Part shown: one piece after another, positions 1 through 32,887 of the stretch | How positions within the stretch are numbered: the first letter of the stretch is position 1 | How the letters are laid out: the number at the start of each line of letters is the position of its first letter | Origin: Deltaproteobacteria bacterium | GTDB taxonomy: Bacteria > Desulfobacterota > GWC2-55-46 | Assembly: GCA_016218095.1 (NCBI GenBank) | Contig: JACREV010000004.1 | Coordinates: forward strand, 1 to 32,887 | Direction: 5' to 3' | DNA length: 32,887 nucleotides | The notes under the pieces: generated by a model | Databases searched by the model: none | Seen by the model: only the letters and a program-made list of their open reading frames with translations | What the model was told of the DNA's origin: nothing | Translations under genes and position numbers: made by a program

Positions 1-69
1 CCCCGCCTTTTATTTACGAGACCCCTGCATAACCCGTATGTCTGTATGACACCGGATTTTCAAAACCGG

Positions 70-93
70 ATTCCCGATAAAAACCTCGGGAAT
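70..93. repeat. Palindromic unit ATTCCCGA-N8-TCGGGAAT followed by GAC (REP-like). It lies just downstream of folE2 and may also act as its terminator.
   Basis: 8-bp perfect inverted repeat. The same GGATTCCCG...CGGGAATGAC unit recurs at 12964-12996. Confidence 0.5.
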
Positions 94-110
94 GACAGAC
101 AAAAACCATC

Positions 111-911
111 CTATAACCGTCCTTTCTCTGAGAGGTCCCTTTCGAGGAAGGCGTACGCGCTGTGGTTGTGGATCGATTCCCAGTTCTCGGCCTCTACCCT
201 GAACCATCTTATCGACTTTATCTTCTTGAGGTTCAGCGCGGCCTCCCTTACGACGTCCTCGACGAACATCGGGTTGTCGTAGGAGTGCTCGGTGACGTGC
301 TTCTCGTCGACCCTCTTTAAAAGCGAATATACCGGGCTCGAGGCAGACTTTTCAATCGCCTTCACTATGTCCTCTATCCAGACGAAGCCGTCGAAGCGGA
401 CCGAGACCTTCACTATCCCCCTCTGGTTGTGCGCGCCGCGCTCGCTTATCTCCTTGGAGCACGGGCAAAGGGTGGAGACAGGCACCGAGACCGAGAGCAC
501 GAAATCCCTTTTTTCCTTCAGTTCCCCGGAGTACGCGCACATGTATTCCATGAGCCCCTTTGACTTCGATACCGGCGCGGATTTCTCTATGAAGTACGGG
601 AATTCGACGTGGAGGTGGGCGGTCGAGGCGTTGAACCTCTTTTTCATCTTATCGAGTATCTCAGGGAAGTTCCTTACCGAGATCTCGCCCCTGTGCTCGT
701 TCAATATCTCGATGAACCTCGACATGTGCGTGCCCTTGAACTGGTGCGGGAGGTCGACGTACATGTTTATCGAGGCTATCGTGTGCTGGAACTTGTTCTT
801 CCTGTCGAGCACTACTATCGGGTAGCGGATGTCCTTTACGCCGACCTTGTCGATGGCTATGCGCCTTGAGTCCGGAGAGGCCTGGACGTCCCTCAGTATC
901 TTCTTTGCCAT
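111..911 (-). CDS. folE2: GTP cyclohydrolase I type 2 (FolE2/MptA family)
   Basis: 266-aa ORF with ATG start. Carries the FolE2-type motif STLCPCSKEIS..GAHNQR and lies directly downstream of queD. Confidence 0.88.
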   Translation of the reverse strand: MAKKILRDVQASPDSRRIAIDKVGVKDIRYPIVVLDRKNKFQHTIASINMYVDLPHQFKGTHMSRFIEILNEHRGEISVRNFPEILDKMKKRFNASTAHLHVEFPYFIEKSAPVSKSKGLMEYMCAYSGELKEKRDFVLSVSVPVSTLCPCSKEISERGAHNQRGIVKVSVRFDGFVWIEDIVKAIEKSASSPVYSLLKRVDEKHVTEHSYDNPMFVEDVVREAALNLKKIKSIRWFRVEAENWESIHNHSAYAFLERDLSEKGRL

Positions 912-929
912 TCCGTTAAAGTACCTTTT

Positions 930-1307
930 TTATTCCGAGTACGAGGCCGAGGCGTTATCGGATTCCCAGACGCGCACGCCGGATACTTTTATATTGCCGT
1001 CGTTCAGCGCCTTCGAGAGCACGGTGAATATGTGCCTTGAGATGTTCTCGGCGGTCGCGTTCTCCCTGTCGAACGGAGGGACCTCGTTAAGGTACCTGTG
1101 GTCGAGGCCGTCGACTACCTTCTTCAGAGCGCCTTTCAGGACCTTGAAATCGAGCGCCATGCCGAGCTTATCGAGCCTCTCGGCGATGATGCTCGCCTCG
1201 ACCTTCCAGTTGTGGCCGTGGAGGTTCTCGCACGCGCCCTCGTAGCCCCGGAGGTTGTGGGCCGACGAAAAATGGGAGGTTACGGTCAGTTCGTACATAA
1301 GAAACAT
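930..1307 (-). CDS. queD: 6-carboxy-5,6,7,8-tetrahydropterin synthase / 6-pyruvoyl-tetrahydropterin synthase family (QueD)
   Basis: 125-aa ORF with C-x3-HGH motif (CENLHGHNW) and SSAHNL near the N-terminus. An alternative ATG at 1298 gives MYELTV... Confidence 0.85.
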   Translation of the reverse strand: MFLMYELTVTSHFSSAHNLRGYEGACENLHGHNWKVEASIIAERLDKLGMALDFKVLKGALKKVVDGLDHRYLNEVPPFDRENATAENISRHIFTVLSKALNDGNIKVSGVRVWESDNASASYSE

Positions 1308-1459
1308 TTTAACACAGTTCGTTGATTCAAAATCAATAAAAAAAGGGTTAAAGGCTTATTAAGTTACGCCCCGCCCCCGTCTTTATGCCTTGACTTTACC
1401 CTCCCCCAACGGATATCCTGTTTGTTGCAAAAAATCGTTCCGGAAGGGAATGTGACCAC

Positions 1460-2287
1460 ATGAAAAAGCATTTAACGAGCCTCTCCGTCTCTCTCGCCCT
1501 CGCGGTTTTCGCCTTTTCAGCGACAACCCACGCCAAGGTCCAGGCAGAGGAGGCGAAGCCGGCGGCCGCGTCCGTACAGGCCGCGTCTGCCGCGCTCGCC
1601 CCCGGAAAGACCGTTTTCGACGCATCGCACTCCGAGATATTCTCTCCGGTGAAGGATGGCCCTCTCAACTACACGGGCTTCTATAACGCGCTTAAGAAGT
1701 CGGGCGAGGAGGTCTCCTTGAACGAGGGGCAGATAAACACGGACGCCCTTGCGCGCGCGACCACCTATGTCATAGCCGGCCCATCCCAGCCCATAGCAAG
1801 GGGCGAGATAGCCGCGCTCACCGACTTCGTGAACAACGGCGGCAACCTCCTCGTCCTCCTACACATCTCGGGGCCGGTCGCCCAGCTTACCGAGGAGTTC
1901 GGGATAATCGTCTCCAACTTCGTGATATCCGAAAAGTCGGGTAACATAAAAAAACAATCTCAGGACTTCTATGTCTCTTCCATCATTCCGCACCCGGTGA
2001 CAGCGGGGGTGAAGAAACTCGCCGTATTCGGGACGTGGGGCCTGCTCGCCGAGGGGGACGCCAAGGCCGTCGCGTCCACCTCTGATAATGCCTGGGCGGA
2101 CATGAACAGGAACAGGAAGCTCGACAAGGACGAGCCGGTGCAGGCCTTCGGGATAGTCGCGGTGAGCGAATACGGCAAGGGCAAGGTCGTGGTCGTCGCA
2201 GACGACGCGCCCTTCGCCAACAAGTTCATAAAAGAGGCCGACAACAGGAAGCTCGCCGATAACATCATCAGGTGGTTCAGGGAATAG
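1460..2287 (+). CDS. Secreted protein, DUF4350/GldG-N-like (glutamine-amidotransferase-like fold) - tentative
   Basis: Clear signal peptide (LALAVFAFSATTHA). Segment TYVIAGPSQPI..EIAALTDFVNNGGNLLVLLH resembles DUF4350. Gene-like codon usage. Confidence 0.6.
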   Translation: MKKHLTSLSVSLALAVFAFSATTHAKVQAEEAKPAAASVQAASAALAPGKTVFDASHSEIFSPVKDGPLNYTGFYNALKKSGEEVSLNEGQINTDALARATTYVIAGPSQPIARGEIAALTDFVNNGGNLLVLLHISGPVAQLTEEFGIIVSNFVISEKSGNIKKQSQDFYVSSIIPHPVTAGVKKLAVFGTWGLLAEGDAKAVASTSDNAWADMNRNRKLDKDEPVQAFGIVAVSEYGKGKVVVVADDAPFANKFIKEADNRKLADNIIRWFRE

Positions 2288-2290
2288 GGG

Positions 2291-3331
2291 ATGTCGAAGG
2301 TCTGGCGTTTCTTTTCATCCCTGTGGCTGACGATCGTACTCGCGTTCGTCATCTGCGTCGTGGCGGCGCTGGGGTCGCTTCTCACCATGAAGTACCCCCG
2401 GTTCTACAGGGGGCTCGACCAGGAGATCCTCTTTCCATGGCTCGCCGATGAAGGGCTTAAATACCTGCCGCTCACGCTCTGGATATACGCGCTCGTCTTT
2501 CTCGTATCCCTCTTTGCGATAAACACGGTCGTCTGCACGCTCGACAAGGTCTGGCTCATCTTAAGGTCGAAGAGGCCCGTCCAGTCATTCTTCCCGCATA
2601 TCGTACACGTCGGGTTCCTGATAGCCCTCCTCGGCCATCTCGCCGGAAGCGTCGGCGGCTTCAGGTCCCCCGGGAACGTCGTTTTCAAGGGGGGCGAAGT
2701 GCCCGTGCCGAACGCGCCGGGGCTTACGGTCAGGCTGAATGAAATGGAAATAAAGGGGAGCGAGGAGCGCGGGGTCGAATACCTGAGGTCCAATATCACG
2801 CTCCTTAAGGACGGCGGCGAGGTAAAGACAGGCGACATAGAGATGAACGGCCCCGTCATCTACAAGGGCATCGCCTTCTACCACCTCGACCAGGGGACCT
2901 CCCCTGCCGGGATAGTCCTCTCATACGATGGAGAGTTGATAGAGGCGGACTTCGACTCTGCCTTCAAGACATCCGACGGCGCGTCTTTCTCTCTCGGGGA
3001 GATATACCCCGACTTCGCGCTCGACGTGGAAGGCAGGCCCTACAGCCGCTCCAACGACTTCAGTAACCCGCACATGGAGATAAGGGGCCCGGGCAATGAG
3101 TCCGCCTTCCTCGACATCTCGAGGACCGGCACGAGCGTATCCGCGGGCGGCAGGGTCTTCAGGCTCGAGGACTTCATAATAAAGGAATACGCCGTGCTCG
3201 CCATACATAAAGACCCCGGCATCTGGCTCATCATCGCGGGCTCCGCGGTGCTCGTCGTCGGCATGCTCCTCCTGCTCTTTTTCAGGGGCGAGAGGGGCGA
3301 GCTCGTCAGACAGGGGCTGATCAAGCAATAA
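2291..3331 (+). CDS. ResB/Ccs1-like cytochrome c biogenesis membrane protein (short form)
   Basis: N-terminus FFSSLWLTIVLAFV...GSLL, a second TM ending NTVVCTLDK, and a C-terminal TM after KDPGIWLI match the ResB architecture. It starts 3 nt after the upstream gene. Confidence 0.6.
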   Translation: MSKVWRFFSSLWLTIVLAFVICVVAALGSLLTMKYPRFYRGLDQEILFPWLADEGLKYLPLTLWIYALVFLVSLFAINTVVCTLDKVWLILRSKRPVQSFFPHIVHVGFLIALLGHLAGSVGGFRSPGNVVFKGGEVPVPNAPGLTVRLNEMEIKGSEERGVEYLRSNITLLKDGGEVKTGDIEMNGPVIYKGIAFYHLDQGTSPAGIVLSYDGELIEADFDSAFKTSDGASFSLGEIYPDFALDVEGRPYSRSNDFSNPHMEIRGPGNESAFLDISRTGTSVSAGGRVFRLEDFIIKEYAVLAIHKDPGIWLIIAGSAVLVVGMLLLLFFRGERGELVRQGLIKQ

Positions 3332-3344
3332 GGGAGACTCTGCT

Positions 3345-4367
3345 TTGCTCTACGAACTTCTTGTATTAGGCTTTTACCTCGTCGTCATAATAGCGGCGGC
3401 CGAGATCTTCACGAACGCGATAGAGGCGCTCGGCGCGAAGCTCAAATTCTCCGAGGGCGTCACGGGCTCTATTTTCGCGGCCGTGGGCACGGCGCTCCCG
3501 GAGACGATGGTCCCGCTCGTCGCCATATTCGGCGGCAACTCGGCGCACGTGAGCGAGGAGGTCGGCGTCGGAGCGATACTCGGCGCGCCGTTCATGCTCT
3601 CAACGCTCGCGATGTTCCTCGTGGGCCTCTCCGCGTGGCAATTCAGGAAAAAGAGGCCCTCGTCGGACGTAGCCCCCGAGAGGTCCGGCTTCAAGCGCGA
3701 TATGGAGTTCTTCCTCTTCGCCTTCATACTCTCGTTCCTCGTCGCCTTCACGCCTCACGAGTACAGGTCTGTCCGGCTATTCGTATGCTTCGTGCTGGTG
3801 CTCACCTACTTCTACTATGTCCTTGAGACGGTAAAGGCTAGCGCGGAGCTCGTAAAGGACGGCCACTCGACCGAGAGCACGAAAGGCCTTTACCTCTCAC
3901 TCATTTTAAAAGAGCACATGGGGACGGTCCTCATCCAGCTCCTCTTCGCGCTCGGCCTCATAGTGCTCGGCGCCCGGGGCTTTGTCCACGGAGTAGAGGC
4001 GCTCTCGGAGATACTTCAGATGCCGATAATTGCGCTCTCGCTCCTGATCGTTCCCATTGCGACGGAACTTCCGGAGAAGATCAACAGCATACTCTGGATA
4101 AGGAACGGCAAGGACACGATGGCCGTCGGCAACATCACCGGGGCGATGGTCTTCCAGGGGAGCCTCCTGCCGGCGATAGGCATATTCCTCACGCCCTGGA
4201 CGCTCAACACGACCGTCTTGACGAGCGGCGTCATCACCATAATAGCCTCTCTCTGGCTCTACCTCATGGCCGTGAAGTTCAAAAGGCTCAACCCCTTCTA
4301 CTTCATACTGAACGGCGTCTGCTACGCCTCCTTTGTCCTCATAGTCTTATTCATGCTTATCAGATGA
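3345..4367 (+). CDS. Na+/Ca2+ exchanger (CaCA/YrbG-like) family membrane protein
   Basis: TTG start with AGGGAG Shine-Dalgarno 8 nt upstream. Two alpha-repeat-like motifs: GVTGSIFAAVGTALPE and GNITGAMVFQGSLLPAIG. Confidence 0.75.
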   Translation: MLYELLVLGFYLVVIIAAAEIFTNAIEALGAKLKFSEGVTGSIFAAVGTALPETMVPLVAIFGGNSAHVSEEVGVGAILGAPFMLSTLAMFLVGLSAWQFRKKRPSSDVAPERSGFKRDMEFFLFAFILSFLVAFTPHEYRSVRLFVCFVLVLTYFYYVLETVKASAELVKDGHSTESTKGLYLSLILKEHMGTVLIQLLFALGLIVLGARGFVHGVEALSEILQMPIIALSLLIVPIATELPEKINSILWIRNGKDTMAVGNITGAMVFQGSLLPAIGIFLTPWTLNTTVLTSGVITIIASLWLYLMAVKFKRLNPFYFILNGVCYASFVLIVLFMLIR

Positions 4368-4447
4368 TGCCGCGGGCCCGGCGTTTTTTCTACGCAAGGC
4401 CCGCGCCTCTCTTGCCCGTTGGTACGGAAAGCGATATATACTATCGT

Positions 4448-5350
4448 ATGCAAAGGATCAAGGACTTTTTCCTCTCTACCCGGCCGCAGTTCTTCCCGGG
4501 AATAGCTGTGCCGGTCTCGCTCGGCGCCTCAGTCGCGTGGCACACTCACGGCGAGTTCCACCCGGCGCGCTTCCTTATTTCCCTCATGGCGGCAATCCTC
4601 TTCCACGGCGGGATGAACGTTTTGAACGACTACTTCGACTTCAAAAACGGGGCCGACAACATCAACACCTCGGCGCTCACGCCCTTTACCGGCGGGAGCC
4701 GTTTTATCCAGAACGGGCGCATAACACCCGGTGAGACCCTCGTTTTCGGGCTTTCGCTCGTTTTACTCGGGTCTATCGCGGGGCTATATCTCGCGCTCAC
4801 CATAAACCCGTTGCTCATCGTCATCGGGGCCTTGGGGCTCCTCATAGGTTTTTTCTACTCCGCGCCTCCGGTCTTTCTCGTCGGACGCGGGCTTGGGGAA
4901 GCGGCCGTGGGGCTGTCGTTCGGCGTGTTGACGGTCCTCGGGGCCTATCTCGTACAGACAGGGGAGCTCGGCACACACGCCTTCTTTTCGTCCCTCCCGA
5001 TCTCCTTCCTCATAGCCGCGCTCCTTTTCATAAACGAGTTCCCTGACTACGAGGCGGACAAGAAGGCGGGCAAAAGGACGCTCGTCGTAAGGCTCGGCCC
5101 CGAGCGCGGCAGGTGGGGGATACTCGTTATACTCGGGGGCGCATACGCCTCCATCATAGCCGGCGCGGCCTTCGGGGTACTTCCAAAGGCCTCCCTCATA
5201 GCCGCGCTCTCCGTCGTGACGGTGCTACCCGGTGCCGTAGGGCTCATAAGGAATTACCGGGGAGGCCCCGCGCTCATCCCATCGATAAAATCGATAATAC
5301 TTGCGCACCTCTCGACAGGCGTCCTGCTTATCGTATCGAACCTCGTATAA
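4448..5350 (+). CDS. menA: UbiA-family prenyltransferase, MenA-like (1,4-dihydroxy-2-naphthoate polyprenyltransferase)
   Basis: Motif NVLNDYFDFKNGADN plus a second Asp-rich region FINEFPDYEADKKAGKRT. Polytopic. Start placed at the internal ATG (MQRIKDFF); the ORF is open from 4364. Confidence 0.75.
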   Translation: MQRIKDFFLSTRPQFFPGIAVPVSLGASVAWHTHGEFHPARFLISLMAAILFHGGMNVLNDYFDFKNGADNINTSALTPFTGGSRFIQNGRITPGETLVFGLSLVLLGSIAGLYLALTINPLLIVIGALGLLIGFFYSAPPVFLVGRGLGEAAVGLSFGVLTVLGAYLVQTGELGTHAFFSSLPISFLIAALLFINEFPDYEADKKAGKRTLVVRLGPERGRWGILVILGGAYASIIAGAAFGVLPKASLIAALSVVTVLPGAVGLIRNYRGGPALIPSIKSIILAHLSTGVLLIVSNLV

Positions 5351-5369
5351 TTTCTTCTCCCCAGGCCCC

Positions 5370-5398
5370 TTGACAATACGGCCCCCTGTACCTATCCT
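5370..5398 (+). promoter_or_regulatory. Sigma70-type promoter candidate for the Hsp20 gene
   Basis: TTGACA (5370-5375), 17-nt spacer, TATCCT (5393-5398). An AAAGGAGGG Shine-Dalgarno precedes the ATG at 5440. Confidence 0.45.
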
Positions 5399-5439
5399 TT
5401 AGTTAAATATACGCACTAAGGCTGAAAGGAGGGCTTTCC

Positions 5440-5904
5440 ATGTCGCTTGAAAAATGGAATCCGTTACGTGAGCTTGAGTCCATGAAGAGAGAGATGGACA
5501 AGATCTGGGACGACGTATTCGCCTCGCCGAGACGCGTAGAGGTCCCCTGGAGGAGGCCGGCGGAGAGGGGCGGGGTCGCCTCGCCGGCGGTCGACATAAT
5601 CGACAAGCCGAACGAGATAATCGTAAAGGCAGAGATGCCGGGGGTCGCAAAGGAGAACATCGACATATCGATGCAGGAGGGGACGCTCACCCTGAAGGGA
5701 GAGATAAAGGAGGAGGCCGAGAAGGAAAATGGTGAGTACTCGTACTCGGAGAGGACCTACAGGTACTACTCCCGCGCCATAAACATCCCGGTAAAGATAG
5801 CGGCGGAGGCCATAAAGGCGACGCTAAAGGACGGGATACTCTCGGTCCATCTGCCGAAGGCAGAGGACCTGCAACCCAAGAAGATCAAGGTCGAGATCGC
5901 GTAA
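5440..5904 (+). CDS. Hsp20/alpha-crystallin family small heat-shock protein
   Basis: 154 aa. N-terminus WNPLRELESM.., then PAVDI.E....I.V.AE.PGV.KE.I.I......L.L.GE and the C-terminal KKIKVEI pattern typical of sHSPs. Confidence 0.92.
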   Translation: MSLEKWNPLRELESMKREMDKIWDDVFASPRRVEVPWRRPAERGGVASPAVDIIDKPNEIIVKAEMPGVAKENIDISMQEGTLTLKGEIKEEAEKENGEYSYSERTYRYYSRAINIPVKIAAEAIKATLKDGILSVHLPKAEDLQPKKIKVEIA

Positions 5905-5958
5905 CCCGCCGCCTCCCCTGCCGAACAGACACCGCCCATGTGCAGGAACCCATACCCC

Positions 5959-5988
5959 GGTGAGCCGCCCCTTTTGGGGCGGCTCACC
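5959..5988 (+). terminator. GC-rich hairpin downstream of the Hsp20 gene
   Basis: Perfect 13-bp stem GGTGAGCCGCCCC / GGGGCGGCTCACC with a TTTT loop. The T-run (5997-6000) is not immediately adjacent. Confidence 0.55.
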
Positions 5989-6045
5989 CCTGCACCTTTT
6001 CAGCTCGACACAACCTGAAAATCTACCCTCCCGGCCTTGGTAATA

Positions 6046-6074
6046 CTGCGCCCCTCCTGAAAAGAGGGGCGCAG
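6046..6074 (-). terminator. Hairpin 24 nt downstream of the 6098-6469 gene (possibly bidirectional)
   Basis: 11-bp stem CTGCGCCCCTC / GAGGGGCGCAG. There is no clear U-tract on the minus strand. On the plus strand AAAAGACTTTTCTTT follows. Confidence 0.35.
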
Positions 6075-6097
6075 AAAAGACTTTTCTTTAGGCTACC

Positions 6098-6469
6098 TCA
6101 ATCAACCCTTCCCGGCCCTGTCGTCCATACCTGTATGCCGAACCTCTTCGCGAGCACAACGAGCCTCTCAAGGTGCCTTAAGTCCCCCTCGTCTTCGAGT
6201 ATCAACAACACCCCAGGCCGCCTCCCGGTCATCTCTGCGTAATAGAGCGACTGTCCCACCGCCTCGGCCCACTTCGAGGCGAAATCGACCTCGACCGCGT
6301 ATTCTCCAGTAAGGCAGTCGACGCGGGTCTTATCCGGCAGGGTATATTCGACGACGCCGCCGACGTCCGCGCACCACTCCTCCTGGTACGCCCTCTCGGG
6401 CGTACGCGCAAAGACAAGGCCCGGCAAAAAAAATGCCAGGAAAAGGATAGTGACAGCGTATCGCCGCAT
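6098..6469 (-). CDS. Small secreted hypothetical protein (possible PD-(D/E)xK-like core)
   Basis: Signal peptide (ILFLAFFLPGLVFA), ATG start with Shine-Dalgarno. Segment VDCLTGEYAVEVDFASKW resembles a D...E-x-D/K nuclease-fold motif. Confidence 0.55.
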   Translation of the reverse strand: MRRYAVTILFLAFFLPGLVFARTPERAYQEEWCADVGGVVEYTLPDKTRVDCLTGEYAVEVDFASKWAEAVGQSLYYAEMTGRRPGVLLILEDEGDLRHLERLVVLAKRFGIQVWTTGPGRVD

Positions 6470-6596
6470 CCTTTACTTCCGGGGACTAAATTTTTACGGA
6501 TTTCAGTCAAGATGAGGATTTACGAAGTGGTCCGGGCTTGGCCCGGAGAAAGACTTACTGGGAAATCTTATCTGAAAAATTCAGGGAGTCAAGGGG

Positions 6597-8525
6597 TCAG
6601 TCGTTGTCTAACGCCTCTGCCTCCGGGAGGGCCGCCGTGTTGTTCACGAGAGAGCGCCATTTAACGGCGGCGTCAGCAACGGCTACGACCGCGAGAGCGG
6701 CCATGGCCGCTACAAGTACCGAATCGAGCCTGAATGTGAATGCGTCGGAGGGGTTCACGGCTGTCGCCGCCTTTGTCGAGAATATCCAGAAGAGCTTCCA
6801 CGAGGCGACGATCGTCATGACGAACATGAATACCATGGGTATGAGCGTCACGAGCGCGTACTTGATATTGTCCGGCTTGAGCTTAAGTATTATCGTCGTT
6901 CCGACGGTAAGCGCGAGCGCGGCGAGCAACTGGTTTGCGACCCCGAACATCGGCCAAATCGTCGAGACGGACCCCGAGCTTATAAGGTACGCCCACGCGA
7001 CGACGACGAGCGCGCTCGTCAACACCGTCCCCGGCATCCAGTTGGTCCTGCCGAGCGGCTTATATACATACGCTCCGAGTTCCTGGAGTATGAACCGCGC
7101 GACCCTCGTGCCGGTATCTACCGTCGTCAAAATAAAGAGCGCCTCGAACATGAGCGCGAAGTTGTACCAGTAGGGCATGAGCCCCTTCATGCCGGGCAGC
7201 GCCGAGAATATGTACGACATCCCGACCGCCAGCGACACCGCGCCTCCGGGCCGCCCGGCGACGTTCACCCCGACGGTCTCCGACAATTCGTTTATGTTCA
7301 CAGGCGGAAAGCCGAGCGCGGTGAGCGCGTCGGTTGATAAGGTCGTGTTTATCGCGAAGTAGTCTCCGGGGATAAGGACGGTAGCCGCGATTATCGCCAT
7401 CACCGCGACGAACCCCTCGGCGAGCATCGCGCCGAAGCCTATTAATTGAATGTCGCCCTCGCTCTTTATCATCTTGGGCGTGGTGCCCGACGATATAAGC
7501 GAATGGAAGCCCGAGATCGCGCCGCAGGCGATCGTTATGAACATGAACGGGAAGACGGCCCCCGGTATAACCGGCCCGCCGCCGTCTACGAACCTCGTGA
7601 ACGCGGGCATCTGTATCTCAGGGGCCATGAATATGACGCCAGCCGCGAGTATCAGGACCGTGCCGATCTTCAGATAAGTCGAGAGATAATCGCGCGGGCA
7701 AAGGAGCATCCATACGGGAAGGACAGAGGCGACGAACCCGTATGCCGCCATGATGACGACTATCGTGGTCTTATCGAGCGTAAAGAAGGGGCCGAGGGCG
7801 GACTCAGGTATGTACCTCCCGCCGATTACAGCGGCAAGCAGGAGCGCGACGCCTATGACGCTCACCTCTCCGACCTTCCCGTGCCTTATTTTATATAGAT
7901 AGAGGCCCATGAAGAGCGCGATAGGGATCGTCGCGAATATCGTGAAGGTCCCCCACGGGCTCTTGTACAGGGCGTTCACTACGGCGAGCCCGAGCCCCGC
8001 GAGCGCGACGATGATGATAAAGAGTATGGCAAGCGCGGCTGTAAACCCTGCTACCGGCCCTATCTCTTTTTTAGCGATTTGAGCGAGCGACGAGCCGTCC
8101 CTCCTGACTGACGCCGCGAGTATGACCATGTCGTGGACGGCGCCGCCGAAGGCGGCGCCTATGAGTATCCAGAGGAAGCCGGGGAGATACCCGAACTGCG
8201 CGGCGAGGACCGGGCCTATTAGCGGCCCTGCCCCGGCTATGGCCGCGAAGTGGTGGCCGAAGAGGACGAGCGTGTGCGTCGGGTGGAAGTCCTTGCCGTC
8301 GTTGTGCTTATAGGCCGGGGTCTTCCTGCCCTCGTCTAACGCGAGTATCTTCGCTGAGATGAACGCGCCGTAGACCCTGTATATGACGATAAAGAAACAG
8401 GCCGAGGCCGTCACAAGCCAGAGCGCGTTCACCGACTCCGACGGGCTCCATACGCGCACAGCGAACCCGAAGGAGACAGCGAAGACGATCGAGAGTATGC
8501 AAAGGATGATGGTCGAGGGCTTCAT
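6597..8525 (-). CDS. cstA: Carbon starvation protein A (peptide/pyruvate transporter family)
   Basis: Signature FGHHFAAIAGAGPLIGPVLAAQFGYLPG. Polytopic throughout. Start set at ATG 8525 (MKPSTII), because the longer ORF to 8636 runs into a repeat hairpin. Confidence 0.92.
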   Translation of the reverse strand: MKPSTIILCILSIVFAVSFGFAVRVWSPSESVNALWLVTASACFFIVIYRVYGAFISAKILALDEGRKTPAYKHNDGKDFHPTHTLVLFGHHFAAIAGAGPLIGPVLAAQFGYLPGFLWILIGAAFGGAVHDMVILAASVRRDGSSLAQIAKKEIGPVAGFTAALAILFIIIVALAGLGLAVVNALYKSPWGTFTIFATIPIALFMGLYLYKIRHGKVGEVSVIGVALLLAAVIGGRYIPESALGPFFTLDKTTIVVIMAAYGFVASVLPVWMLLCPRDYLSTYLKIGTVLILAAGVIFMAPEIQMPAFTRFVDGGGPVIPGAVFPFMFITIACGAISGFHSLISSGTTPKMIKSEGDIQLIGFGAMLAEGFVAVMAIIAATVLIPGDYFAINTTLSTDALTALGFPPVNINELSETVGVNVAGRPGGAVSLAVGMSYIFSALPGMKGLMPYWYNFALMFEALFILTTVDTGTRVARFILQELGAYVYKPLGRTNWMPGTVLTSALVVVAWAYLISSGSVSTIWPMFGVANQLLAALALTVGTTIILKLKPDNIKYALVTLIPMVFMFVMTIVASWKLFWIFSTKAATAVNPSDAFTFRLDSVLVAAMAALAVVAVADAAVKWRSLVNNTAALPEAEALDND

Positions 8526-8605
8526 AAGGGCTAATGAGTATTTTAAGGTAAAGGGAGGGAGGGTGTCAATAAGGGAGGGCCCTTTTAGCAATCCCCGAAT
8601 TAGAA

Positions 8606-8855
8606 TTGCGGGTTCAGGTTTGCAACCTGAACCCATTGTTTCGTGACCTTAATCGCGTTTGTATCGACTGTTTGAATCTTCTGCCTAAAGCCCTTTTGCG
8701 CGCTCCGCGCGCTTTTGGCGATGGCTCCGAGCGCTTTCTTCCTCCCCCACCCGCTCGCTCGCCCCTTTAGCGCTTCGCGTAAATCTTCCTCGGCTCGCTC
8801 GCCTCTTCCTCTCTTAGGCGCTCTCCGCCATGCGCCCGTGTGTTGGTAAAACAAA
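8606..8855 (+). repeat. Interspersed ~270-nt element, copy 1 (full length; boundaries approximate)
   Basis: The head hairpin GGGTTCAGGTTTGCAACCTGAACCC, the core TTTTGCGCGCTCCGCGCGCTTTTGGCGATGGCTCCGAGCGC and the tail CTTAGGCGCTCTCCGCCATGCGCC..GT..GTAAA are shared with copies at 10415 and 20527. Confidence 0.8.
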
Positions 8856-8895
8856 ACGAAAAAATTTTGCATTTTTTCCGCTTCGCCCCAAGGGA

Positions 8896-8930
8896 ATAAA
8901 AATCCCCGGCCTTGATTAAAAGGCCGGGGA
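8896..8930 (-). terminator. Rho-independent terminator of the PEP-CTERM gene
   Basis: 11-bp stem TCCCCGGCCTT / AAGGCCGGGGA, followed on the minus strand by TTTTTATT. Confidence 0.7.
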
Positions 8931-8979
8931 TGAATGGTCTTATGTTCGATTCGTTTGGGCTTGAAACCGCCGCTGGCGC

Positions 8980-9591
8980 CTATCCCTTAAACTTCCTCCT
9001 CACAAAGCCGAGCCCTACAAGGCCGCTTCCAAGGAGAAGCATCGTGGAGGGTTCGGGAACGGAAGCGGTGTCATTGAAGGTAAAGTTATCCCAATAGACG
9101 CTGTTGTTATTCACACCTACGCCATAGAACTCAACCCAGGCGATAGATGCCGACCCTGTTGAGACGCTGAGGGTATTGCCGGCATAAGAAGACGCGGGGT
9201 TGTAAAAGAAGGCTGAATCGACAAGGGTGTTAAACGAATCGTAGGCATAAAGATACAGGTTGTCTGCATCCGCGTCATAATCTCCTATAGTGACGCTTAC
9301 GTAATCCGTCAGCGATGATAGGGTAGCGATCGTGCTGTTGCCAGCGGTATTAAACGGAAAATTTAACACCGCCTGACCGGAAAAATCAGGGTCCAAGGAA
9401 ACGGTTTGAATTTGAAAATCACTGCCGCCAGTGTTGTCGAAGGTTACGCCAAGGAAGTTGGTGTTGAAAGCCGCCTCCGTATAATTACCGCTGGCCAAGC
9501 TGTTGAAATCATAGGTTATAAGCGTCGCCTCAGCATTTGCCGCAAAGGATACTACTCCAATGCTGAGCAAAATCATTAGTGCTCTTTTCAT
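8980..9591 (-). CDS. PEP-CTERM sorting-domain secreted protein
   Basis: N-terminal signal peptide. C-terminus VPEPSTMLLLGSGLVGLGFVRRKFKG is a canonical PEP-CTERM motif plus TM plus basic tail. AGGAGG Shine-Dalgarno. Codon usage looks AT-richer than in the neighbours. Confidence 0.88.
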   Translation of the reverse strand: MKRALMILLSIGVVSFAANAEATLITYDFNSLASGNYTEAAFNTNFLGVTFDNTGGSDFQIQTVSLDPDFSGQAVLNFPFNTAGNSTIATLSSLTDYVSVTIGDYDADADNLYLYAYDSFNTLVDSAFFYNPASSYAGNTLSVSTGSASIAWVEFYGVGVNNNSVYWDNFTFNDTASVPEPSTMLLLGSGLVGLGFVRRKFKG

Positions 9592-9840
9592 GATTCGCCT
9601 CCTGTCCGGGTTTTATCACTAAATAAAAGCAAATCACGTGCCAAAAAAACTAAGTATGTAATTTTCTTCAAGTATCAAAAATGATAAAACAGATAAATGT
9701 AAAAAAACTTGACACCTTCTTTTTAAAAAAAAGGAGGCTACCGCATTATCCCCTTATAATTCAACACATTAGGTAATAGCTGAAGAGTGTAAAAAAATCG
9801 TTAAATTTTTATAGCTCTCCGAGGCTCAATCTGCCCCTGC

Positions 9841-9915
9841 CATACATGCGGCAAATCCGAAGGAGAAGGCGAAGACAATCGAGAGTATGGCAAGGATGAT
9901 GGTCGAGGGCTTCAT
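9841..9915 (-). pseudogene. Duplicated 5' fragment of cstA (first ~25 codons, then out of context with a stop)
   Basis: The minus strand reads ATG AAG CCC TCG ACC ATC ATC = MKPSTIILAILSIVFAFSFGF.., matching the cstA N-terminus at 8525. The upstream ~55 nt (9916-9970) also matches 8526-8581. Confidence 0.75.
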
Positions 9916-10010
9916 AAGGAGCTAAATAGTATAAGGTAAAGAGAGGCGGGGTGTCGATAAAGGAAGGCCCTCACGGCATTAAGCCCGCAAAAACAGACTT
10001 GAAATTACGA

Positions 10011-10090
10011 CCCCTCCCAACCTCCCCTTGTAAAAAGGGGAGGAGTTATAAAGCTCCCCTCCTTGACAAGGAGGGGCCAGGGGAGGTCGC
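10011..10090. repeat. Two CCCCTCC-type GC hairpins plus a GGGGAGGT tail (short REP-like family)
   Basis: CCTCCCCTT/AAGGGGAGG (10021-10043) and CCCCTCCTT/AAGGAGGGG (10056-10076). The same family occurs near 13013, 16410 and 20782. Confidence 0.65.
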
Positions 10091-10092
10091 TC

Positions 10093-10210
10093 TTTTGCCG
10101 ATTCAGGTTTGTAAGGTTTGCAAACCCATTAATTCGTAACCCTAACCGCGTTTGTATCGGCTGTTTGAATCTTCTGCCCAAAGCCCTATTGCGCGCTCCG
10201 CGCGCTTTCG
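10093..10210 (+). repeat. Interspersed element, copy 2 (degenerate head, truncated after the GCGCGC core)
   Basis: It shares ACCCATTAATTCGTAACC and CGCGTTTGTATCGGCTGTTTGAATCTTCTGCC..TTGCGCGCTCCGCGCGCTTT. This variable segment is closest to copy 1. Confidence 0.7.
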
Positions 10211-10221
10211 AACAAAAGCTT

Positions 10222-10392
10222 GTCATTGCGAGCGGAGCGAAGCAATCTCATCTTTTGACCCATGCGCAAGAGATTGCTTCGTCGCTTGCGCTTGGCGCGC
10301 GGCCAAAGCCAAATCAATGCCCGTGGACTTTTCGGGGCACAGCCGCTTGACACCGATTAGCTGGTCCGGCGCGGACCGCTCCTCGCAATGAC
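10222..10392. repeat. Composite palindromic element of the GTCATTGCGAG...CTCGCAATGAC type
   Basis: Outer inverted repeat GTCATTGCGAG (10222-10232) / CTCGCAATGAC (10382-10392). Inner perfect 12-bp inverted repeat CGAAGCAATCTC (10238-10249) / GAGATTGCTTCG (10270-10281). Confidence 0.65.
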
Positions 10393-10414
10393 AGCACGGT
10401 TTTTTCATCGTTTC

Positions 10415-10687
10415 TGCGGGTTCAGGCTTGTAACCTGAACCCATTAATTCGTAATCCGAACATACTGTATGGGTTATTCGCATCTTTTGCCCAAAGCCGT
10501 TTTGCGCGCTCCGCGCGCTTTTGGCGATGGCTCCGAGCGCTTTCTCCCTCTACCCCCCGCTCGCGCGCCCCTTGCGCGCTCATTTCCCAGTTGTTTGCGC
10601 GCCGAGCGCAAGCGTCTAATCTCCCCCGGCGCGCTCGCCTCCCCTCCCTTAGGCGCTTTCCGCCATGCGCCTGTGTTTGTAAAAACC
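10415..10687 (+). repeat. Interspersed ~270-nt element, copy 3 (longest copy)
   Basis: Head GGGTTCAGGCTTGTAACCTGAACCCATTAATTCGTAA, plus the core and tail as in copies 1 and 4. It has a ~65-nt internal segment that copy 4 lacks. Confidence 0.8.
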
Positions 10688-10736
10688 AAAAAAAAATTAT
10701 TAGAGGATTAGTATGGTAGGGTGCGCGCAACGCACC

Positions 10737-11222
10737 CTATACGGCTTTGACGCCCCACCAATTCGTGGTTTCGGTCTTAAACACGAAGCTCTTAATCTCC
10801 GGATCTTTGGAGTACCTTTCGACATACGATTTATTCATCTTCCATCCAGACGCCAACTTCCTATTCGGAAATAGTTCGAGCAGATGGTCCATTGACAAAA
10901 TATAGCCTCTAATAATGTTTCCTGCATCTACGACTATGGCGAAATAAGGGACCACGCCGAAAGCCTTACATGCGGCCTCAGCTTTGGTGAAGTTATCGTT
11001 CGGAATGGTGATGTATTCTTCTTCAGCGCCTTCGCTTCGACTTCGACTTTTTACCGAGATGCCCATCACTTCATTTGTATTGGGATTCCGAGCAATTATA
11101 TCGATTCCGGTATGGTCAACAAAAGCACACTCGAAGCCATATTTCGAGAGCCAATAGAGAATCATGGCTTCTCCAAATTCACCAGCTATTCTCGAATGCC
11201 GCGTGCTCTTATTTATTTTCAT
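10737..11222 (-). CDS. PD-(D/E)xK (Hjc/YraN-like) endonuclease-fold protein, orphan
   Basis: GEFGEAMILYWLSKYGF...DHTGIDIIA...GISVKSR fits the G..E..L..G / D-I-I-A / x-V-K restriction-endonuclease-like core. ATG start. AT-richer codon usage. Hairpin TAGGGTGCG/CGCACCCTA overlaps the stop codon. Confidence 0.6.
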   Translation of the reverse strand: MKINKSTRHSRIAGEFGEAMILYWLSKYGFECAFVDHTGIDIIARNPNTNEVMGISVKSRSRSEGAEEEYITIPNDNFTKAEAACKAFGVVPYFAIVVDAGNIIRGYILSMDHLLELFPNRKLASGWKMNKSYVERYSKDPEIKSFVFKTETTNWWGVKAV

Positions 11223-11261
11223 TTCGTCATTTTGTACGATGGGCTCCGCCCATCAATCCCC

Positions 11262-11441
11262 CTACTTCTCCTCGTCCCTTATCCAGTCCACGGGCTTGCC
11301 GGACAGATACTTCTCCGGGTCGCGCTCGAACCTCTCCTTGCAACCCTCACCGCAGAAGTAGTAAGTCGTGCCCTTGTATTCATACCTGGAAGGGGCCTTT
11401 TCCTCGGAGAGCTTCATCCCGCAGACCGGGTCTTTTGTCAT
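11262..11441 (-). CDS. YHS/TRASH-type small metal-binding domain protein (59 aa)
   Basis: MTKDPVCGMKL....YEYKGTTYYFCGEGCKERFERDPEKY is the classic YHS pattern. Its ATG overlaps the tldD stop (ATGA). Confidence 0.8.
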   Translation of the reverse strand: MTKDPVCGMKLSEEKAPSRYEYKGTTYYFCGEGCKERFERDPEKYLSGKPVDWIRDEEK

Positions 11442-12850
11442 ATCTCCCTCTTTGAAAGGACCGCCCCTTTGACGTCCCCGCCGACGGTTATCTCCGGGAT
11501 GCGTAGAGTCGGCTGTGCGTCGGATACCGGCACGCCCTGCGCGTCCTTGCCGCAGGTGCCGATGCTGAAGCCCAAGTCGCTCCCCACCATGTCTATGTTC
11601 ATGAGGACTTCGGGGCCGTTGCCCGTAAGCGTCGCTCCCCTGACCATCTCTCCTATCTTTCCCTTCTCGATAAGATAGCCCTCTGTCACCTCGAATACGA
11701 AGTCGCCGTTTACGGTATTGACCTGGCCGCCGCCCATCTTTTTGACGAACAACCCCTTGTCGAGCGACCTTATGATGGCCTCCGGGTCGTCCTTGCCCGG
11801 CGCGATGAGCGTGTTCGTCATGCGCGGGATGGGCCTGTGGTGATAGGACTCTCTCCTTCCGTTCCCCGTAGGCTTGTGTCCGCTCTTCATGGAGTTCAAT
11901 CTGTCGCACATGTAGCTCTTCAGGACACCATTCTCGACGAGCACGGTCTTTTCCGCCCGCACGCCCTCGTCGTCAAAGAAGAACGACCCCCTCTTGTAAG
12001 GGATGGTAGCGTCGTCGAGGACGGTTATGATCGGGGCGGCTACCTTCTCGCCGATCTTGCCGGAATAGACGGAGAGGTTCTGTTGCGCGAGGTCGGCCTC
12101 CAACCCGTGGCCCACGGCCTCGTGTATCATCGTGCCGCCTGCGTCGGATGAGAGTATCACGCCCATCCTGCCTCCGGGGGCCCTGCGCGCCTTGAGCATC
12201 GAGAGCGCCCTCTTTGCGGCGGTCCGTGCTACGGTCTCCGGCGGGGTCTCGTCGAACGCCTCTATCCCGAACGCGCCGCCGAGCGGCTCGTAGCCGGTCT
12301 GGACGACGTCGCCTTCCTTCGATACCGCGTTGCACAAAAATATGAGCCCTACCCGTTCTTCTTCCACCCACTCGCCGAGCGAGTTCACGACCGCCAGCCT
12401 CTTGAAGCCGTCGCCGTAGACGACCCTCACCTGGACTATCCTCTTGTCCGTCTTCCAGGCGGTGTCCATCGCGCGGTTCACAAGAGAGACCTTCTCTTTC
12501 AAATCGGTCTGTATCGGGAGCTTCTTTATGTCGAAGCCCGGGGCCTTCTCCTTCTTTACGAGGCCTATGTCGCCGGCCTCTTTCCCATCACGCACGCCGT
12601 TGGCGACCGTCCTCGCGACCTCAAGGAGCCCCTTCTCTGTCAGGTCGTTCGTGTAGGCGTAATAGGTCTTGAGGTTGGCGATGACCCGGACTCCGCACCC
12701 CCTGTCGCGGCCCGTTATGACCTTCTCTATCCTGCCCTCCTCAGAGACTATGGAGGTGTTATAGGTGTCCTCGACGTAGATGTCCGCGAACTCGCCTCCG
12801 TTTTTGAGAGCGGCTTTAAGGACCTTGAACGGCTCGAACGAGTCAATCAT
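11438..12850 (-). CDS. tldD: TldD-family metalloprotease
   Basis: 470 aa with HEAVGHGLEADL zinc-binding motif and a C-terminal GGQV....G.F pattern. AAGGAG Shine-Dalgarno. Confidence 0.9.
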   Translation of the reverse strand: MIDSFEPFKVLKAALKNGGEFADIYVEDTYNTSIVSEEGRIEKVITGRDRGCGVRVIANLKTYYAYTNDLTEKGLLEVARTVANGVRDGKEAGDIGLVKKEKAPGFDIKKLPIQTDLKEKVSLVNRAMDTAWKTDKRIVQVRVVYGDGFKRLAVVNSLGEWVEEERVGLIFLCNAVSKEGDVVQTGYEPLGGAFGIEAFDETPPETVARTAAKRALSMLKARRAPGGRMGVILSSDAGGTMIHEAVGHGLEADLAQQNLSVYSGKIGEKVAAPIITVLDDATIPYKRGSFFFDDEGVRAEKTVLVENGVLKSYMCDRLNSMKSGHKPTGNGRRESYHHRPIPRMTNTLIAPGKDDPEAIIRSLDKGLFVKKMGGGQVNTVNGDFVFEVTEGYLIEKGKIGEMVRGATLTGNGPEVLMNIDMVGSDLGFSIGTCGKDAQGVPVSDAQPTLRIPEITVGGDVKGAVLSKREI

Positions 12851-12963
12851 TTATCCTGTATCTCCTTTAGGAATCTTTATTGTCGAACAGATTTGCTGGA
12901 AAGGCGGAACAATAAGAGAGAGCTTTCGGCCCCTCCCTTTGCAAGAGAACTTTGTATAGACGC

Positions 12964-13058
12964 TGGATTCCCGCTTTAAGCGCGCGGGAATGACGGCATA
13001 ACAGAGGGGCATGGGGAGGTCCGTTTAATCTCCCCCCGCCCCTCTTTAGAAAAGAGGG
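12964..13058. repeat. Cluster of short palindromic units: a GGATTCCCGC..GCGGGAATGAC unit plus GGGGAG/CTCCCC and CCCTCTTT/AAAGAGGG hairpins
   Basis: Stems at 12967-12974/12984-12991, 13013-13018/13030-13035 and 13040-13047/13051-13058. The families recur elsewhere in the window. Confidence 0.6.
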
Positions 13059-13105
13059 ATAAAGAAGAAACCTTCAAAACGCCTCTCATCGCCAGATACT
13101 CTCCC

Positions 13106-13297
13106 CTACTCCGCGCCCCTCGGCTTTCGCACCTTTTGCTCGAACCTCTGGCACGGCAGGCCCGACGAGTTGAAGACCACGGCAGAGGGGACCTCCCGGC
13201 TCTTGAAGCCGAGCGCCTTGCACCCCCTCGGGAAGAACTCGTCCCAGGTGATGTAAAAGAACTTGCACTTGAAGCAGTCTACCTTCAGAACGGCCAT
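13106..13297 (-). CDS. Small Cys-rich hypothetical protein (63 aa)
   Basis: MAVLKVDCFKCKFFYITWDEFFPRGCKALGFKS....SGLPCQRFEQK has a CxxC plus two more Cys. It starts 13 nt after the upstream gene's stop. The family is recognisable only vaguely. Confidence 0.55.
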   Translation of the reverse strand: MAVLKVDCFKCKFFYITWDEFFPRGCKALGFKSREVPSAVVFNSSGLPCQRFEQKVRKPRGAE

Positions 13298-13309
13298 CTT
13301 TGATATCCG

Positions 13310-14170
13310 TCAAACCGTTTTTGGGCCAGTCTCTTCCGGGGGCTCGAAGCCACGGTATTTAAGCAGCTCGTAGAGCTCCGCCCTTGTCTGGAGCTTATCG
13401 AGCATGCCTTCCTGAGTCCCCTTATCCCTTATCTCAAGAAGCGCGTTCTCAATAGCCTTCATCGCGGCGCGAAACGCCGTCATCGGGAATATAACGATAG
13501 AATAACCCATCTCCTTGAATTCATCCACAGTGAAATATGGGGTCCTGCCGAACTCGGTCATGTTGGCCATGAGCGGAGCGCGGACCTCGCTCGCGTAGTA
13601 TTCGAACTCGTCCCTTGTGGTGAGCGCCTCCGGGAATATGATATCGGCCCCGGCCTCCGCGTATAAACGTCCCCGCTCTATCGCCGCCTCTATGCCTTCG
13701 ATCGCGTAGGAGTCGGTCCTCGCTATGATGAGGAACTCTTCGTCCTTCCTCGCCTTGACCCCAGCCTCTATCTTTGCCGCGAACTCCTCAGGCGTAACGA
13801 CCTCTTTGCCCGGCAGATGTCCGCACCTCTTCGGGTATCTCTGGTCCTCTATTTGAACGGCCCTTGCGCCGAGCTCTTCAAATAAGGCCACCGTGCCGCC
13901 TGTCTCCTCAGGACCTCCGAAGCCCGTGTCGCAGTCGACTATAGCAGGGATATCGACCGCCCTTATCATATACGAAGCCAGGCGCGCCACCTCGTCCCTC
14001 GGGAGCAACCCGGCGTCCGGGAGGCCATTTGAGTTTGATACACCTGCGCCCGAGACATAAAACGCCTTGAAGCCCGCCTTCTCGACGAGCATTGCCGAGG
14101 CCGCGTCGAACGCGCCCGGTACGACGAGTGCCTCGCCCTTCCTGATAAGCCCCTTAAGACCTCCGGCCAA
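13310..14170 (-). CDS. Isocitrate lyase/PEP mutase family enzyme (methylisocitrate lyase / 2,3-dimethylmalate lyase / carboxy-PEP mutase-like)
   Basis: Motifs VPGAFDA, DCDTGFGG, KRCGHLPGKEVV and IIARTD. TTG start with AGGAGG Shine-Dalgarno. Confidence 0.85.
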   Translation of the reverse strand: MAGGLKGLIRKGEALVVPGAFDAASAMLVEKAGFKAFYVSGAGVSNSNGLPDAGLLPRDEVARLASYMIRAVDIPAIVDCDTGFGGPEETGGTVALFEELGARAVQIEDQRYPKRCGHLPGKEVVTPEEFAAKIEAGVKARKDEEFLIIARTDSYAIEGIEAAIERGRLYAEAGADIIFPEALTTRDEFEYYASEVRAPLMANMTEFGRTPYFTVDEFKEMGYSIVIFPMTAFRAAMKAIENALLEIRDKGTQEGMLDKLQTRAELYELLKYRGFEPPEETGPKTV

Positions 14171-14179
14171 CCGAGCCTC

Positions 14180-15526
14180 CTATTCCCATCTTAAAAGCCC
14201 CCTTATATCAGAGGCCTTTTCAATATTCCAGAGCGCATCTAACGCCCGCTCCATGCTCTCGCCTGAAAAGAGCCAGCCGGAAAGGGCCCTGAACTTCTCT
14301 TCGACCTCTCGGTCGGTGAGCGCATCTTTCGGATGGCCCTTGGGATAGATGATCTCACGGGAGATGCGTCTGTCAGAGGCGAGCTTCACTTCTATCCTGT
14401 TCGGGACGGCCTCGGGATAGAGCCTGTCGAGCGCATCGTCTACAGTGACCCTTACCTTTTCCGCGAGCCCCAGTATCCGCGCGTCCTCGAGCTTTTCAGT
14501 GAAAGTGGCGAGGTTCACGGTGCCGTCGGCGAGCGCCGCGGCGACGACGAACGGCAGGCTGTGGTCGGCGGTCTCCCGCGTCTTGGGCCTCCATTTCTCC
14601 GCCCCCGAGATTATCTCATAAGCCGCCCTGAATGTCTTTACCTCGACGGCCTCTATCGCGTCCCCTTCCTCCATCTCGTTGTATATCTCTATCGCCGCGC
14701 CCACGGCGGACTGCGCGTGGTACTCGACGGGGAAATACTTGATGTAGGTGTCGAGTATCCTGAAGTGATCATGTCTCCCCCGAGCAAGGGGCTCGAGCTC
14801 AAAAGGCCCTGAGACGAGCTTCATAAAACCGAACTCGCCCTCGAATATCGGAGAAGGCCCTGTCATGCCGTTCTTCGCGAGCATGGCGGCGAATACCGCC
14901 TCCTTCGAGGCATGTGCGAAGGCCGCGCCCTTCCACATGGAGAGCTCCCCGGCCCTCGTCTGCCTTAAGGCGGGCGAGGTCGTCCCCGCCATGCCGAGCG
15001 CGTGGACCGTCTCTTCTTTTGACAGCCCCATGAGCATCGAGGCGGCAAGGGTAGCCGAGAACGCGCCGTAAGTCACGTGGTCCCAGCCGCGCGCCCTTAA
15101 AGAGGCCGCGTCGCAGAGCCTGCACTGGAGCTCGTATGCCGCAACGATAGCGGTTACCAACTCTTTTCCGTTTCTACCGGCGGCCTCTGCCGCGGAGAGC
15201 GCCGCCGCGATATTGTCTGAGGGGTGCGCGGGCTCCTTCGACAGATAAGTATCGTTGAAGTCGAGGTATCTTATGAGTATGCCGTTTATGAACGCCGCGT
15301 ACTCAGGAGAGGTCGCGCCACCGCCAATGATTGCGGATGACGGCCCGTCTTTTATCGAAGGCGCCACACTCAAGGCGGCCTTCGCGGGCGGGGCCCCGTA
15401 GGCCCCGAGAGCGCAGGCGAAGGAGTCGATCAAGCGCCTTTTCACCTCGCGGACGACCGCGTCGGGGAGGTCCTCGAACTTAAGCGAGCCGTACCCCGCT
15501 ATCTTTTCGGCCAAAGTAATGCTCAT
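14180..15526 (-). CDS. MmgE/PrpD family protein (2-methylcitrate dehydratase-like)
   Basis: 448 aa. N-terminus ..L.F.DLP..V....K..LLD...CALG, and HPSD / WDH..YG motifs typical of PrpD-family proteins. Confidence 0.85.
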   Translation of the reverse strand: MSITLAEKIAGYGSLKFEDLPDAVVREVKRRLIDSFACALGAYGAPPAKAALSVAPSIKDGPSSAIIGGGATSPEYAAFINGILIRYLDFNDTYLSKEPAHPSDNIAAALSAAEAAGRNGKELVTAIVAAYELQCRLCDAASLRARGWDHVTYGAFSATLAASMLMGLSKEETVHALGMAGTTSPALRQTRAGELSMWKGAAFAHASKEAVFAAMLAKNGMTGPSPIFEGEFGFMKLVSGPFELEPLARGRHDHFRILDTYIKYFPVEYHAQSAVGAAIEIYNEMEEGDAIEAVEVKTFRAAYEIISGAEKWRPKTRETADHSLPFVVAAALADGTVNLATFTEKLEDARILGLAEKVRVTVDDALDRLYPEAVPNRIEVKLASDRRISREIIYPKGHPKDALTDREVEEKFRALSGWLFSGESMERALDALWNIEKASDIRGLLRWE

Positions 15527-15669
15527 TAGAAGCGCCTTTCGCGCAAGCTAAATATAACCCATAAGCCGGCCCCCGGCAAGGGAGGCCCCCGCAAGATACA
15601 GTATATCCCAAAATCCCGCTTTTCTTGACAAACGCCCTTATAGGGATATCCTTAAAATCGAAAGGACGC

Positions 15670-16341
15670 ATGGTGATGAGAAACCCCGACCCGTATGAGG
15701 ACAGGAGGGACGCCGGCCGCTCGCTCGCCGAAAAGCTTAAAGCCTACGCCTCCGAACGCCCCGTAGTCGTTGGACTGCCGAGGGGCGGGGTGGTCGTGGC
15801 CGCGGAAGTCGCCCGCGCCCTGAAAGCCGACCTCGACGTGATTATAGCGGGCAAGCTCCGGGCCCCCTATAACCCCGAGCTCGCCATAGGCGCGATAACC
15901 GAGGACGGGCGCGTCTATCTTAACGAGCTCGCCATAAGGGGCCTTCACATCAAGCCGGACTATCTGGAGAAGGAAAAAAAGGCGCGCCTCGCGGCTATTA
16001 CCGAGAGGCTTACCCTGTACCGGAGGATAAAGAAGAAGGTCCCGCTCAACGGCAAGACCGTCATAATAGCCGACGACGGGCTTGCAACCGGCGCTACGAT
16101 GATCTCCGCCATACAGGCCGCCTCAGCCGAGAGGGCCTCGAAGATAATCGTCGCGGTCCCCGGCGGGCCGGAGGACTCGGTTGAGCGGATCCGGGGGATG
16201 AAAGAGGTCTACGATGTGGTCTGCCCGGTCATACCGCCGCTTTTTTTCGCGGTGAGCCAGCTCTACGCGGACTTCAGGCAGGTCGAGGACGAAGAGGTAA
16301 TAGAAATACTCAAGGAGTTTTCAGATGAGCGGAAAGTATGA
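15670..16341 (+). CDS. Phosphoribosyltransferase-family protein
   Basis: DRRDAGRSLAEKL N-terminus, GLPRGGVVVAAEVA, and PRPP motif VIIADDGLATGATM. ATG at 15670 preceded by AAAGGA. Confidence 0.8.
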   Translation: MVMRNPDPYEDRRDAGRSLAEKLKAYASERPVVVGLPRGGVVVAAEVARALKADLDVIIAGKLRAPYNPELAIGAITEDGRVYLNELAIRGLHIKPDYLEKEKKARLAAITERLTLYRRIKKKVPLNGKTVIIADDGLATGATMISAIQAASAERASKIIVAVPGGPEDSVERIRGMKEVYDVVCPVIPPLFFAVSQLYADFRQVEDEEVIEILKEFSDERKV

Positions 16342-16409
16342 TTCGAGACCGAGGGTCTTTCACCCGAAGATACGGGGGTCGAAGAACAGGGATTGAGCCC
16401 GGATTTGAA

Positions 16410-16499
16410 CCCCTCTTTTTTAAAGAGGGGTTTGGGGAGATTATTTTAATACCGTCGATTGATAATCCCCCTGAATCCTCCTTTAGAAAAGGGGGAGAT
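16410..16499. repeat. CCCCTC-type hairpin repeats between convergent genes
   Basis: CCCCTCTTT/AAAGAGGGG (16410-16430) followed by TTTGGGGAGAT. A second imperfect unit TCCTCCTTT/AAAGGGGGA lies at 16476-16496. Confidence 0.6.
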
Positions 16500-16517
16500 G
16501 CCTTTTACGGCCCCCTG

Positions 16518-17222
16518 TCATTCCAGCGCCTTTATATACCCGTCTATCTCCTCTTTCTCCGCGTCCGATAGCCCTGTAAAGAACACCGCCATGCCCGGGT
16601 GGGATACGAGCCTCTTGAACGGGTCTTTAGGGTTCGCGATGATGTTCAGGTCCTTGTTTATGGCTATGTTGTAAAGGACCCTCGCGGGCGTCTCAAGCTG
16701 TCCTTTCGAGCCCGGGAGCGAGAACTTGAGCTGACAGAGCGCGTTTACGGGGAGCGGGCTCAAGGTGACGATGAACATCCCGTCCCTGCTTAAGTGCGAC
16801 GCGTTGGTCCTCATGGTCCGCGGCCCGCTTTTAAGCTCCACCGGGATGTTCACGGGGACCCTGGGGTTCCTTTTGAGCATCTTGTTGTAGAACAGGGCCT
16901 TGTTCAAGAGGAAGGAGGCGTCCTCGGCTGAAGACGAGGGCGAGACGACGCCCATGAGCCCGGCCTCCTTCAACGGCTGGAGCTCGTCAAGCGCGTCAAT
17001 GGAGGCAAAAACAAGGAAAGGCTCGGCCTGTTCATGCGCCCCCCTCTCCTTCAATCGCCTCAGGTCCTCCATGTCCGCGACCTCGAAGATGCGCAGATCG
17101 CCTGGATCGGCCTGCCGGTCTCGCGTATCGGTCCTTACCTCGTACCCGCAGTCCTCGACGCGCTTTCTGAAGTCGCCGGTAAAGGCGTCCCCCTTGCCTA
17201 TGAAAACCACGCTGTGTCCCAT
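16518..17222 (-). CDS. PilZ-domain protein with N-terminal receiver-like (probably pseudo-receiver) domain
   Basis: RNPRV (RxxxR) and HLSRDG (xxSxxG) PilZ motifs in the C-terminal half. The N-terminal ~120 aa is CheY-like but has no obvious DD pair. ATG at 17222; an alternative TTG at 17231 overlaps the upstream stop. Confidence 0.75.
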   Translation of the reverse strand: MGHSVVFIGKGDAFTGDFRKRVEDCGYEVRTDTRDRQADPGDLRIFEVADMEDLRRLKERGAHEQAEPFLVFASIDALDELQPLKEAGLMGVVSPSSSAEDASFLLNKALFYNKMLKRNPRVPVNIPVELKSGPRTMRTNASHLSRDGMFIVTLSPLPVNALCQLKFSLPGSKGQLETPARVLYNIAINKDLNIIANPKDPFKRLVSHPGMAVFFTGLSDAEKEEIDGYIKALE

Positions 17223-17227
17223 ATACG

Positions 17228-18469
17228 TCAACCCTTCAATGTGATCTTGTCCATCTTTATCGCCGCCATCGCGGCCCTGTGCTGGCGAGTTGCGAAGTCC
17301 TTTATCTCGCCCCCCCCTCCATTCGCCCTCGAGATGTCGTTCCAGAGGGACTTTTTCGAGAAGAATATCCTGCCGCCGCAGTATATTATCGTTTCAATGG
17401 AAGGCGAGCCCCCGCCCTGGACCTCGGTCTGGACGTGGTAGACGGCGCCCCCGTGGCTCACGTTGTCGTTGAACCCGAATACCTCCTGCTCACGGGCCGC
17501 CTCTTCCGCATCCTCAAGGGGTTCTACCGCGCCTTCGCCTTGCGAGGCCTTAAGCAGGCTCTCTATGATCCAGTCCATGTCCCTGTGAGCGTCGTCCGCC
17601 GACTTGTCGCACATGAACGGCCTCATGCGCCTGGCCGCGGCCTTGACCGACGGCCTCGAATAGAGGACGCCTATGTAGTCCGTATCGAGGCCCAGGAACG
17701 CGGTAGCGGCGGACCTGAACGCGTCGACGACCTTGAGGTCCTCCTTCGTTGCGGCCATGTTGAGAAGGACCCGGGGCCTGAATGACTTTATCTCGGCTAT
17801 CGCGCCCTTTGCCGCCACCCTGTCCGTCGAGGCTATCTTTTCGCAGAGGTCGGAGAAGGTCTTGACCGCTCCGCCGCTCCGCGCGTCGGTCGCGTCCCTG
17901 ACCATCCGCGCGATCTCTTCGTTTTCCGCAAAGAGCCGCTGGAGCCTCCTGTAGACGAAGCTTTTGAGGAATATGTAGGCGTTCTGGATAGCCGCGGGCT
18001 CTGGGACGAGGACGACTATGCCTTCGTTCGAGACCGCGAAGAAGTCGAGTATGTTGTAGGTGGAGCCGGCCCCGAGGTCTACGAGGATAAAGTCCGCCTC
18101 TAACTGTTTTATGTGGGAGAGGAGCCTCTGTTTCTGCGCAAAGGCCGGGTTGGCTATCCCCAGGAACTCGCCCCCGCCGGTTATGAGGCGCAGGCCCCTG
18201 ACCTCGGTCTCGATCGCGGTCTCCTCAAGGGTAGACGCCCTGCCCTTCAGAAAATCATCGAGCCCCTTTGACGGGTGCTTTATGCCGAAGTAGGTGTGGA
18301 GGTTCGCTCCGCCCAAGTCCGCGTCGACAAGGACGACCTTTTTGCCCCTCTGAGCCAGCGCGCAACCTATGTTGGCGGTGGCGATGCTTTTCCCGACGCC
18401 GCCCTTTCCCCCGCCGACGGACCATATTGATTTTTTTTCCGGCATTGCCGTATCTAGTACCCTTTTCAC
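17228..18469 (-). CDS. MinD/ParA-family P-loop ATPase with an uncharacterised ~120-aa C-terminal extension
   Basis: Deviant Walker A GGGKGGVGKS, plus VVLVDADLGGANLH and ILVDLGAG. GTG start at 18469 or ATG at 18445 (MPEKKSIW). Confidence 0.8.
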   Translation of the reverse strand: MKRVLDTAMPEKKSIWSVGGGKGGVGKSIATANIGCALAQRGKKVVLVDADLGGANLHTYFGIKHPSKGLDDFLKGRASTLEETAIETEVRGLRLITGGGEFLGIANPAFAQKQRLLSHIKQLEADFILVDLGAGSTYNILDFFAVSNEGIVVLVPEPAAIQNAYIFLKSFVYRRLQRLFAENEEIARMVRDATDARSGGAVKTFSDLCEKIASTDRVAAKGAIAEIKSFRPRVLLNMAATKEDLKVVDAFRSAATAFLGLDTDYIGVLYSRPSVKAAARRMRPFMCDKSADDAHRDMDWIIESLLKASQGEGAVEPLEDAEEAAREQEVFGFNDNVSHGGAVYHVQTEVQGGGSPSIETIIYCGGRIFFSKKSLWNDISRANGGGGEIKDFATRQHRAAMAAIKMDKITLKG

Positions 18470-18611
18470 CTGAAATTGTCAACATTATTCAGGAGATAAA
18501 TTGTTTAAAACCCTTGACAAACGCCCGCACTGATAGTACAAATTATTAATAGGTAGTAAAGTATAAAAAATATAACTCCCTGGCCTCAAGGCCCCTCCAC
18601 GGTGCGCACCT

Positions 18612-19235
18612 GTGCGGAAGCCCCTGAAAGATAAAGCCTGTCTCCTCTTTTTCGCGTTCTTCTCTGCGGTAACGCTCGCAGGTTGCGGCGGCATGGCCGA
18701 GGACCTCGACACCCTCATAAACGCGGACGTCACGAAAAAGGTCGACGAGAAAGCGAACCTCGACGACTACTACGAGAAGTTCTACAAAGAGGTCGCACGA
18801 AGGTCGCACATCAAGCCCGGCACCTCCGATATAAAGGCCCTCGACTCGCTCCCCAAGGACCCATCGGGCAACGTCAACTGGACCGCGGCAGTGGTAAACG
18901 GCTATATAAACCCCAGGGGCTCTCTCGACCCGGGCGTCCCGGAGGACCAGCCGCTTAACTTGAACATTTTCATAGAGGCCAAGGTCCCTCTCATGGCGAA
19001 TGTCCTCTTCCCGCACTCGATACACACCTACTGGCTGAGTTGCAACAACTGCCACCCGAAGATATTCATACCCGAGGCGGGCGCGAACCCGATCTCCATG
19101 GACGAAATATTCAAGGGCCAGTGGTGCGGCAGGTGCCACGGCAAGGTCGCCTTCACCTTCTGGCCGAGGGAGAACTGCGTCAGGTGCCACATTGTATTGA
19201 AGGGGCAGTCCCTCGAGAGGGAGACCTTCAAGTAG
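18612..19235 (+). CDS. Lipoprotein with C-terminal triheme cytochrome c7-type domain
   Basis: Lipobox TLAGC. Three CXXCH motifs (CNNCH, CGRCH, CVRCH) within ~60 aa, preceded by FPHSIH as in c7/c3-type modules. GTG start. Confidence 0.75.
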   Translation: MRKPLKDKACLLFFAFFSAVTLAGCGGMAEDLDTLINADVTKKVDEKANLDDYYEKFYKEVARRSHIKPGTSDIKALDSLPKDPSGNVNWTAAVVNGYINPRGSLDPGVPEDQPLNLNIFIEAKVPLMANVLFPHSIHTYWLSCNNCHPKIFIPEAGANPISMDEIFKGQWCGRCHGKVAFTFWPRENCVRCHIVLKGQSLERETFK

Positions 19236-19434
19236 GGGCATTCCTGGCCGGTGCCCTTCGGAAACTATTGAGCAAGGATCAGGCAAAATCATCTTGATAT
19301 GAACTTTGCCGGTCCGGCAAGGACTCCTTGACTTTGACGGATTCAGCATAGTATCATTTTAAGGTTGGTAAGGCCCGGGAAGATTCCGGAAGACGCATAA
19401 ACAATAATACTACACAACAAGGAACGAGTCCGAC

Positions 19435-20472
19435 ATGAAGAAGATATTCAAGGTTCTCGTCACAATCGCCCTTCCCATTCTGATATACGGTTGCGCCGCG
19501 CCGCCGTTGCCGGACCTCTTATGGCCCGAACCCCCGGACGAGCCCCGGATAAAATATATACGGGACTTTCGCGGCGGAGCTGACTTCAAAAAAGGCTCGG
19601 CGGCGGTCGAAATTCTCCTCGGCGGCGAGGGCGGCGGCTCCCTTAAAAAGCCGATGGGCGTCCATACCGACATAAAGGGCAAGATTTATGTGACCGACAC
19701 CGCGAACGCCGACGTCTACATCTTCGACACCGTAAACATGACCGGCACGAGCCTCGCGGCGATGGGCGCCAAGCTCTTCTACAAGCCCATAGGCGTCGCC
19801 ACGGACGTAAACGGCAGGATATACGTCTCCGACTCCCAGACCGACACTGTGACGGTCGTCGACCAGACCGGCAAGATCGTCGGGAGCCTCGCCCCGGACC
19901 AGCCCTTCAAACAGCCGAGCGGCATCGCCTCGGATTTCGAGCGCAAGCGGATATATGTAGCCGACACGCACACGCACAACATCAAGGTATTCGATACCGA
20001 GACATTGAAGCACATAAACACTATCGGCAAGAGGGGCAAGGAGGAGGGCGAGTTCAACTTCCCGTCCTTTCTCACCGTCGACCCTAATGGCAACCTCTAC
20101 GTAGTCGACACCATGAACGGCAGGGTCCAGATATTCGATTCAGAGGGCAAGTTCATACGGGCCTTCGGCCAGTTCGGGGACGCGCCCGGGATGTTCGCTA
20201 GACCCAAGGGCATAGGCGTTGACAGCGAGGGGCATATATACGTCGTGGACGCGGCCTTCAATAACATCCAGATCTTCAACGAAGAGGGGCAGATACTCCT
20301 CGCGTTCGCCTCCTACGGGAGCGACAGGGGGCAGATGATCCTGCCCGCCGGCCTCTCGGTCGATAAGGACGACTATATATATGTAGTAGACTCCTGGAAC
20401 AGGCGGGTAGAGAAGTTCGAATACCTCGGGGACAAGGCGAAGGCGAGGACGAGCGTGAGCCCCAAGAAGTAA
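19435..20472 (+). CDS. Six-bladed NHL-repeat beta-propeller lipoprotein
   Basis: Lipobox LIYGC. Six repeats of the form P.G(I/V)..D..G.IYV.D..N..(I/V).(I/V)F(D/N). Confidence 0.85.
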   Translation: MKKIFKVLVTIALPILIYGCAAPPLPDLLWPEPPDEPRIKYIRDFRGGADFKKGSAAVEILLGGEGGGSLKKPMGVHTDIKGKIYVTDTANADVYIFDTVNMTGTSLAAMGAKLFYKPIGVATDVNGRIYVSDSQTDTVTVVDQTGKIVGSLAPDQPFKQPSGIASDFERKRIYVADTHTHNIKVFDTETLKHINTIGKRGKEEGEFNFPSFLTVDPNGNLYVVDTMNGRVQIFDSEGKFIRAFGQFGDAPGMFARPKGIGVDSEGHIYVVDAAFNNIQIFNEEGQILLAFASYGSDRGQMILPAGLSVDKDDYIYVVDSWNRRVEKFEYLGDKAKARTSVSPKK

Positions 20473-20486
20473 GAGACCATTCCAGG

Positions 20487-20517
20487 GCCCGGCAGGCGCG
20501 AGCCTGCCGGGCTTTTT
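20487..20517 (+). terminator. Rho-independent terminator after the NHL gene
   Basis: 10-bp stem GCCCGGCAGG / CCTGCCGGGC, 6-nt loop, then TTTTT. Confidence 0.8.
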
Positions 20518-20526
20518 ATTTAGATT

Positions 20527-20735
20527 TTGCGGGTTCAGGCTTGTAACCTGAACCCATTAATTCGTAACCCGAACAGAGCCTGTACTGGCTATCCGAATTT
20601 TTCGCCAAAAGCCCTTTTGCGCGCTCCGCGCGCTTTTGGCGATGGCGCCGAGCGCAAGCGTCTAATCCACCCCGGCGCGCTCGCCTCTCCCGCCCTTAGG
20701 CGCTCTCCGCCATGCGCCTGTGTATTTGTAAAGAC
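20527..20735 (+). repeat. Interspersed element, copy 4 (internal ~65-nt deletion relative to copy 3)
   Basis: Same head hairpin, core TTTTGCGCGCTCCGCGCGCTTTTGGCGATGGCGCCGAGCGC and tail CTTAGGCGCTCTCCGCCATGCGCCTGTGTATTTGTAAA. Confidence 0.8.
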
Positions 20736-20781
20736 AGAACAAATCCTCTTTTTGTTTTTCAAAAACTCGCTCTTTTAACTT

Positions 20782-20862
20782 CCCCTCCCTTGATGGGAGG
20801 GGACTGACGGGAGGGTGAAAAAAATACCCCTCACCCCGGCCCTCTCCCACAAGGGGAGAGGG
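20782..20862. repeat. CCCCTCCC-type hairpin repeats
   Basis: CCCCTCCC/GGGAGGGG (20782-20802) and CCCTCTCCC/GGGAGAGGG (20840-20862). Confidence 0.6.
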
Positions 20863-20884
20863 AGAACTTCTGGCGGGTTTCTCT

Positions 20885-20911
20885 GGCGGGTTCAAGTTTG
20901 AAACCTGAACC
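20885..20911 (+). repeat. Solo head hairpin of the interspersed element
   Basis: GGCGGGTTCAAGTTTGAAACCTGAACC is a variant of the GGGTTCAGG..CCTGAACCC head, with no core or tail after it. Confidence 0.55.
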
Positions 20912-21122
20912 TGCAAAGGACATAATATGAGCGATGATGCCCGGCATACGATCTGGATTTCATTAATAAAGGCCCCGCTCCTTGTGCGCGAAAGGGCCCT
21001 TAAAGGGCTGGCCCGAAAGGTAACCGGGGGCATAAAAAGAGATATTTTTAGCAATAAAAACAATAAGTTATCATGCATTAGCCCTTCCATAAAAAATTAT
21101 TAAAAACCTGTTAATTTTCCTC

Positions 21123-21150
21123 TTGACAGCCGTTAATATAAGAGTATAAT
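21123..21150 (+). promoter_or_regulatory. Strong sigma70-type promoter for the first tetraheme cytochrome gene
   Basis: TTGACA (21123-21128), 16-nt spacer, TATAAT (21145-21150). An A/T-rich UP-like tract lies immediately upstream. Confidence 0.65.
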
Positions 21151-21213
21151 GGTTTTAACTTAATGAAGGCTGACAAGGTTCACGGCGGGCCTTGACAGAC
21201 CTCCAGGCGATGG

Positions 21214-21264
21214 ATGCCTTGGTACTACCGATGAGTGGTGGTGGTAACTGAAGGCATTTTTTTT
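21214..21264 (+). promoter_or_regulatory. Terminator-like hairpin plus T8 inside the 5' leader (attenuator or riboswitch expression-platform candidate)
   Basis: ATGCCTT (21214-21220) pairs with AAGGCAT (21251-21257), with an inner TACC/GGTA helix. T8 run at 21257-21264. An alternative perfect 12-bp hairpin GGCATTTTTTTT/AAAAAAAATGCC lies at 21253-21280. Confidence 0.5.
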
Positions 21265-21341
21265 ACCCAAAAAAAATGCCAGGGACGGAACGGAACTAAG
21301 GTATCTAAAAACCAACTTCTAAGGACTGAAAGGAGTCACAT

Positions 21342-22232
21342 ATGAAAAGGTTTCTCGCAGTCGCAGTAGCGGTCGCCTCGATAGGCTTCCTCACCGCCGG
21401 AACAGCTTCAGCCGTTGACACCTACGCCGCTGGCGATGCCGCATCAGGCATAGCCTCGGCGAGGCATAACCTCGGCGGTTTCTCGATGCACATAGGCGCC
21501 GTGGGCACAACCGAAATCTGCGTATTCTGTCACACGCCTCACCACACCAACACCGCCAACAACCTTAGGCCGATGTGGAACAGGGGCACCTCTGCTCCGA
21601 CCTCCTTCACCGCCTACGGCACGACGATCGCGGGCACCACGATCGCCAACACCGACATCGGCTCGACCTCGCTTGCTTGCTTGAGCTGCCATGACGGCGT
21701 AACCACCTTCGACAACCTCGTCAACGCCCCTGGTAAGTCCGGCATAACCACTGGCGGTACGGACCGTGGCTACACCTTCTATGACTTCGGCACAGTCGTC
21801 TCCGACTTCATGACCTCCAGCAGGTTGAACATCGGCCTCAACCTCTCCAACGACCACCCGGTCTCCGTGACCTACAACGCCGGGACGGCCGCGGGCTTGA
21901 GGGCCACCAACACGACCATCAGCGCGATCGACCTTACCTCTGAGCTCAACACCTCTGCCACGACCTACGACAACGGCAACCTCACCAAGAACCTCTGGGC
22001 GGTAAAGGGCTTCGTCTCCGACACGGCGACGATCGCTGACCTCCTCAGGTCCGGCAAGGTTGAGTGCTCCAGCTGCCACGATCCGCACTTCAACAACAAG
22101 TCTTGGCAGGAAATCGACTCCACCTACTCGAACGTGACCGCGGACCAGGAAGCTGAGTCCAACGGCCTGTTCATCAGAAGGGTCGGCGGCAACACCGGTT
22201 CTGGCGTATGCAGAACCTGCCACGAGAAGTAA
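21342..22232 (+). CDS. Secreted tetraheme c-type cytochrome, paralog 1
   Basis: Signal peptide (..TAGTASA/VD). Four CXXCH motifs: CVFCH, CLSCH, CSSCH, CRTCH. RHNLGG...EICVFCHTPHH resembles the doubled-CXXCH family. AAAGGAG Shine-Dalgarno. Confidence 0.88.
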   Translation: MKRFLAVAVAVASIGFLTAGTASAVDTYAAGDAASGIASARHNLGGFSMHIGAVGTTEICVFCHTPHHTNTANNLRPMWNRGTSAPTSFTAYGTTIAGTTIANTDIGSTSLACLSCHDGVTTFDNLVNAPGKSGITTGGTDRGYTFYDFGTVVSDFMTSSRLNIGLNLSNDHPVSVTYNAGTAAGLRATNTTISAIDLTSELNTSATTYDNGNLTKNLWAVKGFVSDTATIADLLRSGKVECSSCHDPHFNNKSWQEIDSTYSNVTADQEAESNGLFIRRVGGNTGSGVCRTCHEK

Positions 22233-22268
22233 AAACCGCTCGGTCGCAAGACCGAATCGGATAAAAAA

Positions 22269-22301
22269 GAAGGGCCGGGAAACCGGCCCTTCTTTTTTTT
22301 T
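22269..22301 (+). terminator. Strong Rho-independent terminator after paralog 1
   Basis: GAAGGGCCGG-GAAA-CCGGCCCTTC followed by T9. The A-run upstream makes it potentially bidirectional. Confidence 0.85.
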
Positions 22302-22344
22302 GCCTCCATACCCTCCCCCCTCTCCTGAAGGCGCAATCGCCTCC

Positions 22345-22372
22345 TCGACAACCGCATTTCCTGATGTATACT
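22345..22372 (+). promoter_or_regulatory. Sigma70-type promoter candidate for paralog 2
   Basis: TCGACA (22345-22350), 16-nt spacer, TATACT (22367-22372). Confidence 0.45.
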
Positions 22373-22471
22373 CATCTATGTTGGGATAGAAGCCTCAAAA
22401 CCGGGAAAAGGAGGTAAAAAAAGCCGATCCGACCGATAGGCTGACGGTATTCAACCTGAGAGGAGCAACTC

Positions 22472-23362
22472 ATGAGATATTTGAGAGCTGTTACCCTTTT
22501 GGCCGTCTCAGTCTGCATCCTTTCCGCAGCCGCCGCGGAGGCCCTTGACACCTACCTGGCCGGAGACGCCGCGACCGGCATAGCCGGTTCCAGGCACAAC
22601 CTCGGCGGCCTCTCCATGCACATAAGCTCGCAGGCGACCACCGAGATCTGCGTATTCTGCCACACGCCCCACCACACGAACACTACGAACAACATGAAGC
22701 CTATGTGGAACAGGTCCGCGCTCTCCATCACGAGCTTCACCGCCTACGGCACGACCGCCTCTTTCTCGACCATTTCCAACACCGACATAGGCTCCGTCTC
22801 GCTCGCGTGCCTCTCCTGCCACGACGGCGTCACCACCTTCGACAACATCGTGAACGCGCCCGGCAGGGGCGGGGTCACCCAGGGGGGGTCCGACCGAGGT
22901 TACGAGTTCCTCTTAACGGGGATCCTCGTCTCCGACTTCATGACCGCGTCCCGGCTCGTCGTAGGCGTAGACCTCTCGAACGACCACCCGGTCTCCGTCC
23001 TCTATCTCGCGGGCACTGCCGCGAGCCTCCGCCCGACGAACACGACCATCAGCCAGATAGACATCACGGCCGGCCTGAACGTGACCGCGATTTCATTCGA
23101 CAACGGCAATATGAGAAAGAACCTCTGGGCCATAAAGGGGTTCATCTCCGACCAGGCAACTATCGCGGACCTGCTCCGGAACGGCAGGGTCGAGTGCTCC
23201 TCGTGCCACGACCCGCACTTCAACAACAAGTCATGGCAGGAGGTCGACTCGACCTACACTACCGTCGCCGCATATCAGGAGGTGGAATCGAACGGCCTTT
23301 TCCTCCGCAGAGTAGGCGGCAACACGGGTAGCGGGCTTTGCAGGACGTGCCATAACAAATAG
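22472..23362 (+). CDS. Secreted tetraheme c-type cytochrome, paralog 2
   Basis: Same length (296 aa) as paralog 1 and collinear with it. Roughly two-thirds or more of residues are identical by eye. Same four CXXCH positions. GAGGAG Shine-Dalgarno. Confidence 0.88.
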   Translation: MRYLRAVTLLAVSVCILSAAAAEALDTYLAGDAATGIAGSRHNLGGLSMHISSQATTEICVFCHTPHHTNTTNNMKPMWNRSALSITSFTAYGTTASFSTISNTDIGSVSLACLSCHDGVTTFDNIVNAPGRGGVTQGGSDRGYEFLLTGILVSDFMTASRLVVGVDLSNDHPVSVLYLAGTAASLRPTNTTISQIDITAGLNVTAISFDNGNMRKNLWAIKGFISDQATIADLLRNGRVECSSCHDPHFNNKSWQEVDSTYTTVAAYQEVESNGLFLRRVGGNTGSGLCRTCHNK

Positions 23363-23418
23363 GCGGTAATGGAAAGTGGCGCGCCAAACCAAAAAATCGG
23401 CATTTGAGATCTCAGTCC

Positions 23419-23447
23419 AGGGGGCCGGTCCGGCCCCCTTTTTTTTT
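23419..23447 (+). terminator. Strong Rho-independent terminator after paralog 2
   Basis: AGGGGGCCGG/CCGGCCCCCT palindrome followed by T9. Confidence 0.85.
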
Positions 23448-23655
23448 GCCTTCCCCCTTTGCCGCCCCTTTCAAGCCAAAGCGGCTTTCCCCGTAAGTTA
23501 AAATTTTTTAATAATCGCATAATCGTCATTTTAAGCTGAAAATATAGAATGTACCCCGGGGGACGCTTAACCTCCCCTGAAGATAAGATTTTAGATTTAT
23601 TATTTATTTCCGTTATATTATAATAGCCAATCAATAAACCCCGGAGGTCCAAAAA

Positions 23656-24651
23656 ATGTCAAGCTTCTCAAAAAGGCTCTTCGCCGCGGCCGTCTTTGTC
23701 GCGCTCCTCGCCCCGGCGTCGTTCGCGGCCAATTCGCCGACGGACGTGATCGCAAAGGTCAACGGAAAGACCATAACGAGGGAGAACCTGGATACCGCCA
23801 CGAACAACCTCCTGCCCCTCATGACATATCACCAGTCGGTCTCCGACGAACGGATGAGGGAGATACAAAAGCAGGCGCTCGAGAAGCTCATAAACAACGA
23901 GCTCATGTACAAGGCCGCCGTCGACTCCAAGCAGGCCGACGTAAATCCGAAGGAAATAGAGGCGAGGGTAAAGGACCTCAAGAAGAAGCTCCCGAAGGGC
24001 GAGACGATCGAGAAGGTCTTGAAGAGAAGCGGGATGACGCTCGCCGACCTCAAGGAGGACTTCAGGAAGGACATGGTCGTCGAGAGGCTGTCAAAGAAAA
24101 CGAACGAAGAGCTCAAGAAACTCTCGGAGAAGACCGTCGACGAGGCGTTCATGAAGGACTACTACCAGAAGAACCTCGCGAAGTTCAAGGAGCCGGAGCA
24201 GATACACTTAAGGTCCATACTCGTCAAGGCCGACCCCTCCGGCGGCCAGAAGGTCTGGAACGAGTCGCTCAAAAAGGCCAAGGAGATAGCCGATAAGGCG
24301 AAGGCCGGAGAGGACTTCGCGAAGCTCGCCGAGAAGCACTCGGAGGACCCGTTCGCTAAAAAGGGCGGCGACATGGGCTGGTCCCACAAGGGCGAGCTCA
24401 TACCTGAGATCGACGACGCCGCCGCGAAGCTCAAGGTCGGCGAGATCGGCGGCCCGGTCATGTCCATCTACGGCTACCACGTTATAAGGCTCGAGGGCAG
24501 CAAGCCCTCAGTGCAGAAGAAGTTCGAGGAGCTCAACAAGGAGAAGCTCGAGAAGGAGCTCGAGGCCAAGGAGTACAAGAAGCTCTGGAACGGATGGCTC
24601 AAAAGCCTGCGCGACTCATCCAAGGTCGAGTACGTCACAATACTAAAATGA
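23656..24651 (+). CDS. Periplasmic PpiC (parvulin)-type peptidyl-prolyl isomerase, SurA/PrsA-like
   Basis: Signal peptide. SurA-N-like helical region. Rotamase core FAKLAEKHSEDP.AKKGGDMGW........PE.....KLKVGEI.GPV.S.YGYH(V/I)I. Confidence 0.85.
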   Translation: MSSFSKRLFAAAVFVALLAPASFAANSPTDVIAKVNGKTITRENLDTATNNLLPLMTYHQSVSDERMREIQKQALEKLINNELMYKAAVDSKQADVNPKEIEARVKDLKKKLPKGETIEKVLKRSGMTLADLKEDFRKDMVVERLSKKTNEELKKLSEKTVDEAFMKDYYQKNLAKFKEPEQIHLRSILVKADPSGGQKVWNESLKKAKEIADKAKAGEDFAKLAEKHSEDPFAKKGGDMGWSHKGELIPEIDDAAAKLKVGEIGGPVMSIYGYHVIRLEGSKPSVQKKFEELNKEKLEKELEAKEYKKLWNGWLKSLRDSSKVEYVTILK

Positions 24652-24701
24652 CGGCTACGGATCAGGGCCGTCCCGCATAAGGACGCAAGGATACCCTTTT
24701 C

Positions 24702-25151
24702 ATGGACAAGAAACTTTTCGTAACGATAGCCGCCGCTTTTGCCGCGCTCCTTTCCGTCTCCGGATGCACCGGAGAGAAGAAGGGGGCTCCCCCGGAAAAG
24801 ACCGCCGCGGAGGCCGCGCCGGCCGTACAGGCCGGCTCCGGCGACCCGGCCTCCGGCAAGGACATCTATTTCAGGTACTGCCACTTCTGCCACGGGCAGA
24901 AGGGCATGGGCGACGGCCCCGTGGGCATAGCCCTCTCCCCCCACCCGGCCGACTTCGTGAACGACGAGAAGAGGATGTCGAAGACCGACGCCGAGCTCTT
25001 TAAATCCATAACAGAGGGGATACACAAGGAGGTCGGCGGAGAAGCGATGTCCATGCCGAGGTGGCAGGAGATATTGTCTGAAAAAGAGAGATGGGACGTG
25101 CTCGCGTTCATAAGACAGTTGGAGCGCGAGGGCAAGACCGCCCCGAAATAA
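24702..25151 (+). CDS. Monoheme class-I cytochrome c lipoprotein
   Basis: Lipobox VSGC. Single CHFCH motif in GKDIYFRYCHFCHG, with a distal-Met candidate in AMSMPRW. Confidence 0.85.
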   Translation: MDKKLFVTIAAAFAALLSVSGCTGEKKGAPPEKTAAEAAPAVQAGSGDPASGKDIYFRYCHFCHGQKGMGDGPVGIALSPHPADFVNDEKRMSKTDAELFKSITEGIHKEVGGEAMSMPRWQEILSEKERWDVLAFIRQLEREGKTAPK

Positions 25152-25176
25152 AGCCGGCAAACTCAAAGAGCGAATT

Positions 25177-26163
25177 ATGAAAAAACTTCTTGCTTCAGTC
25201 GCCGTATCCCTCTGCGTCATGGCCTCTTCCGCCTTCGGGGCCGCAAGCGACTACGACCCGGTGACAGGCGAGCCCAAGTGCATGGACTGCCATACGCCCG
25301 ACAGGAGGTACTCTACGGATTACACCAGGGACGAGACCTGTGTAGAGTGCCACGGCCCGGGCTTGAGCGACAAATACGTCGATATAAACAACAGGTTCAG
25401 GGAAAGCGCGGAGCTGGGCGAGATAGGCAAATACACCGAGACCGCCGCGGCTTCCGGCAAGGGCGCGGTGAAGGAGGCCGCCCCCAAGGGGATGATACTC
25501 ATCCCGGCCGGGGAGTTCACCATGGGGTCTAACGAATGGTGGCCCAAGAGCCAGCCCGAGCATTCGAGGATGGTCGAGGCCTTTTATATCGACAAGTTTG
25601 AAGTGACGAATGCGCGCTACAAGGCCTTCGTCGACGCCACGGGCTACCCGGCCCCGGACCACTGGAAGGACGGCAGTATCCCCGAAGGCAAGAAGGACCA
25701 CCCTGTCGTATACGTGACATGGAAGGACGCGGACAACTTCTGCAGATGGGAAGGCAAGCGCCTGCCCGATGAGGCCGAATGGGAGAAGGCCGCCAGAGGC
25801 ACCGACAAGAGGACATTCCCCTGGGGCGACAAGTTCGACAAGGAAAAGGGCAACACACCCCAGTACGGGCATGAGGACACGCTCCCGGTCGGGTCCTTCG
25901 AGAGCGGCAAGAGCCCCTACGGAGTCTACGACATGGCCGGCAACGCCTTCGAGTGGACCGACAGCTGGTTCAAGCCCTACCCCGGAAGCACCCACCCGGA
26001 CGAAAACTACGGGGAGAAGTACAAGGTGCTCAAGGGCGGCTCCTGGTACGACTGCACCACATACAAGTGCGGGATAAGCGCCCCGACATACAACAGGATA
26101 TTCTTCCACCCGACCACGAAGAACAACAACTTCGGGTTCAGGTGCGCGAAGGACAAAAAATAA
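25177..26163 (+). CDS. Diheme c-type module fused to a formylglycine-generating-enzyme (FGE/SUMF1) domain
   Basis: Signal peptide. CMDCH and CVECH in the first ~70 aa. FGE motifs MILIPAGEFTMGS, HPVVYVTWKDADNFCRWEGKRLPDEAEWEKAARG, YDMAGNAFEWT, GGSWY and FGFRCA. C-x4-C pair CTTYKC present. Confidence 0.85.
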   Translation: MKKLLASVAVSLCVMASSAFGAASDYDPVTGEPKCMDCHTPDRRYSTDYTRDETCVECHGPGLSDKYVDINNRFRESAELGEIGKYTETAAASGKGAVKEAAPKGMILIPAGEFTMGSNEWWPKSQPEHSRMVEAFYIDKFEVTNARYKAFVDATGYPAPDHWKDGSIPEGKKDHPVVYVTWKDADNFCRWEGKRLPDEAEWEKAARGTDKRTFPWGDKFDKEKGNTPQYGHEDTLPVGSFESGKSPYGVYDMAGNAFEWTDSWFKPYPGSTHPDENYGEKYKVLKGGSWYDCTTYKCGISAPTYNRIFFHPTTKNNNFGFRCAKDKK

Positions 26164-26177
26164 AAGGCCGCGATGAG

Positions 26178-27746
26178 ATGAAAGGAGAAGGCCCGAACAA
26201 ATACCTCGTCTTCACCGCCTTCGCGTGCGGCTCGATCATAATGGTCGTCGAGCTCATCGGCTCAAGGGTAATAGGCCCGCCTTTCGGCGTGAGCCTCTTC
26301 GTCTGGACCTCTCTCATCACCGTAACGCTCGTCTCCCTCGCCCTCGGCTACTGGCTCGGCGGCAGGCTCTCAGATAGGTTCGGGAGCCACGGCGCCCTCT
26401 TCACGGTAATATTCCTCGCAGGGCTCACCCTCATCGCGGTCCCGGTCATAAAAGGGACGGTCATAGGCCTCTCGCTCTCCCTGGGGCTCCGCGTAGGCTC
26501 GCTCGTAAGCTCGACGGCCCTTTTCGGCCCGCCGCTCTTTTTACTCGGCATGGTAGCCCCGTATACCGTAAAACTCTACATGGGCGACGGGAAGGACGGG
26601 ATCGGGAGGACCGTCGGGTGGCTATACGCGGTATCCACCGCCGGGAGCTTCATCGGGACGGTATTGACCGGCTTCATCCTCATACCCAACCTCGGCGTCA
26701 ACAACATCATCTACCTGTCCTCGGCCTCCCTCATCCTCATCGCGGCGGGCTACTGGCTCTTTTTCAGAAGGAAAGCGTACGCCGTCGCCGTCGCGCTCCT
26801 GCCGTTCGGCCTGCTGCTCTTTCCGAAAGACCTCCCGTCGGTCGTGAGGCCGGACGGCACGAACGTCTCCCTCATCGTGAACGAGGACAGCGCCTACGGG
26901 CAGATCAAGGTGGTGGATTACTCCTACGGCGGCCAGTTGATAAGAGAGTTCCTTCTCGAGAACATGATACAGGGCGGGGTCGACATGAAGACCGGCCTTT
27001 CAGTCTCCAAGTACACCTATTACATAGAAAAACTCGCGCGCGCTTACAAGCCGGACGCAAGGCGCGCCCTCGTGATCGGGCTCGGCAGCGGCATAGTCCC
27101 CAACAGGTTCGAGAGGCTCTACGGCATAAAGACCGACGTCGTCGAGATAAACCCGGCTGTCGTGGACGCCGCATCTAGGTACTTCTCCTACGACAGATCG
27201 CTCCACCCCACGTTCATCGAGGACGGCAGGTACTTCCTCAAGGGGTCTACTGAGCCTTACGAGGTAATAGTCCTCGACGCGTTCTCGGGAGACATCCCGC
27301 CGAGCCATCTCATAAGCCTCGAGGCGTTCGAGCTCGTGAGGGGGAGGCTTTCCAGAGACGGGGTCCTTCTCATAAACTTCATAAGTTCGAACGTGCCGGA
27401 GGACCTCGCGGCCCCGGCGTCGCTCCTGCGGACCCTGAAGGAGGTCTTCCCCCATGTCGACGTGTACACATCCGTTGAGTATTCCGACCCGTCGCCGCGG
27501 GTCGTGAACATGCTCTTCGCGGCGACTATGGAGAGGCGCGCAATCGAGGACTCCTACGACGCAGAGGTGCATCCCGGGTACGAGGAGGACGTAAGGACGC
27601 TCCTTGCGAGGAGGATAGATCTTCCTCCCGGGGAGGCGCTTTTTACCGACGATTTCAATCCCGTGGATTTCCAGGACTACAAGACAAGGGAGCGGTTCCG
27701 TTACAGCATAATCTCTGCTTCGGACCGCGCGATCATCCTGGACTGA
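26178..27746 (+). CDS. Fused polytopic membrane domain / spermidine-synthase-fold (class I methyltransferase-like) protein
   Basis: The N-terminal ~200 aa holds multiple TM helices. The C-terminal part has ALVIGLGSGIVP, VVEINPAVVDAA and YEVIVLDAFSGD..PSHL. Start set at ATG 26178, 14 nt after the upstream stop. Confidence 0.8.
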   Translation: MKGEGPNKYLVFTAFACGSIIMVVELIGSRVIGPPFGVSLFVWTSLITVTLVSLALGYWLGGRLSDRFGSHGALFTVIFLAGLTLIAVPVIKGTVIGLSLSLGLRVGSLVSSTALFGPPLFLLGMVAPYTVKLYMGDGKDGIGRTVGWLYAVSTAGSFIGTVLTGFILIPNLGVNNIIYLSSASLILIAAGYWLFFRRKAYAVAVALLPFGLLLFPKDLPSVVRPDGTNVSLIVNEDSAYGQIKVVDYSYGGQLIREFLLENMIQGGVDMKTGLSVSKYTYYIEKLARAYKPDARRALVIGLGSGIVPNRFERLYGIKTDVVEINPAVVDAASRYFSYDRSLHPTFIEDGRYFLKGSTEPYEVIVLDAFSGDIPPSHLISLEAFELVRGRLSRDGVLLINFISSNVPEDLAAPASLLRTLKEVFPHVDVYTSVEYSDPSPRVVNMLFAATMERRAIEDSYDAEVHPGYEEDVRTLLARRIDLPPGEALFTDDFNPVDFQDYKTRERFRYSIISASDRAIILD

Positions 27747-27752
27747 AAAAGC

Positions 27753-27781
27753 TTGAAAAAGCCGCTTTAGACGGTTAATAT
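27753..27781 (+). promoter_or_regulatory. Internal sigma70-type promoter candidate for the second FGE-like gene
   Basis: TTGAAA (27753-27758), 17-nt spacer, TAATAT (27776-27781). An AAGGAGG Shine-Dalgarno precedes the ATG at 27834. Confidence 0.45.
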
Positions 27782-27833
27782 TTCGCGTTCGGGCCGCTTT
27801 CAGCGTGCCTTGAAACTCCAAGGAGGTTCTTAG

Positions 27834-28622
27834 ATGCGGTCCGTAAAAAGTTCGGGTTATCTGGCCATTACAGCGCTCGCAATCGCGCTTTTCGGATGCA
27901 AACCGGCTCCTGAGGACATGGTAAAGGTCCCCGGAGGCGAGTTCACGATGGGCAGTAACGAAGTCGACAGGGAGGCGAAGGCCATGCAGTACGGCGACAG
28001 GCGCCCCTGGTACGCGAACGAGAGGCCCGAGAGGAAGATGAAGCTCGGCACGTTCCACATCGACAGGACAGAGGTGACGAACAGGCAGTACAAGGAGTTC
28101 GTCGAAGGCGCAAAACACGCCGCGCCCCCGCACTGGGCTCTCGGCTCGTACCCCGAGAGCCTCGCCGACCATCCCGTGGTGTTCGTGACCTGGAAGGACG
28201 CCGATGAGTTCTGCAAGTGGAAGGGCAAGAGGCTCCCCTCGGAAGCGGAGTGGGAGAAGGCCGCCAGGGGCGCGGACGGGAGGATATTCCCATGGGGCAA
28301 CGACTTCGACATAAAGAAGGTCAACACCATAGGCGAGTACGGCGGCACGGTCCCCGTAGGCACGCTCAAGGACGGGGTGAGCCCCTACGGCGCCTACGAC
28401 ATGTCCGGCAACGCCCAGGAGTGGACGTCCGACTGGTACAAGCCTTATCCCGATAACGAGTTCAAGGACCCGGACTACGGGGAGAAGTTCAAGGTGGTGC
28501 GCGGCGGCGGATGGGGAGGCATGGGCCACTACTCGCTCCAGGTATACGTAAGGGCGCCTTTCAGGAACGCCGCGCCTCCGGAAGGCCGTTACGACGACGT
28601 GGGTTTCAGGTGCGTCTGGTAA
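27834..28622 (+). CDS. FGE/SUMF1-domain lipoprotein lacking the catalytic Cys pair
   Basis: Lipobox LFGC. FGE motifs VPGGEFTMGS, HPVVFVTWKDADEFCKWKGKRLPSEAEWEKAARG, YDMSGNAQEWT and VGFRCV. The region equivalent to C-x4-C reads GGMGHYSLQVY. Confidence 0.82.
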   Translation: MRSVKSSGYLAITALAIALFGCKPAPEDMVKVPGGEFTMGSNEVDREAKAMQYGDRRPWYANERPERKMKLGTFHIDRTEVTNRQYKEFVEGAKHAAPPHWALGSYPESLADHPVVFVTWKDADEFCKWKGKRLPSEAEWEKAARGADGRIFPWGNDFDIKKVNTIGEYGGTVPVGTLKDGVSPYGAYDMSGNAQEWTSDWYKPYPDNEFKDPDYGEKFKVVRGGGWGGMGHYSLQVYVRAPFRNAAPPEGRYDDVGFRCVW

Positions 28623-28879
28623 GTCTCCACGTTTAACGGCGCACGGCGCCTTTTTCAGTCCTTACGGACCGCTCGCCTCCGCCAGACCCGGCGGTCCGGC
28701 CAAAAAAATACACCGCAGGCCTGGCCGGACGGGCAAATCCGTATCGAACGGCTGAGACTTGATTTGCCCCCAAAGGCTCCGTTCGAGACTTTGGCCCTGC
28801 GCCGAGCAGTCGGGAAAAAGAACAATTTTTAGAGGTAGCCTTTAAACAAAGCGTCGGGCCGGGAAAGGACCGCTCTGCC

Positions 28880-30901
28880 ATGCTCCGCAACAAACTGGCG
28901 CTCGTAGCCGCAGTAGCCGCAGTAGCCGCGGGCCTCTTTGCGCCTCAAAGGGGCTATGCCGTCGAAGAGGACCCGTACATCTACAAGTCCCTCGTGGGAC
29001 GGGTCTATTTCGAGTTCGAGGAGGCCGCGACCGAGCAGAACGGCATATCGTCGGATTCGGCCCGCTTCCAGCAGACGTACAGCCTGGACTTCAAGGGAAA
29101 CTTCATGTCCAGGAGGCTCCTCATCTACGACGCGGGGGTCGCATTAACCAACAACGACTATTCATCTAATTCAAGCGACGTCGCTACCCGTACAATCGAT
29201 TATTACCTGCGTACGACCATACTCCCCAAGTCCGGCATACCGCTCACCCTCTACGGGCAGAGGACCGAGGACCAGACGAGTTCATCGGACAGGACCAAGA
29301 CGACATACGGGCTCAACTGGTTCTTGAAGCTCCGCACCCTGCCGCAGACCTCGATCTACGCCGAAAGGGTCCTGTCGGAGTCCGACAGCGTCGATACCGA
29401 GACAGGCAATTACAAGGTGGTCCTTAAAAAGGAGATAGGCCCGACCGAGAACGACGCGGTCATGTCGTTCGCCACGAGCGACTCCTCCGACGGCACGAGC
29501 TCGACGGTAACGACGTTTAACGCGAATAACCTCACGAGGATCTCCAAGAGCACCCAGATCTACGCCGGCGCGACCCTCAGCCGGTCCGCCTCTGACGAGT
29601 CGGATTCGAACACCGATACGAGCCTCGAAGGCTTGAGCCTCCTGCTGAACTCCAAGCCGAGCCAGGACTTCAACCAGAACCACAGGTATGTATACTACAG
29701 GAACAAGACCGACGGGGACGAGCAGATAGGGACAAACTACTCAGGCGACATGGGTTACAGGCTGACGCAGAGGACGGACGCGAACCTCGCCGTGAGCCTC
29801 GGCACCTCCGAGAGCAACTCTTCCACGTCCACGTCCGAGACCGAGTCGCTTGGCGTAAGCGGCGGCATGAACTTCAGGGTCACCGACAACCTGATGGCCT
29901 CGGAATCGGTCTCATATTCGGACTTCAAGTCCAACTCAAACGCCTCGGCGGCTTCCACCGCGGACACGACCACGGATACGACCGATACCACCGACACGAC
30001 AGACGGCACCGATACCGCTACCGACACCTCCGACACCTCCGCCACGACAGGCGACAGGACGACGCTCAGGGCGACCTCCAGGCTCAGCTACTCGAAGATA
30101 TTCTCCCGGGCCGTGCTCGGCGCGGGATGGTCGATCGGCTACATAGAGGACAAGGCCGAGGGGTTCAGGACCGGACAGGGCCTGGAACACAGCGTCAACG
30201 CCTCGCTCGGCAACATAGACGTAAACCGGCACGTGGGTTTCGGCGTCGGCTTCTCGCAATCCGACACATACACGCTCGCGGGAGAGGACATATTCAGCCA
30301 CTCGAAGAACTACAACGCCAACGCCTTCAACAAGACATTGAAGCAGTACGTCCAAATGAACGCAATGTACAACAAGTCGGTCTACGACTCCTATATCGAC
30401 GTGACCGGCACCAGGAGCGAGACATACAGGCTCGACGCCACTTCCGCCTACTTCAAAAACTTCACCCTCCAGGGTTTCGCGGAGCACTCGAGCACCTTCA
30501 GCGGGGTGAGCGGATTCGGCCAGACCGACACAGTCGGGGCCTCCGTCGGGCATAACAGGCCGTTGTTCAAGGGCTCTCTGAACCTCTCGCTCTACTACGC
30601 CCTCATCGACTCCGAATACGAGGGCGGCTCGGACACTATAAGAGACCTGCAGTTCCTCACGCAGTACACTAAAAAATTCTATAACAACCTCAACTGGCAG
30701 GCTACCTTCCGCGTCACCCAGAAGAAGAGCTCGGAATCCGACAAGGACGAGACATCGTTCACCAACTCCCTCACTTATCCCCTGCGGGCCTGGCTCTTAG
30801 GGCTCGAGCAGATGAACTCGTACACGGTCGAGGACACTACCGAGACGAAGGAGGCCTCGATACTCTTCAGGGCCACGAGGGTATTCGTGAGGATATGGTA
30901 A
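28880..30901 (+). CDS. Large predicted outer-membrane beta-barrel protein with an internal Thr/Asp-rich tract
   Basis: Signal peptide. 673 aa, no Cys, S/T/N/Y/D-rich with many alternating amphipathic segments. Ends ...RVFVRIW (C-terminal aromatic residue). Confidence 0.65.
   Translation: MLRNKLALVAAVAAVAAGLFAPQRGYAVEEDPYIYKSLVGRVYFEFEEAATEQNGISSDSARFQQTYSLDFKGNFMSRRLLIYDAGVALTNNDYSSNSSDVATRTIDYYLRTTILPKSGIPLTLYGQRTEDQTSSSDRTKTTYGLNWFLKLRTLPQTSIYAERVLSESDSVDTETGNYKVVLKKEIGPTENDAVMSFATSDSSDGTSSTVTTFNANNLTRISKSTQIYAGATLSRSASDESDSNTDTSLEGLSLLLNSKPSQDFNQNHRYVYYRNKTDGDEQIGTNYSGDMGYRLTQRTDANLAVSLGTSESNSSTSTSETESLGVSGGMNFRVTDNLMASESVSYSDFKSNSNASAASTADTTTDTTDTTDTTDGTDTATDTSDTSATTGDRTTLRATSRLSYSKIFSRAVLGAGWSIGYIEDKAEGFRTGQGLEHSVNASLGNIDVNRHVGFGVGFSQSDTYTLAGEDIFSHSKNYNANAFNKTLKQYVQMNAMYNKSVYDSYIDVTGTRSETYRLDATSAYFKNFTLQGFAEHSSTFSGVSGFGQTDTVGASVGHNRPLFKGSLNLSLYYALIDSEYEGGSDTIRDLQFLTQYTKKFYNNLNWQATFRVTQKKSSESDKDETSFTNSLTYPLRAWLLGLEQMNSYTVEDTTETKEASILFRATRVFVRIW
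29957..30056 (+). repeat. Imperfect ACN-GAY hexanucleotide repeat encoding TADTTTDTTDTTDTTDGTDTATDTSDTSATTGD
   Basis: Direct reading of the sequence. It is a low-complexity insert inside the barrel ORF. Confidence 0.8.
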
Positions 30902-31725
30902 TGACCTCGGGCGCCTCCGGGAACATCCCGACCGATACCTCACCCCTCCCCTCGATCGCCCTTGCGGCGGTCGTCATCGCGCTCGCCTTTATCTCGTTCA
31001 ACAGGAACTCGGTCTGGAAGAGCCCGGAGACCCTCTGGGCGGATGTCGTGGCCAAATCCCCGTCAAAGGCGCGCCCCCATTACAACTACGCGACGGTGCT
31101 TGCCGGAAACGGAGACCTCGACCGCGCGCTCGAGGAGAACTTGAAGGCCATCGAGATATACCCGTATTACGGGAAGGCGTACTTCAACATAGGGGCGATC
31201 TTCCACACATGGGGGAGGGTCGACGAGGCGATAGAGAAGTACGAGATCGCCGTGGCATTGAAACCCGACATAGTAGAAGCGCACAACAACCTCGGGTACG
31301 CCTATTACACAAAGGGCGGATACCAGGAGGCCTTGAGGGAATACAGGACCGCCCTCGGCATGAAACCCTCTCACGTGAAGGCTCGCATAAACCTCGGGTA
31401 TCTTTACAGGGACACAGGCATGCTGGACGAGGCGATCGATGAGTACAGGACGGCGTTAAAGTACATGCCCGATTACGCCGACGCCTACAGGCTCATCGGC
31501 GAGGCCTATCTGCTCAAGAAGGACCCGGCCTCCGCGATAGAGAGCCTGAAAAGGGCGATAGAGCTCGCCCCTTACTCCGCGGAGGCCCACAACGGGCTCG
31601 GCAAGGCGTTCGAGATCTCCGGAGAGCCAAGGCTCGCCTGGGCTGAATATGAAAAAGCCCTCAGCCTGAACCCCGGCCTTCTCGATGCGGGAGAGGGCCT
31701 CCGTCGTCTTGACGGCGCACTTTAG
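30895..31725 (+). CDS. Single-pass membrane-anchored TPR-repeat protein
   Basis: One N-terminal TM (LPSIALAAVVIALAFISF), then about six TPR units (..A..NLGYAY...G.Y.EA...Y..AL...P). Its start overlaps the barrel gene's end (ATG 30895 or in-frame ATG 30901). Confidence 0.85.
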   Translation: MVMTSGASGNIPTDTSPLPSIALAAVVIALAFISFNRNSVWKSPETLWADVVAKSPSKARPHYNYATVLAGNGDLDRALEENLKAIEIYPYYGKAYFNIGAIFHTWGRVDEAIEKYEIAVALKPDIVEAHNNLGYAYYTKGGYQEALREYRTALGMKPSHVKARINLGYLYRDTGMLDEAIDEYRTALKYMPDYADAYRLIGEAYLLKKDPASAIESLKRAIELAPYSAEAHNGLGKAFEISGEPRLAWAEYEKALSLNPGLLDAGEGLRRLDGAL

Positions 31726-31867
31726 GGCCGCTGGAAAATTCCAAATCTCTCAAGGAAGGCCGAAAGCCGGGACGTACACGGTTGGAACAGGTAAGAGGTG
31801 AATCGGCGTACTTCGCCTGCACGCCGGTGAATATAGAAGCGGACAAAACAGACGGGCTCTTTAAGCC

Positions 31868-32689
31868 TCAGGCCCTTATGACTTTAAGGGCGTCCGCGGC
31901 CTCGTTCCTTACGGCTTCGAACGGGTAATCGGTGAAGGCCTGCACATAGCCCTCGAACCCCCTGGCCCTCCCCCCGAGCGCGGTCACCACCTTCAGTATC
32001 TCGATGATCGTCCTCGAGTCCTTCCTGTCCCCCGCAAGCATCAACGCCTCGAATATCTTCGGCACGTCGGCGGCATCGAGCCTCGAAGACGCCCCCATGA
32101 CGACTTCAGCGGCGGAGGCCACCGGCCCCGGCTCGCCGGAGTTGAGGATATGGAGCAGGGCCTCCATCCCTTTCCTGCCGCCCGTAAGAAGAGCCTGCGC
32201 CGAGGTGGACCTGTAGAAGGGCTCGGCCTGGTCCATGAGGTGCTTCCTCACGATCTCCATCCCGTCGGTGAAACCCTGCACGAGCGCTATCGCCGAGGCC
32301 TTTCTCACGTGGTAGACTTCGCTGTTCAGGTGCTCGACGAGCACGACCTTTGCGTCCGAGGTCTTAAGCCTCGCGAGCTCCTGGGCCGCGAGTATCGAGA
32401 CGTCCTCGTTCTTGTGCTCGAGGCTCCCGACCATTATGTTATAGAATGCCTTGTTCCTTGAAAGGGAGATGGTGTGGAGTATGGTCTTGGGGAAGACCCC
32501 CGGCGGCGGGTAGTCTATAAGGTAGGAGAGCTCCTTTATCGTCCCTACCTGGTCTTCCTTTACGAGGTGGTTGAGGAGCATCGTCCCCTCCTCCCTCGTG
32601 ACGGTCCCTGCCATGACCTTGGAAAACATATTGGCCAGCTTCTCGCGGGTCGTGCTCATCGGATTGGAGTCTTTCTTTTCAAGAGCCAT
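31868..32689 (-). CDS. HEAT/armadillo-like repeat protein
   Basis: 273 aa, all-helical, with repeats of the type ..V(R/H)..A..AL...... (for example DVSILAAQELARL, VYHVRKASAIALV, FEAVRNEAADALK). ATG start with Shine-Dalgarno. Confidence 0.6.
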   Translation of the reverse strand: MALEKKDSNPMSTTREKLANMFSKVMAGTVTREEGTMLLNHLVKEDQVGTIKELSYLIDYPPPGVFPKTILHTISLSRNKAFYNIMVGSLEHKNEDVSILAAQELARLKTSDAKVVLVEHLNSEVYHVRKASAIALVQGFTDGMEIVRKHLMDQAEPFYRSTSAQALLTGGRKGMEALLHILNSGEPGPVASAAEVVMGASSRLDAADVPKIFEALMLAGDRKDSRTIIEILKVVTALGGRARGFEGYVQAFTDYPFEAVRNEAADALKVIRA

Positions 32690-32887
32690 GAATATCTTCC
32701 CTCAAAGCTTGACGCGGCTTTTTTATATTTAAACGGGCCCTGAAGCGCCTGCCCCGTCCCGGCCCGATGATTATATCATAATACGGCGGAATTCAACATA
32801 AAAGCCATGAAAAACAGAATGATTTCATCTGCGCATGAGGGCCCCTGCCCTTTTCAGGAACTCCGGGTCTCCGGGGAAGGCCTCGGC

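Follow-up and report, generated by a model that had tools for sequence, protein, structure and literature searches.

A conserved gene cluster of an uncultured groundwater bacterium probably encodes an OmcE-type extracellular cytochrome filament system

The window, a stretch of 32,887 nucleotides, comes from a groundwater bacterium that is uncultured and carries the label Deltaproteobacteria or Thermodesulfobacteriota. It contains a 13-kb locus whose eleven ORFs are all co-directional on the plus strand, the strand of every feature below unless stated otherwise. They lie at or near the positions given in an earlier note on this DNA. A recount of ORFs and motifs reproduced the inventory of that note, namely five proteins carrying 3+4+4+1+2 = 14 CXXCH motifs, and four lipobox-like signal peptides read from the sequence (LAGC in 18612-19235, IYGC in 19435-20472, VSGC in 24702-25151 and LFGC in 27834-28622). 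Profile searches agreed with its domain assignments (c7, NHL, PpiC, cytochrome c, FGE, SpeE fold and TPR) and, as it had stated, domain searches of the cluster proteins matched no terminal reductase or oxidase family.

The cluster opens with a c7-type triheme lipoprotein (18612..19235), which keeps this position in 20 loci. This candidate periplasmic electron donor carries three CXXCH motifs and a C-terminal triheme domain (TIGR04257, 65 bits with a cut-off of 40; PF14522, E=1.7e-12). Its closest PDB match is the c7-repeat cytochrome GSU1996 (3OV0, E=1.3e-35); with the PpcA-like protein encoded at the omcE locus of G. sulfurreducens it shares 29% identity. The next gene (19435..20472) encodes an NHL-repeat lipoprotein with a six-bladed beta-propeller (PF01436, E=1.7e-35; PF17170, E=7.6e-20). 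It matches the NHL lipoprotein encoded directly upstream of G. sulfurreducens omcE (phmmer E=8.7e-61), and in every locus examined the NHL gene lies 5' of the OmcE-like gene.

Two secreted tetraheme cytochromes of 296 residues each follow, A (21342..22232, with a Sec signal peptide) and its paralog B (22472..23362), which are 71% identical to one another. Only two significant PDB matches were obtained for A, the G. sulfurreducens OmcE filament (7TFS, E=8.6e-16) and 9YUQ (E=2.8e-12), apparently the OmcE bundle structure of D. soudanensis; B matches G. sulfurreducens OmcE with a phmmer E-value of 1.7e-17. In the alignment, the four CXXCH motifs and the further axial histidines H42, H67, H172 and H249 are invariant with Geobacter-type OmcE proteins, and the inter-subunit heme ligand used by OmcE belongs to the conserved eight-histidine set (PMC9473688). 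Relative to Geobacter OmcE, both proteins have two insertions and about 65 more residues. Judged by sequence, the two tetrahemes are OmcE homologs and candidate filament subunits, for which we infer filament formation. An AlphaFold2 model of the tetraheme had a pLDDT of 44, too low for use. The second copy is found in some genomes only. Scattered paralogs elsewhere adjoin housekeeping genes rather than reductases.

The first tetraheme gene is preceded by a sigma-70-type promoter (TTGACA-16-TATAAT, 21123..21150) with a consensus score of 12/12, both hexamers of which stay unchanged across 10 loci despite a protein identity of just ~50%. Between promoter and gene lies a structured 5' leader (21151..21341). 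Its first hairpin (21176-21192) holds the motif GGYTCAYGRNGGGYC, and a terminator-like hairpin (21216-21255) is followed by T8. A single copy of the motif is present in each of 21 loci, ~100-190 nt upstream of the OmcE-like gene in those with a mapped start. RNAalifold identified seven compensatory pairs; in this structure 89.9% of cells were paired and covariation scored 0.38, whereas slid controls reached 31-58% and 0.08-0.13. A search of Rfam with the leader gave no match; from its conserved motif and covariation, it may be an attenuator or a riboswitch-like element. Further terminator-like hairpins lie 3' of the NHL gene (20484..20515; 14-bp stem with 10 G-C pairs, then a T run) and 3' of the second tetraheme gene (23419..23439; 9-bp stem with 8 G-C pairs, then T8), all of them consensus matches from a pattern scan. 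A conserved promoter of perfect consensus, together with terminator-like hairpins on either side, would be typical of the gene of a major structural subunit. A single operon appears unlikely, and the locus probably comprises three or more transcription units. The hairpins and promoter-like sites, as pattern matches, suggest that the genes from the PPIase to the TPR protein form a unit apart from the tetraheme genes.

This downstream block begins with a periplasmic peptidyl-prolyl isomerase/chaperone of the SurA-N plus PpiC type (23656..24651; PF00639, E=1.1e-21; PF13624, E=9.3e-14), whose gene comes after the OmcE-like gene or genes in 21 loci. The position of the adjoining gene 3' of it, for a monoheme class I cytochrome c lipoprotein (24702..25151; PF13442, E=6e-11; PF00034, E=2.7e-10), is conserved. 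Next comes a secreted fusion of a diheme domain and an FGE-fold domain (25177..26163; PF03781, E=6e-60). Its best PDB matches are authentic FGEs (E=4e-33), both CXXCH motifs are invariant in 16/16 sequences, and C293-x4-C298 is invariant in the 15 sequences spanning that region. These two cysteines align with C341 and C346 of human FGE (HMMER); since the equivalent of C336 is replaced, the copper-binding pair is incomplete. A paralogous FGE-fold lipoprotein (27834..28622; PF03781, E=2.4e-56) best matches ToxD and CalU17 in the PDB; it has no Cys pair, and GGGWGGMGHY is invariant in 15 orthologs. Because the two genes stand alone in another organism (locus L066), between dnaA/dnaN and rho/prfA, this module is not exclusive to nanowire loci. 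Between the two FGE-fold genes of the cluster lies a gene (26178..27746, 26178 most likely being the correct start codon) for a polytopic membrane protein whose C-terminal part has a spermidine-synthase fold and which belongs to the fused MFS/SpeE family NF037959 (E=4.3e-70; 237 bits with a cut-off of 40). The gene occurs in most cluster loci and is missing from L027, L028, L033, L054 and L055.

The predicted outer-membrane beta-barrel of 673 residues (28880..30901) was borne out by an AlphaFold2 model with 32 beta strands and a mean pLDDT of 85.6, and its best PDB fold matches are large outer-membrane barrels. It may serve the cytochrome as a secretion pore or as an anchor. Searches of Pfam and NCBIfam gave no match to it, and its family is small (291 representatives in 1.84 billion) and looks new. 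Profile comparison with the barrels of Geobacter omcE clusters gave an hhalign probability of 92% (E=5e-7) over 182 columns, the N-terminal third only, and beta-barrels are prone to spurious profile matches; no direct sequence match with the Geobacter barrel was found. The stop codon of the barrel gene overlaps the start of the last cluster gene by 7 nt (ATGGTAA, read from the sequence). This gene (30895..31725), which has a conserved position 3' of the barrel gene, encodes a membrane-anchored TPR protein (TPR families, E down to 1e-36) with a single hydrophobic segment at residues 17-35. A convergent gene on the minus strand (31868..32689) encodes a HEAT-repeat protein (PF13646, E=4.7e-8) and directly follows the cluster in nearly all loci that have it in full, even the most diverged (40-48% identity). 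It is a conserved neighbour, and whether it belongs to the system is uncertain.

The whole gene order was found again in at least 13 related metagenome-assembled genomes (loci L001, L002, L003, L005, L007, L009, L027, L028, L033, L042, L043, L054, L055 and L146-L148), with protein identities down to ~26-50% and barrel identities dropping to 26-29%. In L051 the accessory block is inverted yet still linked to the cytochromes, and the more distant barrel homologs that were looked up lie within the same cluster in 3/3 cases. The earlier note had tied the genes from the PPIase to the TPR protein to the cytochromes; their co-conservation agrees with this, while the hairpin and promoter matches argue against co-transcription. 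As synteny is kept and the tetraheme paralogs adjoin housekeeping genes, neither the gene neighbourhood nor the co-conservation speaks against its view of a dedicated surface or polymerising cytochrome system rather than a respiratory enzyme. Homology and synteny both strengthen this view, in which the relationship to OmcE had gone unrecognised.

The core of omcE clusters, consisting of subunit, propeller and giant barrel, has already been described (bioRxiv 10.1101/2025.10.22.684050). The order of propeller, long gap, subunit and giant barrel without a Pfam match is common to the present locus, G. sulfurreducens and two other omcE loci, and fits the published cluster definition. The PPIase, FGE and SpeE genes, in contrast, are absent from these three classical loci. 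By description, the locus also resembles the osc cluster of OmcS, for which a set of PPIase, propeller and channel is reported (Shen et al. 2025, as summarised in PMC13194489); both contain a PPIase, a propeller, a channel, periplasmic cytochromes and a gene annotated as spermidine synthase. By analogy, the PPIase may be a functional counterpart of OscH (PMC13194489). The SpeE-fold gene corresponds by annotation to GSU2502, a putative spermidine synthase gene between omcT and GSU2501 that was down-regulated alongside omcS and omcT in one electrode-biofilm comparison (PMC10599522). Since the osc cluster already contains a PPIase and GSU2502, the claim that a SpeE fold is foreign to described nanowire systems does not hold. 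The same claim for the FGE-like proteins stands, the pair being the sole component for which no described counterpart was found in the literature surveyed.

Taken together, the locus probably represents an OmcE-type extracellular cytochrome filament (nanowire) system. An unlikely alternative is a porin-cytochrome conduit across the outer membrane as in MtrAB/Pcc, with the barrel sheathing or docking one or a few non-polymerising tetrahemes and electrons passing from the periplasmic c7 and monoheme carriers through the tetraheme to the cell surface. The locus does encode such carriers, and the fold search with the barrel ranked MtrB, from the Mtr complex, first (6R2Q_B, E=8.7e-11). This match is generic, however, because its TM-score is a low 0.34, a level similar to that of BtuB, LptD and the PapC usher; the 32 strands moreover exceed the 26 of MtrB. 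Neither an MtrA/DmsE-type decaheme (TIGR03508, 22 bits with a cut-off of 192) nor an MtrC/OmcA-type lipoprotein cytochrome is encoded in the locus. OmcE-like proteins need not all form filaments, and Petersen et al. narrow their candidates by gene context; the solved relatives of the tetrahemes, however, are filaments only.

It is quite improbable that the cluster is a periplasmic redox system in which the FGE-fold protein, coupled to hemes, is the central oxidase or modifying enzyme, with the tetraheme, c7 and monoheme cytochromes as its electron partners and the barrel as a substrate porin. The proximity to authentic FGEs, the invariant hemes and C-x4-C, and the self-contained two-gene unit of L066 would fit such an enzyme. 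The incomplete Cys pair and its absence from the paralog argue against it, as do the lack of a CxPxR-type substrate motif in all cluster proteins and of a sulfatase near the cluster by domain search. It would also leave unexplained the OmcE homology, the NHL match to the omcE locus and the separation of the tetraheme genes by promoter, leader and terminator signals. Very improbable, finally, is that the genes from the PPIase to the TPR protein are merely inherited neighbours, functionally unlinked to the cytochromes. The loci with the full cluster do all belong to a single group of related genomes of uncultured bacteria, and in the closer ones the seemingly unrelated flanking genes for PrpD, a PEP-mutase-family protein and a phosphoribosyltransferase are syntenic as well. 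Gene order nevertheless outlasts the protein divergence, and in L027, L028 and L033 the upstream flanks (PilZ, ParA, PrpD and PEP mutase) are mostly gone. The adjacent inverted block of L051, the context of the distant barrel homologs and the parallels with the independently studied osc cluster also point to a functional link.

From homology and synteny, we infer the following steps for the OmcE-type filament system. The two tetrahemes would be expressed from their own strong promoter and structured leader, exported by Sec and furnished with hemes in the periplasm. The SurA/PpiC-type chaperone may hold the coil-rich subunits assembly-competent, as proposed for OscH with OmcS. The 32-strand barrel would let the subunits pass through the outer membrane or anchor them in it, with the TPR protein and the NHL lipoprotein as putative periplasmic partners. 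Polymerisation would proceed as in OmcE, a histidine of one subunit being donated to a heme of its neighbour, and electrons would reach the filament base from the monoheme cytochrome and the triheme c7-type lipoprotein. A lineage-specific accessory module would consist of the diheme-FGE protein and its lipoprotein paralog, joined in most genomes by the SpeE-fold membrane protein. Because both FGE-fold proteins have no intact copper site, formylglycine chemistry seems to us a less likely role for them than that of an adapter at the barrel, either structural or for electron relay. Besides the barrel family, what looks new is the conserved FGE-fold pair without an intact FGE copper site, one member of which is fused to two hemes, and the 5' leader RNA of the subunit gene, which is both conserved and structured.

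The eleven forward-strand genes at 18612-31725 are best interpreted as a cytochrome filament system of the OmcE type, with an accessory set resembling that of the Geobacter osc cluster and an added pair of FGE-fold proteins. Its presumed structural components are two 296-aa tetraheme cytochromes encoded side by side, subunit A (21342-22232) and subunit B (22472-23362). Their only significant relatives in the PDB are 7TFS (E=8.6e-16), the OmcE filament of G. sulfurreducens, and 9YUQ (E=2.8e-12). The depositors of 9YUQ list it as a putative multiheme cytochrome c; it is apparently the OmcE bundle structure of D. soudanensis. Direct phmmer comparison with G. sulfurreducens OmcE gave E-values of 2e-19 and 1.7e-17. 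When the two proteins were aligned with six Geobacter-type OmcE sequences, all four CXXCH sites (C60/C63/H64, C113/C116/H117, C242/C245/H246 and C290/C293/H294) were invariant, as were four further histidines, H42, H67, H172 and H249 (numbering of subunit A). This eight-histidine pattern is kept across OmcE homologs of five phyla (Petersen et al., bioRxiv 10.1101/2025.10.22.684050) and includes the OmcE ligand to the heme of the adjacent subunit (PMC9473688). Due to two insertions, the window proteins are ~65 residues longer than Geobacter OmcE. An AlphaFold2 monomer of subunit A, calculated without hemes from an alignment of 48 sequences, reached a pLDDT of 44 and was unusable, so that polymerisation of the tetrahemes is something we infer.

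The genomic context agrees with that of other OmcE-family proteins. Petersen et al. filtered nanowire candidates by whether genes for a beta-propeller lipoprotein and for a large beta-barrel of the outer membrane lie nearby (bioRxiv 10.1101/2025.10.22.684050), and the window encodes an NHL lipoprotein (19435-20472) and a predicted 32-strand barrel (28880-30901). All eleven open reading frames listed in the earlier note, which had proposed a surface-cytochrome assembly locus from the sequence alone, are present, and so are its fourteen CXXCH motifs (three, four, four, one and two in five proteins) and four lipoboxes, read directly from the sequence as N-termini with lipobox-like LAGC, IYGC, VSGC and LFGC. 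Pfam and NCBIfam searches upheld the domain calls. The triheme protein has a c7-type triheme domain (TIGR04257, above cut-off), the NHL lipoprotein the repeats of a six-bladed propeller, and the 331-aa PPIase a SurA_N and a PpiC rotamase domain; the monoheme protein is a class I cytochrome c, and the 276-aa protein at 30895-31725 has a TPR domain. Two proteins with the FGE-sulfatase fold, one preceded by a diheme segment (diheme-FGE, 25177-26163) and the other a lipoprotein (27834-28622), are encoded on either side of a fused MFS/spermidine-synthase protein (MFS/SpeE, 26178-27746), which matches NF037959 over model positions 4-478 of 480 with 236.8 bits against a cut-off of 40. The 673-aa predicted barrel matched no Pfam or NCBIfam family, and family searches of the cluster matched no terminal reductase or oxidase, as had been noted before.

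To follow this gene set across genomes, 185,579 species genomes were scanned with tetraheme A. The scan yielded 61 loci, all in uncultured genomes labelled Deltaproteobacteria or Thermodesulfobacteriota, many of them from groundwater. The accessory genes are strongly co-conserved with the subunit: the cluster is found at 13 of the 61 loci (L001, L002, L003, L005, L007, L009, L027, L028, L033, L042, L043, L054 and L055), a count that takes in contigs starting inside the cluster and carrying the downstream block alone. The shared order is c7, NHL, OmcE-like (one or two copies), PPIase, monoheme, diheme-FGE, MFS/SpeE, FGE, barrel and TPR, with the MFS/SpeE gene missing from five loci. The lowest identities at these loci are ~50% for the cytochrome and 26-29% for the barrel. 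Fragments of the cluster also lie on several shorter contigs, and at a further locus (L051) the accessory block is inverted yet still adjacent. A search seeded with the barrel added three more distant homologs (37%, 30% and 26% identity), every one of them in the same cluster. The surroundings are also partly conserved. A convergent HEAT-repeat gene (31868-32689, reverse strand) lies directly downstream in nearly all loci with the full cluster, the most diverged included, while divergent upstream genes for a PilZ-domain protein and a ParA/MinD-like ATPase (16518-17231 and 17228-18469, both reverse strand) are found in closer genomes only.

OmcE-like paralogs also occur without the accessory genes, at ~35 other loci of the same scan (L012, L013, L019, L021 and L023 among them). 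Pentaheme proteins make up 29 of the 71 ORFs among the OmcE-like paralogs and many of the scattered copies; a 5-heme OmcE-like group was also noted by Petersen et al. (bioRxiv 10.1101/2025.10.22.684050). The assembly JACPGB01 has at least ten OmcE-like genes, L012 has five in tandem, and one conserved paralog site follows mutS2, dnaG and rpoD and is itself followed by hisS and acs. No reductase was found beside the scattered paralogs in the set of conserved neighbour families scanned at these ~35 loci.

For the 673-aa protein AlphaFold2 predicted 32 beta strands with a mean pLDDT of 85.6. The fold matches of this model are large outer-membrane barrels, with MtrB (6R2Q) on top at a TM-score of just 0.34. 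Residues 355-388, between strands 17 and 18, form a Thr/Asp/Ser-rich low-complexity loop (TADTTTDTTDTTDTTDGTDTATDTSDTSATTGD) that is predicted to be disordered (pLDDT <50). Only 291 of 1.84 billion representatives belong to this small family at E<=1e-3. Phmmer detected no match between the window barrel and the barrel of the G. sulfurreducens omcE cluster, nor between Geobacter-type barrels and 168 members of the window barrel family. A first hhalign comparison of 25 sequences with the Geobacter-type barrels gave a probability of 27%; a profile of 132 sequences gave 92% (E=5e-7) over the N-terminal 182 columns, a region in which both groups have an FxQxYSL motif. The match of the larger profile is no more than suggestive of a relationship between the window barrel and the Geobacter omcE-cluster barrel.

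Among the closest described systems is the omcE cluster of Geobacter and Desulfuromonas. It encodes a homologous tetraheme protein in which the eight histidines and four CXXCH motifs are likewise present, directly preceded by an NHL beta-propeller lipoprotein homologous to that of the window (E=8.7e-61). As in the window, the subunit gene lies behind a long non-coding gap and ahead of the gene for a very large outer-membrane barrel without Pfam match, and a c7-type triheme protein is encoded nearby; a protein encoded downstream of the barrel weakly matches the window TPR protein (E=3.3e-7). The G. sulfurreducens locus runs from purHDE, a ppcA-like gene, resB, ccsB and genes for a 9-heme and an 8-heme cytochrome to the NHL lipoprotein, a 578-bp gap, omcE, a 752-aa protein without Pfam match and glycosyltransferases, and two further classical omcE loci resemble it. 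The window locus differs in having a single propeller where the omcE cluster has two, in encoding a triheme lipoprotein and a monoheme cytochrome in place of the 8- and 9-heme cytochromes, and in having no glycosyltransferase genes. Its barrel, at 673 aa and 32 predicted strands, is only remotely similar to the barrel of ~750 aa in the omcE cluster. The PPIase, the two FGE-fold proteins and the MFS/SpeE protein are additions, absent from all three classical omcE loci examined.

Part of this added set has possible counterparts in the osc cluster of G. sulfurreducens (GSU2493-GSU2505; Shen et al. 2025), for which a summary of that work assigns folding to OscH, secretion to OscE, OscF and OscG, and morphology to OscD (PMC13194489). 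The same source describes OscA as a beta-rich protein of 289 aa (56% sheet), OscB as helical (1017 aa) and OscI and OscJ as multiheme proteins, and gives OscE, OscF, OscG and OscH lengths of 701, 169, 367 and 548 aa (PMC13194489). In a second study, GSU2502 is listed as a spermidine synthase between omcT and GSU2501; in one electrode-biofilm comparison its expression fell together with that of omcT (GSU2503), omcS (GSU2504) and GSU2501 (PMC10599522). By gene number, GSU2502 would be OscB. On these second-hand descriptions, osc combines the adjacent paralogous subunit genes omcS and omcT with the beta-rich OscA and OscK, the periplasmic cytochromes OscI and OscJ, the PPIase chaperone OscH and the spermidine-synthase-annotated GSU2502. 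The window PPIase, SpeE-fold protein, paired subunits and periplasmic cytochromes therefore have putative positional or functional counterparts in osc, judged by description and annotation. The subunit families are different, hexaheme OmcS in osc and tetraheme OmcE-like proteins in the window. By the sizes given, OscH (548 aa) is larger than the window PPIase (331 aa), OscB (1017 aa) compares with a 522-aa SpeE-fold protein and a separate 276-aa TPR protein, and OscE (701 aa) with the single 673-aa barrel; judged by description, OscD, OscF and OscG have no identified window counterpart. An FGE-fold protein, of which the window has two, is not reported for osc in either source (PMC13194489, PMC10599522).

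Porin-cytochrome complexes such as MtrCAB of Shewanella (6R2Q) resemble the locus in that a large outer-membrane beta-barrel is encoded beside secreted multiheme cytochromes. However, the locus has neither an MtrA/DmsE-type decaheme protein nor an MtrC-type surface lipoprotein cytochrome. TIGR03508 and TIGR03507 scored 21-22 bits against cut-offs of 192-209, the largest cytochromes of the locus have four hemes, and by these markers the locus does not class as a porin-cytochrome conduit. The barrels differ as well, with 32 predicted strands in the window and 26 in MtrB. The overall interpretation of the earlier note largely holds, and its claim of novelty does so in part. The SpeE fold, which it had regarded as new to nanowire systems, has a precedent in the spermidine-synthase annotation of GSU2502 beside omcT (PMC10599522). 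For the FGE fold the claim still holds, since the literature search brought up no paper that ties such proteins to nanowires or to electron transfer outside the cell.

The role of the FGE-fold pair was evaluated further. Both proteins match PF03781 (E=6e-60 and 2e-56), with human and bacterial FGE structures among the top PDB matches, and the best matches of diheme-FGE are authentic FGEs (E=4e-33). In a set of 16 sequences both of its CXXCH motifs are invariant, and so is C293-x4-C298 in all 15 that extend over that region; in the lipoprotein paralog, an invariant GGGWGGMGHY motif takes the place of the Cys pair. In the HMMER alignment, which spans a 4-residue indel near these cysteines and is not beyond doubt, C293 and C298 of diheme-FGE align to C341 and C346 of human FGE and C189 to C235, and C336 is replaced. 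C346 and C235 of human FGE are joined by a structural disulfide. The C-x4-C of diheme-FGE had been considered as a catalytic pair and was dropped on this alignment. The copper-binding catalytic pair (human C336 and C341) is thus incomplete in diheme-FGE, and neither cysteine is found in the lipoprotein paralog. For a genuine FGE a substrate would be expected to carry a C/S-x-P/A-x-R (CxPxR-type) motif; none was found in any of the eleven cluster proteins, and no sulfatase family among the twenty window proteins scanned, of ~27 sizeable ORFs.

Both proteins match PorK/GldK of the type IX system and PvdO as they do authentic FGEs. PorK/GldK and PvdO have the FGE fold without FGE chemistry, and the window pair is like them in that one member is a lipoprotein and both are without a complete catalytic Cys pair. 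The pair also has a giant outer-membrane barrel next to it, which is true of PorK in the type IX system as well. On the other hand, its sequences are much closer to true FGEs (E=1e-33) than to PorK (E=1e-16), one of its members has a diheme domain, and no other type IX component is present. With low confidence, we favour a non-FGE role for the pair, either as a structural partner of the barrel or as an electron relay. When metagenomes were scanned with the diheme-FGE alignment as seed, most matches were generic FGE-domain genes; the diheme fusion occurred in three loci only, all three without OmcE-like genes. This reverse test of co-occurrence is uninformative, except in showing that the pair can stand alone. 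In one of the loci (L066, Ga0335085_10017724, 5205-7014), a diheme-FGE of 50% identity and an FGE-fold partner lie between dnaA/dnaN and rho/prfA, and no OmcE-like, PPIase or barrel gene is present on this 10-kb contig.

The expression signals set the subunit genes apart. A pattern scan placed terminator-like hairpins 3' of the NHL gene and of the second subunit gene, and a promoter matching the consensus at 12 of 12 positions lies at 21123-21150, ~190 nt upstream of subunit A, its hexamers invariant in 10 loci. The leader of ~190 nt, which ends at 21341, contains a hairpin (21176-21192) and a terminator-like hairpin (21216-21255) followed by T8; downstream of the T run, AAAAAAAATGCC could pair with GGCATTTTTTTT to form an alternative hairpin. 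Ahead of the terminator-like hairpin, the leader has the invariant motif GGYTCAYGRNGGGYC, present a single time in each of 21 loci, three of which have scattered paralogs only (L023, L029 and L037). Compensatory changes and covariation support the two hairpins, and in the 21 leader sequences 89.9% of cells were paired compared with 31-58% in slid controls. GEMM-type riboswitches precede some Geobacter cytochrome genes. Rfam returned nothing for the whole window at the gathering threshold, and a permissive search of 20440-23700 gave sub-threshold noise only and no GEMM-type riboswitch. The leader is a candidate attenuator or riboswitch-like element.

The 870-bp gap that separates the NHL gene from subunit A contains, within 20516-21122, a hairpin-forming motif in two copies (GGGTTCAGGCTTGTAACCTGAACCC near 20530 and GGGTTCAAGTTTGAAACCTGAACC near 20888), as well as palindromic stretches rich in G/C near 20780-20865; all of these are possible repeat elements. 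At L001, the corresponding gap has a TPR gene inserted in it. Elsewhere in the window, a 203-aa protein encoded at 8980-9591 (reverse strand) has a C-terminal PEP-CTERM sorting motif, and the stretch around it at ~9000-10000 has a markedly lower G+C content (0.45, compared with ~0.58 elsewhere).

Folding, export, anchoring and termination of nanowires are still called unresolved (PMC12307469; OmcE bundle preprint). In the system proposed here, the subunit would be chaperoned, exported through the barrel, polymerised and fed with electrons, and for this uncultured organism the filament itself is predicted from the genes. We give a small probability to a more specific scheme, in which the FGE-fold pair, with the SpeE-fold protein where present, would modify or electrically couple the subunit at the 32-strand export barrel, and production of the subunit would be controlled by a leader RNA of a new class (riboswitch or protein-responsive attenuator) that some of the scattered pentaheme paralog genes have too; such a route of nanowire biogenesis and control would be an undescribed one. 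The locus joins traits of two separately described Geobacter systems, omcE and osc, which suggests a common parts list of propeller, giant barrel, PPIase, SpeE-fold membrane protein and small periplasmic cytochromes. It adds the FGE-fold pair and the leader RNA as new testable candidates and, with eleven genes in ~13 kb, is compact enough for a heterologous host. The locus would extend OmcE-type systems to a groundwater lineage, which bears on the spread of long-range extracellular electron transfer in aquifers.

What the first reader, a model, noticed from the sequence alone, without database searches (positions are those of the whole stretch)
21342..23362. Tandem, equal-length tetraheme cytochrome paralogs, each a monocistronic unit with its own promoter and strong terminator
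Seen: two 296-aa ORFs, collinear without gaps by eye. The four CXXCH motifs (CVFCH, CLSCH, CSSCH, CRTCH) sit at identical positions. Both share the blocks RHNLGG, EICVFCHTPHHTN, SLACLSCHDGVTTFDN, LSNDHPVSV, VECSSCHDPHFNNKSWQE and GLF(I/L)RRVGGNTGSG. Most substitutions fall in Thr/Ser/Ala-rich stretches between the heme sites. Each protein has six additional His residues, enough for bis-His ligation of all four hemes. Both have Sec signal peptides and no lipobox, and carry many N-x-S/T sequons. Each gene ends in a GC hairpin plus T9 (22269-22301 and 23419-23447).

Inference: this insulation and promoter strength are typical of abundant structural proteins such as pilins or filament subunits. 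Alternating or alternative subunits of one polymer are possible.
Basis: partly seen in the sequence, partly recalled or inferred. Interest (0 to 1): 0.75.

Follow-up and report, generated by a model that had tools for sequence, protein, structure and literature searches.

The report
Tandem OmcE-like nanowire cytochrome genes
Two neighbouring genes encode relatives of OmcE, the four-heme protein that Geobacter polymerises into conductive "nanowires". The first gene is driven by a perfect promoter followed by a previously undescribed structured RNA leader that contains its own terminator.

Summary
There are two gapless 296-aa tetraheme ORFs, 71% identical, each with its own promoter-like site and GC hairpin plus T9.

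They are not an orphan family. The best solved-structure matches are the filament-forming OmcE of G. sulfurreducens (7TFS, profile E 1.6e-20) and its D. soudanensis homolog (9YUQ). All four CXXCH motifs, four further invariant His and the C-terminal CXXCH-x-K end are colinear with OmcE.

The genes sit in a cluster conserved across uncultured groundwater "Deltaproteobacteria": NHL beta-propeller lipoprotein, SurA-like PPIase, small cytochromes, a predicted 32-strand outer-membrane barrel and a TPR protein.

Gene A is the conserved copy. Gene B is an older, faster-evolving paralog that is missing from two sister genomes, so an obligate alternating A/B polymer is unlikely. N-x-S/T sequons are not enriched.

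This module recurs in front of about 50 family members and is absent from Rfam. Gene B lacks it.

Filament formation and the leader's trigger remain inferred.

The parts
21123..21150 (+). Perfect sigma-70 consensus promoter of gene A (TTGACA-16-TATAAT)
   Evidence: Scores 12/12. It is invariant in orthologous loci. The same perfect promoter precedes 36 of 52 leader copies, and 44 of 52 score at least 11/12, always at a fixed distance.
21159..21294 (+). Conserved structured leader RNA of gene A. P1 hairpin is at 21164-21205 with apical loop 21182-21186. The conserved linker GGCGATGGAT is at 21206-21215. P2 hairpin is at 21216-21255, followed by U8 at 21257-21264, forming an intrinsic terminator. 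An optional A-tract hairpin extends to 21281.
   Evidence: Covariance model R1 scores it 106 bits. Covariation: 93.8% of cells paired against 80.4% in shuffles, and 136 double-change cells against 43, 0/500 shuffles as high. P2 is followed by 7-9 U in 49 of 53 copies. There is no Rfam match.
21342..22232 (+). Gene A: 296-aa OmcE-family tetraheme c-type cytochrome. It is the conserved copy and the putative major nanowire subunit.
   Evidence: Orthologs are 91-95% identical; dN/dS against the L005 ortholog is 0.06.
22263..22301 (+). Terminator of gene A: 16-bp hairpin including a GC core, followed by a T run. It is flanked by an A-tract, so it could act in both directions.
   Evidence: Folds to -41.1 kcal/mol, z = -7.1. 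It is conserved in L001, L002, L003 and L005.
22345..22372 (+). Promoter-like site of gene B (TCGACA-16-TATACT, 10/12)
   Evidence: Found. It is conserved in L001 and L005, and survives as a remnant in L002, where gene B is deleted.
22472..23362 (+). Gene B: 296-aa paralog, 71% identical to A. It has no leader RNA, belongs to a separate fast-evolving clade and is dispensable in sister genomes.
23419..23447 (+). Terminator of gene B (9-bp stem with 8 GC pairs, then T9)
   Evidence: -20.9 kcal/mol.
19435..20472 (+). NHL-repeat beta-propeller lipoprotein (lipobox ...IYGC) with its own terminator at 20484-20515. It is syntenic with the cytochrome gene.
   Evidence: Pfam NHL E 1.7e-35. Terminator. 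Found next to the cytochrome gene in 21 sources.
23656..24651 (+). SurA-like PpiC-type peptidyl-prolyl isomerase with a signal peptide
   Evidence: Syntenic in 20 sources.
24702..25151 (+). Monoheme class-I cytochrome c lipoprotein
   Evidence: Syntenic in 16 sources.
25177..26163 (+). Secreted protein with two N-terminal CXXCH motifs fused to an FGE-sulfatase-like domain
   Evidence: Syntenic in 17 sources.
25953..27746 (+). Fused MFS/spermidine-synthase-like membrane protein. The true start is probably downstream of 25953.
   Evidence: NCBIfam NF037959, E 6.9e-70. Syntenic in 9 sources.
27834..28622 (+). Second FGE-sulfatase-like protein, a lipoprotein
28880..30901 (+). 673-aa outer-membrane protein predicted as a 32-strand beta-barrel. 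It has a signal peptide and a C-terminal ...VFVRIW.
   Evidence: AF2 pLDDT 85.6 with 32 long strands. Best Foldseek match is MtrB 6r2q_B, E 8.7e-11, but TM is only 0.34. No Pfam match. Syntenic in 14 sources.
30895..31725 (+). TPR-repeat protein at the end of the conserved cluster

Best explanation
SHOWN
- Genes A and B are paralogous members of the OmcE family of tetraheme c-type cytochromes.
- They carry the full OmcE ligand set: 4 CXXCH motifs plus 4 further invariant His, and the same C-terminal CXXCH-x-K end.
- They lie in a gene cluster conserved across a lineage of uncultured groundwater 'Deltaproteobacteria'/Thermodesulfobacteriota. The cluster order is beta-propeller lipoprotein, cytochrome(s), PPIase, small cytochromes, FGE-like proteins, giant outer-membrane barrel, TPR protein.
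- Gene A is a self-contained cassette: perfect sigma-70 promoter, then a covarying leader RNA ending in an intrinsic terminator, then the CDS, then a strong terminator. The same cassette precedes about 50 family members.
- Gene B has its own weaker promoter, no leader and its own terminator. It evolves faster than A and has been lost from two sister genomes.

INFERRED
- After Sec export and heme attachment, protein A is folded in the periplasm with help from the PPIase. It is then passed to or through the 32-strand barrel with the propeller lipoprotein.
- It polymerises head-to-tail as OmcE does, with one His of each subunit completing the bis-His ligation of a heme in the neighbouring subunit. 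This yields an insulated heme wire for extracellular electron transfer.
- Transcription from the maximal promoter stops at the leader terminator unless an unknown signal prevents it. The signal could be a metabolite, a protein or an RNA. This would give a high-gain on/off control of an expensive product.
- B is an alternative or accessory subunit. Its conserved N- and C-terminal blocks and different surface loops would let it use the same machinery under separate regulation.
For: Homology to filament subunits.
- Phmmer against OmcE 7tfs_A gives E 8.6e-16 and against 9yuq_N gives E 2.8e-12.
- The family profile gives E 1.6e-20 and 2.6e-16. The N-terminal domain, the heme-3 motif and the C-terminal end are all colinear.
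- 9YUQ is the D. soudanensis OmcE bundle.
- Eight His are invariant in 64 homologs.

Family size. 2192 homologs at E<=1e-5. 3992 representatives at E<=1e-3.

Cluster. The barrel model has pLDDT 85.6 and 32 strands. Synteny holds in 14-21 sources, down to 42-50% cytochrome identity, and in L065.

Published criteria. Petersen et al. treat an OmcE homolog as a likely nanowire when a large beta-barrel and a beta-propeller lipoprotein are nearby.

A/B asymmetry.
- A orthologs are 94% identical where B orthologs are 73%.
- dN/dS is 0.21 for A against B, and 0.03-0.29 among orthologs.
- B is absent in L002 and L003, with a promoter remnant left behind.
- B forms a separate clade.

Cassette. Promoter conservation is shown. 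Downstream terminators occur after 46 of 72 family genes.
Against: - There is no direct evidence of polymerisation. The AF2 monomer without hemes was unusable (pLDDT 49), and no multimer or heme-aware prediction was available.
- The proteins are about 65-75 aa longer than OmcE, with two insertions (roughly residues 178-238 and 250-289).
- They carry a subfamily-specific ninth His, H68. This His could in principle satisfy the interfacial heme within the same molecule.
- The cluster lacks the 'two multiheme cytochromes and two propeller lipoproteins' of the minimal Desulfuromonadia OmcE cluster (one search compared).
- These genomes carry five or more paralog loci, so not every copy need form a filament.
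- No conserved antiterminator pairing was found for the leader, and no transcript data were available.
Confidence: 0.6

Rival explanations
1. A and B are OmcE-family cytochromes that do not polymerise. They would act as abundant monomeric periplasmic or cell-surface tetraheme electron carriers, perhaps docking on the barrel as part of a porin-cytochrome conduit.
For: - Tetraheme proteins similar to OmcE are widespread, and only a subset is thought to form wires.
- This subfamily has a near-invariant extra His, H68, and long insertions relative to OmcE.
- The barrel's best structural match is the porin MtrB.
- Many paralogs per genome lack accessory genes.
Against: - The only significant structural relatives are filament subunits.
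- The locus meets the barrel-plus-propeller criterion.
- No large periplasmic multiheme partner of MtrA or OmaB type is present in the cluster.
- The MtrB match has TM of only 0.34.
- The perfect promoter and strong terminators suit a bulk structural product.
Confidence: 0.22
2. B is a minor subunit of the A filament, acting as tip, initiator or 'stopper'. This is the kind of in-cluster partner that Petersen et al. looked for in OmcE operons and did not find.
For: - B sits directly after A in four genomes: the window, L001, L005 and L065.
- It keeps all family-invariant residues and the N- and C-terminal blocks.
- It has a weaker promoter and no leader.
- It is under purifying selection, with dN/dS 0.05-0.12 among B orthologs.
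- The open question is stated.
Against: - B is deleted in L002 and L003, and many loci with the full cluster have a single cytochrome gene.
- B has the same His complement as A. It has no extra ligand specific to B, whereas a stopper was predicted to have one more.
Confidence: 0.1
3. A and B are obligate alternating subunits of one heteropolymer.
For: The two proteins have equal length, align without gaps and share conserved terminal blocks.
Against: - Sister genomes keep A and the machinery without B.
- Promoter strength and leader control differ sharply between the two genes.
- Their evolutionary rates are unequal.
Confidence: 0.04
4. The 'leader' is an independent small RNA gene (promoter, about 105 nt RNA, terminator), and the cytochrome is transcribed from a separate weak promoter.
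For: The leader has a perfect promoter and a canonical terminator of its own. A related copy lies upstream of unrelated genes, PqqD plus radical SAM, in L062 and L064.
Against: - It is always in the sense orientation, 45-100 nt upstream of a cytochrome start codon (52 of 55 hits).
- It occurs once per operon-like array (L012).
- No second promoter-like site lies between 21265 and 21341.
Confidence: 0.15

Closest known systems
OmcE of Geobacter sulfurreducens (GSU0618; filament structure PDB 7TFS)
   Same: It is a tetraheme protein. Four CXXCH motifs and four distal His are colinear with A and B, including the blocks CVFCHTPH, PxWNR, CxSCHDG and LSNDHP. It shares the C-terminal CXXCH-x-K end and a Sec signal peptide.
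   Different: OmcE is 232 aa against 296 aa here. A and B carry insertions between the NDHP block and heme 3 and between hemes 3 and 4, plus the extra His H68. Overall identity is low. Polymerisation is shown for OmcE but not here.
Desulfuromonas soudanensis OmcE homolog DSOUD_2954 (PDB 9YUQ; bioRxiv 10.1101/2025.10.22.684050)
   Same: It belongs to the same family (E 2.8e-12 single sequence, 2.6e-16 profile). Its gene cluster has a large beta-barrel and a beta-propeller lipoprotein.
   Different: The minimal cluster there has two multiheme cytochromes and two propeller lipoproteins. This locus instead has one propeller, a PPIase, a monoheme cytochrome, a diheme-FGE fusion, an MFS/spermidine-synthase fusion and a TPR protein.
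omcS-omcT tandem paralogs and the osc (OmcS-companion) operon of G. sulfurreducens
   Same: The filament subunit gene is followed by a close paralog. The companion genes are proposed to act in folding, secretion and morphology.
   Different: OmcS is a hexaheme protein with no detectable sequence similarity to OmcE. Homology of the accessory proteins here to the Osc proteins was not tested.
Five-heme 'OmcE-like' proteins of uncultured bacteria (Petersen et al. 2025)
   Same: They belong to the same superfamily and occur in the same genomes. Paralogs of 325-333 aa with 5 CXXCH motifs occur in the related MAGs, up to five in tandem in L012.
   Different: A and B have four hemes.
GEMM-Ib (cGAMP) riboswitches upstream of Geobacter extracellular cytochrome genes (PMC6456294)
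   Same: Both are 5' leaders with a terminator-type expression platform that gate extracellular cytochrome genes such as omcST, pgcA and omcAHG.
   Different: There is no sequence or structure match to GEMM-I or any other Rfam family. The architecture differs: one long hairpin, an 8-10 nt conserved linker, then the terminator. The ligand or effector is unknown.

Membership tests
OmcE-family tetraheme nanowire cytochrome | Significant sequence similarity to structurally characterised OmcE subunits | tested here: met
   7tfs_A gives E 8.6e-16 and 9yuq_N gives E 2.8e-12. The profile gives E 1.6e-20 and 2.6e-16.
OmcE-family tetraheme nanowire cytochrome | Four CXXCH motifs plus four further conserved His, enough for bis-His ligation of four hemes, colinear with OmcE | tested here: met
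   CXXCH motifs lie at 60, 113, 242 and 290. H42, H67, H172 and H249 are invariant and align to OmcE's KH, TPH, NDH and CHxxH.
OmcE-family tetraheme nanowire cytochrome | Secreted protein with a Sec signal peptide | tested here: inconclusive
   By inspection only: hydrophobic N-termini with an AxA-type site and no lipobox. No signal-peptide predictor was available.
OmcE-family tetraheme nanowire cytochrome | Nearby large outer-membrane beta-barrel and beta-propeller lipoprotein (the filter used by Petersen et al. for nanowire-type homologs) | tested here: met
   NHL lipoprotein at 19435-20472. 32-strand barrel at 28880-30901. Both are syntenic in many loci. The criterion is quoted.
OmcE-family tetraheme nanowire cytochrome | Minimal Desulfuromonadia cluster content: two multiheme cytochromes and two propeller lipoproteins | tested here: not met
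   Only one propeller protein is present. The other cytochromes are monoheme and diheme. This describes one clade's cluster rather than the protein family.
OmcE-family tetraheme nanowire cytochrome | Head-to-tail polymer with inter-subunit His-heme ligation and a stacked/T-shaped heme chain | not testable with these tools
   The AF2 monomer without hemes reached pLDDT 49. No multimer or heme-aware predictor and no experiment were available.
Riboswitch / transcription-attenuating leader | Conserved secondary structure supported by covariation | tested here: met
   Across 54 distinct sequences, 93.8% of cells pair against 80.4% in shuffles. Double-change cells number 136 against 43 (0/500 shuffles as high). 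Slid controls give 29-52% paired.
Riboswitch / transcription-attenuating leader | Location in the 5' UTR with an intrinsic terminator as expression platform | tested here: met
   The promoter -10 lies 23-28 nt before the P1 apex. P2 has median dG -17.8 and is followed by 7-9 U in 49 of 53 copies. The start codon lies 45-100 nt downstream.
Riboswitch / transcription-attenuating leader | Mutually exclusive antiterminator structure | tested here: inconclusive
   Only weak candidate pairings were seen by eye in the alignment. No systematic search for alternative folds was run.
Riboswitch / transcription-attenuating leader | Direct ligand binding | not testable with these tools
   This needs in-line probing or ITC.
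GEMM-I (c-di-GMP / cGAMP) riboswitch | Match to the Rfam covariance model | tested here: not met
   No GEMM hit even at E<=10 over 20480-23660. Nothing was found at gathering threshold in the window or at E<=1 in 11 other loci.
Porin-cytochrome conduit (MtrAB/Pcc type) | Barrel paired with a large periplasmic multiheme cytochrome and an outer-surface multiheme lipoprotein | tested here: not met
   The barrel's best fold match is MtrB, but TM is 0.34. There is no deca- or octaheme partner in the cluster.

The most novel reading that the evidence does not exclude
The leader at 21159-21294 is a new class of ligand- or factor-responsive attenuator (riboswitch-like) dedicated to nanowire-type cytochromes. 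It would pair a maximal promoter with a default-off terminator, while the leaderless paralog B supplies a separately regulated alternative or minor (tip/stopper) subunit of the same filament. That would give a first handle on how cytochrome-wire production and composition are controlled outside Geobacter.
Probability: 0.25. Interest if true: 0.8.

Novelty: new variant of a known kind. Interest (0 to 1): 0.58.

Why it matters
Cytochrome nanowires are structurally solved only for a few cultured organisms. How they are secreted, started, stopped and regulated is openly described as unknown.

This locus offers several things:
- an enlarged OmcE-type subunit;
- an in-cluster paralog that could be tested as an alternative or minor subunit;
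- a compact, conserved accessory set, including a 32-strand barrel large enough to be considered as a filament port;
- a promoter-leader-terminator cassette repeated about 50 times, which makes regulation directly testable in vitro.

It also shows that a whole lineage of uncultured groundwater bacteria has expanded this family to five or more loci per genome, with 4- and 5-heme forms. That points to extracellular electron transfer as a central trait of the lineage.

Tried and rejected
- AF2 structure of protein A with a 64-sequence alignment gave pLDDT 49. This is expected without hemes, so no fold search was run on it.
- The OmcE structure paper could not be read. Which His crosses the interface was therefore not taken from the literature.
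- Rfam at gathering and permissive thresholds found nothing real for either intergenic region.
- Sequon enrichment and the glycosylation idea are not supported. No glycosyltransferases were identified among the window's main ORFs scanned against Pfam.
- Codon-bias comparison (ENC, GC3) does not separate A or B clearly from their neighbours. Only C3 is highest in A and B.
- A leader-peptide idea was dropped. The window has a 10-codon mini-ORF at 21164, but other loci lack an ATG there.
- A CsrA-site idea for the linker (GGA in a loop) was dropped because GGA is not conserved.
- The metagenome pattern scan returned only 3 loci.
- A homolog search for the barrel found only 24 lineage-specific hits, with no names and no Pfam. 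Homology to the Geobacter OmcE or OmcS cluster barrels could therefore not be tested.
- The outer stem of P1 could not be put into one gap-consistent alignment. Its covariation is reported from inspection and per-sequence folds only.
Full report
**1. Observation**

The window holds two ORFs of exactly 296 aa at 21342-22232 and 22472-23362 on the + strand. They align without gaps at 71% identity (210/296, E 3e-166).

- Both have CXXCH at residues 60, 113, 242 and 290 and ten His each.
- A perfect TTGACA-16-TATAAT lies at 21123-21150. A 10/12 site, TCGACA-16-TATACT, lies at 22345-22372.
- Gene A is followed by a 16-bp hairpin plus T-run (-41.1 kcal/mol for the 73-nt stretch, z = -7.1).
- Gene B is followed by a 9-bp stem with 8 GC pairs, then T9.
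- A/B differences fall at positions that vary across the family (entropy 1.86 against 0.74).
- The sequon count (6 and 5) equals what shuffled sequences give (P about 0.4).

**2. What the proteins are**

Pfam and NCBIfam give only generic multiheme hits: Paired_CXXCH_1 and cytochrome c7.

Against all PDB sequences, the only significant relatives are two filament subunits:
- G. sulfurreducens OmcE (7tfs_A, E 8.6e-16);
- a 218-aa 'putative multiheme cytochrome c' (9yuq_N, E 2.8e-12). This is the D. soudanensis OmcE-homolog bundle.

A 64-sequence family profile raises these to E 1.6e-20 and 2.6e-16. It aligns three colinear pieces: the N-terminal two-heme domain, the heme-3 motif ECxSCHxxH, and the C-terminal ...CxxCHxK end.

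Eight His are invariant in the family: H42, H64, H67, H117, H172, H246, H249 and H294. This is exactly the four proximal plus four distal ligands that are conserved in OmcE homologs.

H68 is near-invariant only in this subfamily. In the wider family that position is G, H, A or F.

The proteins are 65-75 aa longer than OmcE through two insertions.

The family is large. There are 2192 homologs at E<=1e-5 and 3992 50%-identity representatives at E<=1e-3. All are unnamed, and those with a named source come mostly from uncultured 'Deltaproteobacteria'/Thermodesulfobacteriota MAGs, many from groundwater.

An AF2 monomer was unusable without hemes (pLDDT 49).

**3. Surroundings**

Upstream of 19349 the first genes on the minus strand (PilZ, ParA-like, unknown 266 aa) are syntenic with the cluster. 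Further upstream are unrelated housekeeping genes.

From 19435 onward the genes are:
- an NHL beta-propeller lipoprotein;
- A and B;
- a SurA-like PPIase;
- a monoheme cytochrome c;
- a diheme-FGE-sulfatase fusion;
- a fused MFS/spermidine synthase;
- a second FGE-like lipoprotein;
- a 673-aa protein with no Pfam match;
- a TPR protein.

The 673-aa protein is predicted with pLDDT 85.6 as 32 long beta-strands. It has a signal peptide and a C-terminal aromatic residue. Its best fold match is the porin MtrB, followed by LptD, TonB-dependent receptors and pilus ushers. TM scores are low, as expected for a barrel of a different size.

The same gene order is found in 14-21 of 62 sources, down to 42-50% cytochrome identity, and again in L065.

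Petersen et al. single out likely nanowire-forming OmcE homologs by a nearby large barrel and a propeller lipoprotein. This locus meets that criterion. It does not contain the two multiheme cytochromes and two propellers of the minimal Desulfuromonadia cluster.

In Geobacter the OmcS subunit gene is likewise followed by a paralog (omcT) and by companion genes proposed for folding, secretion and morphology.

**4. A versus B**

Orthologs of A are 91-95% identical in four related loci. B orthologs are 88% and 73% identical for the same genome pairs.

| Comparison | Result |
|---|---|
| A against B | dN/dS 0.21, with dS about 1.1 |
| A orthologs | dN/dS 0.03-0.29 |
| B orthologs | dN/dS 0.05-0.12 |
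| dS, window against L001 | 0.125 for A, 0.459 for B |

In a neighbour-joining tree B, P0029 and P0027 form their own long-branched clade outside the A-type group. The duplication is therefore old.

B sits between A and the PPIase in four genomes: the window, L001, L005 and L065. It is missing in L002 and L003, where the A terminator, a remnant of the B promoter and the B-terminator region remain.

Many loci with the full cluster have one cytochrome gene. Others have two in different arrangements, and L012 has five 5-heme paralogs in a row.

B is therefore a functional but dispensable paralog. This argues against an obligate alternating heteropolymer. It leaves open 'alternative subunit' or, less likely, 'minor subunit'.

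**5.

The 190 nt between the promoter and the start codon of A are conserved even in the more distant L005. They fold better than shuffles (z = -3.7).

An HMM and then a covariance model of this region find it in 55 places in 0.89 Mb of related loci. Of these, 52 lie directly upstream of a family member, including non-syntenic paralogs of less than 50% protein identity. It occurs once per operon-like array.

In the window there is one copy, before A. There is none before B, even with filters off.

The architecture is as follows:
- A promoter that is a perfect 12/12 consensus in 36 of 52 copies and at least 11/12 in 44 of 52, at a fixed distance.
- A long hairpin P1 with a conserved apex YUCA-NGNN-GGG.
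- A conserved linker GGYGAYG(G)N.
- A hairpin P2 (median -17.8 kcal/mol) followed by 7-9 U in 49 of 53 copies, which is a canonical intrinsic terminator.
- A further 45-100 nt to the start codon.

Pair counts support P1 (inner part) and P2. Of all cells, 93.8% pair, against 80.4% in shuffles and 29-52% when partners are slid. There are 136 double-change cells against 43 in shuffles (0/500 as high). The outer P1 stem also changes sequence while staying paired, by inspection.

No Rfam family matches.

A weaker copy (35.5 bits) precedes a PqqD-like gene plus a radical-SAM/SPASM gene in two metagenome contigs. The element may therefore not be exclusive to cytochromes.

Forty-six of 72 family genes also have a strong terminator within 160 nt of the stop codon.

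The closest functional analogue is the set of GEMM-Ib cGAMP riboswitches that gate extracellular cytochrome genes in Geobacter through terminators. The structure here is unrelated.

**6. Mechanism proposed**

Shown: family membership, ligand set, cluster conservation, cassette structure, A/B asymmetry.

Inferred: A is exported, receives four hemes and is folded with the PPIase. It is delivered to the giant barrel with the propeller lipoprotein and polymerises as OmcE does, with one His completing a heme of the next subunit (mechanism as described for OmcE).

Transcription from the maximal promoter is held off by the leader terminator until an unknown signal allows read-through.

B, with conserved terminal blocks but different loops and independent regulation, would be an alternative or accessory subunit.

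Confidence is about 0.6 for the nanowire-subunit reading and above 0.9 for OmcE-family membership.

**7. Rivals**

- Monomeric carrier or porin-cytochrome component (0.22).
- B as tip or stopper (0.10). This is attractive because states that no such candidate is encoded in known OmcE operons. It is weakened by B's absence in sister genomes and by its identical His count.
- Obligate ABAB polymer (0.04).
- The leader as a free-standing sRNA (0.15, independent of the protein question).

**8. Novelty and verdict**

OmcE homologs in many phyla, tandem paralogs of wire subunits and riboswitch-gated cytochromes are all known ideas.

What is new here:
- a longer OmcE-type subfamily, massively expanded in an uncultured lineage;
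- an accessory cluster of different composition with a 32-strand barrel;
- a promoter-leader-terminator module that is not in Rfam.

The classification is new variant of a known kind. Interest is moderate to good, chiefly because the leader and the in-cluster paralog make open questions about nanowire regulation and composition testable.

Noticed in passing
window 21159-21294 (and about 50 related loci): A conserved, covarying leader RNA with an intrinsic terminator lies behind a perfect sigma-70 promoter, upstream of gene A and most family members. It is absent from Rfam 15.
   Followed up: yes
L062:3810-3913(-), L064:1876-1979(-): A weaker copy of the same leader (35.5 bits) sits upstream of an 88-aa PqqD-like protein and a 473-aa radical-SAM/SPASM protein rather than a cytochrome. 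The regulon may be broader than the cytochrome family.
   Followed up: partly
window 28880-30901: A 673-aa protein with no Pfam match is predicted (pLDDT 85.6) as a 32-strand beta-barrel, larger than MtrB or LptD. It has a Thr/Asp/Ser-rich disordered loop at residues 355-388.
   Followed up: partly
L012:9878-15018: Five tandem 5-heme paralogs (327-334 aa) are separated by 6-206 nt, with one leader before the first gene and no internal terminators. This matches the '5-heme OmcE-like' group mentioned by Petersen et al.
   Followed up: partly
window 16518-19349 (- strand): A PilZ-domain protein, a ParA/MinD-like ATPase and an unknown 266-aa protein are divergently oriented and syntenic with the cytochrome cluster in 11-19 loci. 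The PilZ domain hints at a cyclic-di-GMP input.
   Followed up: no
window 25177-26163 and 27834-28622: Two FGE-sulfatase-like proteins are conserved in the cluster. The first has an N-terminal diheme (CMDCH, CVECH) extension, which is an unusual fusion. A possible role in modifying the cytochrome is untested.
   Followed up: no
window 20529-20554 and 20886-20911; 20782-20862: Two 26-nt palindromic direct repeats (88% identical) flank a 330-nt stretch that contains a long GC-rich hairpin. The NHL-to-cytochrome spacer is not conserved in L001. This looks like a small inserted repeat element.
   Followed up: no
window genes A and B compared with L001: Synonymous divergence is 3.7-fold lower for A than for the adjacent B in the same genome pair (dS 0.125 against 0.459). 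This is compatible with strong codon or mRNA constraints on A, or with recent exchange of A.
   Followed up: partly
window 8980-9591 and 10737-11222 (- strand): A PEP-CTERM protein and an unknown 160-aa ORF have much lower GC3 (0.50-0.56 against about 0.8) than the rest of the window.
   Followed up: no

Follow-up and report, generated by a model that had tools for sequence, protein, structure and literature searches.

The window (the whole 32,887-nucleotide stretch of DNA that was analyzed) contains a plus-strand gene at 25177..26163, starting with ATG in the ORF list, that encodes a 328-amino-acid protein in which a signal peptide, a diheme module, a variable linker, and a formylglycine-generating enzyme (FGE) fold follow one another in that order. 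We refer to this protein as heme-FGE. Its N-terminus, MKKLLASVAVSLCVMASSAFG followed by AAS, can be read directly as a Sec-type signal peptide without a lipobox (residues 1-21, ending in SSAFG; 25177..25239, plus strand), and the hydrophobic N-termini align across all homologues. Two c-heme motifs come next on the same strand, CMDCH at residues 35-39 (C35-H39, 25279..25293) and CVECH at residues 55-59 (C55-H59, 25339..25353). C35, C38, H39, C55, C58, and H59 are all invariant across 62 sequences including the diverged subgroup described below, and the spacing of 20 residues between the motifs is the same in 20/20 homologues with motif positions listed. Pfam cytochrome matches to this region are all sub-threshold, and its assignment as a c-type cytochrome comes from the signal peptide, the two invariant CXXCH motifs that follow it, and the cytochrome c maturation system in the genome, where three CcsA/CcmC-family genes are found. 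Within the heme module of the main subgroup, the 62-sequence alignment contains no conserved distal His or Met. Candidate distal ligands are H273 or a GHP histidine, C293/C298, and a histidine of the neighboring protein FGE2; H273, an invariant residue of the main subgroup, gives way in the diverged subgroup to the GHP histidine, which lies after the second CXXCH.

The FGE-sulfatase fold domain covers residues 104-325 (25486..26151, plus strand) and matches Pfam FGE-sulfatase PF03781 over model positions 3-255 of 255 (E 6.3e-60). A phmmer search of the PDB also recovers FGE (E 4e-33), and Foldseek matches to FGE structures have a probability of 1.0, with CalU17, ToxD, and human and bacterial FGE as the top matches at about 30% identity. 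The AlphaFold model, used for fold assignment only, has a mean pLDDT of 67. Values below 50 occur in the heme module, in WWPKS (121-125), and in the Cys loop (287-307), and these are the only three invariant segments with values that low. A first-pass annotation of this DNA had described a signal peptide, CMDCH and CVECH, a linker, and a complete FGE domain; the ORF is as it stated, and Pfam finds the full FGE-sulfatase domain, end to end, behind the two CXXCH motifs. The fusion of hemes to an FGE fold is real, and more than 120 full-length homologues have the same build.

Heme-FGE lies in a predicted five-gene operon on the plus strand that is bounded by terminators. The first gene, at 23656..24651, encodes a SurA-like PpiC-type prolyl isomerase (PPIase; Pfam) and is preceded by a terminator (23419-23439) and by promoter-like sites, one at 23523 and one at 23590. 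A monoheme class-I cytochrome c lipoprotein follows at 24702..25151 (Pfam Cytochrome_CBB3 / Cytochrom_C), separated from heme-FGE by a gap of 25 nt. Downstream of heme-FGE are a fused MFS/spermidine-synthase-like membrane protein (26178..27746; NCBIfam NF037959, 237 bits) and FGE2 (27834..28622; Pfam), a heme-less FGE-fold lipoprotein paralogue that is 53% identical to the FGE domain of heme-FGE. A terminator-like hairpin at 28638..28650 (plus strand) marks the 3' end of the unit.

Around this operon is an OmcE-type locus, also on the plus strand. Two paralogous 296-aa tetraheme cytochromes with four CXXCH motifs each (21342..23362) are homologues of the OmcE filament subunit, matching the PDB entries 7TFS (E 8.6e-16) and 9YUQ (E 2.8e-12). 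Upstream of them are a triheme c7-like lipoprotein with three CXXCH motifs and a lipobox (18612-19235) and a six-bladed propeller lipoprotein recognized by its NHL repeats and synteny (19435-20472). An ORF antisense to the triheme gene (18546-19349) is spurious. Downstream, at 28880..31725, conserved synteny marks a 673-aa Cys-free exported protein and a TPR protein, the latter recognized by a profile match. The 673-aa protein has no match in Pfam, NCBIfam, or the PDB. Of the propeller and large barrel described for OmcE clusters (PMC13712944), the former is present here as the NHL lipoprotein and the 673-aa protein is a candidate for the latter, as a putative outer-membrane barrel.

Distribution and gene neighborhood

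The homologues of heme-FGE form two subgroups with a mutual identity of about 47%. Of the 120 best homologues, which are full-length and 57-87% identical to heme-FGE, 119 retain both CXXCH motifs, the spacing of 20 residues between them, and the loop GGSWYDCT[TY]YKCGIS[AS]P, a conservation far beyond chance. A search of 1.84e9 representative proteins with the heme module gave 13 matches that are family members or fragments of them. The other 4 matches were three repeat proteins without CXXCH (P0132, P0134, and P0135), which were rejected as members, and a multiheme cytochrome that matched weakly. The heme module is therefore unique to the heme-FGE family among these 1.84 billion representatives. 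Among 401 genomes of the phylum, full-length heme-FGE is found only in this class and in one other lineage, and within the class the module is present in 12 of 14 genomes, with or without OmcE. The first-pass annotation knew of no characterized heme-FGE fusion, and our full-text literature search likewise found no characterized or published case. The host is a groundwater bacterium. The sequence was found only in groundwater DNA metagenomes, with no RNA runs among the matches.

The cytochrome c, heme-FGE, and FGE2 genes are neighbors in 26/26 related loci, and likewise in 3 more diverged-subgroup loci, 2 more main-type loci, and Nitrospirae MAGs. Wherever the locus extends far enough, the cytochrome c lipoprotein gene is directly upstream of heme-FGE, except for one case in which it is divergent (L019); FGE2 is found in every locus with a downstream flank. 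Heme-FGE is followed by one or two FGE-fold lipoproteins without heme (FGE2 and FGE3), and roughly half of the related loci have the MFS/spermidine-synthase-like gene. Heme-FGE is the center of a conserved three-gene periplasmic redox module. The proposal that the FGE-fold domain is wired through c-hemes, made in the first-pass annotation, is consistent with the invariant monoheme cytochrome c gene upstream.

In the main subgroup, the trio sits in a conserved locus with OmcE homologues, the NHL propeller, the SurA-like PPIase, and the 673-aa protein. OmcE homologues are present in 8/8 relatives with a main-type heme-FGE, and a genome of the same family that has no main-type heme-FGE (G379) also has no OmcE and carries only FGE-only genes. 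The diverged subgroup has the module alone, outside any OmcE-type locus; its loci have no conserved neighbors outside the four-gene module, and no OmcE homologue is found in the four complete genomes that carry it. This occurrence in OmcE-less genomes means that the core function of the module cannot be filament-specific.

The cysteine loop and the sulfatase question

The FGE domain contains the near-invariant loop GGSWYDCTTYKCGISAP (26035..26085, plus strand), identified from alignments and modeled by AlphaFold with pLDDT below 50, and within it the segment GGSWYDCTTYKCG carries C293 and C298 as a C-x4-C pair. S289, C293, C298, and both CXXCH motifs are invariant in the 62 sequences of the two subgroups. 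Other active-site residues of FGE also have equivalents in heme-FGE: E130 corresponds to E142, S333 to S289, and W299 to F258 in this protein and to W in the family consensus. In FGE2, W, S, and both Cys are gone from these positions and its loop keeps an invariant G-H-Y.

The Cys pair had been said to align with the copper-binding pair of canonical FGE, and this is true of one comparison out of three. Against the S. coelicolor enzyme, C293 and C298 fall on its Cys pair (C272/C277) with one-residue gaps; we take that C-x4-C pair to be the copper ligands. The title of that structure, 6MUJ, in the Foldseek match list describes it as copper-bound. Against human FGE, HMMER places the heme-FGE cysteines in register with C341/C346 and not with C336/C341, and in the multiple alignment with the closest relatives they fall in a lineage-specific insertion that the Cys-less paralogue has as well. 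The three alignments give three registers, which makes the residue-by-residue correspondence of the pair to the FGE copper ligands ambiguous. The pattern in heme-FGE is S-x3-C-x4-C, one residue longer between Ser and the first Cys than the S-x2-C-x4-C of FGE.

Phylogenetic analysis also speaks against descent from a true FGE, which the first-pass annotation had implied in writing that the domain "keeps" its Cys pair. Heme-FGE lies inside a clade (support 95/94) with FGE2, FGE3, and four other FGE-like proteins, all of them Cys-less; human FGE is separated from this clade by a 99/97 split, and an AU test rejects heme-FGE and human FGE as one clade (p 0.0029). The tree was built from the C-terminal 170 residues only and contains one bona fide FGE, the human one, because only FGE-like proteins without the Cys pair came up when 401 genomes of the phylum were searched with the fragment of human FGE. 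Since the nearest FGE-like relatives have no Cys pair, the pair and the hemes always travel together, and the placement of heme-FGE among Cys-less proteins suggests that the pair was gained rather than retained. The active-site loop thus probably acquired its Cys pair independently, and canonical FGE is most likely not its source.

Sulfatases, the usual partners of FGE, were sought in the genome as well as in the locus. As the first-pass annotation had noted, the window has no sulfatase, and the same is true of the whole 90%-complete genome, which contains none with a Cys or Ser signature; this includes the nearby CxPxR sulfatase that the annotation had named as evidence that would tell against it. 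The genome has two PF00884 matches. One is a phosphoglycerate mutase; the other, a cytoplasmic ABC-ATPase fusion, has Thr in place of the nucleophile. A six-frame scan found no PROSITE sulfatase signature. Five of 11 complete relatives lack a PF00884 gene altogether, and those five carry heme-FGE. A CxAxR protein occurs in only one of the complete heme-FGE genomes (G355), 327 kb away. A motif scan of the locus proteins found no [CS]x[PA]xR, which bears out the earlier statement that the neighboring cytochromes lack CxPxR, and every Cys in these proteins is accounted for as heme-binding, lipobox, signal-peptide, membrane-segment, or conserved FGE-fold. The suggestion that heme-FGE modifies a partner from its own locus by FGE-type Cys oxidation finds no visible substrate there. 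Given the absence of a CxPxR sulfatase from the genome, the five sulfatase-free relatives, and the lack of a candidate Cys in the locus proteins, heme-FGE is very probably not a sulfatase-maturing enzyme.

Proposed function of the module

The reading that we favor, to which we give an even chance, is that heme-FGE is a soluble periplasmic Cys2 redox protein wired to cytochrome c, at the center of the trio, with FGE2 as a non-catalytic partner, and that it serves as a redox accessory in the OmcE locus. The N-terminal module of about 45 residues would bind two c-type hemes covalently and be joined to the FGE-fold domain by a variable linker. Electrons would move between the lipoprotein cytochrome c and these two hemes, and the hemes would in turn exchange electrons with a redox center formed, on the side of the FGE fold that bears the active site, by the invariant Ser-x3-Cys-x4-Cys loop. 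This Cys2 center may hold Cu(I) between its two thiolates, as FGE does, or may open and close as a disulfide; on a wider reading, the two Cys may be heme ligands. FGE2, with its own invariant G-H-Y, would be a non-catalytic membrane anchor partner, much as pFGE/SUMF2 is to FGE/SUMF1. Where it is built into an OmcE-type locus, as it is here and in close relatives of this organism, the module would most likely serve filament biogenesis or electron entry on the periplasmic side of the outer membrane. A broader version of this proposal, which we regard as doubtful, is that the trio represents a new class of periplasmic oxidoreductase on the FGE fold, with hemes wired to a convergent Cys2 center (Cu-thiolate or His/Cys), a His-bearing pseudo-enzyme partner that completes or regulates it, and a role as a nanowire biogenesis or electron-entry factor in OmcE lineages. 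In that role, it might deal with the unsatisfied heme or histidine where a filament ends, or modify the filament subunit chemically.

Several other explanations address the same features. C293 and C298 could each serve one of the two c-hemes as its distal axial ligand, which would make them low-potential His/Cys hemes docked on the FGE face with the FGE fold as a scaffold, in a cytochrome that reacts with or senses sulfur compounds or small molecules, like SoxAX, TsdA, or NaxLS. Two hemes match two invariant Cys, the CXXCH histidines are the only conserved His or Met residues in the main-subgroup heme module, the Cys pair is confined to the heme-bearing members of the clade, and the three invariant segments of low pLDDT are what would be expected of parts that fold together around cofactors invisible to AlphaFold. 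Other candidate ligands are H273, the GHP histidine, and the invariant histidine of FGE2, however, and such a cytochrome would not need the retained equivalents of the Ser, Trp, and Glu of the FGE active site; we consider this explanation unlikely. About equally improbable to us is that the FGE-fold domains are a non-enzymatic scaffold, as in PorK/GldK, with heme-FGE and FGE2 assembled under the outer-membrane protein of the locus and the hemes lengthening the electron path to the base of an OmcE-like filament. A lipoprotein of the same fold, FGE2, stands beside heme-FGE in every locus reaching downstream; PorK/GldK is recognizably related (PDB 9MZU, E 5.7e-16; NCBIfam GldK, 110 bits), and in three lineages OmcE, the NHL propeller, and the 673-aa protein are inherited along with the locus. 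The minimal omcE cluster (PMC13712944) includes a further multiheme cytochrome and a further propeller lipoprotein, both missing here, for which the trio could stand in. Against this, the GldK score is far under its cut-off of 350, heme-FGE is nearer to enzymes (FGE, CalU17, ToxD) than to PorK, and the module also occurs in genomes without an OmcE homologue. The strictly invariant Ser/Cys-x4-Cys loop and the G-H-Y of FGE2 argue for chemistry or cofactor binding and not for packing alone.

Handling of periplasmic copper seems to us quite improbable. Here a putative high-affinity Cu(I) bis-thiolate site would be coupled to the hemes, letting bound copper be oxidized, reduced, or passed on, and would protect cytochrome c maturation in a periplasm rich in cytochromes or supply copper to oxidases. 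Judging by structure titles (6MUJ, 5SSZ, 6S07), canonical FGE holds Cu(I) by its C-x4-C pair; the organism encodes several heme-copper oxidases, which makes O2 and copper part of its physiology, and the presence of the module in 12/14 genomes of the class is irrespective of OmcE. One diverged-subgroup module (L034) adjoins a CusCBA-type efflux system, but the two are convergent in orientation, the flanking DNA retrieved for the other three diverged loci has no CusCBA homologue, and the module has no linkage to any other copper gene. The least probable explanation, to which we attach very little weight indeed, is a genuine formylglycine-generating enzyme that draws two reducing equivalents from its fused hemes and acts on a sulfatase or CxPxR protein encoded elsewhere. 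The complete FGE fold with equivalents of the Ser, the Cys-x4-Cys, and the Glu/Trp would fit, and a built-in electron donor would make sense, since we know of no physiological reductant of FGE. The sulfatase survey of this genome and of the five complete heme-FGE genomes without PF00884 nevertheless tells against it, as do the tree and AU test, which set the family apart from human FGE, and the extra residue between Ser and the first Cys.

Cytochrome nanowires (OmcS, OmcE, and OmcZ) are now known to be widespread. The OmcE-type cluster described here carries an extra, strictly conserved redox module that is missing from the Geobacter and Desulfuromonas models, and the trio is a concrete candidate for lineage-specific machinery of nanowire biogenesis or electron input in uncultured groundwater bacteria. 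For FGE enzymology, heme-FGE would be a natural FGE-fold domain in which a Cys pair in the catalytic loop is hard-wired to hemes. It may bear on possible electron donors to thiolate redox centers, and the apparent independent origin of the pair on how readily the FGE fold gains such centers.

Comparison with known systems

OscH of the osc cluster is reportedly a PPIase, and this locus has a prolyl isomerase too. The osc (omcS-companion) cluster (Shen et al. 2025, cited in PMC13194489) is one of the nearest counterparts of this locus. The Desulfuromonadia OmcE clusters (the G. sulfurreducens GSU0618 region and that of D. soudanensis, PMC13712944) share with the present locus an OmcE-homologous tetraheme, two lipoproteins (a beta-propeller and a multiheme protein), and, downstream, a large exported protein. 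Unlike this locus, they are described with no FGE-like gene, no cytochrome c/heme-FGE/FGE2 trio, and no MFS/spermidine-synthase protein; they function without an FGE-like gene, and the trio is not mentioned in that paper as an omcE-cluster component. GSU2494/GSU2495 were rejected as Geobacter counterparts, GSU2495 being a 26-heme cytochrome without an FGE fusion.

PorK/GldK, the T9SS ring lipoprotein (9MZU), is also an FGE-fold protein and works on the periplasmic side of the outer membrane, beside a large outer-membrane component. Heme-FGE differs in lacking a lipobox and in scoring well under the TIGR03525 cut-off (110 bits versus 350). To our knowledge, PorK has neither hemes nor a Cys pair, and we know of no covalent hemes or loop Cys pair in PvdO, EgtB/OvoA/SenA, CalU17, or ToxD either. 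The last group, comprising PvdO (5HHA), the C-terminal domains of EgtB/OvoA/SenA, CalU17 (6VQP), and ToxD (7SPQ), resembles heme-FGE in putting the FGE fold to chemistry outside sulfatases, and CalU17 and ToxD are its top structural matches. The NCBIfam scores of heme-FGE are, however, far under the family cut-offs.

FGE/SUMF1 itself (human 1Y1E, S. coelicolor 6MUJ, T. curvata 6S07) has the same fold, PF03781 end to end, and in the loop after the GGS strand heme-FGE likewise has Ser and then C-x4-C, with a Glu corresponding to E130 and an aromatic residue to W299. Heme-FGE is set apart from it by its export, the two c-hemes in front, the extra residue from Ser to Cys, a genome without a sulfatase substrate, and its phylogenetic position among Cys-less FGE-like proteins. 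The pair formed by heme-FGE and FGE2 differs from SUMF1 and pFGE/SUMF2 (1Y4J) in that FGE2 is a lipoprotein with an invariant G-H-Y of its own, and its pairing with heme-FGE is putative. The loop of heme-FGE aligns gap-free to SUMF2, and FGE2 stands to heme-FGE as SUMF2 does to SUMF1, a Cys-less paralogue (53% identity) encoded alongside it.

Architecture and family of heme-FGE

The product of the ORF at 25177-26163 on the forward strand (328 residues), here called heme-FGE, begins with a Sec-type signal peptide that has no lipobox and would be cleaved between SSAFG and AAS. The motifs CMDCH (residues 35-39) and CVECH (residues 55-59) follow, and a low-complexity linker leads to an FGE-sulfatase domain (residues 104-325) that covers the whole Pfam model (E 6.3e-60). 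Pfam cytochrome matches to the CXXCH region were all sub-threshold, and NCBIfam returned only EgtB, SenA, GldK, and PvdO for the protein, all far below threshold. Human and bacterial FGE were the best PDB sequence matches (E 4e-33 to 1e-31), together with ToxD and CalU17. An AlphaFold model built with 58 homologues was mediocre overall (mean pLDDT 67), with an FGE-fold core above 90, and Foldseek with this model retrieved CalU17, ToxD, and FGEs at about 30% identity. Since the ORF and the Pfam, PDB, and Foldseek results agree, the fusion of signal peptide, CMDCH/CVECH pair, linker, and complete FGE domain described in the first-pass annotation is correct, and these searches establish heme-FGE, at the level of sequence and predicted fold, as an exported diheme-motif protein.

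A search of 5.8 billion clusters found over 120 full-length homologues (57-87% identity) in metagenomes of groundwater, sediment, and other origins, the most precise name on any of them being "FGE family protein". Of the 120 best homologues, 119 keep the loop GGSWYDCT[TY]YKCGIS[AS]P together with both CXXCH motifs, whose spacing is 20 residues in each of the 20 members for which positions were given. Across 62 sequences, four of which belong to a diverged subgroup (about 47% identity), the invariant residues are C35, C38, H39, D48, C55, C58, and H59 in the heme part and S289, W290, D292, C293, Y296, C298, G299, and S301 in the loop. When the 54-residue heme module was searched alone against 1.84 billion representative proteins, 13 of the 17 matches were heme-FGE family members or fragments and one was a multiheme cytochrome matched weakly (E 3.4e-4); the other three, repeat proteins without CXXCH, were discarded. 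This confinement to the family shows that the module is not a general cytochrome domain; among these representatives it exists only ahead of the FGE-fold domain of heme-FGE.

The cysteine pair and sulfatases

The C-x4-C pair had been described as kept from FGE and aligned with the FGE copper pair, a claim that holds only in part for its position and probably not for its origin. The pair lies in the loop after the GGS strand, the same place as in FGE, and other FGE positions are kept as well (S289 corresponds to human S333 and E142 to E130; the position of human W299 is F258 in the window protein and W in the family consensus). Local alignment with the copper-bound S. coelicolor FGE (6MUJ) puts C293/C298 on its Cys pair, which we take to be its copper ligands, with single-residue gaps. 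In the HMMER register, however, the pair stands opposite human C341/C346, and MAFFT alignment with the closest relatives places it inside an insertion of about 6 residues common to heme-FGE and FGE2, a heme-less FGE-fold lipoprotein encoded beside it. All of the nearest heme-less relatives lack the pair. A maximum-likelihood tree was built from the C-terminal 170 residues, with human FGE as the one true FGE in the sample. In it, heme-FGE is monophyletic (94/93) within a clade (95/94) of FGE2, a further such lipoprotein (FGE3), and four Cys-less proteins, while human FGE falls beyond a 99/97 split amid other Cys-less proteins. Forcing heme-FGE and human FGE together cost 30 log-likelihood units (AU p 0.0029), for a group named after the tree had been seen and containing one true FGE. 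Because two gains need far fewer events than one gain plus many losses, we conclude that the Cys pair was probably acquired independently at the same functional spot. It is possible that heme-FGE works like an FGE; that it is an FGE is not supported by these comparisons.

Two PF00884 matches in the window's genome (2.43 Mb, 90% complete) were rejected as sulfatases, one being a cofactor-independent phosphoglycerate mutase and the other a cytoplasmic ABC-ATPase fusion with Thr instead of the sulfatase Cys/Ser. Such a fusion, unusual and cytoplasmic, is encoded at locus L028 (G000:C159:1-1854, minus strand), where a 618-aa ORF truncated at the end of the contig joins a Wzt/TagH-like ABC-transporter ATPase, including the carbohydrate-binding-like C-terminal region of that ATPase, to a sulfatase-fold (PF00884) domain with Thr at the nucleophile position. 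A six-frame scan of the window's genome found no PROSITE sulfatase signature. PF00884 genes are absent from 5 of the 11 complete relatives with heme-FGE, and a CxAxR protein occurs in only 1 of the 11, 327 kb from its heme-FGE gene. The absence of a sulfatase link, noted earlier for the window, therefore extends genome-wide, and gene content indicates that heme-FGE is not a sulfatase maturase. The earlier proposal that it may modify a locus-encoded partner is not supported for FGE-type oxidation: no locus protein has a [CS]x[PA]xR motif, and all locus-protein cysteines are heme-binding, lipobox, signal-peptide, membrane-segment, or conserved FGE-fold residues, leaving such oxidation without a visible locus-encoded target.

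Genetic partners and the OmcE locus

We compared 26 related loci from species-representative genomes, comprising "Deltaproteobacteria"/Thermodesulfobacteriota MAGs and three Nitrospirae MAGs. In all 26, heme-FGE adjoins a gene for a monoheme class-I cytochrome c lipoprotein (cyt c, window 24702-25151), directly downstream of it except in L019, where the pair is divergent. FGE2 (window 27834-28622) lies downstream of heme-FGE in every locus whose contig goes on, with a gene for a fused MFS/spermidine-synthase-like membrane protein (MFS/Spd) between them in about half. The cytochrome and FGE2 are thus fixed genetic partners of heme-FGE. The best solved structure for cyt c is 6H5L chain B, a "conserved hypothetical cytochrome protein" (E 1.2e-12), with cbb3 CcoP and Alternative Complex III cytochromes matching less well.

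The conserved order runs from a triheme lipoprotein through an NHL propeller lipoprotein, one or two 296-aa tetraheme cytochromes, and a SurA-like PPIase to cyt c, heme-FGE, (MFS/Spd), FGE2, a 673-aa Cys-free protein, and a TPR protein, and ends with a HEAT protein gene on the opposite strand. Both tetrahemes show homology to the filament subunit OmcE (7TFS, E 8.6e-16; 9YUQ, E 2.8e-12), and heme-FGE is embedded in an OmcE-type locus. Intergenic gaps of 25 and 14 nt flank heme-FGE, and the unit from PPIase through cyt c, heme-FGE, and MFS/Spd to FGE2 is itself flanked by terminator-like hairpins, a strong one at 23419-23439, 3' of the second OmcE-like gene, and one at its 3' end (28638-28650). 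The former parts the OmcE-like subunit genes from the accessory operon. Separate promoter-like sites serve the two OmcE-like genes in 21000-23450, a perfect TTGACA-16-TATAAT at 21123 and a 10/12 match at 22345. At the locus head, the conserved c7-like triheme lipoprotein (CNNCH, CGRCH, CVRCH) is encoded at 18612-19235 (+); the longest ORF there, 18546-19349 (-), has no family match and was rejected as spurious.

In a sample of 401 genomes from across the phylum, 12 of the 14 that belong to the window's class encode full-length heme-FGE, as does 1 genome of another class. All 8 relatives with the main-type protein have OmcE homologues, and one same-family genome lacks both. The module of cyt c, heme-FGE, and FGE2 co-travels with the OmcE locus in the main subgroup, including another class (L038) and Nitrospirae (L021, L024), which speaks in favour of a functional connection in those lineages. 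Four complete genomes with the diverged type have no OmcE homologue at E 1e-5. There, cyt c, heme-FGE, and FGE2 form a compact unit, joined by FGE3 where the contig goes on (3 of 4 loci), in surroundings that are unrelated from genome to genome. The core module is therefore autonomous, and it predates its association with the filament locus.

At one diverged locus (L034; G097:C2, 2428-8219 and 8585-11451) the unit with FGE3 is convergent to a CusCBA-type RND efflux system and also adjoins genes for a GT39-like glycosyltransferase and a PAP2 protein; a CusCBA homologue is absent from the DNA retrieved for the other three diverged loci. Class genomes G222, G331, G355, G060, G280, G130, and G307 carry several OmcE-like paralogues, among them genes whose N- and C-terminal halves match separately and proteins of about 760 aa that resemble the first half of OmcE in their N-terminal part.

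FGE2, candidate heme ligands, and proposed function

FGE2 shares 53% identity with the FGE domain of heme-FGE and lacks its Ser, Trp, and both Cys. In the loop equivalent to the C-x4-C loop, G-H-Y (GGGWGGMGHYSL) is invariant in all 30 loop-covering orthologues among L001-L039, including the diverged subgroup, so FGE2 looks like a functional partner and not a decayed duplicate. Apart from the CXXCH histidines, the 62-sequence comparison shows no conserved His or Met in the main-type heme module. H273 (THPDEN) is invariant in the main type and missing from the diverged type (L034-L037), which instead has a GHP histidine directly after the second CXXCH, where the main type has no His; this pattern may reflect a distal heme ligand that has moved. 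Other candidate ligands are C293/C298 and the FGE2 histidine. AlphaFold left three invariant segments unplaced, the heme module, WWPKS (121-125), and the Cys loop, which may jointly fold around cofactors.

We give roughly even chances to a composite reading of these sequence patterns, in which electrons would pass from cyt c through the two hemes to a Cys2 centre, either a Cu(I) bis-thiolate or a disulfide. FGE2 would anchor or regulate heme-FGE at the outer membrane, and the window lineage would use the module in filament biogenesis or electron entry. With heme-copper oxidases and a match to a bd-type oxidase, the organism could support chemistry that depends on O2 and copper. The loop cysteines could instead provide His/Cys heme ligation, which we consider unlikely, and a PorK-like scaffold carrying a heme wire is unlikely to the same degree. 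Copper handling is an improbable role. A true FGE is hardly credible given the tree and the missing sulfatases.

This FGE-fold family is marked by its own diheme module, a fixed set of partners, and a Cys pair that is probably convergent; full-text literature searches turned up no account of a heme-FGE fusion and none of FGE-like genes within nanowire clusters. The minimal omcE cluster of Desulfuromonadia comprises two multiheme cytochromes, two propeller lipoproteins, OmcE, and a large barrel (PMC13712944). That published cluster has no FGE-like gene, unlike the window locus, which encodes both heme-FGE and FGE2.
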